Of a stretch of DNA of 64,000 nt, positions 1 to 64,000 are shown in pieces. Numbering within the stretch: the stretch's first letter is position 1; every line of letters starts with the position of its first letter. The translations under genes were made by a program, and so were the position numbers. Source of the stretch: an uncultured Gammaproteobacteria bacterium (lineage in GTDB: Bacteria; Pseudomonadota; Gammaproteobacteria; Steroidobacterales; Woeseiaceae); the NCBI GenBank assembly GCA_937899415.1, contig CALBPI010000069.1, positions 4,280-68,279 on the forward strand, read 5' to 3'. The notes beneath the pieces are model-generated. The model saw nothing but the letters and a program-made list of their open reading frames with translations. It made no database searches and was not told where the DNA came from.

Positions 1-39
1 GACTCGGGCAGGTCTCTGAGGGCTGTTATCTTACCGCCA

Positions 40-1143
40 ATGCACCCCGCGAATGTGACACAAGCGCGCCCTGCGAGACTGCTCGCCGCGCTGGCCGTGC
101 TGCTCACAGCAGGCATGATTGCCGCGACGGCAACGGCGCATCCCGAAGACGAATTCTGTATCCCGGGCGACGGTGGTATGGACCCGCTGCTGTGCGAGCA
201 GCTTGCCGCCATGGATCGCGCCAGCGACAACTCGGTGCGCGAGATTCAGCCACTGCTCGACGAAACAGGCCAGCCGCGCAGCGCGATGGCGACCTTTGCG
301 CTTTACGTGCAAATCGGCGTCGACCACATCCTGCCGGGCGGGCTCGATCACATCCTGTTCGTGATGGCGCTCGTGCTGACCTCGACGCGACTGAGGCCAC
401 TCATCATCCAGGTCACGACGTTCACGCTCGCGCACACGGTCACGCTCGGTCTGGCGGGTGCCGGCGTCATAACGCCACCCGCGGGCATCGTGGAGCCGCT
501 GATCGCTGCCAGCATTGCCGTCGTAGCGATCGAAAATGTGTGGGTTCGTGACATGCCCAAATGGCGACCCGTTGTCGTGTTCGGGTTCGGGCTGCTGCAC
601 GGGCTCGGTTTCGCTGGCTTCTTCGGCGAGCTCGGCCTGCCGCCCGGGCAATTCTGGAGCGCCCTGATCGGCTTCAACGTGGGTGTGGAAATCGGGCAGC
701 TGGCCGTCGTACTCGCGACGCTTGCCGTTTTGGTGATGGCCCAGCACACCATCGGCACGGCAGACGAAGCGGGTACCACGACCTACAGACGCTGGGTGGT
801 CACCCCGGCCTCACTGCTCATCGCGAGTGTCGGTTTTTGGTGGGCCATCGAGCGCGCGTTCATGGGCTGCACGCGCGCTCGACGATGTCTAACAGTAGCG
901 AGCCTAGTCGCCGCCCGCGCCCGGATCGACGCCCCGGCCAATCAGCAGCGGTTCGATGCTCGGATCGGCGCCGCGGAAGTTACGGTAAAGCTCGTCGGCC
1001 TCGCGCAGGCCACCTGCCTCGTACACCCAAGTGCGAAGTCGGTCTGCCACTTCAGGATCGAAGATGTCTTCGGCTTCCTTGAAAGCGTTGAAACCATCGG
1101 CGTCAAGAATCTCGGACCAGAGGTACGCGTAGTAACCGGCTGA
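40..1143 (+). CDS. HupE/UreJ-family metal (Ni/Co/Zn) transporter membrane protein
   Basis: The signal peptide ends ...ATATA|HPED, which leaves an N-terminal His on the mature protein, as is usual for HupE/UreJ. Family-like motifs are GVDHILPGGLDHILFVMALVL, FTLAHTVTL and LLHGLGFAG, with multiple TM helices. The last ~90 aa (from ~nt 865) look non-homologous and run antisense into the 3' end of dcp, so the true stop may lie near 890-905. Confidence 0.7.
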   Translation: MHPANVTQARPARLLAALAVLLTAGMIAATATAHPEDEFCIPGDGGMDPLLCEQLAAMDRASDNSVREIQPLLDETGQPRSAMATFALYVQIGVDHILPGGLDHILFVMALVLTSTRLRPLIIQVTTFTLAHTVTLGLAGAGVITPPAGIVEPLIAASIAVVAIENVWVRDMPKWRPVVVFGFGLLHGLGFAGFFGELGLPPGQFWSALIGFNVGVEIGQLAVVLATLAVLVMAQHTIGTADEAGTTTYRRWVVTPASLLIASVGFWWAIERAFMGCTRARRCLTVASLVAARARIDAPANQQRFDARIGAAEVTVKLVGLAQATCLVHPSAKSVCHFRIEDVFGFLESVETIGVKNLGPEVRVVTG

Positions 1144-3078
1144 GTAGCCACCCGCGAAGATGTGGCTGAAGTACTGCGAACGGTAGCGGGGCTCGATCTC
1201 GTCAATGAGGCCGTACTCCGCCAGCACGCGGTCTTCGAATGCCGCGGCATCCGTGATCGCGGCAGCTTCTTCAGCTGTCAGCATGTGCCAGCGCAAATCG
1301 AGCAGGGCGGCAGCGATGAACTCCGTCGTGCTGAAGCCCTGGTTGTGATTCGCAGCAGCTTTCATGCGTTGCACGAGTTCTTCGGGAATCACTTCGCCCG
1401 TCTCATAGTGCCGCGCATAGAGCTCCAACATCAGCGGCTCGGAAGCCCAGTGCTCGAGAATCTGCGCGGGAAACTCCGTGTAGTCACGCGGGCCATCGAC
1501 ACCCGAGAAGGTGGGGTAGTCGATCGTGGTCATGATGCCGTGCAGACCGTGGCCAAACTCGTGAAACACCGTGGCCACTTCATCGAAACTCAGCAGTGCC
1601 GGCTCGCCTTCGGGCGGTGTCGTCAGATTGAGGTTATTGGTGACGATCGGTCGAATCGTGTCACCCTCGATGTTGGAGGCCGCACGGAAGCTGTTCATCC
1701 AGGCACCGCCGCGCTTGGAGTCACGCGCGAACATGTCAAACATGAAGACGCCGAGATGCGAGCCATCGGCGTCACGCACTTCGTAGGCTTCCACCACATC
1801 GTTCCAGACCGGTGCGTCGAGTTCGGTAAACGTGATGCCGAACAAACGCTCGGCCATCTCGAAGGACCCACCGAGAACCGCGCTGAGCTCGAAGTAGGGC
1901 TTGAGTGCAGTTTCGTCGATGTCGAAGCGTTCTTTGCGAATCTTCTCGGAGTAGTGCCACCAATCGTGACCCGCGAATTCAAACGCGTCGCCGATCATTT
2001 CCTGCATGTCGGCACGTTCCTGCTTGGCCTGCTCGAGGCCAGGCTTCCAGACACGAAGCAAGAAGTCCTCGGCGCCCTTCGGCGTGCGCGCCATGTTGTA
2101 CTCGAGGATGTAGTCGGCATGTGTCTTGTAACCCAGCAGCGAAGCGCGCTTGGCACGCAGCTGCGCGATTTTGATCGCCAACGGGCCGTTGTCGCCCTCG
2201 CCCTCGCTCGCGCGCAGACGATAGCCGTTAAAGGCCTGCTCACGCAGCTCGCGATTCTCGGACTGCGTCATGAATGCTTCGTAGACTGAACGGTCGAGCG
2301 TCACGACCCAGGCCTGCGCGTCTTCATCCCAAATGCTCGCCTTGAAGGCGTCAGAAAGCCCGGCCGTGTCCGCCTCGTCGGCGATTTCCAGCTTGAAGGC
2401 TTTCGTGGCCGTCAGCAGATTCTGGCCGAACTGCGTGGTCAGACCCGAGATTTCTTCGTTGATGGCCGCCACCTGCGCCTTGGTGTCGGCATCCAGTGCT
2501 GCGCCCGAGCGAACGAAACCGCGGTGCATGAGTTCCAGCAAGCGGGCGTCCTGCTCGTTGAGACCCAACGTGTCGCGGGCCTCGTAGACCGTGTTGACGC
2601 GTTGCCAAAGCTCATCGCTCAGCGAGATCTTGTCGGACTCTCGCGTCCACATCGGGTAGATCTCGCTTTGAAGCGCACGCTTCTTCTCATTGAGTTCGGT
2701 CGACGCCAGCGGGCCGAATGTCAGGCCCACCTTGACGGCCAGGTCACCGACTTGCTCAAGCGCGAGAATGGTGTTCTCGAAGGTTGGCGGCTCCGGGTTG
2801 TTGATGATGGCCGCAACCTCGTCACGCTGCTCAAGCATGCCTTTCTTGAAGGCGGGCAGAAAATCGTCGTCAGAAATCTGGTCGAACGGCGGCACTCCGA
2901 ACGGCGTATCCCACTCCTCGAGGAAGGGATTACCCGCGAGCTCCGCTTCAGTGACGGTGATGTCATCGGCGGCGGCTGTAGCCTGCTCGGTCTCGGCCGC
3001 TGCGGGCGTTTCAGGGTCCCCGCCGCAGCCGGCAACGAGCGCGCCAGCGAGCACAATCCAGGGTAATTTCGAAGTCAT
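904..3078 (-). CDS. dcp: M3-family peptidyl-dipeptidase (dipeptidyl carboxypeptidase Dcp), lipoprotein
   Basis: It has the HEFGH zinc motif (TVFHEFGHGLHG) and resembles E. coli Dcp along its length (NPFLEEWDTPFGVPPFDQI, KPYFEL, FARDSKRGGAWM, YFSHIFAGGYSAGYYAYLW). I chose the internal start MTSKLPWIVLAGALVAGCGG (lipobox) at 3078, which is preceded by AAGGAG. The track ORF extends to 3126. Confidence 0.9.
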   Translation of the reverse strand: MTSKLPWIVLAGALVAGCGGDPETPAAAETEQATAAADDITVTEAELAGNPFLEEWDTPFGVPPFDQISDDDFLPAFKKGMLEQRDEVAAIINNPEPPTFENTILALEQVGDLAVKVGLTFGPLASTELNEKKRALQSEIYPMWTRESDKISLSDELWQRVNTVYEARDTLGLNEQDARLLELMHRGFVRSGAALDADTKAQVAAINEEISGLTTQFGQNLLTATKAFKLEIADEADTAGLSDAFKASIWDEDAQAWVVTLDRSVYEAFMTQSENRELREQAFNGYRLRASEGEGDNGPLAIKIAQLRAKRASLLGYKTHADYILEYNMARTPKGAEDFLLRVWKPGLEQAKQERADMQEMIGDAFEFAGHDWWHYSEKIRKERFDIDETALKPYFELSAVLGGSFEMAERLFGITFTELDAPVWNDVVEAYEVRDADGSHLGVFMFDMFARDSKRGGAWMNSFRAASNIEGDTIRPIVTNNLNLTTPPEGEPALLSFDEVATVFHEFGHGLHGIMTTIDYPTFSGVDGPRDYTEFPAQILEHWASEPLMLELYARHYETGEVIPEELVQRMKAAANHNQGFSTTEFIAAALLDLRWHMLTAEEAAAITDAAAFEDRVLAEYGLIDEIEPRYRSQYFSHIFAGGYSAGYYAYLWSEILDADGFNAFKEAEDIFDPEVADRLRTWVYEAGGLREADELYRNFRGADPSIEPLLIGRGVDPGAGGD

Positions 3079-3217
3079 GATGCGGCTCCTTGGGAGCGTA
3101 GGTCGTAAAACCGTGAAGCTTGGCATAAAGCGGGCGCAAAGTGTTCAAAGGTCCACCCGCCGTCCCCTGCGTTCGACAAGCCGGTTGCCGACGGGTTCGG
3201 GGTGCATTGTAAGGCTT

Positions 3218-3235
3218 GTAATGTTATAACGTTGC
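3218..3235. promoter_or_regulatory. Putative Zur box (AT-rich palindrome GTAATGTTATAACGTTGC)
   Basis: This is a near-perfect inverted repeat, AATGTTA/TAACGTT, and an AT-rich island in GC-rich DNA. It lies ~28 nt upstream of the COG0523 GTPase start, in the divergent dcp/COG0523 intergenic region. It shares the core ATGTTATAAC with the site at 52478-52493. Confidence 0.65.
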
Positions 3236-3262
3236 ACCAACGCTGTCACAGGTTCACCCACT

Positions 3263-4480
3263 GTGAATACGCCCCTCCCGGTTACCGTCTTGTCGGGCTT
3301 CCTTGGCGCCGGCAAGACAACGCTGCTGAACAACGTCCTCAATAACCGCGAAGGCCTGCGAGTTGCAGTCATCGTCAATGACATGGGCGAGGTCAACATA
3401 GACGCTGCACTCGTGCGCGACGACCTGTCGCTGCAGCACGTTGACGAGAAGCTCGTCGAAATGACCAACGGCTGCATTTGCTGCACGTTGCGCGAGGACC
3501 TGCTTATCGAGGTCTCGAAGCTGGCCAGCGAGGGCCGCTTCGACCACCTGCTCATAGAGTCCACGGGCGTCTCGGAGCCCATGCCCGTGGCCGAGACCTT
3601 CACGTTTGAAGACGAACATGGCCGCTCGCTGTCGGACGTCGCGCGGCTCGATACGCTGGTGACCGTCGTCGACGCCGTGAACTTTCCGAACATGCTGCGC
3701 GAAGCCGAGTCGCTCAAGGCCAAGGGCATGGAGATCGGCCCCGAGGACGAGCGCAGTGTCGCCGACCTGCTGATCGACCAGGTCGAGTTCGCGAACGTCA
3801 TCATCGTCAGCAAGACGGACATGCTCGAGCCCGCCGAAGCCGACGCGGTCATTGCAACCGTGCAACGCCTCAACCCGGGCGCTCAGATCATCGCGGCGAG
3901 CCACTGCAACGTCCCGCCCGAAGCCATCCTGGGCACAGGCCAGTTCGACCTCGAGGCCGCCGCCAACGCGCCCGGCTGGCTGGCCGAGCTGCGCGGCGAG
4001 CACGTTCCCGAAACCGAGGAGTACGGCATCGGCAGCTTCGTCTACCGCGCGCGTCGGCCGTTTCACCCGGAGCGGCTCTACAACTTCCTCGTCAAGGGCT
4101 GGCGCCACGGCAACCTGATCCGCTCCAAGGGCTACTTCTGGCTCGCGAGCCGCTTCGACCAGGCCGGTTCCTGGTCGCAGGCCGGCGGCATCATGCACCA
4201 CGGCTACGCGGGCCTGTTCTGGTCGGCTGTGAAGCCCGAACTCTGGCCGCCCGATGCTGATCACCGCCGCGAGATCATGAGCCATGTCGAGCCGCCCTAC
4301 GGCGACCGGCGCCAGGAGATCGTCTTTATCGGCCAGAACATGGACGCCGCGGAAGCGACGGCGGCGCTCGACGCCTGCCTGCTCACCGATGCCGAGCTGG
4401 CCGCGGGCCAGGCCGCCTGGTCGCAGTACACCGATCCGTTTCCGGCCTGGGCGCCCGTCATCGAGGAGGCACTGGCCTGA
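3263..4480 (+). CDS. COG0523-family GTPase (CobW/ZigA/YeiR-like zinc metallochaperone)
   Basis: It has the P-loop GFLGAGKTTLLN, the metal-binding GCICCTL (CxCC) motif and a CobW C-terminal-like region. The start is GTG. A Zur-like palindrome lies immediately upstream. Confidence 0.9.
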   Translation: MNTPLPVTVLSGFLGAGKTTLLNNVLNNREGLRVAVIVNDMGEVNIDAALVRDDLSLQHVDEKLVEMTNGCICCTLREDLLIEVSKLASEGRFDHLLIESTGVSEPMPVAETFTFEDEHGRSLSDVARLDTLVTVVDAVNFPNMLREAESLKAKGMEIGPEDERSVADLLIDQVEFANVIIVSKTDMLEPAEADAVIATVQRLNPGAQIIAASHCNVPPEAILGTGQFDLEAAANAPGWLAELRGEHVPETEEYGIGSFVYRARRPFHPERLYNFLVKGWRHGNLIRSKGYFWLASRFDQAGSWSQAGGIMHHGYAGLFWSAVKPELWPPDADHRREIMSHVEPPYGDRRQEIVFIGQNMDAAEATAALDACLLTDAELAAGQAAWSQYTDPFPAWAPVIEEALA

Positions 4481-5097
4481 TGCGCGCGGTGACGAGCACC
4501 AACCTCGCAGACTTCGCGGGCATCTACGACGCTGACGTCGAGCTGGTCAGCGTTACACCCAAAAACGGGCCACGGATGAGCGACGTCGCTGATCTGTCCC
4601 GTCGCGCCATCAAGGCGCGCTGGTCACAGACACCCGGCGACCGCGCCGTCACGGAAGAACAGGTCCACCGCGCCGTCGAGTCCGAGGCATCCGCATGCCT
4701 CGTTGACGAAATCGACTCGGCCACACAGTTAATGGCCGATCTCCTGGGCTGCACAGGCGCCGGTATCCGCGTGGCGACACTCAACGGCCCCATGTGCCCC
4801 AGGTTTCACGTCGACTACGTGCCCTGCCGGATGATTATGACGCTCATGGGGCCGGGGACCGAGTGGATCGCACACGACGAGGTCGACCGCGTTGCCTTTG
4901 AGGGCCGCACAAACGAGACGATCCCGGTCGTCGAGGGTAAGGAGGTCCGCCACCTCAAGGCGGGCTCCTGGACGCTGATGAAGGGCGGCACCTGGGCCGA
5001 CGACCTGTTCCACGGGGTCGTGCACCGCTCGCCGCATTACGCGGGCGACCGCCTGCTCGTCTCCATCGACCCCATGTTTTCGAAGGCTGACGCTTAA
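4480..5097 (+). CDS. DUF1826 domain protein (frequent COG0523 partner)
   Basis: Its start overlaps the COG0523 stop (TGATG). The motif CPRFHVDYVPCRMIMTLMGPGTEW matches my recollection of DUF1826. The family call is from memory only. Confidence 0.65.
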   Translation: MRAVTSTNLADFAGIYDADVELVSVTPKNGPRMSDVADLSRRAIKARWSQTPGDRAVTEEQVHRAVESEASACLVDEIDSATQLMADLLGCTGAGIRVATLNGPMCPRFHVDYVPCRMIMTLMGPGTEWIAHDEVDRVAFEGRTNETIPVVEGKEVRHLKAGSWTLMKGGTWADDLFHGVVHRSPHYAGDRLLVSIDPMFSKADA

Positions 5098-5175
5098 AGC
5101 AGCCCCGGCGCGTGCTGACGTACGGCCCGCTCATGCGCTATCTTCTGCGGCCGCCCCCACCACGGCAGCACCATC

Positions 5176-7617
5176 GTGACCAAAAGAATCCTCCTGCTTG
5201 TCGCATTGACGTTTAACTGCGCCTACGCCGGCGTTGTGCAAACCAAAGGCGACTTCGTCGACAAATTCCGCCAGCTTGATGAGGTTCTGCCGACCGCCAA
5301 TTCGTACCGCACGGCAGGCGGCGAACCCGGTCACCGCTACTGGCAGCAGAAGGTCAACTACGACATCGACGTCACGCTCGATGAGGCGGGGCGACGCCTT
5401 ACGGCCAGCCAGACCATCGCCTACACCAACAACAGTCCCGATACGCTGCGCTTTCTCTGGCTGCAGCTCGACCAGAACCGATTCCGCCGAGACTCGCTGG
5501 CCGAACGTTCTGGCGCGTTTGCCGACCCGAGCCGACGCGGCCCGGCGGTTAAGGCAGAAGCCGGTGAGCCGCCGCAGCTAAGCCTCGGCGAGCTGCGCCG
5601 ACAGCAGGCCATGGCCGACACCGATTTCGGCTACACGATCAGCAACGTCAAAACCTCGGGCGGCCGCGACCTCGCCTACACGATCGTCGGCACGCTCATG
5701 CGTATCGATCTCGCGGCGCCGCTGGCACCGGGTCGCTCCACGACCTTTAGCCTCGATTTCGAGTTCGATATCGTCGAAGAGAACGCAGTCCCGGCGCGCG
5801 CGGGCTACGAGCACTTCCCCGACGACGCGCGCGAGGGTGGCAACGACATCTTCCTGCTCGCGCAGTGGTTCCCGCGTTTGGCCGCCTACACCGACTACGA
5901 AGGCTGGACCAACAAGGAATTCCTGGGCCGCGGCGAATTCACGCTGGAGTTCGGCGATTACACGGTCGACATCACAGTGCCCGCCGACCACATCGTCTCG
6001 TCGACGGGTGAGCTGCAGAACCCGGCCCGCGTGCTCACGGCAACACAACGAGAGCGCCTCGAGCAGGCCAAGACAGCGGACGCCCCGGTATTTATCGTGA
6101 CGGCCGAGGAAGCACTCGAGAACGAAGCTGACGGCACGACAGACACCAAAACCTGGCGCTTCTCGGCGCGCAACGTGCGCGACTTCGCCTGGGCCTCCTC
6201 ACGCAAGTTCATCTGGGACGCGCAGGGCTACGAGCAGGGCGGCACCGTACAGCCGCTGGTCATGGCCATGAGCTTCTACCCCAAGGAAGGCGAGCCGATG
6301 TGGTCGAACTACTCGACGGCTTCCGTGATTCACACCATGGAGGTGTACTCGCGCTACTCGTTCGACTACCCCTACCCGACGGCGCAGTCCGTCAACGGCC
6401 CCGTGGGCGGCATGGAATACCCCATGATCACGTTCAACGGCCCGCGCACGGACCTGCAGGACGACGGCACGCGCACCTACAGCCTGGCGGAGAAGCGCTA
6501 CCTCGTGGGTGTCATCATCCACGAAATCGGGCACATCTATTTCCCGATGACCGTGAACTCCGACGAGCGCCAGTGGACCTGGATGGACGAAGGCCTGAAC
6601 AGCTTCCTCGACGCGCTGGCCGGTCGCGAGTGGGACCCCGACATTCCCTGGAAGGTGGAGCCGCACGACATCGTCGACTATATGCGCTCCGATTTTCAGG
6701 TGCCGATCATGACGCAGTCCGACAGCGTGCTGCAGCTCGGCCCCAACGCTTACGCGAAACCAGCCGTCGCGCTCACGATCCTGCGCGAGACGATCCTCGG
6801 CCGCGAGCTCTTCGACTTCGCGTTCAAGGAGTACTCCCGTCGCTGGCGCTTCCGCCGCCCGACGCCTGCTGATTTCTTCCGCACCATGGAAGAGGCTTCT
6901 GGCGTCGACCTCGACTGGTTCTGGCGCGGCTGGTTCTACACGACGGACCACGTCGATATCTCGCTCGACCGGATCTGGAAGCTGCGGCTCGACACCAAGG
7001 ACCCGGATATCGACTTCGACCGTCGTCGCCAGGAAAACGCCGACAAGCCCGAGTCGCTGACCGTGCAACGCGACCGCGAAGGCGGGCTGCGCACCTGGGT
7101 CGAGCGCAACCCCGGCCTGGATGACTTCTACGACGAGAACGACGAGTACACGGTTACCAACAAAGAGCGTAACGAGTACCAGCAGTTCCTGTACGGCCTT
7201 GAGGACTGGGAGCGCGTGACACTCGAGCGCGCCGTCGAGGAAGACAGCAACTACTACGTGCTTGAGTTCTCAAACCTGGGCGGGCTCGTCATGCCGATCC
7301 TGCTCGAGCTCGAGTTCGAAGACGGCAGCAAGCAGCGCTACGACATCCCGGCCGAGATCTGGCGCCGTAACGCAATGCAGGTCAAGAAGCTGCTCGTGTT
7401 CGAGAAAGCACTCGTCAGTGTCGTGGTCGACCCGCAGTGGGAAACAGCCGATGTCGACGTGGAGAACAACCACTACCCGCGGCGCATGGTGCCCTCGCGA
7501 ATCGAGATGTTCAAATCACCGCCGCGTGAAGGCTTCGAGTACCGCGACATCATGCAGGACAGCAAGACCGAGCTTGAGCCCGTCTGCGAATCGGGCAACG
7601 AGTGCGACGACGAGTGA
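5176..7617 (+). CDS. M1-family (gluzincin) metallopeptidase, secreted
   Basis: It has an N-terminal signal peptide (MTKRILLLVALTFNCAYA) and the motif HEIGHIYFPMTVNSDERQWTWMDEG, which is HExxH followed 18 residues later by E. The start is GTG. Confidence 0.85.
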   Translation: MTKRILLLVALTFNCAYAGVVQTKGDFVDKFRQLDEVLPTANSYRTAGGEPGHRYWQQKVNYDIDVTLDEAGRRLTASQTIAYTNNSPDTLRFLWLQLDQNRFRRDSLAERSGAFADPSRRGPAVKAEAGEPPQLSLGELRRQQAMADTDFGYTISNVKTSGGRDLAYTIVGTLMRIDLAAPLAPGRSTTFSLDFEFDIVEENAVPARAGYEHFPDDAREGGNDIFLLAQWFPRLAAYTDYEGWTNKEFLGRGEFTLEFGDYTVDITVPADHIVSSTGELQNPARVLTATQRERLEQAKTADAPVFIVTAEEALENEADGTTDTKTWRFSARNVRDFAWASSRKFIWDAQGYEQGGTVQPLVMAMSFYPKEGEPMWSNYSTASVIHTMEVYSRYSFDYPYPTAQSVNGPVGGMEYPMITFNGPRTDLQDDGTRTYSLAEKRYLVGVIIHEIGHIYFPMTVNSDERQWTWMDEGLNSFLDALAGREWDPDIPWKVEPHDIVDYMRSDFQVPIMTQSDSVLQLGPNAYAKPAVALTILRETILGRELFDFAFKEYSRRWRFRRPTPADFFRTMEEASGVDLDWFWRGWFYTTDHVDISLDRIWKLRLDTKDPDIDFDRRRQENADKPESLTVQRDREGGLRTWVERNPGLDDFYDENDEYTVTNKERNEYQQFLYGLEDWERVTLERAVEEDSNYYVLEFSNLGGLVMPILLELEFEDGSKQRYDIPAEIWRRNAMQVKKLLVFEKALVSVVVDPQWETADVDVENNHYPRRMVPSRIEMFKSPPREGFEYRDIMQDSKTELEPVCESGNECDDE

Positions 7618-8123
7618 GCCATCACCGCCGCGCGGCAACCGCCGCGCTGGCGCTGCTTTTGGCCTGCAGTGCGGTTGCACACCAGGCGCGGGAAGCGGTC
7701 ACGCGCGTGTTGTTCAACAACCGCACGGGCAACATCGAGGTGATGCACCGCTTTCTTGTGCACGACGCCGAGCACGCCGTGCGCGACATCGTGGGCGCTG
7801 ATGCTGACATCCTGAGTTCAAAGGCCACGCGCGACCAATTTGCGGCCTACGTCAGCAAACGCTTCAAGATGCGGGACCAGGACGACAACTGGCTTGAGCT
7901 CACACCCGTCGGGCACGAGATCGAGGGACAATTTCTCTGGGTCTACGCCGAGACGCCGATACCCGAGAACCTCGAGGCGCTCGCGATGAGCCACAACGCA
8001 CTGCGCGACATCTGGCCGGACCAGGTCAACCTCGTGACCGTAGAGCGTGACGGCGAATCTCAGTCCGCCTTGTTTGCCGGCGGCACGCCTTCAGTAACGA
8101 TCGACTTCGACTCGGGGTCTTAG
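7602..8123 (+). CDS. Small secreted protein, DUF6702-like
   Basis: A signal peptide (AALALLLACSAVA) is followed by HQAREAVTRVLFNNRTGNIEVMHRFLVHDAEHAV. This resembles the DUF6702 pattern found next to M1 peptidases in Bacteroidetes. It overlaps the M1 gene stop. An alternative GTG start is at 7614. Confidence 0.55.
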   Translation: MRRRVSHHRRAATAALALLLACSAVAHQAREAVTRVLFNNRTGNIEVMHRFLVHDAEHAVRDIVGADADILSSKATRDQFAAYVSKRFKMRDQDDNWLELTPVGHEIEGQFLWVYAETPIPENLEALAMSHNALRDIWPDQVNLVTVERDGESQSALFAGGTPSVTIDFDSGS

Positions 8124-9226
8124 GGCCCCGCCTCGATGGTCATCACGAGCGGCAGGTGGTCCGACACACCGCGGCGACGCTCGAGATCGAAGCGCCGCAC
8201 CGTGCCGTCTTCATTGAGCTGATCGCGGTAGCCGTTCGCGAGGTAAACACCGCCCGTGCGGATGCGCCAGGATTCCTGCGCCGCGGGTGCCGGTGAGAAC
8301 AGCACCATGTCCAGAAACGACCAGCTCTTGCCGGTGCGCCAGTAGTTGGTGCCGATGCAGCCGTCGCAATCGACTTCGTGCGCCACGCGCCAGTAAGGCC
8401 GCACACGATCATCCATGATGCTGGTGTCGGTCATCTCACGGTTAGGCGTGTTGAAGTCGCCCGCGGCAAACACCACGTGGGCATCGGGCACATTGGCCCG
8501 CAGCTCGTTGAGATGGTCGTAAGCCAGCTCGCGCATCTCGATGGGATGGAACGGTGCCGGGAAGTGTACGGCAAAGCCTGTGAGCAGCCTGCCATCGGGT
8601 AACTCGAACGTGGCTTCGAGCACACCGCGCGTGTCATCCGCCCGGTCGGGGAACGCATCCATGTTGAACGGGTGCAACACGGGCATACCGCGAATCGGCA
8701 GCCGGGACAAGAACGCCACATCGATCCCGCGCAGGTCGCGCCCCTCGAGAAGCACGAGCTCGCGGTAACCCGCCGCGCCCAGGTAGTCGCGCGTCAGGCG
8801 CTTTAAGATGTTGACGTTCTCGACTTCCTGCAACGCGATGATGTCGGGCCCGCGCCCGTCGTTCACCTGCAGGATCGCCGCCGCCACCTGTTCAAGCTTG
8901 AATTCGAGCGCTTCATCGCTCCAGTCGAGCTCGAGGCATTCGCTGCGCCAACGGGGCACCTCGATGGGCTCGCAGAGTGCCTTGTGCGCCGCCGTCTGCT
9001 TCATCGCAACCGGCAGGTAGGCGTGGTCGTCCTTGCCCGGGTCGTCCGTATTGTCGAATAAGTTCTCGACGTTGAAGGTCATGATGGTGACCGTTGGCGC
9101 CTCCGCCGCGGTCGCCGGCTGCGTGCTATTGATGCCGCAGGCGTTCAACAACAACGCACACAAGAGTGGCGCGGCACGCCACAGGCGCGCGCCCGTTTGT
9201 ATTGCAGTTACCCGCCGTTCACCCAT
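8120..9226 (-). CDS. Endonuclease/exonuclease/phosphatase (EEP) family lipoprotein
   Basis: Motifs are TIMTFNVENLFD, PDIIALQEVEN, AAGDFNTP and GVSDHLPLVM. I chose the internal start MGERR...LLCALLLNACG (lipobox) at 9226, 16 nt after the upstream gene's stop. The track ORF extends to 9376. Confidence 0.8.
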   Translation of the reverse strand: MGERRVTAIQTGARLWRAAPLLCALLLNACGINSTQPATAAEAPTVTIMTFNVENLFDNTDDPGKDDHAYLPVAMKQTAAHKALCEPIEVPRWRSECLELDWSDEALEFKLEQVAAAILQVNDGRGPDIIALQEVENVNILKRLTRDYLGAAGYRELVLLEGRDLRGIDVAFLSRLPIRGMPVLHPFNMDAFPDRADDTRGVLEATFELPDGRLLTGFAVHFPAPFHPIEMRELAYDHLNELRANVPDAHVVFAAGDFNTPNREMTDTSIMDDRVRPYWRVAHEVDCDGCIGTNYWRTGKSWSFLDMVLFSPAPAAQESWRIRTGGVYLANGYRDQLNEDGTVRRFDLERRRGVSDHLPLVMTIEAGP

Positions 9227-9242
9227 ACGCCTCACCTGCTGT

Positions 9243-11012
9243 TCATTCCGGCTCCAGTAACCAGTACCCGGCGTCGATGCCCGTCGGCACGTAGTTATCT
9301 GCTGAGGGCTCGAGAATGCGCGCCTCACGAAACAGTATCGCAAGGTCACGCAACATGAGGCGACTGTTTGCGACATAGGAGTGCCCCTTGGTCGCCTGGC
9401 TCACATCGACCGTCTGCATGGGCGGTGCCACCATCGGCCTCGGGTGTGTTTCGCCGGCACGCTGGTAGTTTTCCTCGTCGCCACCCTGCAGCGCACGCGA
9501 CAGCAACAGCGCCGAATCGTGAGCCGACGCATAGAGCGTCACACCGTCGGTGATACGGTCCAGCGCTTCGATCTTCTGCGCCAGCAGGTCCCGCTTGATA
9601 TCTGGCGCGGCGAATACCAGCTGGCCAAACGCATTGTCCGGCAAACCGTCCGCCGACAGTTTCTCGACAGCCTGTGACAGCGCCCGCGTGCCCATGCTGT
9701 GCGCGATCAGGTGGATGCGTGTTGCGCCCGATTCCCGGTGCAGCTCCTCAAGGAACTGGCGCAGGTGCAGCACGCTGGTTTCGACATTCGCGGCATCGGT
9801 CAGGTAGTCAAGGACGGCGCCCTGCGACGGCCAGCTGAAGAATACCGGCGCACCGGGGAACTGCATGTCGTGCGCAATCTGCGCCGTTCGAAATGCTGCG
9901 TCCTGGAACGTGTTGTGGAAGCCGTGCACGAAAACGAACGCCTGCTTCTCCGGGTCCCGCGCCAGTGTCTCGGAGAGTTCGGCATAGAATGTCTCGTCGT
10001 CAGGCGGCGTCACTGCGGCAAGCTGGAAGTGCTTGGTAGGGTCCACCGCGAATTCGAGCCGGATGAGACTGGGCCGGTTAAGCTCGCCCGCGCGCCGCTT
10101 GGGCGGAATCGAGACACTGACCCAGCCCCGTTCATAGGGCGTGCCGTATGCATCCGCCTCGCGAATCTCATTACCAAACTTGACCTTGAGGATGGCGTCG
10201 TCCTGGCGCATCAGGAGCGACTTCTGCAGCCCCAGGCCGCCGAGCACCACGATGGCAAGCCCGCCGACCACCCGCACGACCAGGCCCAGGCGACTTTGGT
10301 GTTCTTCCTTGATATAGCGGCGGATGGCGCGCGTGAGCAACGCGGTAAGCACGAGTGCCACGGCAAAGCCCAGGAAGGGCTTCAGGTAGTCCCCGAAGGT
10401 CCGCGACAGGCGCACCCGGTTGGTCGCGAAATACACGCGCTTGAGAATGGGAGTGTCGTCAGCAAGGTCCTCGAGTTCGACCTCGGCGGCCATGACCTCG
10501 GTCGTTGTCGCTTGGTCGGCACGCACGATGGCGCCCGCCGGCGCCAGGTTGGGTAGCATATCGACCTGCCGGCGCGCCTCCTCCAACTCGCGCGCCAGCA
10601 CGGCATTCTGCTCCGCCAGCTGCCGCACTCTGTTAACGCTGGCTTCGCTGGCGGCGCGGGCTTCAGCAACACGTATCTCGGCTTCCCGCGCTTCCTGCAT
10701 CGCGCGCGCCTCCACGTCGCGCAATGCTTCGGCCAGTGCCGCAGCGCGTGCCTCGGCTGCCGCCGCAGCGGCGCGCGCCTCGGCCAGGGCGGCCTCAGCA
10801 TCGGCCAGTTCCTGCTCCAGCTGCGCAATCCGCGCCTCGCGCGCCGCGAGCGTGGTCTCGTGATCTGCGACGCGCTGCTCGAGCCGATCGACCTGCGTGT
10901 CCTGACGTTGCGTCACGCCATCTTCGGCACTGTCGCGGGCACAAGCTGTCAGCAGCGCGACCAGTACGACCGCAACACCCCTATTCATGGCGGTGGAACT
11001 GTGCATCTTCAT
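9243..11012 (-). CDS. DUF900-family alpha/beta hydrolase with an N-terminal lipobox, a coiled coil and two TM helices
   Basis: The N-terminus is MKMHSSTAMNRGVAVVLVALLTAC (lipobox). An Ala/Glu/Arg-rich heptad region of ~150 aa follows, then two hydrophobic helices (FLGFAVALVLTALL and VVGGLAIVVLGGLGL). The DUF900 core is FVFVHGFHNTFQDAAFRTAQIAHD...PVFFSWPSQG...IHLIAHSMGTRAL, where GxSxG takes the form HSMG. Its start overlaps the upstream stop (ATGA). Confidence 0.8.
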   Translation of the reverse strand: MKMHSSTAMNRGVAVVLVALLTACARDSAEDGVTQRQDTQVDRLEQRVADHETTLAAREARIAQLEQELADAEAALAEARAAAAAAEARAAALAEALRDVEARAMQEAREAEIRVAEARAASEASVNRVRQLAEQNAVLARELEEARRQVDMLPNLAPAGAIVRADQATTTEVMAAEVELEDLADDTPILKRVYFATNRVRLSRTFGDYLKPFLGFAVALVLTALLTRAIRRYIKEEHQSRLGLVVRVVGGLAIVVLGGLGLQKSLLMRQDDAILKVKFGNEIREADAYGTPYERGWVSVSIPPKRRAGELNRPSLIRLEFAVDPTKHFQLAAVTPPDDETFYAELSETLARDPEKQAFVFVHGFHNTFQDAAFRTAQIAHDMQFPGAPVFFSWPSQGAVLDYLTDAANVETSVLHLRQFLEELHRESGATRIHLIAHSMGTRALSQAVEKLSADGLPDNAFGQLVFAAPDIKRDLLAQKIEALDRITDGVTLYASAHDSALLLSRALQGGDEENYQRAGETHPRPMVAPPMQTVDVSQATKGHSYVANSRLMLRDLAILFREARILEPSADNYVPTGIDAGYWLLEPE

Positions 11013-14000
11013 TTCTTGAGACTCCTGGCGAAGGCCTCGGCAATCTGCTTCGGCAGCTTGCCGGCCTGCATCAGATTGACCGCAATACTCAAGACACGGA
11101 CCCGTCCCTTGTAGGCGATTTCCACACGCAACGCCACATCGTCAGGCAGCAGGGGGCGCACCGACTTCTCGAAGCGCACGGACCGGATGTTGGGGATACC
11201 GGAATCAATGCCCTCGTCCACGCTGCGACGGACATCGGCCAACACCTGTTGGTTCTTAGGCATGCTCTTGAGCACGCGCTCTGCCGAAAGCCGTTGCTTC
11301 GTCGCCGCTGGCAATTCGTCGATCGCCTCTATGGCCTGCTTCACTAGCTTTACCTGCGTCTTGCTCAGCACGGGTTTGTGCCGGTATAGCAGGATGCCGG
11401 GGAAGCCCTTGAACTCGCCCAGGCGTATTTCTGCAACGTTCTCGCGGATCAGCGCCTTGAGCGCGCGCTTGAGGTTGGTGCGGTAGCGTCTGTCTATTTT
11501 GGCCTTCGCCGCATTTTGCACCGCCGTGAGTTTGTCGATCCAGGGCTCAGCCGCCTCGCGCGCTTCCTTGGGCGCAAACGGCTTGGCCCCCGCGACAATA
11601 AGCTTCCTGCCGACGTGCTTGCCCGCCCAGCTGTCCATCATGGCGTGCACAGAGCGTTTGCTGGTCTTGCTGGCAATGCGCCGCTTCACCTCGGCGCAGA
11701 CTGGCGGAATGTTGCGCCGAACGCCCCGCAGACTCGCCTCGAAACTGTCCTTTTTCTTGATGGCCGAGATCAGCATGTTGTAGCCGTCGGAAACCTCGTT
11801 GCCCACGGCCTTGTTGGCGACGGACTTGAGCCCCTTACGGAAGGACGCGCTGAAGCCCTTGGGCAGCTCGAGCTCGAAGCCAGCGTTGAACAGTGAGTTT
11901 CGCTTGCCCGGCAAAGACAGAAACATCGTCGCACTGAGATCGCCAACCTTGAGCTCCGCTGGCTTGAACATCAGGCCATCGGCGCTCGCCACCGCGCTGG
12001 TACGCACCTCGATCCGGTCGCGGCCTGGCGTATCCCAGACCACGGTGCCGGAGATGGCCAGACCACCGGCGTCGATCTTGAGAGTGCCCTGCAACCAGAA
12101 GTCGTCAGCCAACACGAGGCGGATGCGGGCCTCGAACAACTCACCCGGCACCACCTTGAGCGAGCCGCCCAGCGCAAAGGTCTTGCGGGCGATCTGCAAG
12201 GCGATTTCGCCGGCGACGTTGACGGCGACCTTGTCGGAGTCGTCCCGCACCCGGCGCGTCTTGACCAGACCGTTGATACGAACCGCCAACAGCCCTTCCG
12301 GGCCGATTTGCAATGTCTGACGAACCGCAAGCTGGCGGTTGCCGGGCCCCGTCAGGGCCATACCGAACTGGGTCTTGCTGCGAATGAGGTTGACCCGGCC
12401 CACCTTGATCGCCGCCTCGCCCATCATGAGGACGAGATAGCCCTTGTCGTATGGTGCGCCGCCCATGTTGACCGGCGTGCAGCCGATCATCGCGACGGGG
12501 TCGGCCTTGGCCAGCTTGCGCATCGCCGACTTGCTCTTCATGACCACGTTGCGAAACTCCGCATCGGTGGTCACGCAACACACGGCACGAAAGCTCAGCG
12601 GACCGAATGCCATATCAATGTCGCTGATCCGAGGCCACTTCGTGGCACGCCCCTCTCGATAGGACAACGGCACCGTTCGGATCAGCCAGCCCGCGTTGCC
12701 CGCCTTGATACCGTCGATGCCATGCGCCAGCGTGTCGGCCATCTCGAGTGGCGGCAGTGCGCGATCTATGCCGATGCGCGCGCCGCCCAGATAATTCGGC
12801 AACGACAAGGTCGCCGGACCCAGCGTAAAGGGCAACGCCAGGCTGTCGGGCAAATTGTCGTCCTGATGAAGGAAGACCTGGTCATCCGTAAAAAACCGCA
12901 CCAGCGAGACGACCAGACGCACCCAGTCGCCCAGCGAGGGCTCCGGGTCCGGAAACGCCGCCTGCAACTGCATGCCGAGCCCCAGGAAATTGCGATAGCG
13001 CCAACCCAGCTCGTCGTAGAACAAGGGCATGGGCACGGGAGCGGCCATCGGCACCAGCGCGACGAGCTTGCGCAAGGTCACTCGATTGGTGATGGCCTCG
13101 CCCTTGCCACTCAGCAGCGCGAACACTAGGTTGACGATATCGAGCCGGTCGATCCAGCCGTCGAAGCGCACCACACCCAAGGCGCCGCCGCTGGAGACGC
13201 CAAAGCCCACCTCATAAAGCGTAACGCCCATGAGAGCCGGCAGGGGTGGTACTCCCGCGACGGTCGGCATGATGACGCGGATTGGTTTGTCGTCCTCGAC
13301 ACCAACGGTCACATGGGCGCCGCCACCGGGCTCGATCGCAAGGTCAAAGCGGAAATTGGTTGGAATGTGTAGCTGCAGATAGTCCTCGAAATCCGCAGGC
13401 AAATTGTCGATACCCTGCGCCAGCGCGTCAGCCAGTTTCTCGAACGCGGCGGTGACCGCCTTCGATGGGGTGCCGAGCATATCGAGCAATTGGGGCACGA
13501 CCTCGGGCGAGGCGAGGTCCAGCTCACGCAGTGGAATGCAATCCGGCATCTTGTTTAGTAGGGCATCCGGCAGGCCACATTTGCGCGCGAGCCAGCGAAC
13601 GGGCGTCAGGGGTAACGAAAGACCATCGCTTGAGAGCACGCCGCCGCTTGCCCGCCAGCGCCCCCCCTTGAAGTCGAAGGTGAGTTCGGGCACCAGAAAA
13701 CTCAGCGTGCCGATGCCCTCGAATTGATGCCACTCGGTCCACAGCGACCCGTCGGGTAAGGTGCGCAGCGCAATGGCTCGAAACGGCGAGGTCTTGGGCT
13801 GTACGCGAACGCCGCCGTCGACGACCAGCGCAAGGTCCAGACGCTCGACAAAAACATCGGCACCGCCCAGCAGACGGTTGAGTCGGTCCAGCGCGTCTAC
13901 GCGCAGATCGGCACCGAGCTGCCAGGTATTGCCCGCGCCGGAACGGCGCCGTATGCCGATGGCGCGCACCGACACATCGGGTGCCGGTATCGCGTCCGAG

Positions 14001-16066
14001 CCGATATCGAGCGCCAGGCTTTGCAAACCGTCCGATTCGAGCTGCAGTGCGATCTCATGCGCCCCGAGCTGCAGTGTGGCGCGCACTTCGGTCTCGGGCA
14101 GCAACACGCTGACAGGAAACGGGACGCCTTCAAAGTGTACTCGTGCGTCGGCCGTGACCTGCCACGGCGCCTCGCGGCCGCTGCGCGCGAAACCAACCGA
14201 TAGCAGGGACACGACCGTAGCCGCGGCCTCAGGCTGATCCGGATCGATGGACAGCGGTAACCGCACGGCCTGATCGCCGGCATCCGGGTTGGGTGTCAGC
14301 TGAATACCATTGGCCGACAGCGACACCTGCGCCTGGTAAGTCATCAGGTCAGGCAACTCGAGCGCGCCCAGCGCCTGCAGTGCCGTACTGCGCTGCTTGC
14401 CCACGCGGCTGACCACCATCGCGACCTGCTCAAGCCACAGCGTTGCCACATCGGGCACTAACGCCACCTGAACCGGCGTCGTGACAGACAGCCGCAATGC
14501 CGAGCCCTGGCCTGATTGTTCATAGCTCGCGCGCAAAGCGACCGGGCGGTCGAATAGCGAAGCCTCAAGGTCGCCAGCAACCACCCACGCGCCGTCGGCG
14601 CCGAGATTGAAACTGAGCTCAACACCGCCCAGCACGAGTGCCGTATCGATCGCGATGGGCCCGTCAGCGCTTACGGCGAGTTCGGCGATGGGCGGCTTAC
14701 CGGCGCGCAGCGCAAGCTGCAGGCGGCAGGTCAGCGCCGTCGGTGAGCCCGTGTCGAAAAGATCTGCGTGAACCGTGACCGAAGACTGCAGGCGCAACAC
14801 GCCCTGGCTGCCCGAGATCTCGAGCGCCGTAGAACCGAACGCAATTTCCGGTAGCTCAGGAGGTGCGGTCACATCAAAACGCGCCAATAGCGCCACCAGG
14901 GTCGTCGGCCGCAGGCTGCCTGCCAACTCGGTATCGCGCCCGATGGCGCCCCGCACGGCCACACGCTCGCCGCCGACTACGGTCGTCGCGTAAAGCCGTG
15001 CACCGGGATTGTCCGCCGACAGCTCGAGGTCGAGCTGCAGGCCCTGCAATGTGGCGTTGGTGCCCGGAATCGGCCAATCGCCTTCGAGCGTACTCATCGC
15101 CTGCAGACGCTTGCCGGGCCAGTCGGCGTCAACGCTAAGTTGCCGAATAGACAACGCCGGCAATAGGTCGGGCGGCGCAGACCCGGCAAGACCACGATAG
15201 AGCGACGCCAATGACACGCCCGACTCGTTGTCCAGCGCGCCGCGGAAGCGGAACTGCGGCAGCTCGCCAGACAGCGCGATGGCAGTGCCCCCAATCCTTA
15301 GCGTGGCGCTGGCACCCATCGAGACGCGGCGCCGCGCCGCATCGGTGAGGCTCTGGCCCTGCAGCGATACCGCGAACGACGCCAGCGTGACGCCATCGAA
15401 TGGCGTTGCAACCTCGGGCACGCGCAAACCCAGCTCGACGGCGGCGGGCACGAAGGTACCGGCCCGCAGCGCCAAAGCCAGCGTGGTCAGCTCAATCTCA
15501 CCGCGCAGCTGATCGACCGGCAGCTCAGCCAGCAAGCTGCCCAACCCACTGGCCTCGAGCAAGCCGGACAATGCGGCAAGGTCGAACGTCTGGTTTTCGA
15601 CCCAAACGTCGATGGTGTCGGTGCTGGATGCGATGCGCAGCGTATGTTGCTGGCCGCGCACCGCAATGGTGACCACCAGCGTCGGCTCGGCCATGAGCAA
15701 CGCCTCGCCGGTGCCGCCCATCGCAACATGCAGTTGGGCATCAATGAGCCGCGCCTGTTCGAGAAACGGCAGCGCTACGGCCGATGACGGCAAAGCGCAA
15801 TCGAGATGCCCATGCCAGGTGTCGTCTGAGCCCTCAAGCGTCAGCGACGCCGACTGCTCAGGCAAACCGAAGGGACGCACGGGTCCGCGCGCAGCCACGA
15901 TGGCGCCATCGGCCTCGGCCATTGTGAAGGCCCAGGTCTCCACACCGGGTACCCGGTCCTGCAGCAGTGCCAGATTGTCGAGCGCCACGTCGTCGAGCCA
16001 CGCGTCACCGCGACGCAGGTTGGCTGCCACTGTGTCCATCCAGACTGTTGGGCGTCGCGCGCTCAT
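11009..16066 (-). CDS. 1685-aa hypothetical protein with no recognisable domain (orphan giant)
   Basis: This is a single uninterrupted ORF in GC3-rich host-like coding sequence, with ATGA overlaps to both neighbours. I see no signal peptide, TM helix or catalytic motif. The first ~1350 aa are Ala/Leu/Gly/Val-rich and beta-like. The last ~330 aa are Lys/Arg-rich and helical. Confidence 0.8.
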   Translation of the reverse strand: MSARRPTVWMDTVAANLRRGDAWLDDVALDNLALLQDRVPGVETWAFTMAEADGAIVAARGPVRPFGLPEQSASLTLEGSDDTWHGHLDCALPSSAVALPFLEQARLIDAQLHVAMGGTGEALLMAEPTLVVTIAVRGQQHTLRIASSTDTIDVWVENQTFDLAALSGLLEASGLGSLLAELPVDQLRGEIELTTLALALRAGTFVPAAVELGLRVPEVATPFDGVTLASFAVSLQGQSLTDAARRRVSMGASATLRIGGTAIALSGELPQFRFRGALDNESGVSLASLYRGLAGSAPPDLLPALSIRQLSVDADWPGKRLQAMSTLEGDWPIPGTNATLQGLQLDLELSADNPGARLYATTVVGGERVAVRGAIGRDTELAGSLRPTTLVALLARFDVTAPPELPEIAFGSTALEISGSQGVLRLQSSVTVHADLFDTGSPTALTCRLQLALRAGKPPIAELAVSADGPIAIDTALVLGGVELSFNLGADGAWVVAGDLEASLFDRPVALRASYEQSGQGSALRLSVTTPVQVALVPDVATLWLEQVAMVVSRVGKQRSTALQALGALELPDLMTYQAQVSLSANGIQLTPNPDAGDQAVRLPLSIDPDQPEAAATVVSLLSVGFARSGREAPWQVTADARVHFEGVPFPVSVLLPETEVRATLQLGAHEIALQLESDGLQSLALDIGSDAIPAPDVSVRAIGIRRRSGAGNTWQLGADLRVDALDRLNRLLGGADVFVERLDLALVVDGGVRVQPKTSPFRAIALRTLPDGSLWTEWHQFEGIGTLSFLVPELTFDFKGGRWRASGGVLSSDGLSLPLTPVRWLARKCGLPDALLNKMPDCIPLRELDLASPEVVPQLLDMLGTPSKAVTAAFEKLADALAQGIDNLPADFEDYLQLHIPTNFRFDLAIEPGGGAHVTVGVEDDKPIRVIMPTVAGVPPLPALMGVTLYEVGFGVSSGGALGVVRFDGWIDRLDIVNLVFALLSGKGEAITNRVTLRKLVALVPMAAPVPMPLFYDELGWRYRNFLGLGMQLQAAFPDPEPSLGDWVRLVVSLVRFFTDDQVFLHQDDNLPDSLALPFTLGPATLSLPNYLGGARIGIDRALPPLEMADTLAHGIDGIKAGNAGWLIRTVPLSYREGRATKWPRISDIDMAFGPLSFRAVCCVTTDAEFRNVVMKSKSAMRKLAKADPVAMIGCTPVNMGGAPYDKGYLVLMMGEAAIKVGRVNLIRSKTQFGMALTGPGNRQLAVRQTLQIGPEGLLAVRINGLVKTRRVRDDSDKVAVNVAGEIALQIARKTFALGGSLKVVPGELFEARIRLVLADDFWLQGTLKIDAGGLAISGTVVWDTPGRDRIEVRTSAVASADGLMFKPAELKVGDLSATMFLSLPGKRNSLFNAGFELELPKGFSASFRKGLKSVANKAVGNEVSDGYNMLISAIKKKDSFEASLRGVRRNIPPVCAEVKRRIASKTSKRSVHAMMDSWAGKHVGRKLIVAGAKPFAPKEAREAAEPWIDKLTAVQNAAKAKIDRRYRTNLKRALKALIRENVAEIRLGEFKGFPGILLYRHKPVLSKTQVKLVKQAIEAIDELPAATKQRLSAERVLKSMPKNQQVLADVRRSVDEGIDSGIPNIRSVRFEKSVRPLLPDDVALRVEIAYKGRVRVLSIAVNLMQAGKLPKQIAEAFARSLKK

Positions 16067-18066
16067 GCGTCTAGGTTCAGCAGCAGCTGCAGCGCAGACA
16101 GCTTGTCTTCGGTATTGGCTAACCCGGCAATGGCGAGCACCGCCTCATCACGCATCTCGATGATGCGCGCGTCGTTGAGGTCATTGAGTTGTTGGCGCAC
16201 GTCCTCGATTGTTGCGCGATCGAAATAGGTCGCAGACACCACGCGACCGCGCGCGTTGTAGAGCGCTCTCGATTCCAGGCGATGATAGTAGGCCGGTATG
16301 TCGTGGTGGCTGAGATCGTCATAGTCATGCTGGTCCGTATGCAGCTGATCCGCGGGATGGGCCGCATTGCCCGCGCCAAGGGCAAGCTTTGCGGGAGGAT
16401 GCAGGAACGCATCCACGCGATGCCACGCGGGCCGGTCCGGCGTGTTGGCTTGGCCTTCGGGATTGCGCGTGCTGTGAGCGGAGGCCGTGATAATGCCGAG
16501 CGCACGCATATAGCCCGCACTCGGCACGGGTACCGCGCGCGCCATGCAGTCACCCATGGCGTCGATCCATGTCGTAAATTCCGGCTGATTGTTTGCAATC
16601 AGGGTCAGCGTGTGTTGCATGGCCGCCCCGATGCGCGCAGTCTGCTCGCGCGGCAGAACGCGGCGCCAGCCCGAACCGTGCAGTTCGACCACCCGGTTGC
16701 TTGCCGGCACACTCCTGATCGAGTCTACGGAATCGAGATACATGCGGGAGGTACCATCGAGCTGGATGCCAATCGCCTGCTGCTTGATGAGCCAGCCTGT
16801 CAGCCCACCCGTCTCCTGTTTGTCCGCGTCATTCTCACCGCCGGCACCACCCGGTGCCGATTTGTCCGATACCGCCGCCGTACCGGGCAGTGACGTGATG
16901 GGGCCGGAGAAACTGACTTCCAGATCAATGGGTACCGGCAGCTTGTCGTGCGCAATGATGTTTTCGAGGTGCAAGTCAGACCACGAAAACACGCGTGCAA
17001 TTGCCAGCCACGCGCCCCAGGTACGATAGAACACGTCGCTCTGCTCCGTGGTGGTCAGCCAGTCGGAAGCCGCGAAATCCGCGTCACTGACCGGCCCCGC
17101 TGGCAAGCCGTCAATGCCCGCCTCGGGCGCATGGCGGAGAAACTCAATGTAGCCGTAGGAGTTGCCAACCGGCAATTGGTTGTCGTTGACCTCAAGCCCG
17201 CTACCCGGGTGCCTGGGCAAGATCCGGTAGGTCGGTAGTTCCGGCACGTTCGGGTTGAGGCCGGCCTGCAGGCGCAACGCGTTGATCAGTTCGGCCAAAC
17301 TCTGCGGCGGCGCGTCATCCCCGTAGGGGTTGTAGGCATCGGTGCGACCGCAGAAGCGGTAGTCCATCTCGATGTCGGAGGGCTTGTAGACGAGTTTGTG
17401 TAGCCCCTCGTTGGCGCCGGCCACTTGCAGCGAGAAGAACAGGACCGCGCGGCCACGTTTGTGGGTATCGCCACCCGAGGGGGTGATCCTGACCAGCGCC
17501 GTGATGCCCGCGTCGTCGAAGAAGACGTTGCTGATGGTCTCGCGGTCGCCTGCCAGACGCTGAACGGCCAGCGCCATGCTGCTCCTGAACTGCTCGCTGA
17601 CGCGCTCCAACAGGACGCGAGTCGTCGCGTGGTACTCGAAAAACACATCGATGCCGGGCCGTCTGGTCTCGGTATCGACAATCAGCTCGGGGATGATGAG
17701 CCATTTGAAGTAGCGGTCGTAGATTCTGTCGGCCTGCTCGGGCTTGTCATCAGAAATGATGGCGTCGTAGGTCCGGCGCAGCTTGTTGATCTCGCTGATC
17801 TGCGGGGGCGGGCGCCAACGGTGACGCTTTCGCTCCAGATACTCGCGCAGCTCGTAGAGATCTCTGGCAACGGCTGCGGCCGTCAGCCGGTCCAGCAACT
17901 CGATAAGCGGCCGGACCAGCTGCGGGTCTTCAAGCGCTTGCACGGCGAACGGGTTTTGCGTCGCCACCTCATTTAGGCGTGTGATCACGGGAACGACGAA
18001 GCGCTCGTAGATCCGCCAGCGCTTCTTGCAGGGCGCCAGGCTTTTTAGCTGACTTTTATTGAGCAC
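16063..18066 (-). CDS. Stand-alone LanM-type dehydratase/kinase-like domain protein (DUF4135), no LanC domain
   Basis: The motifs PSGGDTHKRGRAVLFF...HKLVYKPSDIEMDYRF and SDLHLENIIAHDKLPVPIDLEVSF (DxHxxN followed by a metal-binding D) match the class II lanthipeptide synthetase N-terminal domain. The DIPAYY motif lies further downstream. The protein is 667 aa and ends without any LanC-like GxxHG, WCxG or CHG motif. The GTG start at 18066 is uncertain. Confidence 0.75.
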   Translation of the reverse strand: MLNKSQLKSLAPCKKRWRIYERFVVPVITRLNEVATQNPFAVQALEDPQLVRPLIELLDRLTAAAVARDLYELREYLERKRHRWRPPPQISEINKLRRTYDAIISDDKPEQADRIYDRYFKWLIIPELIVDTETRRPGIDVFFEYHATTRVLLERVSEQFRSSMALAVQRLAGDRETISNVFFDDAGITALVRITPSGGDTHKRGRAVLFFSLQVAGANEGLHKLVYKPSDIEMDYRFCGRTDAYNPYGDDAPPQSLAELINALRLQAGLNPNVPELPTYRILPRHPGSGLEVNDNQLPVGNSYGYIEFLRHAPEAGIDGLPAGPVSDADFAASDWLTTTEQSDVFYRTWGAWLAIARVFSWSDLHLENIIAHDKLPVPIDLEVSFSGPITSLPGTAAVSDKSAPGGAGGENDADKQETGGLTGWLIKQQAIGIQLDGTSRMYLDSVDSIRSVPASNRVVELHGSGWRRVLPREQTARIGAAMQHTLTLIANNQPEFTTWIDAMGDCMARAVPVPSAGYMRALGIITASAHSTRNPEGQANTPDRPAWHRVDAFLHPPAKLALGAGNAAHPADQLHTDQHDYDDLSHHDIPAYYHRLESRALYNARGRVVSATYFDRATIEDVRQQLNDLNDARIIEMRDEAVLAIAGLANTEDKLSALQLLLNLDA

Positions 18067-18104
18067 CGCGGGGCGTGTCCACCGGGCTACCTGATGTCAT
18101 TGCA

Positions 18105-21100
18105 CTACTCCTGCCACACGGGTACGCGCCCCGGCGTGTGGGGCGAGCCCATGCGTTCCAGAGTTTCCTCGAGCGCCGTGAGGTCACGCTCGATGCCACG
18201 CAAGTCCGTCAGCGCCGAGCGGAAGGCGCTGGCCGCCATTGCGTAGGAGGACTCGTACATCTCGGGCACATCGGAACGCACATTGAGCAGCAGCCCGTAG
18301 ACGGCACCCGCACGCCGGGAGATCGACCAAGGCGTGGCCTCGTTGCGCGACGCCACCGTACGGTCGCCATTCAGCGCGACGACGAGGTCATCGAGGCGCG
18401 TCTTGATCTGACGCAGACGTTGCTCGTGCGACTCGTCGGCCGCCGGCGTATCCGTCAGCGCCGCCTTGAGGTGCGTGATGCGCGTGTTGAGCTCGCCCGT
18501 TAGCGCGCTGGCACCGGCCACCGCGCGGTAGAGCTCCCCGGCTTTGCGCTGGAACGCGGTAACGGCGCTGAGGTCCAGGCTCGTTTCCTTGCCCTGCGGC
18601 ATCGACTTGACCGTGAACGTCTTCGGCCCTGCAACCTCCTCAAGCGCGCCGTTCTGGCGAACCGCCAGGCTCACGGTGTACTCGCCGGGCGCTGCCAGCG
18701 GACCCTGCGGCGGTGAGGCCCAGGGCACCGAGACCGGTGTCGACAAGTCGACGGGATCGGTCGGCGGGTAGCGCAGGTCCCAGGCTGTGCGATGCACACC
18801 GGCGCCCGTTTTGCCGGCAACGCGACGCACGACATTACCGTCTGTGTCGCGAACGATCAGCATCACGGCCGGGTCTTCCTCGCGATCCTCGGCGCGCAGC
18901 GCCTCCCAGGAGGGGTACGGCGTACCGCCACCTTCCTTCTCGATCTCAATCTCCGCCTTGCGGCGCGTCTTGCTGGCGGACTCCAGGCCTTTCTCGAGGC
19001 GGTACGTAAACACGGCGCCGAACGGCGGGTTGTCGGCGTTGTAGTGCGTCGCACCGAAGAAGCCCTTCACGCCGTAACCGATGTTGTCACCGACGACGTA
19101 AGACCAGGCATCACGCACGTCGAACAGATGCTGTGCTTCGAGATCGCCGGCTGCCGTGCGCAGCGGTGTGTAGTCGTCGAGGATGTAGATGCCGCGCCCA
19201 AAGGTGCCGACCACGAGATCGTTCTCTCGTCGCTGGATTTCGATGTCGCGCACAGCGATTGTCGGGAAGTTACCCTTGAGCTGGTGCCAGGCATCACCAC
19301 CGTCCTGCGAAAAGAACACACCGAACTCGGTGCCGACGAACAACAGATCGGCGTCGACATGGTCCTGCACGATCGTGTGCGCCGAACCCCACTCGGGCAG
19401 GTTGTTCGAGATCAGCGACCAGCTGCGCCCCCGGTTCTCGGTCTTGAGCACGTAAGGCTTGTAGTCGCCACGCTTGTGGTTGTCGATGGTGGCGTAGGCG
19501 ACATCGGGGTCGTGCAGCGAAGCGACGACATCTTCGATGAGCGACATGTCGGGCACGCCGCGGAACGAATCGACGCGACGCCAGGTTTCGCCACCGTCTT
19601 CGGTGACGTTCATGACGCCATCATCGGTGCCCACGTAAATCAGGCCCTCGCTGAGCTCGCTCTCCGAAAGCGCAATCGCTGCGCCATAGATCGACGTAGA
19701 GTTGTTCTTGGCGATCGTGTCCACGCTCCAGACGCGGCCCATGACCTCAAGCGCATTGCGGTCGAGCTGTCGCGTCAGATCCGGGCTCACGGCTCGCCAG
19801 CTGTTGCCGCGGTCATCCGAGCGGAAGAGCTTTTCCGCAGCGTAGTAAATCCGCTTGCTGTTGTGCGGGCTGACGATCAGCGGCGTGTTCCAGTTCCACT
19901 TGTAGGCGTTTTCGCCATCGGCCGGGTGCGGCGCGATGAACACGCGCTCGCCACTGGTTCTGTCGTAGCGGGCGAGGCCACCGTACTGGTACTGCGTGTA
20001 GATGATATTCGGGTCTTCGGGGTCGAACTGCGGCTCATAGCCGTCGCCACCGAGGATCAGCGTCCAGTCGGCATTCGTGATGCCGTGGCGCATCGTCGTG
20101 CGCGAGGGACCGCAGAGCGAGTTGTTGTCCTGCGTACCGCCACAGACGTTGTAGAACGGCTCCGAGTAGTCGGGCTGTATGCGGTAGAACTGGGCAATAG
20201 GCAGGTTCGCGATCCAGCGCCAGTTCGCACCGTCGTCGTAGGTGTCGTAAATGCCACCGTCACCTCCGATCACGAGATGCGACGGCTCGTCGGGGTCAAT
20301 CCAGAGCGCGTGGTCATCCACGTGACGGTGGTCGCCGCCGTAGCGTGACCACGTTGAACCGCCGTCGACCGACACGTGCGTAAACGTATCGACCGAGAAC
20401 ACGCGGTCGGGATTCGTCGGATCCACAACCAGCTCGTTGTAGTACTGCGGGCTCGAGGTCATGTGGCCCGAGCGCTTATCCCAGGTCAGGCCGAAGTCAT
20501 CGGAGCGGTAGATGCCCTGCTCGTCTGACTTGGCCTCAATGATCGCGTAGACGCGGTCCGCATCACCCGGTGCGCCCGCAAGACCGATGCGACCCATGTT
20601 GTCCTTGGGCAGGCCCGATGAGATTTCGGTCCAGGTCTCACCGCCATCTGCGCTGCGGTGGATGCCGCTGCCGGGTCCGCCGTTGATGAGCGTCCAGACA
20701 TGGCGGCGGCGCTGGTAGCTCGAGGCCACGATGCGGCTGCTGTCGCGCGGGTCGACGACGAACTCGTTGATGCCCGTGTCGGCATCGACAGAGAGGATCT
20801 GCGTCCAGTTCTCGCCACCGTCCGTGGTCTTGTAAAGGCCGCGGTCGCCGCCCGAATTCCAGAGCGGGCCCTGGGCCGCGACGAGCACGGTGTCGCCGTC
20901 CTCGGGGTCGATCCAGATCTGGCTGATATGGCCCGAGTTCTTGAGCCCAACGTTGGACCAGCTCGCGCCGCCATCAAGCGACTTGTAGACGCCGTCGCCG
21001 TAACCCACGCTGCGCTGCGCGTTGTTCTCGCCCGAGCCGACCCACACCGTGTTGGGGTTGGAAGGATCCAGCTCAACGACGCCCAGCGCGTAGCTGCCTT

Positions 21101-21353
21101 CGCCGTCAAACAACGGCTTCCAGGTCGTGCCGTTGTTCTCTGTCTTGAACAAACCGCCCGAGGCGACCGACGCGTAGTACACGCTCTTGTTGTCGGGGTG
21201 GAACGCAAAGTCCGAGATGCGCCCTGAGATTACTGCAGGACCCATCGTGCGCAGCGGCAGGCTGGCCAGCGGGTGTTTGTCGTCAGCCAGCGCCGGCGTC
21301 GGAGTCGCTGTCACAAGCGTGCAGGCGAGCAGCACAGAGATCAAACGAGTCAT
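18105..21353 (-). CDS. Sortilin/VPS10-like BNR (Asp-box) repeat protein, secreted
   Basis: It carries repeated Asp-box motifs: FKTENNGTTW, YKSLDGGASW, YKTTDGGENW, HRSADGGETW, YRSDDFGLTW and SVDGGSTW. I chose the internal start MTRLISVLLACTLVTATPTPALA (signal peptide) at 21353, which has an AAGGA RBS. The track ORF extends to 21512. Confidence 0.85.
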   Translation of the reverse strand: MTRLISVLLACTLVTATPTPALADDKHPLASLPLRTMGPAVISGRISDFAFHPDNKSVYYASVASGGLFKTENNGTTWKPLFDGEGSYALGVVELDPSNPNTVWVGSGENNAQRSVGYGDGVYKSLDGGASWSNVGLKNSGHISQIWIDPEDGDTVLVAAQGPLWNSGGDRGLYKTTDGGENWTQILSVDADTGINEFVVDPRDSSRIVASSYQRRRHVWTLINGGPGSGIHRSADGGETWTEISSGLPKDNMGRIGLAGAPGDADRVYAIIEAKSDEQGIYRSDDFGLTWDKRSGHMTSSPQYYNELVVDPTNPDRVFSVDTFTHVSVDGGSTWSRYGGDHRHVDDHALWIDPDEPSHLVIGGDGGIYDTYDDGANWRWIANLPIAQFYRIQPDYSEPFYNVCGGTQDNNSLCGPSRTTMRHGITNADWTLILGGDGYEPQFDPEDPNIIYTQYQYGGLARYDRTSGERVFIAPHPADGENAYKWNWNTPLIVSPHNSKRIYYAAEKLFRSDDRGNSWRAVSPDLTRQLDRNALEVMGRVWSVDTIAKNNSTSIYGAAIALSESELSEGLIYVGTDDGVMNVTEDGGETWRRVDSFRGVPDMSLIEDVVASLHDPDVAYATIDNHKRGDYKPYVLKTENRGRSWSLISNNLPEWGSAHTIVQDHVDADLLFVGTEFGVFFSQDGGDAWHQLKGNFPTIAVRDIEIQRRENDLVVGTFGRGIYILDDYTPLRTAAGDLEAQHLFDVRDAWSYVVGDNIGYGVKGFFGATHYNADNPPFGAVFTYRLEKGLESASKTRRKAEIEIEKEGGGTPYPSWEALRAEDREEDPAVMLIVRDTDGNVVRRVAGKTGAGVHRTAWDLRYPPTDPVDLSTPVSVPWASPPQGPLAAPGEYTVSLAVRQNGALEEVAGPKTFTVKSMPQGKETSLDLSAVTAFQRKAGELYRAVAGASALTGELNTRITHLKAALTDTPAADESHEQRLRQIKTRLDDLVVALNGDRTVASRNEATPWSISRRAGAVYGLLLNVRSDVPEMYESSYAMAASAFRSALTDLRGIERDLTALEETLERMGSPHTPGRVPVWQE

Positions 21354-21382
21354 GGTGTGTCCTTTATCTTTGTTTTCAGAGC

Positions 21383-22312
21383 TTAGGCCTGGACTGCACG
21401 CCACGCCGCGAGAATCTCGCCAGGTGCCGCACTCCAGACCTTGCCGGATTGCGTGATGTATTCGAGTACGCGTTCGAGCGCACGGATTCGGTGTGGTTGC
21501 CCCAGCATCCAAGGGTGAATATTGAGCGCCAGCAGGCGTCCGCCACCCGTGGCTTCGGCTTCGCCGATGAGGAAGTCGCAGGCGTCCTCAACCTGTTCAG
21601 CCCATTCGAGCTCGGCGTGGCCGTTGTCCGTGATGACGAAGCGGTCTTCGAGCTCTGTCGACAACGGCATCGCCGTAAGCTCGCCCGCGGCGGTGCGGAA
21701 CGGAAACGGCAGGTCGTCGTTGATCCAGTCGCACATGAATTCAACGCCATGCTCCACGAGCAACGCGGGTGTGTTCTCGCTCTGGCTCTTGGCCGGGCTC
21801 AGCCAGCCTTTGATCGACTGTCCGGACGCGCCGCGCAGCACGTCGAGCGACCGCGCGATACGCTTGCGCTCTTCGGCCGCGTCCAAACCACCGTAATGCA
21901 GGCTGTCCATGTCCCAGCCGTGACAGAGCAGCTCATGGCCACGATCGACCACACGCTGCAGCAAGTAGGGCGTGCGTTCGGCAAGCCGGGCACTCATGGC
22001 GACGCTGGCGGTAACGCCGAACGCGTCGAGCGCCTTGAAGATCCGAAAAACACCGACTCGGTTGCCGTAGTCGCGCAGCGTGAAGTGACGCAGGTCCGGG
22101 TAGGCCGTGACCATGCCGCCCGGCGGCGGGAACGGTTTGCCTTTCTGGTCGAGCGGGAAGAACTGCAACGCGACGTTCACCCAGAGCGCCAGCGGCTTGT
22201 TGCCGGGCCAGGTGACGGGCGCGCGATCGGCGAGCATCGACCAGTCGTAGTGGTCGTGGTCCATACCGTAGCCACGGCGCGCGTACTTGAGGTAGTCGCC
22301 GTCGAGACTCAT
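21383..22312 (-). CDS. Polysaccharide deacetylase-family protein (PuuE/CE4-like)
   Basis: It resembles the PuuE-type allantoinase/deacetylase fold (YGNRVGVFRIFKALDAFGV, ELLCHGWDM, AEERKRI). It is a paralog of the upstream gene, with an ATGA overlap. Confidence 0.75.
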   Translation of the reverse strand: MSLDGDYLKYARRGYGMDHDHYDWSMLADRAPVTWPGNKPLALWVNVALQFFPLDQKGKPFPPPGGMVTAYPDLRHFTLRDYGNRVGVFRIFKALDAFGVTASVAMSARLAERTPYLLQRVVDRGHELLCHGWDMDSLHYGGLDAAEERKRIARSLDVLRGASGQSIKGWLSPAKSQSENTPALLVEHGVEFMCDWINDDLPFPFRTAAGELTAMPLSTELEDRFVITDNGHAELEWAEQVEDACDFLIGEAEATGGGRLLALNIHPWMLGQPHRIRALERVLEYITQSGKVWSAAPGEILAAWRAVQA

Positions 22313-23226
22313 GACGTCGCGCCCCGCGCCTCAATGTCGGCAACGGCCGCATCGTAGTGATTCGCAATCCAGTGCTCGGCGATCTCGCGCCCCGTGGTCA
22401 CCCAGACATCGCTGTGGCCCGTGATGTACTCGAGCGCCTCCTCGAAGGCACGCAGCCGGTGCGGGTGCGACACCTGATAGGCATGCAACGGAATGCACAT
22501 GACGACGGGGTTGTCGGCGCCCTCGGCGTAGAGCCGGTCGAAGTTGGCCTTGAGCATCTCGCCGTAACGGCGTGGCTCAATCTTGTTGGCCACATAGACG
22601 ATCGTGTCGTTCATCTCCAGCGAGTACGGCACCGAGATGAACTTCTCACCCGAACGCACGCGAACCGGCGTCGGTTGATCATCGTGAAACAAGTCGCAGG
22701 TGTAGATACCGCCGGCTTCTGCGAACAGGTCGAGCGTGTGCTCGGTGTGCGTCAGCGCGGGCGCCAGGTAGCCGGCACAAGGCTTGCCGGTGTGCTCAAG
22801 GATCGTGGCCATGGCGGCCTCGATGACCTCACGCTCCTGCGCCTCGCTCATGCCGTAGACGTAGCGCGTGTTGTAGATGCCGTGGCTGAAGAATTCCCAG
22901 TCACGATCGCGACACATGGCGATGATCTCGGGGTGGTGGTCGCAAAGCGCCGTCGACAGTGAGATCGAACCGCGCACACCGTACTTGTCGAGCAGGTTCA
23001 TGAGGCGCATGTGGCCGACGCGGTTACCGTAGTCGCGTGTGGCGTAGCCGTGCACGTCGGGCACGGGTTTGGGCCAGGCTTTGCGGTGCGGGTTTACAGC
23101 CGGGTCGAGCTCGTAGAACTCGATGTTGGGGGCGACCCAGAACGCGACGCGCGCGCCACCGGGCCAGCTGATCTTCGGCCGATCCTCATAGGGCCAGTAG
23201 TGATACAGGCCTGGGTCTGAGCGCAT
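22309..23226 (-). CDS. Polysaccharide deacetylase-family protein (PuuE/CE4-like)
   Basis: Motifs YGNRVGHMRLMNLLDKYGV, EFFSHGIYN and SEAQEREVI are collinear with PuuE-like enzymes and with the downstream paralog. Confidence 0.75.
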   Translation of the reverse strand: MRSDPGLYHYWPYEDRPKISWPGGARVAFWVAPNIEFYELDPAVNPHRKAWPKPVPDVHGYATRDYGNRVGHMRLMNLLDKYGVRGSISLSTALCDHHPEIIAMCRDRDWEFFSHGIYNTRYVYGMSEAQEREVIEAAMATILEHTGKPCAGYLAPALTHTEHTLDLFAEAGGIYTCDLFHDDQPTPVRVRSGEKFISVPYSLEMNDTIVYVANKIEPRRYGEMLKANFDRLYAEGADNPVVMCIPLHAYQVSHPHRLRAFEEALEYITGHSDVWVTTGREIAEHWIANHYDAAVADIEARGATS

Positions 23227-23261
23227 AGACGTCCCCCAAAAATGCGCGCAACGTGAACGGG

Positions 23262-23966
23262 TTAGAACGGGCTGCCGCGAGCCTCGCGAATCGGTTGGCA
23301 GCCCGGGTGCTGTTTCAACCAGGCCTCAACAGCGGCGATGTCCTCGACATCCGCGTACTTGAGCATCATGTCACAGAGGTTCGCGAAGTGCGGGATCTCG
23401 TGTTTGTCGGCCACGCACTCCTCGGGAATGATCGTGCGGTAGCCGTGTGACAGCGAGGCGACGCAGGACGCGCGCACGCAGCCAGAGGTGCTGCCGCCCG
23501 TCAGGATCACGGTGTCCACCTTGTGCCAGACGAGCAGCGACGGGATCAGCGTGTCGTGAAACACGCTGGCCATGCGTTTGTTGATGACGGCGTCGCGGGC
23601 GCGGTCGATCTCGAGCCGCGGGTCGAGCTCGGACCGCTCCGAGTCTTCGCGAATATTCTGCAACGAATCCGGCGTGTTGGTGCGCGTACCCCAGGCGCCC
23701 GCGTCGTCGGCGCTGTCCATGTAGGCCACGTAGGTCCAGATAACCGGCATGTTTTTGGACCGCGCCAGCGCCGACAGCCGGTTGATGTAGTCCAGCTGGT
23801 TCGGGTCGGTCTGGTAGGCCGTCTTGAAGGTCTCGGTGTCGGTGTAGGCACGCTGCAGATCGATATTGATGATCGCGGCCTTCTCACCAAAGCCGAACTT
23901 GGCCCGGTTCGGGTTGCGCTTGATCTCGGCCCAGTACTCACGGGGCGTCAGGTCAGAGGTTTGCAT
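23262..23966 (-). CDS. Isochorismatase-family cysteine hydrolase
   Basis: AAIINIDLQRAY, VDTVILTGGSTSGCVRAS (catalytic Cys context) and the ~230-aa size are typical of isochorismatase and N-carbamoylsarcosine amidase-like hydrolases. Confidence 0.8.
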   Translation of the reverse strand: MQTSDLTPREYWAEIKRNPNRAKFGFGEKAAIINIDLQRAYTDTETFKTAYQTDPNQLDYINRLSALARSKNMPVIWTYVAYMDSADDAGAWGTRTNTPDSLQNIREDSERSELDPRLEIDRARDAVINKRMASVFHDTLIPSLLVWHKVDTVILTGGSTSGCVRASCVASLSHGYRTIIPEECVADKHEIPHFANLCDMMLKYADVEDIAAVEAWLKQHPGCQPIREARGSPF

Positions 23967-24209
23967 CGCAGACTCGGTGGCTCCCAGCGGGTCGCGCGGC
24001 CGGCAGGCCTGCGCGCGGTCTGTGGATGGTACTGATCGGCGCGGATTTTTTCAGCCACAGCACCGATTGGCGCAATTCACACGCTCATTACCACGCAGAG
24101 CCACATTGCCGGGGCGGATAGTCGATGTTGACGGCGCGGGACTCGGAGAACGGTCCGCGACGCCAATACCTTGAGCATCACCACCCAGACGAAACCAAGG
24201 AGAAGGGCG

Positions 24210-25142
24210 ATGACAACGAAACGACAATTCTCGCATCGAGTAATCACTCTGCTTGCGGCAGCCTGCGCCGTCATGGCCTCGGCAAGCGGCTACGCCGGCG
24301 GCGGCACCATCAATAGCTGGGGGCCCAGCGCGCCGCTCGAGCGCGCCGACGGCTCGCAGGTTCCAGGTGGCTGCCCGATCGAATCCGCGGCGGGCAAGTT
24401 CCTGTTTGTGGCCAAGAACCCGACGGGCAGCAATATCGACATCTACGTGAACTCGCGCACGAGCCTCGACGCGCCGTTCGAAGGCGACGACATCCTGGCG
24501 CCTGTGATCAGCGACCCGGGCGCCAATGACTTTTGCCCCACGCCACTGCGCGACGGGCTCTTGTACTTTGTGTCGACGCGCACACTCGAAGCGCCCGATG
24601 CCGCCTGCGGCGGCGCGGACATCTACTGGTCCGTGAACAATCCGGCCACGGGCTACGATGAGCCGACACACCTCGCCTGCCACCCGCACGGGCCCAACAC
24701 CCCGGGCGCGGAGTTCAGCCCGTCTGTCATCGAGTCGCTTTGGGGTACCTTCCTGTTCTACTCGTCGGACTACCTGACGGGCAACCAGGATATCTACGTG
24801 AGCACCCTGCGCGCCGACGGCACGTTTGGCCCCGGTCACAGGCTCGGCTACCCCATCAACACCGAGTACGACGACAAGCAGCCCAACGTGAGCCCCGACG
24901 GACGCGAAATCGTGTTCGCGTCAAACCGACCGGGCGCCAACGGCGTCGATTCGGCGTTCGACATCTACACGGCCAACCGTCGCGTGCAGTTTTTTCCCTG
25001 GACAGAGGTCGTCAATCTGAGCGAAACGGTTCCATTCGACTCAGAGCCCGCGGACGAGTCGCGGCCCTCGTTCTCGTGGGATGGCACCCGCATGGTCTAC
25101 GGCAGTGGCGGTGTGTGGCTCAGCGAGCGACGCCGGCGCTAG
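24210..25142 (+). CDS. Secreted TolB-like beta-propeller (PD40 repeat) protein
   Basis: I chose the start MTTKRQFSHRVITLLAAACAVMASASG (signal peptide) at 24210, after AAGGAGAAGGG. PD40-like repeats are DIYVNSR, QDIYVSTLRADG, PNVSPDGREIVFASNR and FDIYTANR. Confidence 0.7.
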   Translation: MTTKRQFSHRVITLLAAACAVMASASGYAGGGTINSWGPSAPLERADGSQVPGGCPIESAAGKFLFVAKNPTGSNIDIYVNSRTSLDAPFEGDDILAPVISDPGANDFCPTPLRDGLLYFVSTRTLEAPDAACGGADIYWSVNNPATGYDEPTHLACHPHGPNTPGAEFSPSVIESLWGTFLFYSSDYLTGNQDIYVSTLRADGTFGPGHRLGYPINTEYDDKQPNVSPDGREIVFASNRPGANGVDSAFDIYTANRRVQFFPWTEVVNLSETVPFDSEPADESRPSFSWDGTRMVYGSGGVWLSERRRR

Positions 25143-25151
25143 CGGGCAGCA

Positions 25152-25188
25152 CACCGACTCGTGGTGCGCGCGGCATCACGAGTCGGTG
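25152..25188. terminator. 12-bp perfect hairpin between convergent genes (possible terminator, no U-tract)
   Basis: CACCGACTCGTG, a 13-nt loop, then CACGAGTCGGTG. It sits between the stop of the TolB-like gene (25142) and the stop of the ECF sigma gene (25229). No T-run follows on either strand. Confidence 0.4.
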
Positions 25189-25228
25189 GCTCTGCGGTCG
25201 AAGGAGGGCGGTCCTGCGGATGCTACGG

Positions 25229-25804
25229 TTACAGCGCCGCGCCGTCCCCGTCATTCATGAGCTTTTTGAGCCAGATGCGTGCGAGCTTAAATTCGCGGCG
25301 CACCGTCGACTCCGAGGTCTCGAGTACGTCACCAATCTCGGGCTGCGTGAGCCCGCCGAAATAGTGCAGCTCAAGTACGGTTGCTTTGCGCGCGTCCTGC
25401 TCGGAGAGCCTGTTGAGTGCCTCGTCGAGTGCGAGCACGTCCTCTTCGGCGTCCTGCGCCCCATGCACGGCGTCATTGAGCGTTACACGCAGCGCGCCGC
25501 CGCCGCGTTTCTGTGCGACACGGCTGTTGGCGTGGTTCACGAGCAGCCGGCGCATCATGCGTGCCGCCAGTGCAAAGAAGTGCCCCCGGTCCTGCCATTC
25601 CACATCGACCCCGACGAGCTTTTCGTAGGCCTCGTGCACGAGCGCCGTGGGCTGCAGCGTCTGCCGCGCGCTTTCGCGTCGGAACACGTTGCGCGCAATC
25701 CGCTTAAGCTCGTCGTAGATCAGCGGCGCAACCGCATCGCGCGCACCCTCGTCGCCGTCCGCCCAGCGATTGAGCAGCAACGTGATGTCTTCTGCATCAG
25801 ACAT
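25229..25804 (-). CDS. ECF sigma factor, TIGR02999/ECF43-like (Ser/Thr-kinase-associated type)
   Basis: The N-terminus ITLLLNRWADGDEGARDAVAPLIYDELKRIA, the motif TLQPTALVHEAYEKL and the region-4 helix-turn-helix LHYFGGLTQPEIGDVLETSESTVRREFKLARIWL are characteristic. It lies immediately downstream of a Ser/Thr kinase. Confidence 0.9.
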   Translation of the reverse strand: MSDAEDITLLLNRWADGDEGARDAVAPLIYDELKRIARNVFRRESARQTLQPTALVHEAYEKLVGVDVEWQDRGHFFALAARMMRRLLVNHANSRVAQKRGGGALRVTLNDAVHGAQDAEEDVLALDEALNRLSEQDARKATVLELHYFGGLTQPEIGDVLETSESTVRREFKLARIWLKKLMNDGDGAAL

Positions 25805-25877
25805 GCAGGGATCGTAGCAAACCCCTTGCAGCGGGCACCGTCGACCGTGTCACGCGCACCGAAGCACGCGCGACGCG

Positions 25878-28685
25878 TCAGTCGCCCCCGCCCGTGCCTG
25901 CCACCGCGGCATGCCAATCGGCCATGATGCCGGTCCGGGTGGCGCTGGCCAAAACGCGGACCGCGTCGGCGCGGTCGCGATCGCCGCGCTGTTCGATGGC
26001 ATCGGCCAGCAGCAGCCGTCGATCGACGTTGTCGAGGTGATCGGGGCCGATCGAGCCCTCGGTCATGGCAATCGCGCGCTCAAGTAACTCGATGGCCGCA
26101 TCGCTATCGCCTTCGGCCAGCGCAACCCGCGCGATGCCCGTCAGCGACTGGGCTGCGGTCGGGTGTTCGCTGTCGCCGTTCTTTTCGAGCACCTCGAGGG
26201 CCTGCTCGAAGGCGCCGCGTGCCTCCTTGATTCGTCCCTGGCGGAAGAAGACATCGGCGAGATCGATCCGCGCGAGCTGCGTGAAGGTGTGCTCAACACC
26301 GATCGTGTTTTCGCGGATGGTGAGCCCCTGCTGCATGAGGTCCGCTGCCGTGTCGAGGTCGCCCCGATTGCGCGCCACCTTGCCGAGGCCGACCAGCGTG
26401 ACGCTGCGGTCGAAATGACCGGCCGGCTTCCCGTTGGTCTCGTAGATCGCCATCGCACGCTGCAGCGCCGCGTCGGCGAGGTCGGTGGCCCCGATATTGG
26501 CCAGCATGTCCCCGTGGCCGTTGAGCCAGTAGGCGACCTTGTCGTGGTTTTCACCCGTACGCTCGACCTGCAGATCGACGAGCTCGACGAAGCGGCGGTG
26601 CGACTCACCAAAGTCACCGAGCTTGCCCGTTGTGTGCGCGAGCCCGTACAGGGCCAGCAGCAGGCCTGCCGCCTTCCCTTCACTGCCGCGATTCCAGAGA
26701 TCGACGGCCTCGCGGTAGTGCGCCACGGCCTCGCGGTAATTGCCAAGATCGGTGTGCGCGACGCCAATGGTCTGAAGCCTGGGTGCGCGGCGCATGTCGT
26801 CGACGCCGTAGTTCTGCGTCGTCAGCTCCAGGATACGCATTTTGGTCTCGAGCGCCTTACGAGCTTGCCCCGTGATCTGGTAGTAAGTGGCGAGGCTGGT
26901 CATCGGGCAAATGAGCCGAAGATCATCAGGCGGCAGCGCCGCCTCGTAGATTTCGAGGGCCGCCGATGCCTGTTCAAAGGTCGTGTCGTAGTCACCATTG
27001 CGGTAACTGAGGTACGCCGCGTCGCACATGATTCGGGCAGCGGTCAGCGACCGCGCGCCGAACGCCGGTTCCGCGATGGCACGCGCGTCCTCGAGCACCG
27101 CAAGCCCGTCAGCGTAGCGACCCTGCACGAGCCGTGTATTGGCCAGCGTGAGACGCGCATTGACCTGATCTTCGGGCGAACCGAGCGCGTCGTAGAGGGA
27201 TACCGATTCCGTGATCAATTGTTCCGCGCGATCGCTCTCGCCCACGTAGTTGAACACCACGGCGATCGTGCCGAGCAGCCGCGCCCGCACCTGGGGGCTC
27301 AGCGAGGTATCGCTGGCGACCCTCTCCGCACCCACATCGACGAGCTCGGCAACGGTGAGCTTTTCGCGGCTGCGTCGCAAGGGGTTGGCGTCAACGAACA
27401 GCTCGGTCAGGAAGTCCGCCGTCTGTTGTGCGACAGCGCGTTCGGTTTCCAGGCGCGCCGTGTAGAACGTCGTCAACCCGACCGCCGACGCTATGAGCAG
27501 GCTCGTGAGGGTGACGGGTACCCGGTGGCGTGCGACGAACTTCTTCGCCCGGTAGGCCAGCGTGTCGCGGCGCGCGCTAATCGGCAGCTGCTTGAGGTAA
27601 CGCCCGAGGTCATCGGCCAATGCGTTGACCGTGGCGTAGCGGCGCTCGGGTTCCTTGCGAAGCGCCTTGAGCAGGATCGTGTCGAGGTCGCCGCGCAGTG
27701 CGCGCCGCTGCCGCTGCGCCCATGCGCCCGAAGCGTCGCCGTCGGCGCGCGTTACCGCGCTGCTGGGCGGTTCGGCCGGCGACGACAGGATCGCGTTCTC
27801 GACGTCGCGCGGATGATCGCTGGTCGGCGTGTAGGGCAGTCTTCCCGTCAGCAACCGATACAGCAGCAGACCGACGCCGTAGACATCAGCAGCTGTGCTG
27901 ACTGGCTGGCTGCCCAGTTGCTCGGGGCTCGCGTAGAGCGGCGTCACGGCCCGCCATTCAGGGCGCGTCTGCTGACCGTCACTGCCATCGCGCTCCAGCA
28001 ACTTGGCGATGCCGAAGTCGAGCAAGCGCGGCGCGCCGTTGGCATCGACGAGGATGTTGCTGGGCTTGATGTCGCGGTGGATGACGAGCTGGTTGTGCGC
28101 GTACTGGATCGCACCGCAGACGTCGACGACGAGCCGGATGATGCTCGCGTTGTCGAGCTTGTGGCGTGCGCAGTAGTCGGCGATGTTCTCGCCCTCGACG
28201 TACTCCATGACGATGTAGGGCAGGCCGTCGTCGGTCATGCCACCGTCGATGAGGCTTGCGATGTTGGGGTGGCGCAGCGTGGCGAGAATGCGCCGCTCGG
28301 CAATGAAGCGTGCCGTGGCGACGTCATCGAGCTGGTGGCTGTGCATGATCTTGACGGCCACGCGCTGCTCGAAGTCGGCGCCTTCTCGCATGCCTGCATA
28401 GACGACGCCCATGCCGCCCTCAGCGATCCGCTCCGTAATGCGGTAGGTACCGATCGAGGCGCCGATCAGCGCATCGGTCGCACGTGCCGATGCGCTGGCG
28501 ATCGACGCACGCAGGTCACCGGTCTTCTCGAGGTCGTACTCGAGGAGCTCGAGTAGTTCGGCTTTCAGCGCAGCATCGTCACCGCAGGCTTCGGCCACCC
28601 AGGCTGCCCGCTCGGCCGCCGGTTGCTCGAGCGCCCGGGCGAGCAGGTCGTTGAGTTGTCGCCAGCGCTTCTCGTCGGTGGTCAT
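25878..28685 (-). CDS. Ser/Thr protein kinase with one TM helix and a C-terminal TPR array
   Basis: Hanks kinase motifs are GEGGMGVVY, VAVKI, HRDIKPSNILV, DFGIAK and SPEQ. The TM helix is VTLTSLLIASAVGLTTFY, followed by ~450 aa of TPR-like repeats. I chose the start MTTDEKRWRQLNDLL at 28685. The track ORF extends to 28772. Confidence 0.9.
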   Translation of the reverse strand: MTTDEKRWRQLNDLLARALEQPAAERAAWVAEACGDDAALKAELLELLEYDLEKTGDLRASIASASARATDALIGASIGTYRITERIAEGGMGVVYAGMREGADFEQRVAVKIMHSHQLDDVATARFIAERRILATLRHPNIASLIDGGMTDDGLPYIVMEYVEGENIADYCARHKLDNASIIRLVVDVCGAIQYAHNQLVIHRDIKPSNILVDANGAPRLLDFGIAKLLERDGSDGQQTRPEWRAVTPLYASPEQLGSQPVSTAADVYGVGLLLYRLLTGRLPYTPTSDHPRDVENAILSSPAEPPSSAVTRADGDASGAWAQRQRRALRGDLDTILLKALRKEPERRYATVNALADDLGRYLKQLPISARRDTLAYRAKKFVARHRVPVTLTSLLIASAVGLTTFYTARLETERAVAQQTADFLTELFVDANPLRRSREKLTVAELVDVGAERVASDTSLSPQVRARLLGTIAVVFNYVGESDRAEQLITESVSLYDALGSPEDQVNARLTLANTRLVQGRYADGLAVLEDARAIAEPAFGARSLTAARIMCDAAYLSYRNGDYDTTFEQASAALEIYEAALPPDDLRLICPMTSLATYYQITGQARKALETKMRILELTTQNYGVDDMRRAPRLQTIGVAHTDLGNYREAVAHYREAVDLWNRGSEGKAAGLLLALYGLAHTTGKLGDFGESHRRFVELVDLQVERTGENHDKVAYWLNGHGDMLANIGATDLADAALQRAMAIYETNGKPAGHFDRSVTLVGLGKVARNRGDLDTAADLMQQGLTIRENTIGVEHTFTQLARIDLADVFFRQGRIKEARGAFEQALEVLEKNGDSEHPTAAQSLTGIARVALAEGDSDAAIELLERAIAMTEGSIGPDHLDNVDRRLLLADAIEQRGDRDRADAVRVLASATRTGIMADWHAAVAGTGGGD

Positions 28686-28795
28686 TCCAAGGCCCTGTTC
28701 CGTTGTTCTTCTATCGGGCGGGCACCCGGCCCTATCCTGCCCGAAAGGCCGGCCCGTTTCCGGGCCGGCCACGCGTTACCGCATAGACACAAGTG

Positions 28796-30814
28796 CTACG
28801 GCAGGTTGGTCTCCATGGCCGTTCCCGTGCCCGTCGACGGGGCCCCGTCGGCACCCGCCGCACCCAGCGTGAACGTGTTACCGGACTGGGTGATCGCGAT
28901 CCCGTCTGCAGTGTCCGCATCGAAGATGCCCACGCTCCAGCCGCCTTCTCCAGCCGTTGCCAGCTCGTTGCTGTCGCGCGCGGCGGCACCCGTGCCACCG
29001 TTCCCCGTCGTGATCGTGTTGCCCGTCACCGTGCCGCCCGCGTCACCGCCGAAGAAGATGCCGAAGGCGGGACCACCACCCCCGCCGCCACCAAATCCGC
29101 CGGGTCCACCGTTACCACCGGCACCGCCGTCGCCACCGCGACCGCCGTCGTTGCTGCCGAGGCCGTTGGTACCGGCGACGCCCAGGCCGCCCGCACCACC
29201 GAAGCCTCCCGCAGCACCGGCACTACCGCGACCACCCGTCGCGCCATTGCCCGTGGTGATGTCGTTGCCCGCGACCTCGCTTGAGGTGACGCGCGCCAGA
29301 TGTATGCCAATCGAGGCACCACCCTGCCGACCGCCGAAGCCCCCCGCGCCGCCGTCGCCACCTTCGCCACCACCGCCGCCGGCACCGCCGTTGACACCTG
29401 CGGCACCGGCGCCACCGCCGCCGCCACCACCGCCGCCGCCGCCGGACCAGCCATCGCTGCCAAGGCTAGCTATCGACTGCGCATATTCGCCTTGCGAAGA
29501 CAGCGAACCGCGACCAATGCCGCCGCTGCCGCCCGGCCCGCGGGGACCATCATCGCCACGCCCACCGGGACCGGCGTCTCGGCCCTGCGAGTCCAAGCCC
29601 AGGAAGCCAGGCGATCCGCCATTAACGACGACCGGGCTCGTGCGTCCAGCACCGCGACCGCCGTTTTCGCCGGGTTCGAACGACGTCGTACCCGCGTCGC
29701 CACCCCGGCCGCCGTTCCAGCCACCGCCCGTTGAGGCGCCCCGAGTACCGCCCGTCTGGTTGTCGCCCACACTGGCATTTCCGCCGGGTACACCGTCGCG
29801 ACCGACACCCGTAGCACGACCGCTGAGGTCTGTTGCGGGGGAACCGTCGCCAAGCGTCATCGCGTTGTCGCGAACGGAAGCGGTCGGCAGGTTCGTCAGG
29901 TAGACACCAACCACAGGCGCGCCGGACGATGAATTGGAACGCGCAGCAACGCTGTCGACCACGATGCTGTTGTCCGCGACCGTGTAACTGCCGGCGCCCG
30001 ATCCCAGTCCGAGCACACCCAACAGGCTGCCCGTGACCGTGCCGCCGTCGACGGCCTGCACATCGATTTCCAGACCCGACACGACTGTCGGCGCTGCGAC
30101 GTTGACGTGATAGACGCCGACTTTGACGGAATCAATGGGTGTTTTGTTGAGCTCGGGGTCGCGCACCCAGTCGGCACCATAGCCGCCGTAGACGCTCTGG
30201 CCGCCGACAAGTGATTGCGGCGTCTCATTGTCTGCATTGAGCCTGTAGCGCTCGCCCGATGCCGGCGTGCGGATGTAGAAGTCCGAATCGTTCGGCGCGT
30301 TCACGAAGGTCGACCGCAGCTCCGTAAACGGGTTGTCGATCGAGCCGTCGGGGGTTCCCGTGGCGTCCTTGTCGATGAACACGGCCGTGTTGATGTCCTC
30401 GACGATGATCACGTAGACCGTCTCGCTGTCGGACTGACCGTTGGCCGTCGCCGTCACTGTGAACTGCAGTGTGTCGACGTCCGGGTAGGCCGTGAAATTG
30501 GCCGTCGACGAGTCGAAGCCCGTGGTGTTGGCCACAGCGGCGCCGCTGTCCTGGCGCCAGCTGAAGCTGATCGAGTCGCCATCGGGGTCCGTCGCAGACG
30601 CGCTCAGCGATACTGGGTCGCCCGCGCTGACGACGATCTGGTTGGTCGTCGACACGCTGGGCGGGCTGCCCGCTGCAGGTGGCGGTGCGCTGCCCCCGCC
30701 GCCACCGCCGCCACAAGCAGCGATTACGGCAGCGCCAAGCGCCGTCAGGGCGGGTCGCAGGATGCGCAGTGTCTGGGTGCCCGCCGGCGGCAGGCTCGGT
30801 GTTGTTGTGCTCAT
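28796..30814 (-). CDS. Glycine-rich (PGRS-like) lipoprotein with a PKD-like domain and a parallel beta-helix-like region
   Basis: I chose the start MSTTTPSL...AVIAACGGGGGGGS (lipobox) at 30814, with a GGGAGG RBS. A PKD-like segment follows (VSAGDPVSLSASATDPDGDSISFSW). Beta-helix-like rungs (VAGNDITTGNGATGG, VTGNTITTGNGGTG) are interleaved with long GGxGG runs. Confidence 0.8.
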   Translation of the reverse strand: MSTTTPSLPPAGTQTLRILRPALTALGAAVIAACGGGGGGGSAPPPAAGSPPSVSTTNQIVVSAGDPVSLSASATDPDGDSISFSWRQDSGAAVANTTGFDSSTANFTAYPDVDTLQFTVTATANGQSDSETVYVIIVEDINTAVFIDKDATGTPDGSIDNPFTELRSTFVNAPNDSDFYIRTPASGERYRLNADNETPQSLVGGQSVYGGYGADWVRDPELNKTPIDSVKVGVYHVNVAAPTVVSGLEIDVQAVDGGTVTGSLLGVLGLGSGAGSYTVADNSIVVDSVAARSNSSSGAPVVGVYLTNLPTASVRDNAMTLGDGSPATDLSGRATGVGRDGVPGGNASVGDNQTGGTRGASTGGGWNGGRGGDAGTTSFEPGENGGRGAGRTSPVVVNGGSPGFLGLDSQGRDAGPGGRGDDGPRGPGGSGGIGRGSLSSQGEYAQSIASLGSDGWSGGGGGGGGGGGAGAAGVNGGAGGGGGEGGDGGAGGFGGRQGGASIGIHLARVTSSEVAGNDITTGNGATGGRGSAGAAGGFGGAGGLGVAGTNGLGSNDGGRGGDGGAGGNGGPGGFGGGGGGGPAFGIFFGGDAGGTVTGNTITTGNGGTGAAARDSNELATAGEGGWSVGIFDADTADGIAITQSGNTFTLGAAGADGAPSTGTGTAMETNLP
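29035..29460. repeat. GGN/GCC-rich low-complexity coding repeats (poly-Gly tracts)
   Basis: Runs such as ggcgccaccgccgccgccaccaccgccgccgccgcc encode GGGGGGGGGGGAGAAG and GGPGGFGGGGGGG on the minus strand. On the plus strand they create an artefactual Pro-rich ORF. Confidence 0.8.
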
Positions 30815-30970
30815 GATGGCCTCCCAATGTGTGTGCCTCACCTCGGGAAGCAGCAACGGTCCGGAAAACCGGTCACGGACGTCACCGCCGGGCCGCAATC
30901 ACATCGAATGTGGCGACCATTTGCGGCACACTGCGCGCTCGTGCGTCACGCATTGCACTGGAAGACCCCC

Positions 30971-31333
30971 ATGCCTATCGTCACCATTCTCGTCGCTGTA
31001 TTGCTCATCGCACTGGGCATTGGCTCCTGGATCGAAGCCGGTCAGACCAGCGTCACCGCATTGATTCCGGCCTTCTTTGGGGCACCCTTGCTGATTGCGG
31101 GGCTGCTCGCGCTTAAACCCAAGCTGCGCAAGCACGCGATGCATGCCGCTGCGGCCGTCGCGCTGCTGGGGGCACTGGGATCACTGAGCCGAGCAGTTCC
31201 GGGGCTGATGTCCGACGGCCCCCTGCGGCTGGCCACCACAGTCCAGCTCATCATGGGCGTCGTGCTGGTAATTTTTATCGTGCTGTGTGTGCGCTCGTTT
31301 ATTGCGGCACGAAAGTCCGGCGCGCTCGACTGA
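30971..31333 (+). CDS. Small integral membrane protein (~120 aa, 4 predicted TM helices)
   Basis: MPIVTILVAVLLIALGIGSWI..., with four hydrophobic helices. Only the 3' third of track ORF 30215..31333 is free of overlap with the glycine-rich gene. The RBS is weak. Confidence 0.55.
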   Translation: MPIVTILVAVLLIALGIGSWIEAGQTSVTALIPAFFGAPLLIAGLLALKPKLRKHAMHAAAAVALLGALGSLSRAVPGLMSDGPLRLATTVQLIMGVVLVIFIVLCVRSFIAARKSGALD

Positions 31334-31387
31334 CCGCCGGCTGATTTCCGAGTCCCGCTGCCGCGCGATGTGGGTGCGCGCTGCGCG

Positions 31388-31768
31388 TCAGTCGCGGCTG
31401 CGCCAGCCGTGCCAGGCGAACGCCAACCACGCGCTGATAAACACGACGCCACCCAGCGGCGTGATCGCACCCAGCACAGTGATGCCTGACAACGCCAGCG
31501 CGTAAAGGCTGCCTGAAAACAGGATGACCCCAGTCAGCATCAGCCACCCGGCCAGCGACAGGGCGCGCGAGGCGGGTGTCCGTTGGCTGACCACGCCGAC
31601 GAGCCCAAGGCCCAACGCGTGATACATGTGGTACTGCGCGCCGGTCTTGAAGGCATCAAGCAGGTTCGGTGGCAGCGTGTCCTCGAGACCATGAGCAGCG
31701 AACGCGCCCGCGACGATCGCCAAGGCTGCATTGAGACCGCCGAGTGTCAGGAGCGTGGCTGGCTTCAT
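31388..31768 (-). CDS. DUF423 (YgdD/TMEM256-family) membrane protein
   Basis: AGAFAAHGL, YHMYHALGL and the ~125-aa, four-TM layout are typical of DUF423. Confidence 0.85.
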   Translation of the reverse strand: MKPATLLTLGGLNAALAIVAGAFAAHGLEDTLPPNLLDAFKTGAQYHMYHALGLGLVGVVSQRTPASRALSLAGWLMLTGVILFSGSLYALALSGITVLGAITPLGGVVFISAWLAFAWHGWRSRD

Positions 31769-31786
31769 ATTCTTGCTGACCTCCGG

Positions 31787-32833
31787 TCAGGCTGCGGTAA
31801 CCCAGGGCCGTTGTTCGGCCATACCCATCGACACGAGCAGCGGCGCTTCCCGCTGCAGCGCCTGGAAGGTCGCCTTGCTCGTCATGCCCCGCCACTGGCA
31901 GCGAATCAGCGACTGTGCGACGGCCCCGCCCAGTGTGGCACCCGGGCCCGTGACGATGAACAGGTCGGGCGCGAACTCGACCGCCGCCGCACGGATCGCC
32001 GCAGAGAAATCATAAGCCTCGGTGACCTGATGTCCCAGCGTGTAATCCCGCAGTGCATCGGGATCACTGGCCTGCGGCCACCAGACGTGCCCGCGACCGT
32101 CGATCATGGGTCGTTCCGGTTGTCCGAAATCGAGCGCCGCGAGCGCTTCCTGACCTGCTTCGGCGACCGGTTGTTGCAGCGCCGTGTGAAAAGCAGCGTG
32201 ATTGGGCAAACGCATCGGGAAGCGATCCTGCACCTTGGGCTGTGTCGCTTCGAACCGCGCCAGTCCCGCCTCATTGCCCGCCAGCACCAGCATGCCGCCC
32301 AGTTCGATGGAGCGCGCCAGCACACAATCCGCTTCCGCATCGATCTCAGCCACCGCCTGCAGCAGCGCCGCGCGCTGCTCTGGTGCGTTCTGCCAGTCGC
32401 CCTCCATGAACGGGTAGATGAGTTGCCCGCCGATGAGGTGTTGCTGCATGAGCCCGCCCATCGTGTTCACAACACGAAACCCGTCGACGGGCGACAGCGC
32501 GCCCGCAACGGCCAGCGCGATGTACCAACCCATGGAGTTGCCCGTCACGGCAACGACTTCGATGTCATCGGCGAGCGCCGCGGCGTCCGCGAACGACGCG
32601 GCGTAAATGAGCGGCGATGCCACATCGCCACGCGTATAGGTGGCCAGAGAAAAGCGCTCTGCAGCATCGAGCTCGACGACACCTTTGGCATCCTCTTCGG
32701 CGCATACGGCATCAAACGCCGAGAACAATGCCATCCGGTCCGCATGATGGCGTTTGAGATAGCCGAGCTCTTCCTTGCCGTAGGTGCCGCGCCCAGGACA
32801 AATGACGACGGCCGTACGCGTCACCGTTGCCAC
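31787..32833 (-). CDS. FabD-like acyltransferase (malonyl-CoA:ACP transacylase superfamily)
   Basis: VVICPGRGTYGKEELGYL and the nucleophile elbow GNSMGWYIALAVAG are present. The start is uncertain (GTG at 32833 or 32824). The track ORF start at 32941 would overlap the upstream gene. Confidence 0.7.
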   Translation of the reverse strand: MATVTRTAVVICPGRGTYGKEELGYLKRHHADRMALFSAFDAVCAEEDAKGVVELDAAERFSLATYTRGDVASPLIYAASFADAAALADDIEVVAVTGNSMGWYIALAVAGALSPVDGFRVVNTMGGLMQQHLIGGQLIYPFMEGDWQNAPEQRAALLQAVAEIDAEADCVLARSIELGGMLVLAGNEAGLARFEATQPKVQDRFPMRLPNHAAFHTALQQPVAEAGQEALAALDFGQPERPMIDGRGHVWWPQASDPDALRDYTLGHQVTEAYDFSAAIRAAAVEFAPDLFIVTGPGATLGGAVAQSLIRCQWRGMTSKATFQALQREAPLLVSMGMAEQRPWVTAA

Positions 32834-32846
32834 CCCATGCGCACCG

Positions 32847-35042
32847 TCAACCCGCCTTGGCCGTCGAGCTGACCGCAGTCGCTGCGGCGACGATGTCTGC
32901 CACGCCCGGGAGGGTCGCGGCATACGCGGGGCCCGTGGCAATAAAGCTGTCGTCGGCCGTCACGCGCGACAGCGCGGTACGACTGTGCTCGACGAAGAAG
33001 GCCATGAGCGCTTCGGACTGACTGCCTGTGCGGCGGCATTCGTCGACAATCAGAATGTGGCTGCAGTCCGCCGTGTGCTCGAGCAACGCCACCTCGGGCA
33101 GCGGCGCGAGCCAGCGCATGTCGATCACACGCACCGCAATGCCCTGAGCTGCAAGCTGTGACTGCGCCTGCCGCGACAGGTAGGCGCCGTTGGCGTAGCT
33201 CACGATGGCGACGTCCTTGCCGTCACCGTGCACAGCCACCTCACCAAGACCTATCCGCTGCGACGGTTCGGGATAGACGCCCAGCCAGCCGCCGTCATCG
33301 GCGGCATCGAGATCGCGCATGCCATACAGCGCGATGGGCTCGATGAAGGCGACGACCCGTTGGGCCTCGCGCGCGAGCCGCACGCATTCGCGCAGCATCA
33401 TTGCAGCGTCGGGCCCGTTCGACGGACAGGCAATGACGAGCCCGGGAATATCGCGCAACACCGCCAGTGAATTGTCGTTGTGGAAATGGCCGCCGAAGCC
33501 GCGCTGGTAACCCAGACCCGCAATTCGAATCACCATGGGATTCGTGAACTGCCCGTTGGAAAAGAAGGGCAGTGTGGCCGCCTCGCCGCGCACCTGATCT
33601 TCGGCATTGTGCAGATAGGCCAGGAACTGGATTTCGGGCATCGGGACGAACCCGTTTTGCCCCAGACCGATGGCCAGACCCAGGATCGATTGTTCATCGA
33701 GCAGCGTGTCGATGACCCGGCCCGAGCCGAAGCGTTGGTAGAGCTTTTGGGTGACGCCGTACACCCCGCCTTTGCGTCCGATATCTTCGCCCATGAGCAC
33801 GATCTCCGGGTGCTCGAGCATGAGGTCGCTCAGCGCCAGATTGATGTGGCGCGACATGGGCTGCGGCGTCGCCAGCGAACGAACGTCGCTGCCGAGCATG
33901 GCCTCGCGCGCAGCTTTTGAGGGTGACGGCGCGGGCGAACACGCGCGAGTCGGGGGTATCAGGCTCGCTTTCACGTCTTTGGCCGAGGCCAATCGCGGTC
34001 GGGACACGGCCTCGCGTCGCAACCGCTCTAGGCGCTGCTCGGTCTCGTCGTAGATCGACAGTGCCTCTTGCGGCGTCAGCGCACCGGCGTCATGCAGCTG
34101 TCGCACGGTGTGCAGCAGCGGATCATTGGCTTCATCGGCTTCGACCTGGTCGCGTGGCAAATAGGACGTGACCACGTCGGCACCGGCGTGGCCGTAGAGC
34201 CGCACCACGCGCAGGTGCAGCACAGCCGCCTTGCGATGTTCGCGCACGTATTGCGCCACGGCCCGTGCTGCCGCCACGGTCTCGTAGAGATCGAGGCCGT
34301 TCGCCGAGAAATACTTGAGCCCGGGTCGATCGCGCAGCGACGACGCGACCCAGCCTGCCGGCGTGGTCGTCGAAATGCCGATACCGTTGTCCTCGCAGAC
34401 GAGCATGAGTGGCAGCGGTGAGGTCTGGATTCCTGCCCAGCCGATTGTGTTGATCGCGCCCTGCGCCGTCGAGTGATTGAGCGACGCATCGCCGAAGGTA
34501 CACACGGCGATGTCGTCAGGCGTGCACAGCGCGTGCTCGGGTGTGAAACGCCGCGTCGCGCCAATGGCGAAGGCAGCACCCACGGCCTTGGGCAGGTGAC
34601 TCGCGATGGTCGAGGTCTGCGGCGGAATCATGAGCGCGCGCGAGCCCAGCACTTTGTGCCGCCCGCCGCTAATTGGGTCGGCCGCCGAGCACGCGAATGA
34701 CAGCAGCATGTCCCAGGCCATGTGCTGACCCGGAACCTGGTCGCCGCGCGCGATCTGGAAGGCCGCATCGCGATAGTGCAGGAAGGCGATATCGCTGGGG
34801 CGCAACGCGTGCGCTACGCCGGCCATACCTTCATGCCCCGACGAGCCAATGGTGTAGAAACCTTCGCCGGCCTTCTGCATGGCCCGGCTGATGCGGTCGA
34901 GTTGTCGACTCAGCACCTGGGCGCGAAACAGGGAAACGGCTGCTTCGTCGCTGAGCGCGTCCGTTGGCGGCCCGCCCGCCGGCAAGTCCCCGCTCGCGGT
35001 CCGCCGGCGGAAGTTCTCGTGGACGATCTCAACGCGATCCAT
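32847..35042 (-). CDS. Fused alpha/beta E1 component of a TPP-dependent 2-oxoacid dehydrogenase
   Basis: An E1-alpha-like N-terminal half (GFYTIGSSGHEGMAG, CTFGDASLNHSTAQGA) is fused to an E1-beta/transketolase-like C-terminal half (VIDTLLDEQSILGLAIGLG, FLAYLHNAEDQ). I chose the start MDRVEIVHENF at 35042. Confidence 0.85.
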   Translation of the reverse strand: MDRVEIVHENFRRRTASGDLPAGGPPTDALSDEAAVSLFRAQVLSRQLDRISRAMQKAGEGFYTIGSSGHEGMAGVAHALRPSDIAFLHYRDAAFQIARGDQVPGQHMAWDMLLSFACSAADPISGGRHKVLGSRALMIPPQTSTIASHLPKAVGAAFAIGATRRFTPEHALCTPDDIAVCTFGDASLNHSTAQGAINTIGWAGIQTSPLPLMLVCEDNGIGISTTTPAGWVASSLRDRPGLKYFSANGLDLYETVAAARAVAQYVREHRKAAVLHLRVVRLYGHAGADVVTSYLPRDQVEADEANDPLLHTVRQLHDAGALTPQEALSIYDETEQRLERLRREAVSRPRLASAKDVKASLIPPTRACSPAPSPSKAAREAMLGSDVRSLATPQPMSRHINLALSDLMLEHPEIVLMGEDIGRKGGVYGVTQKLYQRFGSGRVIDTLLDEQSILGLAIGLGQNGFVPMPEIQFLAYLHNAEDQVRGEAATLPFFSNGQFTNPMVIRIAGLGYQRGFGGHFHNDNSLAVLRDIPGLVIACPSNGPDAAMMLRECVRLAREAQRVVAFIEPIALYGMRDLDAADDGGWLGVYPEPSQRIGLGEVAVHGDGKDVAIVSYANGAYLSRQAQSQLAAQGIAVRVIDMRWLAPLPEVALLEHTADCSHILIVDECRRTGSQSEALMAFFVEHSRTALSRVTADDSFIATGPAYAATLPGVADIVAAATAVSSTAKAG

Positions 35043-35362
35043 GATGGCAGTAGTCTTGTGATGGCCGCCGCGCCCCCGCAGCGATTGCGGCATCAAACGC
35101 CATTTCGCAGTGACGGTCAATGGTCGCGTGTCGCCCCTGCGCGAAGCGCGGCGTGGCCTCGGTTTTCGGCACGCTGGCCATACATTCAGTGCGTCCAGCC
35201 GTCGCGGTCGCGCGCGTTATGTGATTTAGCCGGGCGCCGTGAACACCGACCCGGCATCGGGCAGGTATAATGCGCTGTCGAGCCTGCACGGGCTCGAAAT
35301 GCGACCTGCCCCGCGCGCTCTGCCAGCGCGCATTTCACCCAAGACAACGACCAGGGACCAGC

Positions 35363-38128
35363 ATGAGTGCCTTTACGGATTACCTCGAAGACATCGAGAA
35401 CAGGAAGACTCAGGGGCTGCACGCCAAGCCCATCGATGACGCAGTGCTGACCGCAGAGCTCATCGCCCAGATCGCCGAGCCCGGCCACGAGCACCGGGCC
35501 GCCTCGCTCGAATTCCTCGTCTACAACACGTTGCCCGGCACCACCGGGGCGGCGCGCGAGAAGGCAGCATTCCTTAAGGACGTCATTGAGAAGCGTGTCA
35601 CGGTCGAGGAGATCTCCACCGAATTCGCCTTCGAGCTGCTCTCGCACATGCAGGGCGGACCGTCGATCGAAGTGCTGCTGGACCTGGCACTCGGCGATGA
35701 CGCCGCGATGGCCGCGAGCGCAGCCGAGGTGCTCAAGCAGCAGGTCTTTCTTTACGAAGCCGACACGGACCGGCTGGCCGAGGCCTACAAGGCCGGCAGC
35801 GCCATCGCCAAGTCGCTGCTCGAGAGCTACGCAAACGCCGAGTTCTTCACGGAGCTGTCCGATGTCGAGGACGAGATCAGAGTCGTCTCCTACGTGGCCG
35901 CGATCGGCGACGTCTCGACCGACCTGCTCTCGCCCGGCAAGGAAGCGCACTCACGCTCGGACCGCGAGCTGCACGGCAAGAGCCTCATGGACCCGGGCGC
36001 GCAGGCTGAGATCGCCGCCCTCAAGGAACAGCACCCGGACAAGCGCGTCATGCTCGTCGCCGAGAAAGGCACCATGGGCGTGGGCTCTTCGCGTATGTCG
36101 GGCGTCAACAACGTCGCGCTCTGGACGGGCATCCAGGCCAGCCCCTACATACCGTTTATCAACATCGCGCCGATTGTTGCGGGCACCAATGGCATCTCAC
36201 CGATTTTCCTGACGACCGTGGGCGTCACGGGCGGCATCGGGCTTGATCTCGATAACTGGACCAAAAAGATAGACGCTGACGGCAACACGGTGCTCGACGA
36301 AGACGGCGAGCCTGTGCTCGAGCAACAGTTCTCGGTCGACACGGGCACCGCGCTCACAATCAACCTGCGCGAGAAAAAGCTCTACAACGAAGATGGCAGC
36401 AAAGTGCTCGCGGACATCTCGAAGGCGCTCACGCCGCAGAAGCTCGAGTTCATCCGTGCACGCGGCTCCTACGCTGTCGTCTTCGGCAAGAAGCTGCAGA
36501 GCTTTGCGGCCGAGGCGCTGGGCGTCGAGATGCCTGCCGTTTACGCGACCTCGAAAGAAGTCTCGCACGAAGGCCAGGGCCTGACCGCCGTGGAGAAGAT
36601 CTTCAACAAGAACGCCGTAGGCACGACGCCCGGCAAGGCGCTGCACGCGGGCTCCGACGTACGCGTCAAAGTGAACATTGTCGGCTCGCAGGACACCACG
36701 GGGCTTATGACCTCGCAGGAACTCGAGATGATGGCCGCCACGGTCATCTCGCCGACGCTGGATGGCGCCTACCAGTCGGGCTGCCACACAGCATCCGTCT
36801 GGGATCGCAAGGCGCAGCGCAACATTCCGAAGCTCATGACCTTCATGAACGACTTCGGGCTGATCACGGCGCGCGACCCGCAGGACCGCTACCACCCCAT
36901 GACCGACGTGATCCACAAGGTGCTCAACGACATCACGGTCGACGACTGGGACGTCATCATCGGCGGCGACTCGCACACGCGCATGTCCAAGGGTGTGGCG
37001 TTCGGCGCCGACTCGGGCACGGTCGCGCTCGCACTCGCGACGGGTGAAGCCACGATGCCGATCCCCGAATCCGTGAAGGTCATGTTCAAAGGTACGCTCA
37101 AGCCGCACATGGACTTCCGCGATGTCGTGCACGCGACGCAGGCCCAGATGCTGCAGCAGTTTGGGGACAACATCTTCCAGGGCCGCATCATCGAGGTTCA
37201 CATCGGCACGCTGCTCGCCGACCAGGCCTTCACGTTCACGGACTGGACGGCCGAGATGAAGGCCAAGGCCTCGATCTGCATCTCGACTGACGAAACGCTG
37301 ATCGAGTCGCTCGAGATTGCGAAGAGCCGCATCGGCATCATGATCGACAAGGGCATGGACAACGACCGCGGAGTCCTGGCCGGGCTTGTCGCGAAAGCCG
37401 ATCGCCGTATCGCCGAGATTCGCTCGGGCGAACGCCCCGCGCTCTCGCCCGACGCGAATGCGGAGTACGTGGCCGAGTTCACGGTCGACCTCGACCAGAT
37501 CATCGAGCCCATGATCGCCGACCCCGACGTGAACAACGACGACGTCTCGAAGCGCTACACGCACGACACGATCCGCCCGATCTCCTACTACGGCGGTACC
37601 AAGAAGGTCGACCTGGGCTTTGTCGGGTCCTGCATGGTGCACAAGGGCGACATGAAGATCCTTGCCCAGATTCTGCAGAACCTTGAGTCGCAGAACGGCG
37701 GCGTCGATTTCAAGGCACCGCTGGTCGTGGCACCGCCGACGTACAACATCGTCGACGAGCTCAAGGAGGAAGGCGACTGGGCCGTGCTGCAAAAGTACGC
37801 AGGCTTCGAGTTCAATGACACCGCACCCAAAAACGCGGCACGACTCAAGTACGACAACATGCTTTATCTGGAGCGCCCGGGCTGCAACCTCTGCATGGGC
37901 AACCAGGAAAAGGCCGAGAAAGGCGACACAGTCATGGCCACATCGACACGCCTCTTCCAGGGTCGCGTCGTCGAGGACTCCGACGAGAAGAAAGGCGAGT
38001 CGCTGCTTGCCTCGACGCCCGTCGTGGTGCTGTCCTCGATTCTGGGTCGGACGCCGACACTTGCGGAATACACCGCAGCCGTTGATGGCATCGACCTGAC
38101 CGAGTACGTGCCCCCTCAGGCGGCTTGA
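35363..38128 (+). CDS. acnB: Aconitate hydratase B / 2-methylisocitrate dehydratase, long (~921 aa) form
   Basis: It is collinear with AcnB: the N-terminal HEAT-like domain (YLEDIENRKTQGLHAKPID), GSQDTTG, GGDSHTR, GFVGSCM, PGCNLCMGNQ and STSTRLF. I chose the start MSAFTDY at 35363. Confidence 0.9.
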   Translation: MSAFTDYLEDIENRKTQGLHAKPIDDAVLTAELIAQIAEPGHEHRAASLEFLVYNTLPGTTGAAREKAAFLKDVIEKRVTVEEISTEFAFELLSHMQGGPSIEVLLDLALGDDAAMAASAAEVLKQQVFLYEADTDRLAEAYKAGSAIAKSLLESYANAEFFTELSDVEDEIRVVSYVAAIGDVSTDLLSPGKEAHSRSDRELHGKSLMDPGAQAEIAALKEQHPDKRVMLVAEKGTMGVGSSRMSGVNNVALWTGIQASPYIPFINIAPIVAGTNGISPIFLTTVGVTGGIGLDLDNWTKKIDADGNTVLDEDGEPVLEQQFSVDTGTALTINLREKKLYNEDGSKVLADISKALTPQKLEFIRARGSYAVVFGKKLQSFAAEALGVEMPAVYATSKEVSHEGQGLTAVEKIFNKNAVGTTPGKALHAGSDVRVKVNIVGSQDTTGLMTSQELEMMAATVISPTLDGAYQSGCHTASVWDRKAQRNIPKLMTFMNDFGLITARDPQDRYHPMTDVIHKVLNDITVDDWDVIIGGDSHTRMSKGVAFGADSGTVALALATGEATMPIPESVKVMFKGTLKPHMDFRDVVHATQAQMLQQFGDNIFQGRIIEVHIGTLLADQAFTFTDWTAEMKAKASICISTDETLIESLEIAKSRIGIMIDKGMDNDRGVLAGLVAKADRRIAEIRSGERPALSPDANAEYVAEFTVDLDQIIEPMIADPDVNNDDVSKRYTHDTIRPISYYGGTKKVDLGFVGSCMVHKGDMKILAQILQNLESQNGGVDFKAPLVVAPPTYNIVDELKEEGDWAVLQKYAGFEFNDTAPKNAARLKYDNMLYLERPGCNLCMGNQEKAEKGDTVMATSTRLFQGRVVEDSDEKKGESLLASTPVVVLSSILGRTPTLAEYTAAVDGIDLTEYVPPQAA

Positions 38129-38150
38129 TCGCCGACTTAGGAATCTGCCA

Positions 38151-39542
38151 ATGCTTCGAACCTGCCTAGTAGGCCTGTGCCTGCTCGTCCCTGCGGTCCA
38201 GGCGCAAGAGGTCGCCGAGATTCCGGAACCTGTGCGCACGACGGTCCAGCAATTGATCGAGCGCGGGCTCGACGACGAGGTCGGCTACCACTTCGTGCGT
38301 GATCTAACGACTGAAGTCGGACCGCGGCTCGCGGGTTCCGAAGCCGAAGCACGCGCGCGCCGCTGGTCGACGCAGAAGCTCGCCGAGCTCGGCTTCAAGG
38401 AAGTCCGAACCGAAGACTTTGAGATTCCGTTCTGGGCTCGCCAGGTGGATCGTGCGCGCATCGTATCGCCCACGCAGCAAAATCTCGTCATCACCGCGCT
38501 GGGCGGATCAACCTCAACGCCCGTGGGCGGTGTCGAGGCCGAAATCCTCCGCTTCGAGAGCATGGCCGAGCTGCGCGCCGCCAGCGCCGACATCGTCTCG
38601 GGCAAGCTCGTCTTCATCGACGAGAAGATGACGCGCACGCAGGACGGCTCGGGCTACGGCATGGCCGTTCGCAAGCGCCGCAACTGCGCGACGGTGACCA
38701 GCGAGAAAGGCGGCGTCGCCTGTCTGATTCGATCCGTGGGCACACAGGCACGCCGCTTCGCGCACACGGGCATGATGGCGCGCGGCAAGGCGGTCGGCGA
38801 CGGTGTGGCCGTCGCACTCTCGCCGCCTGACGCGGAGCAGATCACGCGGCTGCTCACCAAAGGCCCCGTGCGCCTGCACCTCGACGTTCAGGTCGAAACG
38901 CGCGAGAAGGCGCCCTCGGGCAATGTCATCGCGGAAATCAAAGGCCGCGAAAACCCGGAAGAGATCGTGCTCATCGGCTGTCACCTCGACAGCTGGGATC
39001 TCGGCACGGGTGCCGTCGATGACGGCGCAGGCTGCGGCATCGTCGTCGGTGCGGCACACCTGATCAAGTCACTGGGCACGGCACCGCGTCGCACGATTCG
39101 CGTCGTGCTGTACGGTTCCGAGGAAGTCGGTTTGCTGGGCGGTCGCTACTACGCGCAACGCCACGCCGACAATCTCGACAACCACGTCTTCGCGGCTGAA
39201 AGCGATTTCGGCGCGGGCAAGATCTGGCGCTTCCAGACCCGCTTCGGCGAGGGCGCACTGCCCTACGCCCGTGCGATTCAACAGGTGCTCGCACCTTTGG
39301 GTATCTCGCCGGGCAACAACCAGGCCTTCGGTGGCCCGGACATCTCCATGCTGCCGCGCTCAGGCGTGCCCGTCGTGACGCCACGTCAGAACGGCTGGGA
39401 TTATTTTGACCTGCACCACACGCCCGACGACACATTCGACAAGATCGACCACGACGACTTCAATCAGAATGTCGCCGCGTACGCAACCTTCACCTACCTG
39501 GCTGCGGAAATGGGCTGGGACTTTCGGAAGACCGTCAACTAG
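38151..39542 (+). CDS. M28-family aminopeptidase, secreted
   Basis: It has a signal peptide (MLRTCLVGLCLLVPAVQA). Metal-ligand contexts are LIGCHLDSWDLGTGAVDDGAGCG, LYGSEEVGLLG and DLHHTPDD. Confidence 0.85.
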   Translation: MLRTCLVGLCLLVPAVQAQEVAEIPEPVRTTVQQLIERGLDDEVGYHFVRDLTTEVGPRLAGSEAEARARRWSTQKLAELGFKEVRTEDFEIPFWARQVDRARIVSPTQQNLVITALGGSTSTPVGGVEAEILRFESMAELRAASADIVSGKLVFIDEKMTRTQDGSGYGMAVRKRRNCATVTSEKGGVACLIRSVGTQARRFAHTGMMARGKAVGDGVAVALSPPDAEQITRLLTKGPVRLHLDVQVETREKAPSGNVIAEIKGRENPEEIVLIGCHLDSWDLGTGAVDDGAGCGIVVGAAHLIKSLGTAPRRTIRVVLYGSEEVGLLGGRYYAQRHADNLDNHVFAAESDFGAGKIWRFQTRFGEGALPYARAIQQVLAPLGISPGNNQAFGGPDISMLPRSGVPVVTPRQNGWDYFDLHHTPDDTFDKIDHDDFNQNVAAYATFTYLAAEMGWDFRKTVN

Positions 39543-39664
39543 CCTTGTGCTGCGCACCGTGCGCGGTTCCATGGTGATGCCGTCCTGGCAACGACACCGG
39601 AATTGGTGACAACCACAGCAGGGTTCGGCTTGCCTCGATCAACGAGCTGTGGACACTATGCGTC

Positions 39665-40324
39665 ATGGTCGCAACAACACGTGTATTTGTGCTCGAGGAT
39701 GATGCACGCACGCGTGACAGTCTCCTGCGCAAGCTTGCCGCCTCGGCATCGATAGAGATCGCGGGCGCCGCAGGATCGCTCGCCGACGCGCGTGCAGCGC
39801 TTTCCGGACTCGGGGTCGATGCTTTTCTGTTTGACCTGCAGTTGCCGGACGGCAACGCCATTGACCTTATTCGGGAGCAGCGCGCCGAGCGTCCGAAGGC
39901 CCCTGCACTAGTGATATCCGTCTTCGGTGACGAGGAGCGCGTTATTGCTGCCATCGAGGCCGGTGCCCAGGGCTATCTGCTCAAGGATGATTCGGGTGAG
40001 GACCTCGCAGATGCGGTGCATCGCGCCATCGCGGGCGAGTCACCGATCTCTCCGGCCATTGCACGCCATCTGATCCGACGCTTTCAGGCAACACCCAACA
40101 CCACAGAGCCTGCATCAGAGAATCCGTTATCGGAACGTGAGCTCGAAGTACTTCAGCTCGCCGCAAAAGGGCTGACCTACCAGGAAACGGCAGAGACTCT
40201 CGGTGTCAGCATCAACACGATCGGGACCTACACGCGGCGCGTGTACCAAAAGCTCGCCGTGACGTCTCGCGCCCAGGCCATCTTCGAAGCCCGCCAGATG
40301 GGCTGGATGGGCGATGACCAGTGA
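39665..40324 (+). CDS. NarL/FixJ (LuxR-type) response regulator
   Basis: The receiver domain has VFVLEDD and FLFDLQLPDGNAID. The LuxR helix-turn-helix is LSERELEVLQLAAKGLTYQETAETLGVSINTIGTYTRRVYQKL. Confidence 0.9.
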   Translation: MVATTRVFVLEDDARTRDSLLRKLAASASIEIAGAAGSLADARAALSGLGVDAFLFDLQLPDGNAIDLIREQRAERPKAPALVISVFGDEERVIAAIEAGAQGYLLKDDSGEDLADAVHRAIAGESPISPAIARHLIRRFQATPNTTEPASENPLSERELEVLQLAAKGLTYQETAETLGVSINTIGTYTRRVYQKLAVTSRAQAIFEARQMGWMGDDQ

Positions 40325-42203
40325 CGATGCACGCGACGCGACGACACCAATGAAGCGGGTCCTGAGGTACAGCGCGTACGGCGTGCTCTATGTTGCAATG
40401 CCGTTGATAGTCTTGGCGGTGCTCTACGTTGTCGATCAACCCTATAACGTGCCGAGCGCCTATCGCGTCCAGCCTACGGAGTGGGTTCGCAGTTTCTCCG
40501 AGACGCCACCGACTAATGGTTGGTCGGACGATACCAGTCGCTGGCCGCCGGGACGCCAGGACGGTGAACCGTTCACGAGCGTCTGGTATCGATACACGGT
40601 TTCCGAGCGACTGGATACGCCAACGCTCTACATCCCATATGGATTCGGCAACTTCGAGATCTGGCAGAGCGGCACACGCCTCTACCAACTCGCCGCGCCC
40701 GTACCACCGCTCGCTTACAGCCGAACTTCAATCGCCGTCCCACTGCGTGACGGTGATGTTGGGGCCCGAATTGAAGTCCGCCTGACGCGACAGGCGTCGT
40801 ACAGCGGCGTTCGTTATGTATTTGTCGCGCCAGCCGATCTGGCAGCGCGCGACGCGAGCGATCAGGCGCTGTTTGAAACCCAGCTGCCGATCGCCGTGCT
40901 GGTGCTCATGCTGGGCTTTGCAGCGGCCGTTGGCGCGATGTTTGCGCTACGACCCAAGGAGAAACACTACGGCTGGTACGCGCTGACTATTGGCCTCTGG
41001 GCCGCGCATTCTATTCACGGCCTCATCGAAGCGATCCCGTTCGCGCACTTCGTCTGGTTCGCGTTGCGCTATGTCCTGCTCACCTGGCTGATCGCCGAGC
41101 TGTTCTTCGTCAATCGCTACTTCGGTATACGCGCCCCGAGACTGGAGTGGTTCTGCGCAGCGGTCAACGCCATCATCACACTGGGGCTGATCGCCGTCGC
41201 CAGTATTGCGGCAGCCAGCTTGGAGAACGAGGCGCGATTCTTTGCAAGCTTCACGGTTGTGAATCTCTGGTTTCTGCTGCTGGCTTTCATCGTCACATCG
41301 CGCTACTTCATCGCGGTTCGCAAACGCTGGGATTTTGAAAGTGTCAGCCTGTGGCTCGCGTCGGCCGTGGTGATCGGTATCGGTATCCGCGACCTGGCGT
41401 ATGAAGCGATGCCCCCGGGTACGATTCCAGGCTCTGTGTTCTACCTGCAATATGCAGCGGTCGTACCGCTGATTCTCTTTGGCATTCAGCTGATTCGGCG
41501 ATTCGCGCGTGATGCGCGCACGGCTGAACTGCGCAATGAAGCACTGAATCAGATTGTCGAGGAGCGAACGACGGCGCTCGAGAGAACCTATCAGCAGCTC
41601 TCCGAAGAGGCCCAGAAACGGGCACTTGCTGAGGAACGGAGTCGCCTGATGCGCGACATGCACGACGGGCTCGGTGGTCAGCTCGTGCACGCACTGGCGC
41701 TCAGCGAGCAGGTCGACGACGCGGACCTTAAACGCGCACTGCGGCTCGCCCTTGATGACCTCCGACTCATCGTGGACTCGTTGTCGCCCACAGCCAATTC
41801 GCTGCAAGACCTCATGGCCTCCTACCGCCACCGCGTGAGCCGACTGCTTCAGCGCACGGGCTTCGACGTTAACTGGGACATCGCCGATGAAACCGATAGC
41901 GTGACGCTGAAGCCCAATGAGGCATTGAGCGTGTTGCGGATCGTGCAGGAAGCCGTGACCAACGCCGTGCGCCACTCGGGCGGCGACACCTTACAGATCG
42001 CGGTTGCGCGCGTCGCCGACGGTTTGCAACTGACGATTCGCGATAACGGCGCAGGCATGCCTGAATCCGTGGTTGAGCGCGGGCTGCGCAACATGCGGGT
42101 GCGTGCCGCGGAGCTGGGCGCCGGTCTCAATATCAGTAGCACCTCGGGTGACACGGCGGTCACCATGCACCTGCCTCTGGCTGGCGGCGCCCCCGCCACG
42201 TGA
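40314..42203 (+). CDS. Sensor histidine kinase: N-terminal TM helix, ~170-aa extracytoplasmic domain, 7 TM helices (7TMR-DISM-like), HisKA_3 and HATPase_c
   Basis: It overlaps the response regulator gene by 11 nt. It has seven consecutive hydrophobic helices, a coiled coil, the H-box RSRLMRDMHDGLGGQLV, and the ATPase motifs VTNAVRHSG and DNGAGM. Confidence 0.85.
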   Translation: MTSDDARDATTPMKRVLRYSAYGVLYVAMPLIVLAVLYVVDQPYNVPSAYRVQPTEWVRSFSETPPTNGWSDDTSRWPPGRQDGEPFTSVWYRYTVSERLDTPTLYIPYGFGNFEIWQSGTRLYQLAAPVPPLAYSRTSIAVPLRDGDVGARIEVRLTRQASYSGVRYVFVAPADLAARDASDQALFETQLPIAVLVLMLGFAAAVGAMFALRPKEKHYGWYALTIGLWAAHSIHGLIEAIPFAHFVWFALRYVLLTWLIAELFFVNRYFGIRAPRLEWFCAAVNAIITLGLIAVASIAAASLENEARFFASFTVVNLWFLLLAFIVTSRYFIAVRKRWDFESVSLWLASAVVIGIGIRDLAYEAMPPGTIPGSVFYLQYAAVVPLILFGIQLIRRFARDARTAELRNEALNQIVEERTTALERTYQQLSEEAQKRALAEERSRLMRDMHDGLGGQLVHALALSEQVDDADLKRALRLALDDLRLIVDSLSPTANSLQDLMASYRHRVSRLLQRTGFDVNWDIADETDSVTLKPNEALSVLRIVQEAVTNAVRHSGGDTLQIAVARVADGLQLTIRDNGAGMPESVVERGLRNMRVRAAELGAGLNISSTSGDTAVTMHLPLAGGAPAT

Positions 42204-42308
42204 TACGAAAGCGCGGCCTGTCCCAGCCCGCGCGTCACTAATTCCGGTGTCATCAGGTCGCGACCGCTGGCGCTAGCCTGCAGCACATCTTGTTTGGATG
42301 TGACTGCC

Positions 42309-44627
42309 ATGCCCGCTCGTACCCTACTCCTTCTCGCCGTGATGACAACGCTGCTGCCGGGTTGTTTCAGATCCGGAAACATCCTGATTAGCTCGACCGA
42401 CGGCTACATGAACTGCATACGTCTCGACCGCGAGCCCGTTGCCGACGAGATGGCCGAGCGCTGCGGCACACACCAGAGCTCACGATCAAAGACGGGCACA
42501 TTTCATCGCGACATCGATCGCGAGCTGCGCGCCGATGTGCTGCCGATCAGCATCCCACGCGATCTCGCGGCAAAGCTGCCCGTGTCGGACTGTCTCTGGG
42601 TAGGCGCAAGCCAGAATGGCGCCGGCGAACTCGTAGCGCCTCAATGGGAGCAGGTGTCCCAAGTCAGCGTACTGCTCGGGGGCGAGCCCGCTGACGACCC
42701 TGACTCCTACTTCAGCATCGGGCAATTTTCGGGCTGCCGAGCGGATCGCGTCTATCCGCGGCGTAGCATCAATGACAACGAGATCACAGGTCGATCCTGC
42801 TTGTCCGACGAGTTGGCGAGACTGGGTGACGATGCTCTCTTCAAGGTGTCTTCCGACTTCCTTGATACGTACAAGTCGACTTGTGACCTCTTTGACCGCA
42901 GACACTGGGGCGGTCAGGGCCTCGGCAATCTACTCACCTGGGAGTTTGGTGACGACGGCTATGGCCAATGTGCGCCCCATTCGCTACCCGGCAAGATCGC
43001 ACCTGAGTGGCCTGATCTCATCAGCTCCTGCTCACAAGCGGACACCACATTTGCTGACGACGTCGCCTTCGAGAAAACCCTGACGGTCCGCGAAGATGCG
43101 CACTACGTGGTCGATGTTGTGCATAAGCGCATTCTGTGGCCACGTGTTCGCGCTGTGGTCGACGATCGGACCATTGCCCGTCGCCTGCGCAGGTTTGGCC
43201 AGTCCGGCTCCTGGGAAACGAGGACGCTGGCTGAGGACGCCAACGGCCAGCGTTGGGAAGAGAATTTCTCCACGATGGTTCGCGTGCGACGGGTACGCCT
43301 GTTTTCCGTCAGCTCGCCAGCCGCTGATGACCGTGAGTACCACCCGCTGGATCCGCTGACGCTCACCCTGATCGATCGAGCGGACAACGACAACCCCATC
43401 GAATGCACACCGACCGGTGACGCCTTCGACTTGCCGGCTTGCGGCATCAACGCAACGCCCACCTATTTACTCAACACGCTTGAGGCATCGAGCGATCCGC
43501 TACTCGCGCCGTTGCGCTGGGAGATCTCGGGCGAATTTCTGGCACCCAATCGCGATTGGTACCTGGAATTCGAGCTCGACTCGGTATTTCGGACCCGAAC
43601 GGCAACGTTGGCGGCGGACATTTCCGCCGTGGATTTCGGCGAAGTTTCGCAAGACGACGTGCGCTCGAAGGGCATCACGATTCGCAACGTGGGCAGCGGC
43701 CAGTTCGTTGTCGACACCGTCGAGATCGACCCCGGCTTTGGTGATGCTGCGCAATTTGATACGCGGCGGCTCGACGACCCCATCACGGTCCCGCAGCCGC
43801 TCATTGCGACTCAGGATGGCTCCGGGGGAATCGAGTATTCCGACGGGGGTTGGGACACGCCATACGACCGCAGTGCGCTGCGCATCATCGGCGACGCCGT
43901 GCTCATTCCCCGCGCCTCGCCCGACCGAGGGGACTTCGAGGTACTCGGCGTGCCGCTCATGATCGAAAACGGCACACCGATCGTCCAAACGGACAACCCC
44001 GATGTGAGCGGATTCACGCCAGAGCCTGGTGTGGCCTATCCGATGACCTACCGCGCCTGGATGGAGTGGCCCTTGCCGCGGTCGCTGTCGCCCAACGACG
44101 CGCGCCGCATCCAGGTCGATGTCCGGCCGCAGCAAGTTGGCCCGCTCAAGGCACGGCTGCTCGTCAGCGGCTACCCCCTGCACGCGCCGCAATCGCGCAG
44201 CACGATCAGCATCACCCTCGAGGCCTACGGCTTGACGGGACCCCGCGGCGAGATTCTACCTGGGCTCATGCAGCTGCCCGGGGGCGTTGAATCGAATGAC
44301 ACCGGCAACGCGGTCATCGCAAGCACGGGTGACAAAAACCTGATCGTTGAAACCACCGTGCTCGAGGATACGGGCGCAGCGGGACACGTCGGAGACGTCG
44401 CGAATTTCCGCATCGACTACGCCCCAACCGCCTACAGCGCCGTGGCGCCGGGCGCATCCGAGCTCATCACCATTCAGTACGACCCGGGCTGCTTCTTTGC
44501 GGTCCCGCCCGGCGGGAAACACCAGGCACGGCTGCGTATCAAGACAAACATCGGTACCCACGACATCGCCTTGCGCGGCGACCCAAATCGGTGGGCGCAA
44601 GCGAACGGCTGCGGTCCCGGCGAATAA
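42309..44627 (+). CDS. Orphan Cys-rich lipoprotein with Ig/ASH-like (choice-of-anchor-D-like) modules
   Basis: I chose the start MPARTLLLLAVMTTLLPGC (lipobox) at 42309. The segments VDFGEVSQDDVRSKGITIRNVGSGQFVVDTVEI and NFRIDYAPTAYSAVAPGASELITIQYDP resemble ASH/PapD-like Ig modules. I recognise nothing in the first ~400 aa. Confidence 0.65.
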   Translation: MPARTLLLLAVMTTLLPGCFRSGNILISSTDGYMNCIRLDREPVADEMAERCGTHQSSRSKTGTFHRDIDRELRADVLPISIPRDLAAKLPVSDCLWVGASQNGAGELVAPQWEQVSQVSVLLGGEPADDPDSYFSIGQFSGCRADRVYPRRSINDNEITGRSCLSDELARLGDDALFKVSSDFLDTYKSTCDLFDRRHWGGQGLGNLLTWEFGDDGYGQCAPHSLPGKIAPEWPDLISSCSQADTTFADDVAFEKTLTVREDAHYVVDVVHKRILWPRVRAVVDDRTIARRLRRFGQSGSWETRTLAEDANGQRWEENFSTMVRVRRVRLFSVSSPAADDREYHPLDPLTLTLIDRADNDNPIECTPTGDAFDLPACGINATPTYLLNTLEASSDPLLAPLRWEISGEFLAPNRDWYLEFELDSVFRTRTATLAADISAVDFGEVSQDDVRSKGITIRNVGSGQFVVDTVEIDPGFGDAAQFDTRRLDDPITVPQPLIATQDGSGGIEYSDGGWDTPYDRSALRIIGDAVLIPRASPDRGDFEVLGVPLMIENGTPIVQTDNPDVSGFTPEPGVAYPMTYRAWMEWPLPRSLSPNDARRIQVDVRPQQVGPLKARLLVSGYPLHAPQSRSTISITLEAYGLTGPRGEILPGLMQLPGGVESNDTGNAVIASTGDKNLIVETTVLEDTGAAGHVGDVANFRIDYAPTAYSAVAPGASELITIQYDPGCFFAVPPGGKHQARLRIKTNIGTHDIALRGDPNRWAQANGCGPGE

Positions 44628-44641
44628 ACAGGAGCATCACG

Positions 44642-47218
44642 ATGAATCGAAACCACGCCTACACGTTGCTTCTGCTATTGCCGCTGCTGGCTGGCTGCCC
44701 TTCGAGCGGGAATCCTGACCCAGCAGATGCCAACAACATCTCAACGGCGCTCTCAGCCGCCCCCCAGAACGTCATCGTGCGCGAAGGCCAGGATACGTTC
44801 GACGCTGAGTCGATCACCTGGCGTAAGGGCTTCGAGGGCGCGCTCAGTACCAGCTTCCAAGAAGAGACCACAGAGCTTGCGATCGATGTCGCGGCAACCG
44901 CAGCGGGCGAGTGCCCGAACGCCAGTGCGTCTTGCGAAGACTGGACATTCCGAGCCAGTGCCACCGCGCCAGGTGACTACGAAGTGGAAGCATTTCGCGA
45001 CATTAGTCAGCCGGACGGGACGATTGATCGTGCGAGCAGCGACGTTGTCGTCAAGGTCGTGCCTGCGGACGTCGGCAGTGAGCGGCTCAACCGCATTCTG
45101 GATTCATTCGATTCGTCAGTGCTCGATGCGGGCGGTCAACTGTGGTCCATCATCGACCGGACCGTATTCACCGATTTTCAGGCGCCGTGGCAGGACGACT
45201 ACACACCCGTGTTTCTGCGGCGGTCCGATATCGATGGTCTCGGTCCCATTTCGCTGGCGGCGCCAACACCCCTCGTCGGTCCTAGCACCTTCATCCTCCA
45301 GGACGGCAGTGCCGTGGCAACAGGCATCGGCGGCGACCTGCGTGCGCAGCCCTTCGCCGCGCTCAACGCGCTGCTCGATTCGGCCGACGGCGCCGTACCG
45401 GTTCAAATGGAGACCGCCTTATCCAGACAGGACAGGGGTGCTTCCAGTCTGTACGCACTACGCTTGAGCGACGGCCGGGTGATCGGCTGGGCGAGCAGTG
45501 ACAGTGCCAGCGACGGCGTGTTTCCCATCGACCCAATTGTCGTTAGCGACGTCGATGACGCGATCGACATCAGTATCAGTCAGTTCTACGTACTGATTCT
45601 TCGCGCCAACGGCACGGTCCTCGAGCTCGGTCGGGTTCGCTCAGGGGACGATGGCATTATCACACAGCCGCAAGCCGTCAGTGGCTTAACGAACATCGTC
45701 GCCATCACGGGCCGCGCGGCATTGGCGAGCGATGGGCGTGTCTTCTACATCCCCAGGGTCACCACAGAAACCGGCGACAGTCAGGCGGTCCCCATCCCGA
45801 ACCTCAACGATGCCACAGCACTCGGCGATGGTTTTGTGACTTGGGCGCGTCGCAGTGATGGCAGCACCGCGATGTGGCTTATCGATGACACGGGGCAGCC
45901 CGGTTCGGCGTTCCCCGTGACCTTCTCCGTGATCGGTAACCCAGTGGCCATCGATCGCGACTCCGTGATTGGCGCGCAGTGTGGACGCCTGTGGGCAACT
46001 TCTCTTCGCGAGGATGTCGACCGCCTATCCCGCGACCTCGAGGACACCTCACTCGTGCGTGTAACGCGTGCAACACCTGTGTTTGGCAGCACAGGCAATC
46101 AGCGCTGCGAGGCCGGCAGCCTGAGCCGCATCATCTACTTTTTCCTGGCCGGTGATGGCAGCGGCACCGTCACCGCGCCTACCGGCAGCGTGGATTGCGA
46201 TGCGAGTGGGGAACTGTGCTGGTGGTTCGGACCCAATGACGGGCAGCCTCAATTTACGGCCGTGCCTGACAGCGGCTCGACGTTCCGCGATTGGCGCTGG
46301 GACTGCGCCGCAACGAACGAAGTGTCGAGCGCGGTAATCCAGGCGGACGGTACAAGCCAGAACGTCTGCAAGGTGACCTTCACCGCAAACGGTGACGGCA
46401 CAGCGCCCATAGAAAATCGTCGACTCGAGGTTCGTGTTGAGGGCAGCGGCAGCGTTACCGCAAACCCCGAAGCGACTCAGTTTGATGGCGAGGTCGCACT
46501 GTACCCCGATAACACTGCGGTCACATTGAGTGCCGTACCGGACTCGGGCTTTGTATTCGACAGCTGGGATCAGAATGGCTGCACGAATGACCTTACGAGC
46601 GACGAGATCACGGTCACAATGGACACCGACCGACTCTGCATCGCCAACTTTGCGCAAGTGAGCGGTGGCGCGCCGCCAATCGGCAGAATCCAAGTCACAC
46701 CGTCGACGGTGGTGACCGCGGGCACTGAGCTGACCTTCGACGGCTCAACGAGTACAGACGCCGACGGCACGATCGTGTCATGGGACTGGGACTTCGGTAA
46801 TGACGGCACGATCGACGCCTCCGGCGAATCGGTGATGTCAGTCTTCACGGCACCCGGAATCACGGATGTCGGGCTCACCGTCACCGATAACGATGGCCTC
46901 GTGGGCAACGCCGCTGTTGGCATCACCGTACAGCCACCCATCGGCGGTACCACGTTCACCGTGCGCGTCGTCATCACTGGCCCGGGACAAGTGGATGTCG
47001 CTCCGATCGGCAGGACACTCCCCGACTCGGAATGCGACGGCACAGAGTGCTTCCTGTTTGATATCGACTCCGGGACGGTGCTGACGTTTAGCGCAGCGCC
47101 ATTTACGCCTGCCGCTTTTGACGGCTGGAGTGCGATGGAATGCGACACGATCCCGAACCTGGACACCTGCGTGATCACGGTGACCAGTGACCGTGATATC
47201 AACGCGGGCTTTAACTAG
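44642..47218 (+). CDS. Lipoprotein with RCC1/propeller-like repeats, divergent InlB-B-like repeats and a PKD domain
   Basis: I chose the start MNRNHAYTLLLLLPLLAGC (lipobox) at 44642. Blade-like repeats are LRLSDGRVIGWA, ILRANGTVLELG, ALASDGRVFYI and ARRSDGSTAMW. The PKD segment is AGTELTFDGSTSTDADGTIVSWDWDFGNDG...GLTVTDNDG. Repeats of the form GSGxVT...PDSGxxFxxW recur. Confidence 0.75.
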   Translation: MNRNHAYTLLLLLPLLAGCPSSGNPDPADANNISTALSAAPQNVIVREGQDTFDAESITWRKGFEGALSTSFQEETTELAIDVAATAAGECPNASASCEDWTFRASATAPGDYEVEAFRDISQPDGTIDRASSDVVVKVVPADVGSERLNRILDSFDSSVLDAGGQLWSIIDRTVFTDFQAPWQDDYTPVFLRRSDIDGLGPISLAAPTPLVGPSTFILQDGSAVATGIGGDLRAQPFAALNALLDSADGAVPVQMETALSRQDRGASSLYALRLSDGRVIGWASSDSASDGVFPIDPIVVSDVDDAIDISISQFYVLILRANGTVLELGRVRSGDDGIITQPQAVSGLTNIVAITGRAALASDGRVFYIPRVTTETGDSQAVPIPNLNDATALGDGFVTWARRSDGSTAMWLIDDTGQPGSAFPVTFSVIGNPVAIDRDSVIGAQCGRLWATSLREDVDRLSRDLEDTSLVRVTRATPVFGSTGNQRCEAGSLSRIIYFFLAGDGSGTVTAPTGSVDCDASGELCWWFGPNDGQPQFTAVPDSGSTFRDWRWDCAATNEVSSAVIQADGTSQNVCKVTFTANGDGTAPIENRRLEVRVEGSGSVTANPEATQFDGEVALYPDNTAVTLSAVPDSGFVFDSWDQNGCTNDLTSDEITVTMDTDRLCIANFAQVSGGAPPIGRIQVTPSTVVTAGTELTFDGSTSTDADGTIVSWDWDFGNDGTIDASGESVMSVFTAPGITDVGLTVTDNDGLVGNAAVGITVQPPIGGTTFTVRVVITGPGQVDVAPIGRTLPDSECDGTECFLFDIDSGTVLTFSAAPFTPAAFDGWSAMECDTIPNLDTCVITVTSDRDINAGFN

Positions 47219-47240
47219 GATAGCGACATATCTGTCACGT

Positions 47241-48494
47241 TCAGCGGAACTGGACCTTTCGCACCATCACCGTCTGTGCCTGGTCCCCAAGAAATACCAG
47301 TGTGAACGGTAGGTGGATGCGTGTGAGGTCCGCAGTGGGGAAGCTCTCCTGAAGAGGAAACGTGTAGGCCTTCCAGTCGGCGGTCAGGTTGACTTCAACC
47401 CGCGACTCGCTGCCATCGTCTGGATCGGTATCGTCCTTGAGCGATAAGTAGACCTGCTCCGTCCCGGTCTCGCCCTTCATTTCGATCACGATCTCGTTGA
47501 AGCGTGAATAGTCGCGGGCATCGCGTTCGGCCCAGGAGCCCATATCAACGTACGCCCACATGGCACCCCAGGACTCGCCCTGGGGGTAGCGCACCTTAAG
47601 TTCATCGTTGCGGATATCGAAAAACTCGTAACCGTTCGACGAACGTCCAACGAATGACAGAGATGCGTTGAGGATGCCGGCGACAAAAACATGCGGACTC
47701 CCGAGCGTATCGCCGTAGTCGTCCAGAATCTCGAGTGCCGCAGCTTCTTCGGGCCCAAAGTCCTGCAGGTCCTTCGCAATCATCTCGCGCAGAACGCGAC
47801 CCTGGAGAATGAGCGTCTCGATACCGTCGATTCGAGTCGTCGTGTGGTACAGAATGGAGAGCGTCAGCGGATCGTTGAGGATGCGATCGATAAGCTCGGG
47901 GCTAGTACCCCGGTAGTTACCCAGAAAGGTCACGAAACCCTCATCAATGTACTTCAGCGTCAGCTGTTCACCGAGGCTGTTTGTAGCCGCCTCGTACACC
48001 GCGACATCGTTTCTGATTTTTTCTGCGGTCAGGTAGTACTCGTAAATCAACTTCTCGAGATCTCGCCCATTCAGCTGATTCAGGAAGCCCGAGTTCTTGA
48101 TCGCGTCGAACGCGCTCGTATTCACGATGAACTCCGAGTTCACCCAAAGCACATCACGTAGCACGAACGTCGCGCGATCCAGGTCCGTACTGTCGTCTAG
48201 GCTGTCCGACTCGATTTTTCGATAGGTTTGTTTGCTGGCGATCGCGAGCTCGCTGGCATTATCACGAAATCGTGTCACGGAGAGTAAATCGCCCTCGATG
48301 CTCTGCGACAGGTTGCCCAGATACTCCTTAAGTTCGCGCGTCTCCTTGCGCTCCGCGAACCAGTTTTCCATTTGCAGCGCGAGGAACACGCTAATGACGA
48401 TCAGCGTGAGCTCACCAAGCGCCAGGGGCACATAGGGCTTCCACGGTTTCGAGTCCAGAAATGCAGCTCTGAACTTGCGGAGATTTTTGAACAT
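47241..48494 (-). CDS. Membrane-anchored DUF6090-like protein with a C-terminal CBM11/CIA30-like beta-sandwich
   Basis: The N-terminus MFKNLRKFRAAFLDSKPWKPYVPLALGELTLIVISVFLALQMENWFAE matches the DUF6090 signature seen in Bacteroidetes. The C-terminal ~130 aa (DYSRFNEIVIEMKGETG...VNLTADWKAYTFPL...VMVRKVQF) look like a carbohydrate-binding module. GC is noticeably lower by eye. Confidence 0.6.
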   Translation of the reverse strand: MFKNLRKFRAAFLDSKPWKPYVPLALGELTLIVISVFLALQMENWFAERKETRELKEYLGNLSQSIEGDLLSVTRFRDNASELAIASKQTYRKIESDSLDDSTDLDRATFVLRDVLWVNSEFIVNTSAFDAIKNSGFLNQLNGRDLEKLIYEYYLTAEKIRNDVAVYEAATNSLGEQLTLKYIDEGFVTFLGNYRGTSPELIDRILNDPLTLSILYHTTTRIDGIETLILQGRVLREMIAKDLQDFGPEEAAALEILDDYGDTLGSPHVFVAGILNASLSFVGRSSNGYEFFDIRNDELKVRYPQGESWGAMWAYVDMGSWAERDARDYSRFNEIVIEMKGETGTEQVYLSLKDDTDPDDGSESRVEVNLTADWKAYTFPLQESFPTADLTRIHLPFTLVFLGDQAQTVMVRKVQFR

Positions 48495-48639
48495 GACAGC
48501 CCTTCATCGGCAATGCAGACACGTATTGCCAGATGCGCGCCACGAGGTCAAAGAGCAATGTGCGCGTAAGGAATGCGATAATGCTCGATGAAGCGGGCAC
48601 ACCAAGAATGCTCGCCGGCTGTGTGACGGGGGGACAACG

Positions 48640-49452
48640 TTGAGAGAACGTACATTAGGGCTGCTGGCCGTGACAGGCTACTTTGTGGCCTTCTTTGCCT
48701 TGCTCATAGGCTTGCAGCATTTACAGATCGCGGGGCTGGGCGACGCAGCGATCCCATTGACCGCCGTCATCATCCTCGTTCTCATTCTGGCGCTCATCAC
48801 CTTGTTGCTCAGACACGAGGGCGCGTCGTTCGGCAGCATCGGCCTGACCGCGCGGAAGGCGCTTCCGCAGTTTTTCGTCGGGCTGGCGGCGGGCCTCGCG
48901 GTCTGCGCCTTGATGATTGGTTCGGTCCTGTTGTTTACGCCGCTTGAGATCGGGCCTGCCAGCAGCGGCAATACACTGCCTGCGCTGTCGGTCGCATTCT
49001 TCTTGATCTTCCTTCTGGGACTTATGGAAGAGATCGTTTTCCGGTCCTACCCGTTATTCCGATTCGATGACGCCGTTGGCACACGAACAGCCATCTACGC
49101 CACCGCCGTCGCGTTCGCGTTCTATCACGGTCTCGACGCCAGCAATCTGCTGGGTCCAGGCGTCTGGGGCCTGTTCTACGGCTGGATGGCGCTCAAGACC
49201 AACAGCATCGCGTTGCCAACAGGGTTTCATGTCGGGCTTAACTACATGCAGGCGCTGTTGGGCATGAAGCCCAAGTACGGTGGCGCGCTTTGGGAGCTTG
49301 AGATCGACACGCAGCCGAGCGTTTTGGGAGCAGAGACGCTAGGCTTCGGCCTTCAGATCTTGTTGTTGATCATTGGCTTCGTTCTCGTCGAGCGACTCAT
49401 TCGCCAGCGGCAATCCGAAACAATTACAGGCAAGGAGGCGAGCGAAGCATGA
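48640..49452 (+). CDS. CPBP-family (CAAX/Abi) intramembrane glutamic endopeptidase
   Basis: It has EEIVFRSYP (the EExxxR motif), FAFYHG (FxxxH), a later GFHVGLN, and multiple TM helices. The start is TTG. Confidence 0.8.
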   Translation: MRERTLGLLAVTGYFVAFFALLIGLQHLQIAGLGDAAIPLTAVIILVLILALITLLLRHEGASFGSIGLTARKALPQFFVGLAAGLAVCALMIGSVLLFTPLEIGPASSGNTLPALSVAFFLIFLLGLMEEIVFRSYPLFRFDDAVGTRTAIYATAVAFAFYHGLDASNLLGPGVWGLFYGWMALKTNSIALPTGFHVGLNYMQALLGMKPKYGGALWELEIDTQPSVLGAETLGFGLQILLLIIGFVLVERLIRQRQSETITGKEASEA

Positions 49453-49982
49453 ATGCTGTCCATATCGGCGTAATCAACGTATCCGACCGCGCGGCGGCGG
49501 GCGTCTATGATGACGTGCCCGGCAAAGCTGTGGTCGAGACCTTGCGTGAGTACCTGACCACGGAGTTTGAACCCGTCTACCGCGTCATCCCCGACGAGCA
49601 GCCCGAGCTCGAGGCGGCCATGATCGAGATGGCCGACGTTCACGGCTGCTGCCTCATCGTCACGACGGGCGGCACGGGCCCGGCGCCGCGCGACGTCACG
49701 CCCGAGGCCACCGAGGCTGTGTGTCAGAAAATGATGCCCGGAATCGGCGAGCTCATGCGAACCACATCGCTGCAATACGTCCCAACCGCGATCCTCTCGC
49801 GCCAGACGGCAGGCATCCGCGGCAGCACGCTGATCCTCAACTTGCCCGGCCGCCCCAAGGCGATTCGCGAATGCCTCGACGCCGTCTTTCCGGCCGTGCC
49901 TTACTGCATCGACTTGATCGAAGGTCCGCGGCTCGAAACGGACGAATCCGTCATCAAAGCCTTCCGGCCGCGCAGCGCCTGA
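49449..49982 (+). CDS. mogA: Molybdopterin adenylyltransferase MogA
   Basis: IGVINVSDRAAAGVYDDVPG, LIVTTGGTGPAPRDVTPEAT and LILNLPGRPKAIRECL are present. Its start overlaps the upstream stop (ATGA). Confidence 0.9.
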   Translation: MNAVHIGVINVSDRAAAGVYDDVPGKAVVETLREYLTTEFEPVYRVIPDEQPELEAAMIEMADVHGCCLIVTTGGTGPAPRDVTPEATEAVCQKMMPGIGELMRTTSLQYVPTAILSRQTAGIRGSTLILNLPGRPKAIRECLDAVFPAVPYCIDLIEGPRLETDESVIKAFRPRSA

Positions 49983-49989
49983 TCCCGCC

Positions 49990-51174
49990 CTAGTCGGCGA
50001 CTGCGGCGGTAATCGCTGCGTAAAGCGCGTCCTGCCAAGCCCAGTCGGCCGAGTCGCTGGCCACAGGCCGGGCGCTGTGTATCGCGATGACGACGTTTTC
50101 GTTGCGATTAATGTAGATACCCTGCCCGAAGATGCCCGAGGCGCTGAACACGCCTGGTCCGTCAAGCCACCAGAAGTAGCCGTAGCCCGCGTAGCCGTCT
50201 GAGGGCTGCGTCGATGCGTCCATCCAGCCGGCGGGCAGCACTTCGGTGCCGTCGGCCAATCGACCGTTCGCCAGCGCGAACAGGCCGATACGGCCGTAGT
50301 CGCGCAGCGTCGCGTTGATACAGCAGCCGCCGAATTCTCCGCCGCCGGACTCGGTCAGGTTCCAGGTCGCGTCGGCTTCCATACCGAAGGGCCGCCAGAT
50401 CTTCTCGGAGAGATAGGTGGAGAGGTTATTGCCGATCGCCGATCGCAGCAGCGTCCCCGCCAGGTTCGTTTCGGCCGTGTTGTAGTTGAATGTGGCGCCG
50501 GGCTGGGCGAGGCGTGGTTTCTCAGCCAGGAAGTCGTAAAGCGCGACCGTCTCCCAGGATGCGGTCGCGATGTCCGAGGTGGGGTCGGCGTAGTCCTCGT
50601 TCCAGGCGATGCCTGAGGCCATCTGCAGCAGGTTACCGATAGTGGCACCGTCGTAAGCCGAACCCCTGAGCCGGGGCAGGTAGTTCGTGACGGACTCATC
50701 GACGCTCTCGATGTAGCCGTCCTGGATTGCGGCGCCGATAAGCATGGAGACCACCGACTTCGCGACGGAGTAGGAGATCCATTTGCTATCGACGTCATTG
50801 CCCAGCCCGTAGCGCTCGTAGAGAATCTTGCCGTCCTTGATGACGAGCAGGCCCGCGACCGACTGTTGCTTGAAGTAGGCATCAACAGTCATCGTCGCTT
50901 CGCCCGAGCGGATCACTGTGTTACCCAGATCGCGTTTCGCGTCAGGCAGCGCCAACACGGTGCCACCCGCCTCGACCGTTCGTGTCCAGAAGATCTTGTC
51001 GGAGTTGCGATAGCTCGCGACCTGCTCTTTGGGCGACCAGGTCAGCAGCGTGTTCGGTGCGCCCAGGTACTTGTTATCGTCGGCGGGGTCGACGTAAGGG
51101 GCTTCCGCGTTCGCTGTATTCGCGAAGCTGACGAGGCCAGCCGCAATCAAAGCGAGTGTTCTTGATGCAGTCAT
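49990..51174 (-). CDS. Serine hydrolase (class C beta-lactamase/PBP-like family), secreted
   Basis: It has a signal peptide (LALIAAGLVSFANTANA) and an SxxK motif (YSVAKSVVSML), within a beta-lactamase-like length and layout. Confidence 0.85.
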   Translation of the reverse strand: MTASRTLALIAAGLVSFANTANAEAPYVDPADDNKYLGAPNTLLTWSPKEQVASYRNSDKIFWTRTVEAGGTVLALPDAKRDLGNTVIRSGEATMTVDAYFKQQSVAGLLVIKDGKILYERYGLGNDVDSKWISYSVAKSVVSMLIGAAIQDGYIESVDESVTNYLPRLRGSAYDGATIGNLLQMASGIAWNEDYADPTSDIATASWETVALYDFLAEKPRLAQPGATFNYNTAETNLAGTLLRSAIGNNLSTYLSEKIWRPFGMEADATWNLTESGGGEFGGCCINATLRDYGRIGLFALANGRLADGTEVLPAGWMDASTQPSDGYAGYGYFWWLDGPGVFSASGIFGQGIYINRNENVVIAIHSARPVASDSADWAWQDALYAAITAAVAD

Positions 51175-51202
51175 GCTTCTCTTTATATAGGTCGCGCCGC
51201 TA

Positions 51203-52423
51203 TCAGGGACGTAGCGCGCTCAGTTCTTTGTCAATCGGCAGGTCCGGCCACGTCTCGACCACTTGCTGGAGCGCAATTCGGGCCTCCTCGGTGCGACCGT
51301 TGGCCGCGTATTGTCGGACCAGGGGCAGCACGTCCTCGCGGCAGCAGTTATCGAGCTTCCCGGTGACGTTACCGCCGGCTTTGGTGAACACTTCTGCGGA
51401 ACCGATTTCGCGATCGACGCCGCCAAGGCTGTACTTGTAGGGCTCATCACCAATCGTGAAATCGAAGCGCTTGAGCCCGTTCGCGATGGCCCAGCGAATG
51501 CAGTGGGCCTGCAGCATGAGCCCGGCCGACAGATCACGGACCGATTCGTCCCGGCCGGCCACGTGAAACAGCGCTTCTTGCTTGACCTTATCAATGTAGT
51601 TGGCCTGCGCCGCGATGGGCTGGCCGTCACGCCAGAGGATCGCGAGGTACACCATGCCGCTGGCAAGGCCGAGCATCACGACCTCTTTAAACATGTCGGC
51701 AAGGCGGGCCGCCCGTTTCTCGCCCTTCTTCTCGACGTGCTTTTGGTACCAGAGCCTGGCCAGGATGGTGACGTCCTGCGTGTAGGTCTCGGGGCGGGTC
51801 TTTTTGATCGTCAGGCTCGGGTCGCTGTCGAGTTGGCGCAGCAGGCGGCGAATCTTCTGCCGCGAATTCGAACTTAGGCCTGCCAGGTACTCGGGAAAGC
51901 TCGCCGGGAGATCGACATAAGGACAGACAAGGTTGTTGGTCTGGCCCTCGTTGATGCGGTGCTCGTTGGCCTTGGTCTCAAATAATGAGGCGTTAAATGC
52001 ACCTGTGAACACTTCAAGCCGGCTTTCGCTTGCACTGAAGTAGTTAAGAATGATGCGCCCAAAATCCATCCCTGAGACTTCGCTCGCGAATGCTCGGCAA
52101 ATCGGAGCTTCGAGCTCCGGGGCACACAAGATGCCCGTGTAATCGGCATCGAAGACGTGCCCGAGCATGTCGAGCACATTGTTGAGGCAGCGTGCGGAAT
52201 TGTCCCATTGGGTGGTCACCATCAGCGGCAACACGCCGATTAATCGGTCATCGACCGACCACGCCGTGATGATTCGGAACTTACCTTCGACTCTAATGGC
52301 GACCGAAAAGAGGAAATCAGAGGATAAATAGACATGTGCGTGGGGGTCGGCCTGGTAGAGCTCTTCCCAGTCCAGCTCGATCTCAAACAGCCGGTCGGTC
52401 GTCTCGATGGTCTCTATGCGCAT
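51203..52423 (-). CDS. GNAT-fold acetyltransferase of the CelD/BcsL/FemAB-like type
   Basis: The C-terminal half (MVYLAILWRDGQPIAAQANYIDKVKQEALFHVAGRD...LKRFDFTIGDEPYKYSLGG) resembles Acetyltransf_6 (CelD-like). I chose the start MRIETIETTD at 52423. Confidence 0.65.
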   Translation of the reverse strand: MRIETIETTDRLFEIELDWEELYQADPHAHVYLSSDFLFSVAIRVEGKFRIITAWSVDDRLIGVLPLMVTTQWDNSARCLNNVLDMLGHVFDADYTGILCAPELEAPICRAFASEVSGMDFGRIILNYFSASESRLEVFTGAFNASLFETKANEHRINEGQTNNLVCPYVDLPASFPEYLAGLSSNSRQKIRRLLRQLDSDPSLTIKKTRPETYTQDVTILARLWYQKHVEKKGEKRAARLADMFKEVVMLGLASGMVYLAILWRDGQPIAAQANYIDKVKQEALFHVAGRDESVRDLSAGLMLQAHCIRWAIANGLKRFDFTIGDEPYKYSLGGVDREIGSAEVFTKAGGNVTGKLDNCCREDVLPLVRQYAANGRTEEARIALQQVVETWPDLPIDKELSALRP

Positions 52424-52477
52424 GCTGTCTTCCGCGAACTCGCCCCAGGAACTCAAATGGCGGTTCACCTGCCCATT

Positions 52478-52493
52478 GATATGTTATAACATC
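52478..52493. promoter_or_regulatory. Putative Zur box (GATATGTTATAACATC; 12-nt perfect palindrome ATGTTATAACAT)
   Basis: This is a perfect palindrome at 52481-52492, in the divergent intergenic region 71 nt upstream of the TonB-dependent receptor start and 55 nt upstream of the GNAT start. It has the same core as the site at 3218-3235. Confidence 0.65.
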
Positions 52494-52563
52494 CCGCTCC
52501 CCCCGAGCCGACGGAGAGCGATCCGTGTCTGCCATCGGCCCGACCAAAAACCAAAGAGGACTC

Positions 52564-54771
52564 ATGATGGACATGACCCGCAAATTGTCGGCTGGCAGCC
52601 TGTTGCTGGCAGGCTCGATTGCTGCAGCACACGCTCAGGATACTGACAACGACACATCGATTGACGAGGTGATTGTCCGTTCCTCGCCGCTGCGGTCAAG
52701 CATCTCCGAGGTTGTCCTTGGCACCAGCGTCATCCGCCGCGAAGAGATTATCCGGACCCTGGACGGCACGATTGGCGAGACGCTCGCAGGTCAGCCTGGC
52801 GTGAGTGCCACATTTTTTGGCCCCGGTGCCTCGCGCCCCATCATTCGTGGTCTGGGCGCCGACCGTATCCGTATCCTGACCAATGACATCTCCTCGTTCG
52901 ACGTGTCGACGGCCAGCCAGGACCACCTGGTTGCCACCGAGATGGGCAATGCCGAGCAGGTCGAGATCCTGCGAGGCGCCGCAACGCTGCGCTACGGTCA
53001 AAACGCCGTCGGCGGCGTGGTTAATGTCTTCGACGACCGCATCCCGACCAGCCGCCCCGAAGGCGGCTTCGAGGCAGAGGCCTTCGCGTCGCATTCAACC
53101 AACGACGATCGCGACACGATCGGCGGCCACGCGGACGTCAGCCTGGGCAACGACTGGGTGTTCCACTTTGACATCACCGACCGTGAGTCCACGGACTACG
53201 AGATCCCCGGTTTCGCCAGCGAAGAAGCTGAAGAAGAAGGCGTTAAAGACCTCGTTGAGAACAGCGCATCCCAGGCCACCTCGACCGCTGCCGGTCTGTC
53301 GTGGCTCGGCGACAAGGGCTACATCGGTTTCTCGGTAGGCTTCCAGGAAGGCAAGTACGGCCTGCCGGGCGGCAAGAAAGAAGAAGAGGAAGAAGACCCG
53401 CTCGCGCCGCCGGCCGCTGAAGAGGAAGAAGAGGAAGGTCCGATCAAGATCGACTTCGAACAGGTCCGCTTCGACGTCGATGCCGAGTACAACTTCGACG
53501 ACGGCTTCATCAAGGCCGCGAAATTCCGCTTCGGCCTCGCCGACTACGAGCACACCGAGTTCGCCGGTGACGAGCCCGAGACGCTCTTCACGAATGACGA
53601 ATGGGAGCTGCGCGCTGAAGCCATCCTCAACGAGTTTGATTTCGGCAACGGTGTAGCGACGGGTACCTTCGGTCTCAGCATCGCAGACCGCGAGTTCGAA
53701 GCCGACGGCGAAGAAGCGTTTGTTCCGCTCAACGAAGTGTTCCGCTGGGGCGTATTCGGCCTGGGTCGCTACACGGTCGACAACTTCATCTGGGAAGGCA
53801 GCTTGCGGATCGACAGCCAGGAAAACGAAACGTCTAACCTGAGCTTCGAAGGCGGCAACTACAGCGAAACCGAGACCACCTTCTCGGCGGCGCTGACCGG
53901 TATCTACCAGATCAGCGACAGCAGCAGTGTTGGCATCAACCTGGCACGCTCTGAGCGCGCCCCGACCGGTGAAGAGCTGTTCTCCAACGGTTTCCACCCG
54001 GCCACGAGCACCGTTGAGATCGGCGACGTGAACCTCGACACCGAAGTCGCGAACTCCATCGAGCTGTCTTACAAGACCAGCGTGGGCAACTTCGACTTTG
54101 GCGCCAACGTGTTCTTCATCGACTACGCCGACTTCATCTTCCTGAGCCCGACGGGTGACTTCTTCGAAGAAGGCGACCCCTTCCCCGCACCCGAAGGCCT
54201 GCCCGTGTTTGCCTACCAGCAGGCGGATGCTGAGTTCTGGGGTTTCGAGATCGAGGCCGACTACCTGGCCGTCGATAACGGCGACCTCCGCGTCACGTTT
54301 GACGGGCAGATCGACCTGACGCGCGCCGAGTCGACGGAGAGCACTACGTTCGGCGGCATCGACAACGTCCGCTCCGAGTTCACGCCGCTGGGCGGCAGCG
54401 CCACGGCGGTGCCGGCTGGCGACCTGCCGTTCATCCCGCCGATGCGTTTCCTCGGTGGTGTGAACTTCGACTACGCGCCCTGGAACTCGAGCCTGCGTCT
54501 CGAAGTGCAGCACGTGGCCGAGCAGGATCGTGTGGGCCAGACGCCGGAAGGCAGTGAAGTCGATGTCGCGGGCACGGTCCCGACCGACAGCTACACGTTC
54601 TGGAACCTCTACCTGACCACGGCGCCGATCCCGAACGCCGAGAACGTCTCGTTCTCGCTGCGCGTACGCAACCTCGGTGACGAGTTCGCGCGTTCGCCGA
54701 CTTCGTTCCTAGCGCAGTCTGCGCCGCTGCCGGGTCGCGACATCCGGTTTGGGGTTAATGTGAAGTTCTGA
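52564..54771 (+). CDS. TonB-dependent outer-membrane receptor (candidate zinc-regulated, ZnuD-like)
   Basis: I chose the start MMDMTRKLSAGSLLLAGSIAAAHA (signal peptide) at 52564, after AAAGAGGA. The plug has DEVIVRSSP and VEILRGAATLRYGQNAVGGVVNV. The C-terminus is the beta-barrel ending ...RDIRFGVNVKF. Confidence 0.9.
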   Translation: MMDMTRKLSAGSLLLAGSIAAAHAQDTDNDTSIDEVIVRSSPLRSSISEVVLGTSVIRREEIIRTLDGTIGETLAGQPGVSATFFGPGASRPIIRGLGADRIRILTNDISSFDVSTASQDHLVATEMGNAEQVEILRGAATLRYGQNAVGGVVNVFDDRIPTSRPEGGFEAEAFASHSTNDDRDTIGGHADVSLGNDWVFHFDITDRESTDYEIPGFASEEAEEEGVKDLVENSASQATSTAAGLSWLGDKGYIGFSVGFQEGKYGLPGGKKEEEEEDPLAPPAAEEEEEEGPIKIDFEQVRFDVDAEYNFDDGFIKAAKFRFGLADYEHTEFAGDEPETLFTNDEWELRAEAILNEFDFGNGVATGTFGLSIADREFEADGEEAFVPLNEVFRWGVFGLGRYTVDNFIWEGSLRIDSQENETSNLSFEGGNYSETETTFSAALTGIYQISDSSSVGINLARSERAPTGEELFSNGFHPATSTVEIGDVNLDTEVANSIELSYKTSVGNFDFGANVFFIDYADFIFLSPTGDFFEEGDPFPAPEGLPVFAYQQADAEFWGFEIEADYLAVDNGDLRVTFDGQIDLTRAESTESTTFGGIDNVRSEFTPLGGSATAVPAGDLPFIPPMRFLGGVNFDYAPWNSSLRLEVQHVAEQDRVGQTPEGSEVDVAGTVPTDSYTFWNLYLTTAPIPNAENVSFSLRVRNLGDEFARSPTSFLAQSAPLPGRDIRFGVNVKF
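53374..53438 (+). repeat. GAA/GAG-rich simple repeats encoding KKEEEEEDPLAPPAAEEEEEEG inside the receptor gene
   Basis: Two runs, aagaaagaagaagaggaagaagac and gaagaggaagaagaggaagg, are separated by a Pro/Ala linker and read directly from the sequence. Confidence 0.8.
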
Positions 54772-54831
54772 TGGGACGCTAAACCTCGCGTGTTGGCTTG
54801 GCCGACGCGCCTGGTTTCAAGCCAGAAAGAG

Positions 54832-54866
54832 AAACGGGGTCGCTGGTTTCAGCGACCCCGTTTTTC
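54832..54866. terminator. Rho-independent, probably bidirectional, terminator
   Basis: AAACGGGGTCGCT, loop GGTTTC, AGCGACCCCGTTT, then TT(C). The 13-bp GC-rich stem is flanked by a T-run on the plus strand and, via the AAA/GAAAGAG flank, by a T-rich tail on the minus strand. It sits between the convergent receptor gene and the small lipoprotein gene. Confidence 0.8.
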
Positions 54867-54897
54867 GTTGCGGTCATGTCCGTGGACCAGAATCCCG

Positions 54898-55134
54898 TTA
54901 TGGCAACGTTGCCGTCGCACCATCGACACTGCCCGTCACCGGTATCGTGGAACCGTCGTTTCGATCGATCACTTCAACGGCAGTGAGCGATGCCTGGAAT
55001 GTCGTCGCAACGGGTGGCGGCGGGGTGACGACGACGTCGCCGCCACCTCCACCGCCCCCACCGCAGGCGCCAAGCGTGCCGGCCACGGCAAGGAGTAGTA
55101 TCGCGTTCGAGATTCGGAAGCGTTTAGAAGTCAT
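54898..55134 (-). CDS. 78-aa lipoprotein, translationally coupled to the giant surface protein
   Basis: MTSKRFRISNAILLLAVAGTLGACGGGGGGGGDVVVTPPPP has a classic signal peptide and lipobox followed by poly-Gly and poly-Pro linkers. Its ATG lies inside the last codons of the upstream gene (GTGACGTATGACTTCTAA). It ends just before the terminator. Confidence 0.6.
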   Translation of the reverse strand: MTSKRFRISNAILLLAVAGTLGACGGGGGGGGDVVVTPPPPVATTFQASLTAVEVIDRNDGSTIPVTGSVDGATATLP

Positions 55135-58100
55135 ACGTCACCAGGTAGTCGCTGTCGCCAGACGGGATGTCAAAGTCCGAGGCGGTATTGAGAGAGAGTT
55201 GCAGAACGCCGTTGTCCGACGAATAACCGCCGGTGCCGATTTCCACATCGCCGGATGAGACGCTGCCGTCGCCATCCACATCCGCCCAGAGTTTGACGGA
55301 GCTGACATCGGCAGCATCGTTGCCGGTCCCCGATGCTCGAAGCGTGATTGAGTTGAGTCGCGTGCTGCCTGTGTTGCTGGTCAGGCGGAAGCGCAGCATG
55401 GGCACGTCGGTCTGCCCAGCCGTGACGTTGACGTCTGGCAACGACAGGGCGCTAAGCGAGACCGTCGCAATGACGCTCCGCATGGCGACGCCCCCCGGAT
55501 CCGAAATCGTGCGGTTGGCCTGGCCGTCAGCGTCATTGGGGCCACCATCGCTCAAGGTGAGCTGCACGCAACGGTGGCCTTCGGTGACACCCGGCTGGTA
55601 TTCGCTGCTGCCCGGTGCCGGGCAGGTTTCCGCGGTTCCCAGCGCAGATGCGATGTTGTCGTTTACGCCGTCTACAAAGGACTGCCAGCCGATGTCCGCG
55701 ACGTATTTGCGGTAGAACGCGTCCGCCGGAATGCTGCCGCCGAGCGGCACCACGACTCGGGCGCTATCGCCCGCGGTCGTTAGTCCGTCAATCGTGAAGT
55801 CCACAGGGTCCGTCAGGTAGCTGAACTCAGCGTCCTCGGCGGCCAGCGCCGGTCCGCCGTCGCTGCCGAAGGCCGCTATGTCCGCGAGCGTAATCGCCGC
55901 ATCGTCGCCGGCGGCCACGGCAGTCGATCCGAGACGTAACGTCAGACCGGGGTCGGTTTGCAGGTAGGCCGAACCACCCGCCTCACGCAGCAGCAGTGCC
56001 GTACTGTCAACGGCATCGAGCCAATCGGCAACGCCGTCGAGATCGGCATCGCCGATGCCGTCACTTTGGTCAGAAACACCGTCACCGTCCGTGTCGTTTG
56101 CGTCGTCGAGCACCGGCGCATTCGTCAGAACCCGCAGCCAGCGCTGCGCGACCTGGGGCTGCAGCGGATTCCCGGTGTCGACCACGTTGAGCCGCACCCG
56201 GTAGAGCCCCTCTGCCAGCCCCGACGGGTCAAAACTGAATGTTGAGGCGTTGTAGCCTTCTGCAGGTTGCAGCGCAGAGTCAGTCAGCGACCAGTCGTAC
56301 AACTGGCCGTCCGACGGGTTTGGATCCTCGACCAGCGCCTCCAGGCTGACCACGCCATCCGCTGCAATGACCACGGTACGCGGCTCACCGGCCTGGCTGC
56401 TGGAGATCGAGACTTCCGGCAACACATTGCCCTCTGCAATGATCAGTCGCTGGGTCGCCGCATTACCGATCACGGCACCCGCCGCGCCGCTGATCGCGAG
56501 GTCCACGCTTTCTCTGTCATCGCCAAGGCCATCTGCGATGAGACTGATATCGAACGACGCTTCCAATCCGTCGCTGATCTCAAGCGATGTCGTTGCCAGG
56601 TCGTAGTCGACATCTGCTGTGGCCGAGCCTGTTGCTTCGATGTCGAGTACGACGGGGTAGGCCGGTGCCACTCCGTTAAGCTGTACACGAATCGTCGCCA
56701 CAGACCCCTCCACGCCCGCAACGGAAGATCTCGAGAAATTCGCCTGAGGCAATACATCGAGCGTCTGCATCGCAGTCGCGGTATTACCCGCGGCATCCGT
56801 CGCCTGCCAATTTAGACTGTAGCGACCCGGCCGATAGGGCCCGGCATTGTCCACGGTTGCCGCCAGCGGGCCGTCGAGTACGTCGTTCGCTGTCGCCGCG
56901 CCGAGACTGATCGGTGTCAGGTAACCCGTGGACGCCACGACGCGATCGCCCGGTGCACTCAGCACGGGAGCCACATCGTCGCTCGCGATGTCCGTGCCAT
57001 TCAGGAACTCATCAACGTTGCTGCGACCATCACCGTCCAGATCGGCGCCCGCATCGCTCCCATCCTGGGGATCCAGGCCGGCCGCCGCCTCGTAGGCGTC
57101 CGGCATGCCGTCGCCATCGGAGTCCGCGTTGTAGCTGGGGTCCAGCGGAAACGCATCGACGTCGTCGTCGACACCGTCGTTGTCGTCGTCCGAATCACAG
57201 ATATCGCCCTCGCCGTCGTTGTCGAAATCTTCCTGGTTGGGCGATGCAATGAGCGGGCAGTTGTCGGCGGCATTCGGAAAGCCGTCGCCATCCATATCGT
57301 CGTCACAGGCATCACCCAGTCCGTCTCCGTCGGTATCCAACTGGTTGGTGTTGGCGTCGGCAGGGCAGTTGTCGAGCGTGTCCGCGACGCCATCGGCGTC
57401 GCCGTCGACCTGCGGTTCGCCACCACCACCGAAGTAGTAGCGCACGAAGCCGCCGTCGCCTAAGTAGCCGCTAATGTCGATATCGGGCGCACCCGCGACA
57501 AAGTCGTTGCGACCGTCGCCGTCAATGTCGCCTGTGCCGAGCACGCTATAGCCCAGCATGTCGCGTCCGCCATCGTGGTAATCGGGTTGCGGCTCGGGCA
57601 GCGGCAGTACACCGCCATTGAAATGGTAGACCGCGCCTTCGTCGGGCGTGCTGCCCTGCTCGAAGCGGTTGGCACCTACCAACACGTCAGCGCCCGTCTT
57701 GTCGGCACTGGGGTCGAGGGTCGACACGCTAACGCCGAACTGATCGCTCTCGTTCTCGGCGGCCACTTTAGCCGAGAATGCCGGCGTGAGTTGCGTCCAC
57801 CAGGTGTCGCTGCTGGCGTAGACGTAAGCGGCACCGCCGGGACCGTTGCGGTAGGCCCCGACGACCAGATCGTCAATCCCATCCGCGTCGACGTCACCAT
57901 TGACGTCAATGCTGAAGCCGAATCGGTCGCCGTTGGACTCACCGGTAATGAAGAAATCCGGAGTCGTTCGAATCGGCTGACTCCAGTCTCGCGTCGAGCC
58001 GCGGTAGATGTACACCTGACCATTGCCACTGGTGCTGCCGACCAGAAGATCGGCGAGCGCGTCGTTGTCGATGTCGCCTACGGCCAGGCTGGCGCCCAGC

Positions 58101-61100
58101 GCAAAGCCACTCGTTTGAGGCCCGATGAAGGTCTTTGCGGGCCCAGCCGGGGTGGTCAGCCAGTCATCCGACGCACGGAATACGAGCACCGCGCCCTGTC
58201 CGCTGAAGAGATCGTCGCGGCTTGGTGCACTCACGATCAAGTCGTCGATGCCGTCGTCGTCGATGTCGGCGGCCAAGACCGCCGCGCCCAGATTGTCGCC
58301 GGCACTGCCAAAGAGAGTGCGCGTCGGCGAGGCGGGCAAGCCTGCTGCGGTTGCGAGATAAATGCTGACCTCGTTGTTGCTGCCGATGGCCAGATCATCG
58401 AATCCATTGTCATCGAGATCGCCGATCGCGAGCGCCCGGCCGAAGCTTGTAAAGGTTTCGATGCCATTAGTTGCCGCGTCGATGCGCTGCAGCGCGGCCG
58501 TCTCAAGCCCGTTGGCGGCGAGCTGCACAAACACAGCGCCGTTGCCGTCGAACGCCGGCGCGCCGATCGCGACATCCGCCAGTCCGTCACCGTCGACGTC
58601 GCCGCTGGCAAGCGCAAAGCCAAATCGGTCCGAGAAAGGAAGACCTTCGGCACCGCTGCTGACCTCGCCGCCGCGCAGATAGGCATCGGCCAGAAACGGT
58701 CGGCCGCCCAGCTCGAATTCGCGCCGGTTGTCGAAACCATCGCCATCGTCGTCAAGCGTCGCATCCGACGCATCGTTGGCGTCGAGGCCGAAGTCGTCTT
58801 CGAATTGATCAGCAATGCCGTCGCTGTCGCTGTCTGAGACGTAGCGCGCATCGTTCGGGAAGGCATCGTCGGCATCGATAACGCCGTCGCCGTCCTGGTC
58901 AGAGACCTCCACCGCAAAGCTGCCATAGGTCACGTTGTCGAGACGCGGCCCGTCATCGGTCTGCTCGGTCGAAAACTCAAAGAGCCTCGTTTCCCGCGCC
59001 GTGTCCAGATCGACACGAAGGGTCAGCACAACGGAGCTGGTCTCGCCGACGGCGATGTCACCCAGATTGCAGACAACCGACGCTTCGACCGTGCAACCAT
59101 TGCTTGCCGCGAGAACCTGGACTTCCGCGGGCGGTTCAATCGTGACGACGGTGTTGTTGGCGCCGAAGCCGGTCCAGCCGACGGGCTGCTCATTCAACAC
59201 ATCAAGCGTCAACGCGAAATCGGTGTCGGGCTGCAATGCGGCATCGTCTGCGCGCGTGACGCTGACTTGTGTCACGTCGACGAGCGTCAGAGTGCTGCTG
59301 CCCTGCAAGTCGGCGCAGATCACGTCGCCGCTATCGGTCATGCACACCGAGAAGCCGATCGTTGAGTCGACGAACGTGTGCGCGCCCAGAAGGACACCCG
59401 TGCCGGGCAGCCCGTTGCGCTGGGGATCCATGGGTTGGCCGTTCTCATCGAAGATGCCGATGTTCTGCCAGCCGTTTGCGGCCGCCGCCGTGACGCCGTC
59501 GCCCCAGTCAATGCTGTGCGCGGTCAGCTCCGCGTTGGGATCGCGGTCCGGATCTTCGAAGTCGAACTGATAGGCCTGCTCGAACCCGCGTGGAATCTGC
59601 AAGTCGTCCGGCACGGTGATGACGACATTATCGGGCACCGGCAAGACCGTCAGTAACACGTCTGCCGGCGCTTCGGCCGTGTCGGTGCCGTCGGAAACCT
59701 GGAAGGCGAGCGCGTCTTCGCCGTTGAAGTGCGTGTTCGGCGTGTAGCGATATTGCGCGTTGTTCGCATTCGTCGCCAGGAGCTCGAAGCTGCCGTGCTG
59801 CGGTGTCTCGAGCAGGCTTACGGTGTGGGTATCAAAGCCGCCGAAACCCACGAAACCGTCGGGGTCGCTGGCACTCAGGCGCACGTACAAAGCCTCGTCT
59901 TCGGCCACCACGCAGGGCGTCTCAACGCTGAAGCCGACGTCGGCAAAGCAATTGGCGCGCAAGTCCTGCGGCGGCCGCTGATTGGGTTGCACAGAAATGG
60001 ATACCAACGCCGGATCGCTGGCATCAATGCCGTCATCCACCCGATAGCTGAACTGGTCCGCGCCGCGGTAATTGACACCCGGGACGTATTCGACGCGCAC
60101 GCTGTCGGCCGTGACTTCCGTGAACGGCAGCGTCTTGAAGATATGAAGAAAGAAGTCACCTACGGCCGCGCGCGATTCCAGGACATGGAAGCTGTCGCTG
60201 TTGACGGAGACGTGCTTTGGCGGGCCCATGTTGCCGAGAACGAAGCTGCTGTCGTTGGTGATGCCGCCGCCCACCGATTGCGCCTCGCCGGCGAAGACAC
60301 CGTCTGCACCAAATCGTTGAACGCGGAAATTGTTGACGTCAACGACGTACAGCGTGTCGTTGGGGTCGATGTTCATATGCGAGATGACGTTGAACTGACC
60401 CGGACCACTGCCGGCGCCACCGTCAATGCAGGTGTCATCGGTGCAGCTAAAGCCGTTGGAGTGGCCTTCCGCCACAATGCAGTTGTTGAATTCGACACCC
60501 GTCGCCGGGTCGATTTGGTTGGCCGTGCAGGCACCCAGCCAGCCGACATAGTCGCCGATGGCAATGCTGCCATCGAGTGCGACCTTTGACGCCGTGAACT
60601 TGTGAATCTTGTGCTCGCAGCTGTCTGCGATAAACAAGTTGCCTTCGCTGTCGGTGGTCATGGTGAAGCCCAGACCGTCCTCTGCGTTGGCACCAACGAC
60701 GCCCGGCAAGGTGTCGCACTGGCTATTGGCAGTCAGGCCGTTGAAGTCGGTTGCCTGCCGCAAATCAGCGAGTGCCGGGCGTTCGAGCACGCCGTCGAGC
60801 GAGAACGCGAGAATTGTCTTTGTGTCGCTAACGTAGACGACACGATTGGCAAGATCGGCGTGGGCACTGGTCAGCTGGGCCGCCTCGACCAGGCCGAAAG
60901 GATTCGACGATCCGTCTACCAACAGATTCTGGCCCGTGGGATTCTGTTGATTCGGTCTGACATACCACCGATCGAAGTTCCGGTCGACTGTTTTGATTCG
61001 AAAATCCGACGACGTGCCTGAAGAGAATTTTGTGTAGAACCAAAGGTTGCCGTTTCTGTCGACATCGAAGATGCGGTTGTCGCCCTGCATGTAATCGCTG

Positions 61101-63196
61101 CCGATCTCCTCGATCAGTTGGGTGCCTTCCCAGCTCGCTATGCGGGTCTCCTGGGTGGCGAACGCTGACTGCGTCGCGGCATTGCCACAGATCCAGGGGT
61201 TGTCGGAAACAAAGTAGCGGTCGTCGTCATCGATATGGATGTAGTCGGGCTGGTAGATGTAGTCGCGCGGCGGCTGCACAACCGGGGTGTCGCAGTAGCA
61301 GCGCTGGATATAGGGGTTGTGGTCCTGTACGTCGATCAAGCCGAGCTGCGACTCCAGAAACGGTCCGTCCTGAAGATCATCCCCGGCCGGGCACGCCAAG
61401 GTGCCCGCATCCATGTTGCGTGGCGTCTCGACGGGTTTGGCACGGAAATCCTCGATGAAGTAGGGATACAGCGGTGCCACGAACTCGCCGTTTTCCGGCT
61501 GATCGATAATGCTGAATGTCAACGGGTCGACCCGGTCCCCGGGCAGGTCGGGAACTTCAAGCGCGATGGCATCCGTATCGAGTCCCGTCAGCTCGATAAA
61601 TACGGACTCGCCACTTTGCGTGGTCACAGTGGCCGGCAGGGGCCGCGACGGATCGGGCGCGACCGGCGCCGTATTGGTGCCCGGCCATTTCAGCGTCACG
61701 ATTTGCGTGTACTGGTTCGGATTGTCTGCGGGCGCCATGGTGACGTTGCCGCTATCGTCCTCAGCCTCCCAGTTGATGTAGTAGCGCACGCCGCCGTTGA
61801 CCGGCGGCGCCGCCAGCACAGCCGGCGCATCATCACGAACGTCGGGCACCGGGTCGGCAAGATCGATGACGCTGAATTTGCCGAGCTCTGTACGATCGCC
61901 GTTCAGGACGATGTCATCCTCGGTGTAGCGCGCGAAGCTGTCCGGTATGAGCAACAGGGGTGGCTGCGTGTCCTCGACGCTGACACTCTGGATCAGGCTG
62001 GTCGTCAGCGACGTGCCCGCGAACGTCTGATTCGAGGCGACATCGAACTCGGGTTCGGCCGGATTGTAGTTGCCATCGTCAAAGATCTGCCACTCGATAT
62101 CGACGGTAGTGCCGATTTCGATCAGCGAGGTTGGATTGACGGGGCGCAGTGTCAGGCGCTTGCCGCATGCGTCTGTGAAGACAAAGCGCTCGGCGAGCAC
62201 GTCGCGAATCCGATTGAAGCGCGCACCCCCAAAATCGCTCGCCTCAACACTGACCGTCTGCTGGTCAATGGTGGCGCCCGTATCGGGGTCTGAGAACAGC
62301 GGCGGGTGCACATCCCAAACCCGCAAGGTTTGCACACGAGAGTGGCGGGCAGACGCTTCTTCGTCGCCGAGGAAGCCGGGTGTATCGTTCGTGGCGAATT
62401 CGATCCCCGTCAATGCCGCGCGTGTGCCAAGGTCAACGGCGAATTCCTTGAGGATCTCCGAGTCTCGGCGCGCCCGATTGGCCGCGCGAGCATTGAATTG
62501 CCCGGACGCCGTTCTGGTAAGCGTCGAGCCGTTCTTCGATTCCGACGCGACGCCGAATCCGGCCTGAAACAGCGGAAAGTGAATGTCCCAGAACGGCGAG
62601 AGCTGGGTCTCGGCGACCCAGTTCATGCTGTAGTCGGATTCGGCCAGCGAGTGCGCGCCCGCCGTGAAGCCCTCCAGACTGAGTTTGACGCCAGAGTTCT
62701 TGTGCTCGACGAAAGGCGTGCCCAATGGCCCCCAGTTGTTCGCCAGACGCCGAACGGGACCGAAGCCCAGAATGTCTTCATAAGTGGAAGACGCCTGCGG
62801 CAGAGTCAGCGTGTAGTCGCAGGCGAACCCGCCACCGGGCAGGGCATCCGGATACACGGCCGTGTTGCCCGGAATCTCGAGGATTGGGGGTGTGGCTTTC
62901 AGCTCTAGGTTGGTGGAGAACTCGGTCAACTCGATCGCGGTCCCTAACGGCCCGCTGCTGCCAATCCCGACGACAACCGCGGCGTTATGTACTCTGATCA
63001 GATCGCGCTGGTCGTCGCGCAGTGAGTCGTTGTTGAACTCCTGCGAGTAAACGGCAGTTGCGGGCAGAAACAGTGCGACAGTGCACAAAAGGACCGCTTT
63101 CTTACTTACTGACACGTCGAACCACGCTGCTACGACAGTCCGCAATGCGGTGGCGAGTCGGTGAATATCTGTATCCCAGTGCTTATTCGGTCTCAT
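55124..63196 (-). CDS. 2690-aa mosaic cell-surface/adhesin-like protein (HYR/Ig-like, NHL, cadherin-like, DUF11-like, thrombospondin type 3, FG-GAP, Calx-beta modules)
   Basis: The N-terminal hydrophobic anchor is [20 protein letters not shown]. NHL-like blades are [14 protein letters not shown] and [15 protein letters not shown]. The cadherin-like segment is [18 protein letters not shown]. TSP3 calcium-binding repeats are [28 protein letters not shown]...[15 protein letters not shown]. About seven FG-GAP repeats are present ([66 protein letters not shown]). A Calx-beta-like segment is [10 protein letters not shown]. Confidence 0.9.
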   Translation of the reverse strand: [2690 protein letters not shown]

Positions 63197-63351
63197 TTCA
63201 GTTCTCGGACTAGTTTTGGATTGCCTACCTCTTTAAGCGCAGGATCTGGAGAAATCGTCCGGAAAAAGTTGCCCGGGCCTGGAGGCTTGACTCCAAACTC
63301 CGAGGCTGCGCATTTTAGAAAAGGGATACCGCAACGATCGGCAGGTCGACC

Positions 63352-64000
63352 ATGACGAGCAATGACGATCCGAAAGGCAGTTGGAATGAATCGAAAGACT
63401 TGCTTCGGCGAGCGTTAGCGCTCCCGCCGGAAGAACGCGACGCATTTCTGAGCGACGCGTGCGCCGACGATACGGCGCTGCTCAGTAAACTTCGGCAGTT
63501 GATAGCGGGAGCAGAACAAACCGATGCCGGCCTGCGCGCACTGGTTGCGGAGGCCGCGGTGGGGGTCAGCCAGGATATTGCTGTTGATCACTCCGGGCGC
63601 CAAATCGGTCCGTATTCGGTAATCCGTCGTATCGGCGAAGGCGGTATGGGCGATGTGTATCTCGCCGAGCGCGCCGACAATCAGTACCGACAGCAAGTCG
63701 CTATCAAAATACTCAAGCCTGGCCGCGACGAGCAAGTGTTGATTCAGCGCTTTCGCTCAGAACGTCAAATCCTTGCCGATCTGGACCACCCGAATATCGG
63801 GAGACTCATCGACGGCGGAGAAATGGAGAATGGCCGGCCGTACCTTGTGATGGAGTATGTCGATGGCACCCCCATCACGGAATACTGCGACCAAAACGGC
63901 TTGGATACGAAACAGCGCTTGCGGCTCTTTTTGCAATGTTGTGCCGCCGTGTCACACGCACACAAGAGGCTGGTTAATCACCGCGACTTGAAGCCGTCCA
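63352..64000 (+). CDS. Ser/Thr protein kinase (5' part; runs off the window), paralog of the 25878..28685 kinase
   Basis: This ORF is not in the track because it has no stop within the window. My translation is MTSNDDPKGSWNESKDLLRRALALPPEERDAFLSDACADDTALLSKLRQL...IGEGGMGDVYLAE...VAIKILK...HRDLKPS. It has the same N-terminal helical leader followed by a Hanks kinase as the first kinase. Confidence 0.85.
   Translation, partial: MTSNDDPKGSWNESKDLLRRALALPPEERDAFLSDACADDTALLSKLRQLIAGAEQTDAGLRALVAEAAVGVSQDIAVDHSGRQIGPYSVIRRIGEGGMGDVYLAERADNQYRQQVAIKILKPGRDEQVLIQRFRSERQILADLDHPNIGRLIDGGEMENGRPYLVMEYVDGTPITEYCDQNGLDTKQRLRLFLQCCAAVSHAHKRLVNHRDLKPS

Follow-up and report, generated by a model that had tools for sequence, protein, structure and literature searches.

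A stand-alone LanM-like DUF4135 gene and its giant neighbour: a candidate two-gene unit shared by bacteria and archaea

The window analysed here, a 64,000-nucleotide stretch of gammaproteobacterial DNA, carries a run of four minus-strand genes. On comparison of related loci, the conserved unit within this run is two genes and not four, namely a stand-alone DUF4135 gene and, directly downstream, the gene of a 1685-aa protein, hereafter the giant. Phosphorylation or dehydration of the giant by the LanM-like enzyme is, in our view, the best-supported candidate mechanism. That a stand-alone LanM-type dehydratase coupled to the giant forms the functional unit, and phosphorylates or dehydrates this partner, is a reading to which we give slightly less than an even chance. 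The DUF4135-giant pair is undescribed so far, with no precedent found in the literature, PADLOC, NCBIfam, PHROGs or PDB, and the same searches were negative for the whole gene set, as the first-pass annotation had expected in knowing of no system that contains it.

The four genes (Table 1) are packed as that annotation had described. ATGA stop/start overlaps are read on the minus strand at the DUF4135/giant junction (16063-16066) and at the giant/DUF900 junction (11009-11012). The DUF900 stop codon at 9245-9243 is separated by a 16-nt spacer (9227-9242) from the EEP ATG at 9226, which is the real start of an ORF listed as 8120-9376. GGAG lies 10 nt 5' of the DUF900 ATG, and AGGTGAGG precedes the EEP ATG. 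Translational coupling is likely; the fixed stoichiometry that had been claimed with it is not something an overlap can show. A 4-nt overlap is also ordinary in the window, where a polysaccharide-deacetylase gene pair overlaps at 22309-22312. The intergenic gaps through the run are 38, -4, -4 and 16 nt. Because a BNR/Sortilin-like gene on the same strand ends only 38 nt upstream of the DUF4135 gene, the start of the module at 18066 is uncertain and may lie further upstream.

Table 1. Genes and protein regions of the four-gene run, in minus-strand order
Feature	Position	Strand	Extent	Basis or remark
DUF4135 enzyme gene	16063..18066	-	667 aa	ORF list; PF13575
Giant gene	11009..16066	-	1685 aa	ORF list; no Pfam, NCBIfam, PADLOC or PHROG match
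Giant, N-terminal module	14765..15964	-	aa 35-434	hhalign; BLASTP
Giant, type II core	12332..13834	-	aa 745-1245	module map of 150 representatives; A5 conservation list
Giant, near-invariant motif	12557-12580	-	W1163-C1164-x-x-T1167-x-x-E1170	in type II core
Giant, C-terminal tail	11012..11806	-	aa 1421-1685	composition; AlphaFold
DUF900 gene	9243..11012	-	589 aa	ORF list; PF05990
EEP gene	8120..9226	-	368 aa	PF19580 / PF03372

A stand-alone DUF4135 gene stands directly upstream of a giant with the same N-terminal module (N-module), on the same strand, in 32 non-redundant loci from Acidobacteriota, Bacteroidota, Chlorobi, Actinomycetota, Proteobacteria and Methanotrichaceae archaea. The partner giants span 1,400-3,300 aa, and adjacency is seen in 30 of the 36 assessable DUF4135-seeded loci, with gaps between the two genes of -53 to +65 nt. 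The junction is itself a conserved feature, since the -4 overlap recurs in 7/9 type II loci (it is shared by L004, L010, L025, L040, L041 and L045) and nearly all other junctions are tight. Across more than 30 loci, the giant is the sole constant neighbour of the enzyme. Giants without DUF4135 occur in eight loci (L047, L048, L049, L052, L054, L055, L056 and L057), and the enzyme is rarely seen without a giant. Related giants are also found alone or with other partners, so that the dependence is one-sided, the enzyme relying on the giant but the giant not on the enzyme.

The two remaining genes behave differently, with no homolog of either in about 45 related loci. Synteny in other genomes had been set beforehand as a refutation test, and because DUF900 and EEP are absent from the related loci, the proposed four-gene module falls while the DUF4135-giant pair survives. 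The domain calls themselves were right. The DUF900 protein matches PF05990 at 1.1e-43 (149.9 bits against a gathering cut-off of 20.5) and has an AHSMG nucleophile-elbow Ser motif; it is built of a LLTAC lipobox, a coiled coil, two TM helices (212-230, 242-262) and the hydrolase domain. The EEP protein matches PF19580 at 3e-16 and PF03372 at 2e-13 (59.8 and 51 bits, where 27 and 24.5 are the respective gathering cut-offs), with a LLNAC lipobox and a C-terminal SDH motif (...GVSDHLPLV...). Both lipoboxes, and the DUF900 membrane helices, thus agree with the earlier annotation. The two hydrolases are predicted co-transcribed add-ons of this lineage, outside the conserved system. They may matter functionally in this organism, since DUF900 is tightly coupled to the giant by the ATGA overlap and an SD sequence.

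The enzyme was described at first as a DUF4135 protein without a LanC cyclase or a precursor peptide, and this description holds. PF13575 (3.7e-30) is the sole Pfam family found in its 667 residues, PF05147 (LanC) is not found by the Pfam search, and the TIGR03897 score, 111.4 bits, stays below that model's cut-off of 304. The 18 close homologs (420-956 aa) all lack PF05147, and a profile built from them matches CylM (5DZT) at 4.8e-29. The kinase residues, with their CylM equivalents in brackets, are D200/H202 (D252/H254), K228 (K274), D364/H366/N369 (D347/H349/N352) and D381 (D364), each kept in 36-37 of 37 sequences; the elimination residues are R510 (R506), present in 37/37, and S516 (T512), which is Thr or Ser in 36/37. 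As none of the CylM kinase residues is lost and the two residues for elimination are also kept, the enzyme looks fully active by residue content. It has no TM helix and no signal peptide.

In relation to characterised LanM enzymes (CylM 5DZT; LicM2 6ST5), the window enzyme belongs to the same PF13575 fold family with equivalent catalytic residues, but it has no C-terminal LanC domain, LanA precursor gene or LanT, and it is invariably paired with a protein exceeding 1,400 aa in length. A cryptic RiPP pathway was considered, in which DUF4135 would dehydrate a small distant or unannotated precursor, or a giant-derived peptide, and the giant would be unrelated or act as a scaffold or immunity protein. 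Ribosomal peptides are the substrates of all characterised DUF4135 domains, and CcaM (LanMbC, of the dehydrazole RiPPs) provides a relevant case: it is a divergent DUF4135 enzyme that dehydrates only, independently of a leader and without lanthionine ring formation, acting on a 30-residue azole-containing peptide in synteny with YcaO (PMC10676384). The window enzyme would resemble it in putting a DUF4135 domain to dehydration alone, with neither a lanthionine ring nor a leader, but the azole-containing peptide and the YcaO synteny are absent from the window. The spacings of the run leave no room for a LanA gene between the genes, and the gene after DUF4135 in the 32 loci is the giant, not LanA. 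No LanT/C39-type transporter is found among the scanned neighbouring ORFs. The tree places the stand-alone enzymes in a clade well apart from the LanM outgroup and roughly tracking the type of the partner giant. Together with the constancy of the giant as neighbour, these points make a cryptic RiPP highly improbable. A LanM-type gene outside a lanthipeptide cluster has also been noted in Clostridium acetobutylicum (CA_C0082), for which a non-antibiotic cellular role was proposed; that account mentions no giant partner (PMC10301443).

The giant itself was introduced as an orphan with no signal peptide, TM helix or recognisable domain. The second half of this description is confirmed: neither feature was found, and Pfam (0 families at E <= 0.1), NCBIfam, PADLOC and PHROGs give no match. 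The orphan label fails, as 348 representative clusters (50% identity) match the protein. Full-length homologs with 24-38% identity lie beside DUF4135 genes in L004, L010, L025, L042, L045 and L058. By sequence comparison, the giant is of type II and, beyond its N-module, belongs to a separate giant family that carries no annotation. Type I giants are those that carry Pfam DUF6603 (PF20248), and the N-module (about 400-550 aa) is the one region common to all partner giants and the only part that the window giant has in common with type I (hhalign, A2 against A3: probability 98.9%, E 1e-17, aa 35-434 against 39-591; BLASTP against the L001 DUF6603 protein, E 1e-9). The remainders of the two types are mutually unrelated, hhalign probabilities against the DUF6603 region being below 1% both for aa 435-1685 and for a 139-sequence core profile. 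The core, aa 745-1245, is the most widely conserved segment across the 150 representatives of the module map. The C-terminal tail is basic and helical (K+R 21%) and ends in a small alpha/beta domain; Laminin_G_3 arrays (Pfam) occupy its position in distant relatives.

The type I cassette is among the closest known counterparts of the window arrangement. It consists of four to five genes, for DUF4135, the DUF6603 giant, a ~720-aa protein, a ~900-1,480-aa protein and sometimes a tail-fibre-like protein. The stand-alone DUF4135 gene is likewise upstream, the giant likewise lacks an N-terminal signal-like sequence, and the N-modules are homologous; the window giant, however, has no DUF6603 domain, and the window has no F4, F3 or F5 companion. 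A literature search returned no mention of DUF6603, and the cassettes are uncharacterised.

AlphaFold (36-sequence alignment) models the giant mostly as long beta-hairpins at pLDDT 80.5 and pTM 0.61; the N-terminal 800 aa reach a pLDDT of only 36. On this model, the giant is genuinely folded. The structural search gave no specific match, Foldseek against PDB and BFVD returning only generic large-beta-sheet matches (TM <= 0.1). The top ones are non-significant, ApoB100, vitellogenin and LptD, with probabilities <= 0.12. That these are lipid-binding or lipid-transport proteins bears on a four-gene envelope or lipid system, in which DUF4135 would act on a lipid, the giant would bind or transfer it, and its processing in the envelope would fall to the two hydrolases, DUF900 as esterase/lipase and EEP as phosphodiesterase. 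The tight coupling of all four genes, weak Lipase_2, LCAT and DUF676 matches in the DUF900 protein and the lipid-kinase-like fold of LanM kinases are in keeping with such a system. However, the four genes do not recur as a set in any other locus, the enzyme conserves R510 and S/T516, which are elimination residues specific to peptides, and a signal peptide or membrane anchor is absent from the giant as well as from 122 full-length relatives. The profile closest to the EEP protein is, moreover, of nuclease type (PF19580), and a trace match to ExeM/NucH is seen. We consider a lipid system quite improbable.

The variable surroundings of related giants raise another alternative, a conflict or toxin system of swappable parts, in which the giant would serve for sensing, as a scaffold or for delivery, the enzyme encoded upstream would regulate or arm it and the downstream hydrolases would be interchangeable effectors. 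The spread is patchy over bacterial phyla and archaea. The upstream partner, LanM-like here, is an eCIS_core zincin (PF13699) in L056, an MBL-like protein in L049 and, in L055, an NTase-like protein of 616 aa that bears a GG[ST]...DxD-like motif. The downstream hydrolases vary as well, a Peptidase_C14 (caspase-like) gene following the giant by 17 nt in L055 where DUF900 and EEP follow here. Laminin_G_3 arrays in distant giants, a tail-fibre-like partner in the type I locus L001, and transposases beside L001 and L002 point the same way. However, each alternative partner was seen once only, the eCIS_core and tail-fibre-like neighbours are limited to distant relatives, and in most related loci the giant is not followed by any effector-like gene. 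Export is predicted for the DUF900 and EEP lipoproteins, in contrast to the enzyme and the giant, which are both cytoplasmic. PADLOC-DB v2 matches neither EEP, giant nor DUF4135, and DUF900 only as coiled-coil noise (E of at least 4e-4, ~16 bits). The window holds ordinary chromosomal genes, has a uniform GC content and lacks island hallmarks; Pfam finds no eCIS, T6SS or phage-tail sheath, tube or baseplate gene in 23 of its larger ORFs. Neither the enzyme nor the giant was found in IMG/VR viral contigs, nor the giant on plasmids. A conflict system is unlikely on this evidence.

We return to modification of the giant as the preferred reading. The giant, most likely through its N-module, would serve the enzyme as substrate or docking platform, and with ATP the enzyme would place phospho-Ser/Thr on it. 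Elimination of the phosphate would then probably leave dehydroalanine or dehydrobutyrine, so that lanthipeptide chemistry would be performed on a protein rather than on a leader-bearing peptide, and the electrophilic residues could cross-link, mature or arm the giant. Dehydro-amino acids or phosphates are put on whole proteins by OspF/SpvC phosphothreonine lyases and CotH atypical kinases, which serve as analogies only: their folds are unrelated, they have no giant partners, and none of them unites kinase and lyase activity in one polypeptide. Some findings count against parts of this scheme. Since no Ser, Thr or Cys of the N-module is invariant from family to family, this module offers no obvious fixed modification site; it occurs also in giants lacking the enzyme; and a cross-link would have neither a cyclase nor a conserved nucleophile partner. 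Nor can the giant require the modification in order to fold, because a close homolog, P0022 (38% identity), stands alone. That giant relatives carry lectin-like Laminin_G arrays, or adjoin tail-fibre-like and eCIS-core proteins, suggests a target-binding or released assembly.

More broadly, a widespread cyclase-less LanM-type clade of bacteria and archaea may have left peptide biosynthesis to put phospho- or dehydro-residues on dedicated giant beta-sheet proteins, a proposal that we offer tentatively and regard as rather doubtful. If true, lanthipeptide-type chemistry at the scale of proteins would cross-link, mature or arm large proteins without signal peptides, a class not recognised before, of which some members bear lectin-like arrays.

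The stand-alone DUF4135 gene of the window and the gene of its 1685-aa partner protein, the giant, form a pair that recurs across genomes. The contexts of DUF4135 homologs were gathered by exact-sequence look-ups and two profile scans, one of a single genome per GTDB species with the 18-sequence homolog alignment A1 (32 loci), and one of metagenomes with the giant alignment A4 (8 loci). The loci were analysed by our own ORF calling, BLAST clustering and HMM labelling. The stand-alone homologs measure 420-956 aa, and none carries a LanC domain. A protein of 1,400-3,300 aa is encoded immediately downstream, on the same strand, in 32 non-redundant loci, and an adjacent giant is present in 30 of the 36 assessable loci seeded with DUF4135. 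The hosts include Acidobacteriota, Bacteroidota (several Chitinophaga), Chlorobiaceae, Actinomycetota (Streptomyces, Streptosporangiaceae), Alpha-, Delta- and Gammaproteobacteria (Ferrimonas), and Methanotrichaceae archaea. The two genes lie -53 to +65 nt apart, with a -4 overlap in 7/9 loci of the window's own subclade. In an archaeal Methanotrichaceae MAG (L024), the DUF4135 gene is followed at a 0-nt gap by a giant gene whose product exceeds 3,276 aa and bears the N-module, the common N-terminal part of these proteins; the gene pair thus crosses domains of life.

In the window itself, the four minus-strand ORFs stand where the first-pass annotation had placed them, and its two ATGA overlaps and 16-nt spacer are seen on direct reading of the sequence. 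The EEP start was taken as ATG 9226, upstream of the lipobox and downstream of a Shine-Dalgarno-like AGGTGAGG. Four-base overlaps are common in the window (a further example is tabulated), so the overlaps alone are ordinary operon features. Upstream on the same strand, a BNR/Sortilin-like gene ends only 38 nt before the DUF4135 start, and the operon could therefore exceed four genes; the gene positions hold, and the proposed limit at 18066 is uncertain, as the transcript may be longer. The BNR/Sortilin, deacetylase and isochorismatase genes do not recur in the related loci. A promoter and terminator scan of the window gave counts at the level of shuffled sequence.

Coordinates of the features in the window and in related loci (L handles)
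Feature	Position	Strand	Remarks
DUF4135 gene	16063-18066	-	ORF list
Giant gene	11009-16066	-	1685 aa; ORF list
DUF900 gene	9243-11012	-	ORF list
EEP gene	8120-9226	-	ORF list; longest ORF extends to 9376
W-C-x-x-T-x-x-E motif (WCVTTExEF-like)	12557-12580		giant aa 1163-1170; near-invariant, strongest polar conservation in core
BNR/Sortilin-Vps10-like protein	18105-21512	-	F510_1955-type glycosyl-hydrolase-like; 9.5e-42
Two overlapping polysaccharide deacetylase genes and isochorismatase gene	21383-23966	-	ahead of BNR/Sortilin gene
Further four-base overlap	22309-22312
Isochorismatase gene	23262-23966		separate, ~5 kb upstream of enzyme gene
Kinase-TPR protein	25878-28772	-	964 aa
Repeat-rich ORF	55124-63196	-	2690 aa
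Type I locus with F3, F4, F5 companions	L018:16378-21369		example
Type I locus with F3, F4, F5 companions	L001:2798-9741		example
Archaeal DUF4135-giant pair	L024:9662-21367
DUF4135 protein with isochorismatase-like domain	L042:756-3512		918 aa; also in L043
Giant P0035 locus	L055:4138-13330		no DUF4135
Type II-like giant locus	L056:860-10686		short contig
ECF sigma gene	L039:263-838

The family calls on the hydrolases agree with Pfam (DUF900, 1.1e-43; EEP, 3e-16 and 2e-13). Translation bears out both lipoboxes, LLTAC in the DUF900 protein and LLNAC in the EEP protein, and a hydropathy scan finds two TM helices in the former. With AHSMG and SDH motifs, the two are intact, predicted extracytoplasmic hydrolases; PDB sequence and profile searches returned no match for either, and plasmid DUF900 homologs lie in miscellaneous contexts. 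The first-pass annotation had proposed a four-gene module and had made its own reading depend on synteny in other genomes. In the neighbourhood comparison the two-gene core is syntenic and the four-gene module is not: DUF4135 and giant genes co-occur, but no homolog of DUF900 or EEP occurs in any related locus. What follows the giants of related loci is a mixed set of genes, or genes on the opposite strand; aldolase, GGDEF, Gp49-like, LysE and caspase-like peptidase are among them. The two hydrolase genes are putatively co-transcribed with the pair here, and their link to it is putative and unconserved. A four-gene lipid or envelope system, as originally suggested, is on this evidence quite improbable, and the exported hydrolases are not to be counted in the conserved system.

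The giants fall into two types. Type I giants carry DUF6603 (PF20248; 1e-136 in a Chitinophaga example), and most loci hold a cassette of DUF4135, the DUF6603 giant, a ~720-aa F4 protein and a ~900-1,480-aa F3 protein. A variant order is F3-F5-DUF4135-giant-F4, in which F5 ends C-terminally in a phage tail-collar or fibre-like domain. No match was found for F3 and F4 in Pfam, NCBIfam, PHROGs or PDB (PDB profiles A7 and A6). Tandem DUF4135 paralogs stand upstream of the DUF6603 giants in L007, L008, L018 and L022; the upstream copy in L008 lacks D200, H202 and K203, together with the Thr that corresponds to T512 of CylM, and is, judged by these losses, probably a pseudo-enzyme. Type II giants, without DUF6603, include that of the window and those of L004, L010, L025, L040-L049 and L058. 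In the nearest relatives the giants are 59-66% identical; L040 and L041 are truncated. One of the type II partners (L042, also L043) is a 918-aa DUF4135 protein whose C-terminus is an isochorismatase-like domain (28 bits; cut-off 27). This domain has no specific similarity to the window's isochorismatase gene, and the link was dropped as evidence. Profile-profile comparison finds aa 35-434 of the window giant homologous to aa 39-591 of the type I giants (probability 98.9%, E 1e-17). In its other 1,250 aa, similarity to the DUF6603 part is absent even when a 139-sequence profile is used, and a search for homology of the type II core to DUF6603, F3, F4 or F5 likewise found none.

The window giant had been described as an orphan. 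It has no match in Pfam, NCBIfam, PADLOC or PHROGs, PDB searches found nothing for it (A4) or for the DUF6603 giants (A3), and a word-indexed search with a single sequence or a 4-sequence profile recovered only the giant itself and one weak DUF6603 protein. An exhaustive HMMER scan with aa 486-1685 as query, covering 1.84 billion representatives, refutes the description: 348 clusters match at E <= 1e-3, of which 143 reach E <= 1e-30. Most of the matches listed are 1,300-4,059 aa, the remainder being shorter partial sequences. Their modular map comprises a repeat-like N-module, a "b" segment, a core of ~500 aa and a variable C-terminus. The core is the most conserved part (aa 745-1245 in the window giant). 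About 45 representatives share the window giant's C-terminal "d" segment and basic helical tail (K+R 21%), and all seven more distant representatives scanned have Laminin_G_3 or pentaxin arrays instead. The window giant has no TM helix or signal peptide, as first annotated, and neither has the enzyme; a signal peptide is found in 0/122 full-length representatives. A special N-terminal "leader" in enzyme-paired giants was considered and rejected, as paired and solo giants have similar-looking N-termini.

The structural check proposed in the first-pass annotation gave a confident AlphaFold2 model of aa 486-1685 (36-sequence alignment; pLDDT 80.5, pTM 0.61), and no known fold. Long antiparallel beta-hairpins make up three blocks of the predicted structure, which also has a mixed alpha/beta region holding the W-C-x-x-T-x-x-E motif, a long helical bundle and a small terminal alpha/beta domain. 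The motif could be a catalytic, structural or modification site. Foldseek against PDB and BFVD found nothing significant, only generic large-beta-sheet proteins with TM <= 0.1. Without an alignment, aa 1-800 gave pLDDT 36, which is unusable, and the N-module is thus without a model.

The enzyme's DUF4135 assignment stands (Pfam, 3.7e-30), and the stand-alone clade's profile aligns to CylM, the LanM of structure 5DZT, at 4.8e-29. Residues were counted over 37 stand-alone enzymes, in an alignment that also held one LanM outgroup, which matches at all listed positions. K228 (CylM K274), D364, H366 and N369 (D347, H349, N352) and R510 (R506) are each present in 37/37; D200 and H202 (D252, H254) and D381 (D364) are each present in 36/37. 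The position of CylM T512 holds Thr in 35 sequences and Ser (S516) in the window protein. We take these residues, from the CylM literature, to serve phosphorylation and elimination; with them conserved, the enzyme looks competent for both steps. In CylM, mutants of R506 and T512 accumulate phospho-forms. Unlike LanM (TIGR03897), which has a cyclase, the enzyme has none, and its score of 111 falls below the family's cut-off of 304. It does not qualify as a LanM, but very likely works like the dehydratase half of one. A cryptic RiPP pathway is, considering the missing cyclase and the giant neighbour, very improbable.

The dependence of the two partners appears one-sided. The stand-alone enzyme is rarely found without a giant; by contrast, solo giants exist. 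The homolog P0022, at 38% identity to the window giant, is encoded alone, and the type II loci L047, L048, L052 and L054 hold no DUF4135 enzyme. In L049 an MBL-like protein lies upstream of the giant; in L056 the giant, type II-like, 2742 aa long and bearing Laminin_G_3 arrays, follows a 522-aa eCIS_core protein (PF13699, formerly DUF4157). In L055 the 2093-aa type II giant P0035 has upstream, at a 13-nt gap, a 616-aa protein whose GGTA...SDWD motif may be nucleotidyltransferase-like, and a caspase-like Peptidase_C14 gene 17 nt downstream. The make-up of this last locus resembles that of a conflict system. Such replacements would suit a modular system of conflict or toxin type whose enzymes and effectors are interchangeable; given the absence of PADLOC matches for the window giant, this explanation is unlikely. 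In a rough NJ tree, the enzymes group largely by partner type, and all lie far from the LanM outgroup. The simplest reading is that the enzyme would be an accessory acting on or through the giant. The N-module, the sole region that the two giant types share, is likely the enzyme interface.

Under the most likely mechanism, the DUF4135 protein would bind its giant partner during or just after synthesis of the giant; the stop/start overlap is conserved and favours production of both at the same place and time. It would then use ATP to phosphorylate Ser/Thr of the giant and, by eliminating the phosphate, produce Dha or Dhb, which would affect the giant covalently or in its maturation. We hold this mechanism tentatively, at slightly under an even chance. 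Against it, the N-module has no invariant Ser, Thr or Cys, the enzyme has no cyclase, and solo giants exist. LanM-type chemistry is known, and the putative giant-protein partner for it is new; that the pair is a categorically new protein-modification system is somewhat doubtful.

The window has ~63% GC without compositional anomaly, like an ordinary chromosome of a Gram-negative bacterium, and its genes include AcnB, E1 dehydrogenase, a TonB-dependent receptor, M1/M3/M28 peptidases and CobW. Among metagenomes there is a near-identical scaffold, ERZ23487833. IMG/VR viral contigs hold relatives of neither giant nor enzyme, and plasmids hold no relatives of the giant. Elsewhere in the window, a 2690-aa ORF with FG-GAP, thrombospondin type 3, Big_9/cadherin-like and NHL repeats probably encodes a large adhesin of the cell surface. 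Next to an ECF sigma gene (seen in L039) lies the gene of a 964-aa Ser/Thr protein kinase that has a long array of TPRs, and a kinase-TPR relative (family F9) lies near the DUF4135 gene of L035, which may be coincidence.

To our knowledge, DUF4135 domains have been studied solely as RiPP enzymes. Literature searches found DUF4135/PF13575 only in RiPP or kinase-classification contexts, and nothing on DUF6603. The mining tools antiSMASH and BAGEL call lanthipeptide clusters through PF13575, so stand-alone DUF4135 loci are mis-called or ignored. If the stand-alone clade almost always lies beside a giant, the giant is a candidate for the first protein substrate of LanM chemistry. The enzyme's predictable mass signature would also make it a handle on two large giant families yet to be characterised, Pfam DUF6603 and the type II family of 348 clusters, and the enzyme-giant pair, if a real partnership, is directly testable.

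Follow-up and report, generated by a model that had tools for sequence, protein, structure and literature searches.

The window, by which we mean the whole 64,000-nucleotide stretch of DNA that was analysed, encodes on its minus strand a 1685-residue protein, here called BIG, which belongs to an unnamed family of giant proteins, the PIPLFY-core family, that has no Pfam or NCBIfam model and for which no papers were found. A sequence-only reading of the same DNA had described BIG as an orphan; this does not hold, as an exhaustive HMMER scan recovered 348 related cluster representatives at E<=1e-3, and 143 at E<=1e-30 (family clusters being defined at 50% identity). Assignment of BIG to the family rests upon a colinear match over the N-terminal module (N-module), a 500-aa core with its motifs and a C-terminal domain of ~95 aa. 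If this family reading is true, it would describe at least 348 clusters of giant proteins from at least five bacterial lineages; the family merits a domain model, and thousands of "hypothetical protein" annotations would then no longer look like orphans. The genes of the locus are as follows.

8120..9226, minus strand: EEP-fold (endonuclease/exonuclease/phosphatase) putative lipoprotein (PF19580, PF03372), with lipobox LLNAC if the start is ATG 9226
9243..11012, minus strand: DUF900 putative lipoprotein, 589 aa (Pfam PF05990, E 1e-43), its start overlapping the BIG stop (ATGA)
11009..16066, minus strand: giant-protein gene (BIG), complete, 1685 aa from ATG (open reading frame and translation)
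16063..18066, minus strand: stand-alone DUF4135 protein, 667 aa, LanM dehydratase-like, of the protein-kinase clan (Pfam PF13575, E 3.7e-30)
18105..21356, minus strand: exported BNR/sortilin-type beta-propeller with signal peptide (Pfam, NCBIfam), ending 38 nt before the DUF4135 start

BIG is a genuine, intact, native and translationally coupled gene. ATGA overlaps join it both to the upstream gene (16063-16066) and to the downstream gene (11009-11012), and its codon style is that of its surroundings (GC3 0.78, compared with 0.72-0.87 in neighbouring genes, with a GC content like that of the rest of the window), so that these features of the sequence-only reading are confirmed. The same is true of the lack of transmembrane segments (the highest 19-residue Kyte-Doolittle mean is 1.59, below transmembrane-like values) and of a signal peptide, 129 full-length relatives likewise showing neither a signal-peptide-like N-terminus nor a Sec or lipoprotein signal. 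Searches of Pfam, NCBIfam, PADLOC, PHROGs and PDB sequences with BIG returned no match.

Some of our searches would, taken by themselves, have suggested a spurious or decaying high-GC reading frame, or else a lineage-restricted orphan without conserved function: a word-index homology search with BIG returned only BIG itself, a version of this search using a 27-sequence profile gave only 7 matches, and two scans of contigs from species-representative genomes with back-translated motifs found nothing. However, the word-index approach missed homologues of 38-66% identity with the full protein and with the profile alike, and we regard the apparent orphan status as an artefact of method, because words rich in Ala, Leu and Gly likely swamp the candidate list. 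The relatives found by exhaustive scanning, the intact colinear homologues, the confident AF2 models, the coding-type GC3 and the conserved gene pairing described below all speak against such an explanation, which is refuted by the homologues, the exhaustive scan and the models, and to which we assign next to no probability.

The homologue most fully compared (L003, 1687 aa) is 38% identical to BIG and colinear with it from residue 6 to at least ~1496 (BLASTP), and matches positions 29-1647 of the 1650 in the family profile; a second full-length homologue (L015) has 1762 aa, and a truncated homologue is 66% identical to BIG. Family members range from 1.3 to 4 kaa and are sparsely and patchily distributed across phyla, with sources in the Gammaproteobacteria, Acidobacteriota, Gemmatimonadota, Cyanobacteria and Desulfobacteraceae; taxa named by source are Aestuariirhabdus haliotis, Methylomonas methanica MC09, Vicinamibacterales, Longimicrobium, Calothrix and Desulfobacteraceae, the homologue being Metme_3604 (WP_013820187.1) in M. 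methanica MC09 and WP_249735643.1 in A. haliotis. A metagenome scan yielded only two loci. Where relatives carry names at all, these are only "hypothetical" or "LamG domain-containing".

BIG is modular in its architecture, comprising repeats, core, meander, a variable module (a basic insert here, whilst LamG follows the core in relatives) and a conserved C-terminus, laid out along the gene as follows.

13847..16066, minus strand: N-module, residues 1-740, starting with an amphipathic helix and continuing as an acidic, near all-beta region that is poor in Lys
14387..15619, minus strand: tandem repeats of ~110-130 aa, each a helix-"LP" motif and then a beta-meander, residues ~150-290, 280-395 and 385-560
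12347..13846, minus strand: conserved core that defines the family, residues 741-1240, mixed alpha/beta
11867..12346, minus strand: beta-meander, residues 1241-1400, about 16 long antiparallel strands
11306..11866, minus strand: subfamily-specific basic helical insert, residues ~1401-1587 (charge profile, AF2)
11012..11305, minus strand: C-terminal domain, residues ~1588-1685 (~95 aa), helices, a three-stranded sheet and a terminal helix (AF2)

The view that BIG contains no repeat family has to be abandoned, as the three N-module units are homologous to one another by profile comparison (hhalign 98.3%, E 1e-14, and 98.2%, E 5e-14); they have a period of ~115 aa, and relatives possess three to five extra copies. 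The repeats are visible only at the profile level, self-BLAST of BIG revealing none. The core, into which most of the 150 matches listed in the HMMER scan fall, has the highest identity across 27 relatives (0.28-0.41), contains the motifs DGxxDxFD, PxPIPLFY, LPxYLGG, DxxKTGN, FGPL and WC(I/V)TTxxEF, and has N730, Y896, D973, K1121 and R1146 given as its invariant polar residues. The beta-meander region, the strands of which DSSP places at residues 511-700 of the AF2 model (protein residues 1211-1400), is present in 70 of the 165 sequences examined.

The C-terminal domain is conserved family-wide and recurs at the very end of 25 more distant relatives (there are 26 short matches, one of them internal), including the LamG-type relatives P0076 and P0067. 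Amongst the 18 largest relatives, Laminin_G_3 occurs in 14 (with up to seven matched stretches per protein), Laminin_G_2 in seven and Pentaxin in five, one relative already being annotated with four further Pfam families that include Laminin_G_3 and Laminin_G_2. In the two relatives checked, LamG lies between the core and the C-terminal domain; lectin domains placed after the core in this way point to a modular platform for target recognition.

The closest known counterparts of the N-module are found in the DUF6603 (PF20248) giants, themselves uncharacterised, which share this N-terminal beta-meander repeat module (hhalign of the PIPLFY-core family against DUF6603 proteins 99.5%, E 2e-22, over residues 102-648, and 99.4% in a second comparison; BLASTP of BIG against the DUF6603 protein L007, E 1e-9), and jackhmmer recruits all of the DUF6603 locus proteins. 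These giants are of similar size (1200-1600 aa) and, as with BIG, a DUF4135 gene lies immediately upstream. Nevertheless, the C-terminal halves are unrelated (hhalign probability of 0.3% for the core against the DUF6603 region), and DUF6603 loci have conserved partners of their own, namely a ~1200-1480-aa protein, a collar/Gp10_C fibre-like protein and a ~775-aa protein, none of which is present in the window. Membership of DUF6603 was accordingly rejected: BIG gives no PF20248 match even at E<=10 and neither do any of the 27 relatives, whilst the L007 control scores 480 bits against a gathering score of 27 bits. Literature searches with DUF6603, PF20248, Metme_3604 and the WP accessions of relatives found no papers.

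Two AF2 models of BIG (pLDDT 82.7 and 82.4, the latter being the N-terminal model with its long antiparallel strands) bear out the extended beta structure anticipated for the body of the protein, DSSP assigning strands of 10-17 residues arranged in meanders. Foldseek searches of the PDB with both models gave no match at E<1e-3, TM-scores relative to the query never exceeding 0.14, and a search of BFVD with the C-terminal model likewise gave none at E<1e-3; neither solved structures nor viral predicted ones offer a match to the fold confidently predicted for the family. The top Foldseek matches are to the ApoB100 beta-belt, the Deinococcus SlpA S-layer barrel, porins and VDAC, all of them large antiparallel sheets of long strands. 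However, the best such match has E 5.5e-3, TM (query) is at most 0.14, RMSD values are 17-53 A, and it takes normalisation to the target, of ~283 residues, for VDAC-type matches to reach a TM of 0.22-0.25; the likeness is one of secondary-structure type only.

The fold types put forward for comparison in the sequence-only reading (AsmA/TamB-like, Tc-toxin-like and beta-solenoid) were examined using Pfam, Foldseek and DSSP of the AF2 models, and none fits. AsmA/TamB-like beta-taco proteins resemble BIG in exceeding 1000 aa and in being mostly beta, but BIG has no N-terminal membrane anchor and no match to AsmA, AsmA_2, DUF490 or DUF748 in Pfam or NCBIfam, and Foldseek returned in this respect only a TamA barrel (E 0.29). 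Beta-solenoids, the strands of which are short (3-6 aa) and the regular coils of which span 18-30 residues, differ from the predicted meanders of 10-17-residue strands and the ~115-aa repeat period, a judgement that we make from secondary structure. Tc (ABC) toxin and RHS-YD cocoon proteins have no signal peptide, interchangeable receptor-binding domains and long antiparallel beta-sheets, and are, like BIG, giant proteins of multi-gene loci with enzymes nearby. YenB/RHS2 and TcdB-TccC do appear among the weak Foldseek matches (E 0.03-0.14, TM <=0.10). However, BIG has no Pfam match to RHS, YD, TcA, VRP1 or SpvB, and its C-terminus is conserved, unlike the hypervariable toxin domain of the cocoons, and this assignment was also rejected.

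The sharp compositional switch previously noted in BIG is real: residues 1-1350 have a pI of 4.96 and 1.9% Lys, compared with a pI of 10.49 and 10.7% Lys for residues 1351-1685, against a background of 2.2% Lys in the window proteome. A beta-rich body followed by a helical tail is also what the AF2 models predict, with helices from residue ~1405. The basic helical tail itself therefore stands as described, except that its boundary lies nearer to residue 1401 (nt 11866) than to nt 12000. Within the basic insert net charge peaks at +16 per 100 aa and predicted helices of up to 45 residues occupy residues 1405-1541. Across the 165 relatives examined, 49 keep the tail as a basic module, with Lys or Arg according to genome GC, its basic character being compositional rather than positional. 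Binding of the tail to nucleic acid or membrane, as had been suggested, would fit this compositional basicity and the presence of LamG domains after the core in relatives. A PDB profile search with the tail gave nothing meaningful.

These data bear upon the possibility that BIG is a lipid-binding or lipid-shuttling beta-sheet protein in the style of the ApoB beta-belt or AsmA bridges, acting with the lipoprotein esterase and phosphodiesterase in remodelling of envelope lipids, its basic amphipathic helices docking upon anionic membranes. The top Foldseek matches of the N-terminal model, albeit non-significant, are to ApoB100 beta-belt structures, the tail profile shows weak similarity to bundles of amphipathic helices, apolipophorin-III and an F-BAR protein among them, and lipase- or phosphoesterase-like genes are neighbours both here (DUF900, EEP) and elsewhere in the family (Hydrolase_4 beside L014, PF04185 beside L018). 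Against this, none of the structural matches rises above noise (E>=5e-3, TM relative to the query <=0.14), neither a membrane anchor nor a signal places BIG in the periplasm, there is no Pfam match to AsmA, TamB or DUF490, and the lectin-bearing relatives favour glycan binding over lipid carriage. We accordingly consider this explanation very doubtful.

The gene most closely associated with BIG is that for the DUF4135 protein, whose stop codon overlaps the BIG start (ATGA). The protein aligns to CylM (5DZT) with retention of GDxHxRG and DLHxENIIAH...IDxE, its catalytic motifs being intact. It thus shares with LanM class II lanthipeptide synthetases a dehydratase/kinase-like domain with CylM-type motifs, but contains no LanC-like cyclase domain, matches TIGR03897 only in part (score 111 against a cut-off of 304), and is coupled to the gene for a 1685-aa protein, no gene for a precursor peptide being present. 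A class II lanthipeptide cluster was rejected, as only the DUF4135 part is present, with no LanC and no LanA peptide frame in the 38-nt gap 5' of the gene. The DUF4135 literature found is confined to RiPPs or kinase surveys, and one lead linking LanM with T6SS proved false.

Of nine independent loci found via DUF4135 homologues, seven have a gene for an N-module giant immediately downstream. Identity to the window DUF4135 protein follows the type of giant, being 37-53% where the giant is of BIG type (P0004 and P0005 being those looked up) and 25-36% where it is of DUF6603 type. A LanM-dehydratase-like enzyme that stands alone and is repeatedly coupled to giants would extend the known biology of that fold beyond lanthipeptide synthesis. 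The remaining two loci (L010, L011) belong to T6SS, VgrG being present in one and DUF4123 in the other, and in them DUF4135 occupies an effector-like position. DUF4135 is not, however, obligatory, as it is missing beside three relatives (L014, L017 and L018) that were found independently of it; the loci sampled for gene context are few and partly biased by the route of discovery.

One explanation of the pairing is that the LanM-type DUF4135 enzyme has the giant protein as its substrate in place of a RiPP peptide. Ser and Thr residues of the N-module would be phosphorylated and perhaps dehydrated, and a structural or envelope protein could be matured through the resulting dehydro-residues or cross-links. 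The retained CylM motifs, the overlapping genes, the lack of a cyclase, and an upstream gap too small for a precursor-peptide frame are all consistent with this, as is the fact that DUF4135 tracks the shared N-module across two families whose C-terminal cores are unrelated. The N-module of BIG is moreover nearly free of Lys, with only three in 757 aa (binomial P=4e-5), which would limit stray Lys-dehydroalanine cross-links. However, this depletion is not conserved and was rejected as a family signature, relatives of lower GC having 4-10% Lys in the N-module (up to 9.7%). Residues 1-740 contain no invariant or near-invariant Ser or Thr, the only conserved Ser (S760) lying just past the module boundary, close relatives occur without an adjacent DUF4135 gene, and DUF4135 homologues are also present in T6SS loci without a giant partner. 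On balance modification of BIG by its neighbour seems to us unlikely.

The wider neighbourhood offers further clues. The EEP and DUF900 proteins (the latter with lipobox LLTAC, a ~120-aa coiled coil, two hydrophobic helices and an alpha/beta-hydrolase domain) carry lipoprotein signals and would therefore act outside the cytoplasm, but neither gene has a counterpart beside L003 or in the other fetched loci, and both were rejected as conserved partners. Other loci for N-module giants adjoin genes for tail-collar/Gp10_C fibre-like proteins, an FG-GAP propeller, an EndoU nuclease or a PF04185 phosphoesterase. An 83%-identical homologue of the BNR beta-propeller lies upstream of DUF4135 in L002, and in L009 the different FG-GAP propeller takes that position. 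Promoter and terminator counts in our scan equal shuffle expectation and so do not delimit the operon.

Amongst the 31 window open reading frames scanned there is no VgrG, PAAR, Hcp or adaptor (DUF4123, DUF1795, DUF2169), and no secretion machinery of T6SS, eCIS, T1SS or holin/endolysin type. A T6SS effector locus was thus rejected, this context being represented only by the distant DUF4135 homologues of L010 and L011.

An intracellular conflict system (anti-phage or abortive infection), with BIG as its large sensor or scaffold, the kinase-fold protein signalling and the nucleases or hydrolases as effectors, would account for an operon in which a kinase-fold enzyme and an EEP-fold protein accompany a large protein that has no annotation, with an EndoU nuclease at another locus; it would also accord with the absence of signal peptides from all family members, the patchy distribution across phyla and the transposases near some family loci. 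In contrast, no PADLOC-DB 2.0 model matches BIG, DUF4135, EEP or BNR proteins, the DUF900 protein giving only coiled-coil noise (E>=4e-4), and a known anti-phage defence system was rejected on this basis. The window neighbourhood is one of housekeeping genes rather than a defence island, the two lipoprotein signals place EEP and DUF900 outside the cytoplasm, and a scan of viral contigs with back-translated motifs found no relative. The LamG and pentaxin arrays of relatives are, to our knowledge, not typical of cytoplasmic defence proteins. We thus judge a conflict system to be distinctly unlikely.

The best explanation that we can offer, albeit a tentative one to which we give rather less than even weight, is that BIG is the large subunit, both scaffold and target-binder, of a multi-protein system that is secreted or acts on the envelope. 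In such a system, the logic of which would be like that of a toxin complex or adhesin, BIG would serve as scaffold and carrier, working beyond the cytoplasm at a membrane or cell surface, with the variable module between core and C-terminal domain as its target-binding head. In relatives the head would bind glycans via lectin domains, and in this subfamily the Lys/Arg-rich helices would attach electrostatically to polyanionic surfaces, whether of phospholipid, LPS or nucleic acid. The DUF4135 protein would be a dedicated partner of the N-module, whether as cargo/effector or as modifying enzyme. As Sec signals are absent from all members of the family, export would follow a non-classical route.

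We count as indirect pointers to an extracytoplasmic, target-binding role the LamG and Pentaxin domains of relatives, the position of LamG between core and C-terminal domain in the two relatives checked, the exported beta-propeller and two putative lipoprotein hydrolases that are neighbours of BIG, and the fibre-like, propeller, nuclease and phosphoesterase genes beside N-module giants at other loci, and in favour of a dedicated DUF4135 partnership the pairing at seven of nine loci, the identity that tracks partner type and the catalytic motifs. Against the scaffold proposal we count the lack of secretion machinery in the scanned window genes, the non-obligatory nature of DUF4135, the lack of conservation of the downstream hydrolases beside the 38% homologue, the absence of a lectin domain from BIG itself, and the noise-level likeness to Tc/RHS, porin and ApoB structures. 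A more speculative extension, which we think unlikely, is that the DUF4135-giant pair is a new two-component module, in which a LanM-type kinase/dehydratase acts or rides upon a folded beta-sheet protein of ~1,700 residues in place of a RiPP peptide. Together with interchangeable heads (basic helices or LamG arrays), the pair would make up bacterial toxin or adhesin complexes of a class hitherto unrecognised, exported non-classically and having a fold that the PDB lacks. Homologues are carried by two cultured organisms, Methylomonas methanica MC09 and Aestuariirhabdus haliotis, and the question is therefore experimentally testable.

The open reading frame at 11009-16066 (-) is genuine, encoding from its ATG a giant protein of 1685 aa (BIG), and the possibility that it is spurious is refuted. 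As the sequence-only reading had proposed, ATGA coupling is found at both ends of the gene (gcATGAgc for upstream stop and BIG start, aaATGAag for BIG stop and downstream start) and codon style is native (GC3 0.78, neighbours 0.72-0.87). GC is like that of the remaining window. The window itself is ordinary chromosome, encoding aconitase B, a 2-oxo-acid dehydrogenase E1 component, M1 and M3 peptidases and CobW, together with an ECF sigma factor adjoining a Ser/Thr kinase. The genes and regions of most concern here are:

8120-9226 (-), EEP-fold gene, downstream of BIG
9243-11012 (-), DUF900 alpha/beta-hydrolase gene, downstream of BIG
11009-16066 (-), BIG gene
11012-11305 (-), C-terminal domain of BIG (last ~95 residues)
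16063-18066 (-), DUF4135 gene, upstream of BIG
18105-21356 (-), BNR/sortilin beta-propeller gene
23262-23966 (-), isochorismatase gene
44591-47218 (+), gene for an 875-aa PKD / InlB-B-repeat protein
55124-63196 (-), second giant gene, 2690 aa

The compositional switch reported earlier is likewise evident, residues 1-1350 having a pI of 4.96 and 1.9% Lys versus 10.49 and 10.7% for residues 1351-1685, on a background of 2.2% Lys in the window's predicted proteins. Residues 1-757 contain 3 Lys (binomial P=4e-5); lysine poverty of the N-module (residues 1-740) was considered as a family trait and rejected, as relatives reach 4-10% Lys there. Lys-poor exported proteins recur in this genome, since the PKD / InlB-B-repeat protein has 0.3% Lys, and this provides a context for the depletion. 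The second giant, whose N-terminus resembles a signal anchor and which has FG-GAP, TSP_3, Big_9 and Cadherin_5 domains, is unrelated to the BIG family. No 19-residue stretch of BIG reaches membrane-helix hydrophobicity and an N-terminus resembling a signal peptide is seen in 0 of 129 full-length relatives, in line with the initial failure to detect either a TM segment or a signal peptide; by inspection, many of the 129 begin with an amphipathic helix of like pattern.

The description of BIG as an orphan did not survive. A word-index protein search with BIG matched BIG alone, and we therefore walked from its neighbour, i.e. located DUF4135 homologues in other contigs and inspected the large genes directly after them. 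This identified a 1687-aa homologue with the same overlapping stop/start arrangement (locus L003; 38% identity, aligned from residue 6 to at least ~1496 and covering positions 29-1647 of the 1650-position family profile) and a truncated homologue 66% identical over 919 residues (the closest locus, L002). An exhaustive HMMER scan of 1.84 billion cluster representatives with residues 486-1685 then gave 348 proteins at E<=1e-3, of which 288 pass E<=1e-10 and 143 pass E<=1e-30; most have 1300-4000 aa. Exact look-ups assigned members to Aestuariirhabdus haliotis (WP_249735643.1), Methylomonas methanica MC09 (WP_013820187.1), Gammaproteobacteria MAGs, Vicinamibacterales, Longimicrobium, Desulfobacteraceae and Calothrix sp. 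NIES-4071 (source name 'LamG domain-containing protein'); all source names are 'hypothetical' or LamG-related, and a literature search found no paper mentioning DUF6603, PF20248 or either WP accession. The family to which BIG belongs is undescribed, and BIG is a full-length and typical member of it. That the word-index search missed homologues of 38-66% identity, recovered by the scan and the neighbour walk, is likely due to Ala/Leu/Gly-rich words crowding its list of 8000 candidates; for giant proteins leaning towards low complexity, an empty result of this kind is consequently not evidence of orphan status.

Across 27 relatives, identity to BIG is highest at residues 700-1200 (mean 0.28-0.41, compared with 0.09-0.20 over the first 700 residues and 0.16-0.18 for the tail), and invariant or near-invariant residues concentrate in the motifs DGxxDxFD, PxPIPLFY, LPxYLGG, DxxKTGN, FGPL and WC(I/V)TTxxEF. 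Two AlphaFold2 models built from family alignments, of residues 1-1000 (pLDDT 82.4, pTM 0.52) and 701-1685 (pLDDT 82.7, pTM 0.58), are both confident predictions. They place a helix at the N-terminus, followed by ~700 residues of antiparallel strands of 10-17 residues each with short helices between, a mixed alpha/beta core (residues 741-1240), a second meander of ~16 strands (residues 1211-1400), long helices at 1405-1541 and 1569-1618, and finally a small sheet of three strands before the last helix. Although no repeat family had been recognised at the outset, and self-BLAST of BIG detected no repeats, jackhmmer and hhalign reveal that the N-terminal 740 residues consist of them: hhalign aligns segments 150-290, 280-395 and 385-560 with each other at 98% probability (E about 1e-14), every unit opens with a helix-'LP' motif, and relatives carry 3-5 tandem copies (jackhmmer).

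The N-module also provides the one link to an existing family. At locus L007 a 1424-aa protein encoded after a DUF4135 gene carries Pfam DUF6603 at residues 744-1244; the N-terminal half of such proteins is homologous to that of the BIG family (hhalign 99.5%, E 2e-22; 99.4% in a second comparison), whereas the C-terminal halves are unrelated (profile-profile probability 0.3%) and 0 of 27 BIG family members match PF20248. BIG therefore has a module in common with DUF6603 proteins yet is not a member of that family. On these comparisons the DUF6603 proteins, themselves uncharacterised, appear to be the only detectable kin, and BIG itself had no match in Pfam, NCBIfam, PADLOC, PHROGs or PDB sequences. 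Foldseek returned nothing at E<1e-3 for both models against the PDB or for the C-terminal model against BFVD, the best matches (TM-score normalised to query <=0.14) including DDB1 propellers, clusterin, the ApoB100 beta-belt, SlpA, porins/VDAC, YenB/RHS2 and TcdB-TccC, which resemble BIG only in long antiparallel sheets or helices; with the family profile, the tail matched generic helical bundles only among PDB sequences. The AsmA/TamB, Tc-toxin and beta-solenoid folds suggested previously are accordingly unsupported, and the modelled fold appears to be without counterpart in the PDB or BFVD. That BIG is a lipid-binding, beta-belt-like protein is very unlikely, the case for it consisting of these noise-level structural matches and the lipase-like neighbours. 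Given its distance from Pfam, NCBIfam, PADLOC, PHROGs, the PDB (sequence, profile and fold) and BFVD (fold), and kin that are uncharacterised, the family is new, as is its gene pairing; it is sizeable, new in structure and open to experiment, and its enzyme partner is unusual.

This partner, encoded upstream and 667 aa long, consists of a LanM-dehydratase-like domain standing alone (Pfam DUF4135, E 3.7e-30; partial TIGR03897 match). It lacks a LanC domain, and the 38-nt gap upstream of its gene is too short for a precursor peptide. It aligns to CylM (PDB 5DZT) and retains GDxHxRG and DLHxENIIAH...IDxE, which correspond to the motifs for phosphate binding and for catalysis/Mg binding in the LanM kinase-like domain; it is thus predicted to be a catalytically intact LanM-like kinase-fold protein. 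A survey of the Legionella kinome places DUF4135 among the families of the Pfam PKinase clan (PMC9758233). Its occurrence was established by profile search of all fetched loci and from gene tables.

DUF4135 gene directly upstream of giant genes, by locus
BIG-type giant: yes, in the window/L001, L002, L003 and L015/L016
DUF6603-type giant: yes, in L006, L007/8, L009 (two copies) and L012/13
N-module relatives located without recourse to DUF4135: no, in L014, L017 and L018

Counted from the DUF4135 side, an N-module giant gene lies immediately 3' in 7 of 9 independent loci, and the partnership is conserved. Identity to the window's DUF4135 protein tracks partner type (37-53% for those of the BIG-type proteins looked up, P0004 and P0005; 25-36% for DUF6603-type). 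The enzyme follows the N-module common to both giant types, which makes it attractive to regard BIG as its substrate; this is nevertheless unlikely, as residues 1-740 hold no conserved Ser or Thr and relatives without an adjoining DUF4135 gene exist. The other two loci are T6SS loci with distant homologues (25-27% identity): L011:8167-10548 comes after VgrG and stands directly behind a PG_binding_1 gene, and L010:5434-8304 likewise directly follows a PG_binding_1 gene, near a DUF4123 adaptor-type gene and core genes with T6SS_VasE, DotU, IcmF-related_N, ImpA_N and T6SS_VipA domains. From these positions, proteins consisting of a LanM-like kinase fold alone may act as T6SS effectors. A metagenomic homologue locus (L015:756-3512, also L016) encodes a fusion of DUF4135 protein and isochorismatase domain. 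In the window, isochorismatase has a gene of its own, which lies upstream on the BIG strand, as do two genes for PuuE-like deacetylases; together with the fusion, this hints at a functional unit reaching ~23966.

The remaining operon neighbours point, from their sequences, outside the cytoplasm. The BNR/sortilin protein, kept in L002 at 83% identity, has a signal peptide, and the DUF900 hydrolase has an unusual layout, its lipobox (LLTAC) being followed by an Ala/Glu/Arg coiled coil of ~120 aa, then by two hydrophobic helices ahead of the hydrolase domain. The longest EEP-fold ORF (8120-9376 (-)) shares 134 nt with the DUF900 gene; from the ATG at 9226, with AGGTGAGG just before it, the overlap is gone and the product opens with a lipoprotein signal, …LLCALLLNAC (lipobox LLNAC). 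Neither hydrolase gene was found beside the 38% homologue. Amongst the 18 largest relatives, Laminin_G_3 occurs in 14 (up to 7 matched stretches per protein), Laminin_G_2 in 7 and Pentaxin in 5; outside the basic-tail type these LamG domains come after the core, and in P0076 and P0067 immediately past it, N-terminal to the C-terminal domain. BIG is thus a genuine, conserved gene of modular build within a large unnamed family, and its relatives bear lectin arrays. The favoured, if tentative, reading of these lectin domains and of the exported neighbours is that BIG works at an extracytoplasmic surface. A role in intracellular defence is distinctly unlikely in view of the neighbours' lipoprotein signals, the lectin fusions and the lack of PADLOC matches.

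The tail divides in two. Its last stretch, residues ~1588-1680, gave 26 short matches to more distant relatives, one of them internal and the others at the extreme C-terminus of 25 proteins; the C-terminal domain (~1588-1685), with its invariant Pro1625, is kept even in LamG-type proteins. The insert at ~1401-1587 is the peak of positive charge and is confined to the subfamily with full-length tail matches (49/165 sequences examined), being basic through Lys or Arg depending on genome GC; a motif near the C-terminal domain, SxxGLRxxLPxxC (Cys1457), is conserved in this subfamily. We tentatively propose that BIG could be the large scaffold and target-binding subunit of an extracytoplasmic multi-protein system, in which the basic helical insert would bind polyanionic targets electrostatically, the DUF4135 protein would be dedicated to the N-module, as its cargo or modifier, and export would be non-classical.

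Elsewhere, a DUF6603 cassette recurs in L006, L007/L008, L009 and L012/L013, comprising a ~1200-1480-aa protein, a tail-collar/Gp10_C fibre-like protein, one or two DUF4135 genes, the DUF6603 giant and a ~775-aa protein, with Pfam annotation for the collar protein, DUF4135 and DUF6603 only. Giant genes are adjoined by tail-collar/Gp10_C fibre-like proteins in L006 and L007, an FG-GAP propeller in L009, an EndoU nuclease in L012, a Hydrolase_4 esterase in L014 and a PF04185 phosphoesterase in L018.

Follow-up and report, generated by a model that had tools for sequence, protein, structure and literature searches.

The dehydratase domain of LanM lanthipeptide synthetases is taken to mark a class II lanthipeptide cluster, and pipelines for genome mining rely on PF13575 to class such clusters (PMC7268733). 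In CylM, mutagenesis has assigned residues K274, D347, H349, N352 and D364 to the kinase reaction and D252, H254, R506 and T512 to phosphate elimination (PMC4550811). K274 is the lysine of the ATP gamma-phosphate and D364 is a metal ligand; D252 and H254 assist elimination, which is abolished in the T512A mutant (PMC4550811). CcaM, a DUF4135 enzyme of another pathway, carries a fused zinc-less class III cyclase domain that is needed for activity. It adjoins YcaO and a short precursor, and its substrates are azole-containing peptides (PMC10676384).

We analysed a 64,000-nucleotide stretch of DNA from an uncultured Gammaproteobacteria bacterium, hereafter the window. It contains a LanM-type dehydratase gene (A) followed by a gene for a giant protein (B), in a non-lantibiotic system that has not been described before.

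16063-18066, (-) strand: gene A, a stand-alone LanM-type dehydratase (DUF4135) protein of 667 aa, GTG start.
16063-16066, (-) strand: ATGA overlap of the A stop and the B start; the sequence reads gcATGAgc, with the ATG of B over the TGA of A.
11009-16066, (-) strand: gene B, the partner protein of 1685 aa, directly downstream of A; a divergent member of a giant partner family.
13967-16066, (-) strand: Bn, the ~700-aa N-terminal region of B, in which long beta-hairpin modules are repeated.

Gene A is a genuine and intact open reading frame, with a GC3 of 0.77 that matches its neighbours. An initial annotation, made from the sequence alone, had read a LanM dehydratase-type domain in its product, and the Pfam search bears this out: PF13575 (DUF4135) is matched with an E-value of 3.7e-30 and 105.8 bits, against a gathering cutoff of 29, so that by sequence the assignment lies far beyond chance. 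CylM (PDB 5DZT) is retrieved by phmmer at E 3.6e-8; with the gene A family profile the match rises to 8.6e-30 and covers CylM residues 140-585, and LicM2 is found at 1e-15. A sequence identical to the gene A product carries the label 'DUF4135 domain-containing protein [Pseudomonadota bacterium]'. The annotation had also found the LanC part to be missing. Indeed, the Pfam scan gives no PF05147 (LanC) match, the full-length LanM model TIGR03897 reaches 111.4 bits, below the NCBIfam cutoff of 304, and the protein, 667 aa long, stops close to the end of the CylM dehydratase domain.

The motifs quoted in the annotation are all present at the positions it gave, including nt 16924-16977 for the catalytic loop D364-L-H-L-E-N369 and PVPIDLE. 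Aligned to CylM, and with conservation counted over 163 non-identical members of the gene A family, they are the following.

17452-17475, (-) strand: P-loop GGDTHKRG, aa 198-205; D200 and H202 align with CylM D252 and H254.
17380-17391, (-) strand: VYKP, aa 226-229; K228 aligns with CylM K274, and a lysine is found here in 163/163 members.
16960-16977, (-) strand: catalytic loop D364-L-H366-L-E-N369, equivalent to CylM D347, H349 and N352; all three in 163/163.
16918-16929, (-) strand: IDLE, aa 380-383 (in PVPIDLE); D381 is the equivalent of CylM D364.
16519-16539, (-) strand: R510...S516 in the KA domain, equivalent to CylM R506 and T512, the phosphate-elimination residues.
16285-16302, (-) strand: DIPAYY motif, aa 589-594, aligned to CylM 'DIPIFY'.

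The segment LVYKPSDIEMDYRF occupies aa 225-238. All nine catalytic residues of CylM thus have counterparts in the gene A product: K228, D364, H366, N369 and D381 for the kinase reaction, and D200, H202, R510 and S516 for elimination. Throughout the family, the five kinase residues and R510 are conserved in 163/163 members, as is E383; D200 is kept in 161/163 and H202 in 162/163. The R510/S516 alignment pairs the family profile 'vRyvplaT' with CylM 'VRNVIRPT'. Position 516 is T in 160/163 members, S in 2 (the gene A product included) and P in 1, which amounts to T or S in 162/163; S516 is a conservative Thr-to-Ser change relative to CylM Thr512. In the DIPAYY motif, D589 occurs in 161/163 members and P591 in 162/163. 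The catalytic motifs had been called intact, and neither set of residues proves degenerate in this alignment. Altogether, these data support a dehydratase domain of the LanM type in which both the kinase and the elimination residues are intact, and the gene A product is predicted to be a catalytically competent ATP-dependent Ser/Thr kinase and phosphate lyase of the LanM dehydratase type.

At E <= 1e-30 the gene A family has ~305 representatives, one for each 50%-identity cluster, spread over many bacterial phyla and Methanotrichaceae (archaea). Most of its best 150 members measure 580-750 aa. The long outliers that were checked carry DUF6603/fn3, WD40 or a weak Scabin-like stretch, and none of them has a LanC domain. 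As part of the module we counted DUF4135-only proteins of 580-750 aa with > 250 bits on the family profile; the gene A product scores 683 bits on this profile, of which its own sequence is part, and orthologs not in the profile reach 500-615 bits. Architecture and partner are both retained in orthologs at 37-53% identity. In six loci tandem A-A paralogs lie upstream of a single B, an arrangement that resembles paired LanMs with different site specificities. One member (P0072) is fused to a possible ADP-ribosyltransferase toxin domain (weak Scabin-like; below the Pfam cutoff) and another (P0124) to WD40, and decayed copies occur in loci L035, L040 and L041. No members were found in viral contigs, phage genomes or plasmids; the only match, on a Priestia plasmid, was a genuine LanM. 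The profile comparisons support placing gene A in a distinct, conserved stand-alone family, not among decayed LanMs.

The surroundings of gene A were scanned for lantibiotic machinery. Pfam was run on 28 of the window's 35 larger ORFs, among them every one from 904 to 48494; no LanC, peptidase C39, ABC transporter or immunity-type family appears in this set. The widest intergenic gap within 10 kb of gene A is 204 nt, and none of the small intergenic ORFs in this range has a Cys+Ser+Thr content above 20%. The initial annotation had listed neither a small Cys/Ser/Thr-rich ORF within 10 kb nor a LanT-type transporter or immunity gene nearby, and both statements stand. LanC, C39/ABC transporters and precursor-like small ORFs are likewise absent around 30+ related loci (10-kb flanks); conservation of a small ORF between these loci is limited to pairs of close Chitinophaga genomes. 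Among 111 flanking proteins of related loci, no family is seen in more than two, and C39, ABC and immunity families are not enriched. We argue from these scans that the locus of gene A is not a RiPP locus. The annotation's view of an enzyme that has left the lanthipeptide setting agrees with a family that is stand-alone and conserved, with no cyclase, LanA or LanT alongside. A promoter and terminator scan of the A-B operon gave nothing above shuffled controls.

Gene B had been singled out as a translationally coupled ORF of 1685 aa and as the obvious candidate substrate of the enzyme; the ATGA overlap is read directly in the sequence, and an identical -4 overlap of A and B occurs in L005, L008, L013, L019, L027 and L034. 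A B-family gene directly follows A in 31 of 35 informative loci (~8 phyla plus archaea), at a spacing of -4 to +65 nt and with partners of 1200-3300 aa. In one natural fusion protein (P0114), the order is A, Bn, DUF6603, fn3. Because of this conserved adjacency, the spacing and the fusion, a functional link between A and the giant partner is strongly supported by the genomic comparison, with gene B as the dedicated partner of gene A.

The gene B product has no match in Pfam, NCBIfam, PHROG, PADLOC or PDB sequences. A word-index search with the 1685-aa protein returns only itself, and a search with a 16-sequence B profile finds just 6 proteins. We took as partner a gene at most 65 nt downstream of A, encoding > 1200 aa with the Bn N-terminal region. 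Gene B is counted here by its ATGA overlap, by hhalign of window-type B against canonical B (probability 99.8%, E 8e-29, collinear over ~1200 residues) and by the Bn HMM (E 1.7e-13). In addition, BLASTP aligns B aa 233-374 to the partners of L001 and L004 (E 1e-9 and 2e-9), and at L005 a B ortholog of 1687 aa with 38% identity stands beside an A of 37% identity.

Bn, whose internal repeats appear as off-diagonal matches in hhalign, is the only region common to all A-linked partners. In loci with A and B only, B has no DUF6603 and Bn is kept; at L043, the sole located locus with a DUF6603 protein lacking Bn, no A adjoins. These comparisons argue for a link of A to Bn specifically. At locus L042, X-Y accompany a B whose Bn region is weak, and A is missing; divergent members of the A family occur without B in L015, L030, L037 and L039. 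Within the B family only Pro and Gly form invariant columns; Ser, Thr and Cys are never invariant. A motif N(L/P)TDxxxR recurs in the Bn repeats of many members, not universally, and is not conserved in the closest orthologs of window B. As a universal modification site, [ST]DxxxR was set aside, being recurrent yet not universal.

Most relatives carry a DUF6603 domain alongside Bn and have two further genes, X and Y, after B. A few loci, that of the window among them, combine Bn with a different C-terminal half and consist of A and B only. X, Y and Z are missing from the window, and its gene B product gives no Pfam match to DUF6603 at E <= 10 and none with a custom DUF6603 HMM. The Z protein of canonical cassettes has a phage tail-fibre/collar-like C-terminus (PHROG E 1e-19). 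Apart from this and DUF6603 itself in canonical B, searches of X, Y and canonical B against Pfam, NCBIfam, PHROGs, PADLOC and PDB-sequence profiles found nothing. PADLOC-DB 2.0 gives no defence match for window A and B, for canonical A, B, X, Y and Z or for the L042 neighbour proteins; in the window its matches are limited to coiled-coil noise in a neighbouring hydrolase. The literature that we searched contains no paper mentioning DUF6603 or a pairing of DUF4135 with a giant protein, and no published DUF6603 function.

Other neighbours were considered as parts of the module. At what are probably their true starts, the downstream alpha/beta hydrolase (DUF900) and EEP genes encode lipoprotein signal peptides; neither gene occurs at the L005 ortholog locus or at any other locus. 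As exported lipoproteins absent from more distant A-B relatives, they were set aside and probably lie outside the A-B module. The upstream BNR/Sortilin gene, secreted and conserved only in the close relative L008, was set aside as well.

AlphaFold2 modelling of window B aa 1-900 gives a pLDDT of 65. The model of aa 10-590 is all-beta, with a per-10-residue pLDDT of 55-90, and in the part modelled (aa 1-900) helices start near aa 856. For the canonical DUF6603 region the pLDDT is 72. The best Foldseek matches of both B models are weak (E 3.8e-4 to 0.06, TM-score <= 0.33) and comprise the ApoB100 belt, VDAC/Tom40, porins, FadL and LptD. With models of moderate quality and a similarity generic to large beta-sheets and beta-barrels, we claim no fold assignment for B. 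Neither a signal peptide nor an evident transmembrane helix is present in the gene B product, and the giant partner is predicted to be a cytoplasmic all-beta protein.

We now propose a function for this pair of genes. The reading that we favour, at a little less than an even chance, is that A has left the lanthipeptide context and acts together with a Bn-bearing giant, modifying Ser/Thr residues of its partner. The conserved unit is A plus the Bn region. A may dock on Bn, phosphorylate Ser/Thr side chains of the partner and then eliminate the phosphate; the outcome would be dehydroalanine or dehydrobutyrine, or phospho-sites left in place, in a protein instead of a peptide. Such a modification might activate, cross-link or mature the giant protein, and the module might serve as a membrane-active or toxin/defence-like assembly. 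That the partner itself is the substrate, dehydrated on Ser/Thr at the protein level, we consider plausible, with the balance somewhat against it. To our knowledge, a folded 1685-aa beta protein is an unprecedented substrate type for a LanM-type enzyme, and this reading is weakened by the invariant columns of the B family, which hold no Ser, Thr or Cys. Locus L042, with its B but no A, and the four divergent A-family members that have no B also speak against it. More speculatively, and with greater doubt, A could be the first LanM-type enzyme to dehydrate a folded giant protein. It would introduce dehydro-residues or lasting phosphates in Bn and so mature a hitherto unrecognised, horizontally spread machine (A-B in its minimal form, A-B-X-Y with or without the tail-fibre-like Z in full), for instance a membrane-inserting or cross-linked beta-sheet assembly in inter-microbial conflict.

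The main alternative, which we consider unlikely, is that A attacks third-party proteins, as the catalytic payload or effector of a machine built on B. In that case B, together with X, Y and the tail-fibre-like Z where the cassette is canonical, would serve as scaffold, pore or delivery device. Proteins of a target cell or a phage would have their Ser/Thr irreversibly dehydrated or phosphorylated by A, much as OspF/SpvC phosphothreonine lyases act, and the module would be a toxin or an abortive-infection defence. The fusions of A to the possible ADP-ribosyltransferase domain and to WD40 hint that A may itself be an effector, and B-X-Y cassettes without A suggest a swappable module. The tandem A paralogs of six loci, the tail-fibre/collar C-terminus of Z, mixed flanking genes with transposases and nSTAND/WD40 genes in some loci, the decayed copies, and a patchy spread over phyla including archaea, which suggests horizontal transfer, are all in keeping with such a role. 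Against it, A is the best-conserved gene of the cassette, whereas effectors of such systems are usually the variable part. The window module lacks X, Y and Z, there is no signal peptide and no known secretion-system gene, and PADLOC and the viral contigs and phage genomes are blank.

It is also conceivable, though improbable, that A acts on a lipid or small-molecule hydroxyl and that B is a giant amphipathic beta-sheet which offers A this substrate while bound to membrane or lipid. In favour of this, LanM dehydratase domains are folded like lipid kinases (PI3K-like; PMC4550811), and what Foldseek pairs best, though weakly, with the two B models are beta-sheets that face lipid; these matches, however, reflect a generic up-and-down beta-sheet likeness, B has neither signal peptide nor evident transmembrane helices, and the near-invariance of the four elimination-adapting residues points to peptide or protein dehydration chemistry. 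Still less probable is an orphan RiPP dehydratase whose precursor peptide, and maybe cyclase, lies elsewhere in the genome, with the adjacency of B incidental. Excised LanM dehydratase domains are active on peptides, according to work cited in PMC10676384, atypical DUF4135 enzymes such as CcaM do work in RiPP pathways, and our view of the genome spans only 64 kb. Yet the A-B adjacency is kept between phyla and was once fixed as a fusion, the 30+ loci with 10-kb flanks hold no conserved small ORFs or RiPP machinery, and the TIGR03897 score is far under threshold. The absence of the C-terminal cyclase half of LanM could finally point to a truncated, decaying remnant without function. The conservation data all but rule this out: the ORF is intact and its GC3 resembles that of its neighbours, ~305 clusters share the same length class, catalytic residues are invariant, and orthologs at 37-53% identity retain architecture and partner. 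Altogether, joint action of A and a Bn-bearing giant remains the reading that we prefer.

In the gene A family, the kinase-lyase chemistry of LanM appears to have been taken into a non-RiPP context, in many phyla and tied to unannotated giant proteins. Genes of this family give rise to false-positive 'lanthipeptide' calls, and they may be of use for dehydrating proteins site-selectively. Should the partner prove to be the substrate, enzymatic installation of dehydro-amino acids would be widened from peptides to large proteins, and there would be a first experimental handle on DUF6603-type giants and the X and Y families.

Compared with the DUF6603 (PF20248) giants, window B is homologous and collinear in its N-terminal region and holds the identical place directly after the DUF4135 gene; it differs in its C-terminal half, which has a Lys/Arg-rich tail, and in the X and Y genes, always alongside those giants and absent from the window. 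Gene A is homologous to LanM (CylM 5DZT, LicM2 6ST5) across the whole dehydratase domain, with kinase and elimination residues kept, and is therefore expected to share its chemistry, ATP-dependent Ser/Thr phosphorylation followed by beta-elimination. It differs from LanM in having no LanC cyclase domain, LanA precursor or LanT transporter, in its ~20% identity to true LanMs (TIGR03897, 111 bits against a cutoff of 304) and in having a dedicated giant protein partner where LanM has peptide substrates. A further comparison is with CcaM / LanMbC of the dehydrazole (carnazolamide) pathway, a divergent, leader-independent DUF4135 dehydratase working outside canonical lanthipeptide rings (PMC10676384); none of the LanMbC/dehydrazole cluster features, as defined there, is found in the gene A product or the scanned ORFs of the window. 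The phosphothreonine lyases OspF/SpvC and the lyase domains of LanL, whose relatedness to OspF has been noted (PMC7268733), offer a functional analogy only, in turning phospho-Ser/Thr of a folded protein or peptide into a dehydro-amino acid. Their fold is unrelated to that of A and they need a separate kinase, whereas A would combine kinase and lyase in one active site, as LanM does.

Gene A of the window, a stand-alone LanM-type dehydratase gene, encodes a protein that matches PF13575 (DUF4135) in Pfam with E = 3.7e-30 (105.8 bits against a threshold of 29). This is its sole Pfam match, LanC (PF05147) not being recognised, and the full-length LanM model TIGR03897 scores 111 bits against a cutoff of 304; A therefore represents the dehydratase half only, and the initial annotation, which described such a domain without a cyclase, is borne out. 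Every motif it cited was found again at the same residues and nucleotides when the sequence was re-read. Third-position GC of the gene is on a par with that of adjoining genes. In a single-sequence search of PDB chains, A matched the class II lanthipeptide synthetases CylM (5DZT, E = 3.6e-8) and LicM2 (6ST5). The window derives from an uncultured Pseudomonadota MAG, and the NCBI entry identical to A is labelled 'DUF4135 domain-containing protein'. The features are as follows.

16063-18066, minus strand: gene A, GTG start, 667 aa, GC3 0.77
A residues 198-205: GGDTHKRG
A residues 225-238: LVYKPSDIEMDYRF
A residues D364-L-H-L-E-N369: catalytic-loop motif
A, segment containing D381: PVPIDLE
A residues 589-594: DIPAYY
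18105-21512, upstream of A: BNR/Sortilin, F510_1955-like secreted protein, signal peptide from an internal Met
9243-11012, minus strand, downstream of B: DUF900 alpha/beta hydrolase (Pfam E = 1e-43)
8120-9376, minus strand, downstream: endonuclease/exonuclease/phosphatase-family protein (Pfam)

A profile built from 17 stand-alone homologues of A retrieved CylM from the PDB sequences with E = 8.6e-30, over CylM residues 140-585, and LicM2 with E = 1e-15. In this alignment the CylM residues assigned by mutagenesis to phosphorylation (K274, D347, H349, N352 and D364) correspond to K228, D364, H366, N369 and D381 of A, and those assigned to phosphate elimination (D252, H254, R506 and T512) to D200, H202, R510 and S516 (PMC4550811). 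The profile was used to align 163 non-identical members of the family, each 580 aa or longer. All of them keep K228, D364, H366, N369, D381, E383 and R510, while H202 is kept by 162 and D200 by 161; at position 516, 160 have Thr, two (A of the window among them) have Ser and one has Pro. Such near-invariance shows both half-reactions to be under strong purifying selection. The catalytic motifs are thus intact, as first claimed, neither the kinase nor the elimination residues being degenerate, and by its sequence A qualifies as a LanM-type dehydratase domain with the full set of catalytic residues.

Sequence comparison also places A in a separate stand-alone family. A word-indexed search returned only 18 homologues, all of them DUF4135-only and 16 of 587-793 aa. 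When the family profile was run exhaustively with HMMER against 1.84 billion cluster representatives, 305 proteins reached E ≤ 1e-30; looser limits of E ≤ 1e-10 and E ≤ 1e-3 admitted 2693 and 6284. The majority of the top 150 are 580-750 aa long and score above 300 bits, and a LanM-sized protein of 1089 aa (locus L038) scores 85 bits. None of the seven long outliers examined with Pfam contains LanC. One, P0114 (2658 aa), is a natural fusion that keeps the order of the genes, with A (48-718), the N-terminal region of B (782-1625), DUF6603 (1693-2178) and then fn3; P0124 joins A to a WD40 propeller; P0072 joins it to a weak Scabin-like ADP-ribosyltransferase stretch (E = 5e-4, under the Pfam threshold); the remaining four hold DUF4135 and no other Pfam family.

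The surroundings of A are those of a closely packed region, with no intergenic gap above 204 nt within 10 kb. A Pfam scan of 28 of the 35 larger ORFs, covering all of those from 904 to 48494, found housekeeping families (aconitase B, E1 dehydrogenase, peptidases M1, M3 and M28), envelope or secreted ones (TonB-dependent receptor, PKD proteins, BNR/Sortilin glycosidase-like protein) and an ECF sigma factor adjoining a Ser/Thr kinase with TPR repeats; the seven other ORFs lie toward the window ends. Among these 28 there is no LanC, YcaO or radical SAM family, and no ABC exporter or peptidase C39, in agreement with the reported lack of a transporter. Nor does a LanA candidate appear: Cys, Ser and Thr together exceed 20% in none of the seven intergenic small ORFs within 10 kb. 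Small intergenic ORFs beside related cassettes are conserved only between pairs of close Chitinophaga genomes. Across 111 flanking proteins of related loci, each Pfam family occurs at most twice, and the 25 most frequent families listed include no RiPP machinery.

What does accompany A is B, a giant protein, predicted to be all-beta, encoded immediately 3' (11009-16066, minus strand, 1685 aa). Genomic contexts were gathered by exact-protein look-ups and by screening GTDB at one genome per species; the screen added 32 further loci. The contexts were analysed by ORF calling and all-against-all clustering. These 32 loci come from Acidobacteriota, Bacteroidota (six Chitinophaga, one Flavobacteriaceae and one Cytophagales genome), Actinomycetota including Streptomyces, Gamma-, Alpha- and 'Delta'-proteobacteria, Chlorobiaceae, Cyanobacteria and Methanotrichaceae archaea. 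B lies directly 3' of A in 31 of 35 informative loci, with a spacing of -4 to +65 nt throughout and a length of 1200-1760 aa (above 3276 aa in one archaeon); six loci have tandem A paralogues ahead of a single B. In the window, the TGA of A overlaps the ATG of B (gcATGAgc). A and the B family are thus linked genetically and, in the single case of P0114, fused physically, which upholds the view of B as the translationally coupled, dedicated partner of A. The four loci without B (L015, L030, L037 and L039) hold some of the lowest-scoring A proteins. These are divergent stand-alone DUF4135 proteins, at 103-338 bits on the family profile and with Stenotrophomonas sp. LGBM10 as the source of L015, and they may represent another context for the domain.

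Two architectures are found. The canonical cassette, seen at L024:11611-21378, L017:11788-21528, L001:2798-18838 and some 15 more loci, has the order A-B-X-Y, replaced in three of them by Y-Z-A-B-X. Pfam recognises DUF6603 in canonical B, with E as low as 1e-144. Searches of Pfam, NCBIfam, PHROGs, PADLOC and PDB sequences find no match for X (~720 aa) or Y (900-1480 aa), and the C-terminus of Z is a phage tail-fibre/collar domain (PHROG E = 1e-19). The window, together with L005, L010, L013 and L027, carries the minimal A-B module, in which neither Pfam nor a custom HMM detects DUF6603 in B; L005 is 37% identical to the window in A and 38% in B. DUF6603 was likewise not found in the L029 partner (>3276 aa, incomplete at the contig end). 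In our set, DUF6603 in B correlates perfectly with X-Y in the same locus, and the part common to every A-linked partner is the N-terminal ~700 aa, a beta-hairpin repeat region (Bn). Bn is missing from the DUF6603 proteins that have another kind of N-terminus (P0022-P0025), and in the readable locus of such a protein (L043, 5322-20685) A is not adjacent. Hence A is tied to Bn, and DUF6603 to X-Y. L042 (2806-20744) is a DUF6603 cassette whose B has a weak Bn region and which has no A; X and Y are confirmed there, and unrelated genes of 1049 and 489 aa lie upstream. From L042 and L043, the DUF6603 module is broader than its DUF4135 association.

Cassette flanks vary among related loci, with transposases in some. 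In Chitinophaga sp. E66 and two Actinomycetota MAGs (L040:9707-19862, L035:9602-14987 and L041:10192-20432), A, B, X or Y is broken into several short ORFs, which indicates that the cassette can be dispensed with and has been lost in some lineages. Altogether, this suggests a self-contained, horizontally mobile unit. The adjoining BNR/Sortilin, DUF900 and 8120-9376 genes were considered as further parts of the module and rejected, being conserved solely in near-identical or close relatives and missing from L005 and all other loci.

These neighbours have features of their own. The DUF900 protein is unusually built: its lipoprotein signal (MNRGVAVVLVALLTAC) is followed by a coiled coil of ~120 aa rich in Ala, Glu and Arg, a pair of hydrophobic helices and finally the hydrolase domain. 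The longest ORF begins at an ATGA that overlaps the B stop, Met9 being the likely start. The longest ORF of 8120-9376 overlaps the preceding gene by 134 nt; starting at Met51, probably the true start, removes the overlap and yields a lipobox (LLLNAC). Upstream of BNR/Sortilin, two tandem polysaccharide deacetylase genes and an isochorismatase-family gene (21383-23966, minus strand) form a single long minus-strand gene string with the A-B pair. Further off, at 25229-28772 (minus strand), a Ser/Thr protein kinase of 964 aa (kinase domain Pfam E = 9e-45) that bears a long array of TPR repeats is followed directly 3' by a 191-aa ECF sigma factor of the PF07638 type, and a very large ORF of 2690 aa (GC3 0.75) occupies 55124-63196, minus strand, at the far window end.

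B of the window has no match in Pfam, NCBIfam, PHROG, PADLOC or PDB sequences. BLASTP aligns its residues 233-374 with the partners in L001 (residues 250-393, E = 1e-9) and L004 (residues 259-404, E = 2e-9), and window-type B proteins, when aligned, run collinear with canonical B for ~1200 residues (hhalign E = 8e-29, probability 99.8%), which makes B of the window a member of the B family. It contains 11% Ser+Thr and 0.5% Cys, is Lys/Arg-rich in its final ~280 residues and has no signal peptide. The AlphaFold2 model of residues 1-900 (13-row alignment; mean pLDDT 65, pTM 0.46) shows long antiparallel beta-hairpins and a few short helices over residues 10-590, with per-10-residue pLDDT of 55-90; hhalign finds internal repeats in this hairpin region, and Foldseek against the PDB nothing below E = 0.03. 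The canonical DUF6603 region is modelled as a long up-and-down beta-sheet (mean pLDDT 72, best blocks about 85-93), whose best PDB matches (VDAC/Tom40, porins, FadL, TonB-dependent receptors and the ApoB100 belt) have E-values between 4e-4 and 1e-2 and no TM-score above 0.33; a viral structure library added no convincing match. As modelled, B appears to be a very large beta-meander sheet in which no known fold can be recognised and which may face lipid. The motif N(L/P)TDxxxR occurs at 15328-15345 of the window (B residues 241-246) and near residues 250 and 380 of many canonical B proteins, at equivalent positions in two Bn repeat modules; each protein has one or two copies, where 0.2-0.9 would be expected. 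Not all B proteins have it, and the closest orthologues of window B do not conserve it. It could be a modification or turn motif.

The absence of lanthipeptide machinery and the coupling to B favour the earlier proposal that A was repurposed for a non-lanthipeptide substrate, an interpretation supported in part. We tentatively favour a role in which A would phosphorylate Ser/Thr residues of B, most likely in or near Bn, and then eliminate the phosphate. Two observations count against B as substrate: the B family has no fully conserved Ser, Thr or Cys position, and B-X-Y cassettes occur without A. That A instead acts as effector within a toxin or defence machine built on B is rather unlikely, though worth keeping in mind; action on a lipid or small molecule presented by B, whose sheet is possibly lipid-facing, is improbable. 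We give slightly less credit still to an orphan RiPP enzyme with an unlinked precursor, and hardly any to a pseudogene, the catalytic residues being under strong purifying selection.

Lanthipeptide mining pipelines begin at LanC, and PF13575 only assigns class II (PMC7268733), so a stand-alone family such as that of A would go unreported. In the literature searched, 'DUF6603' is absent, and in the 15 papers that name DUF4135 it figures as the LanM domain or a kinase-clan entry; the kind of enzyme is known, and its context, with a giant-protein partner, many phyla and two architectures, is undescribed there. The closest precedent for an atypical DUF4135 protein is CcaM of the dehydrazoles (PMC10676384).
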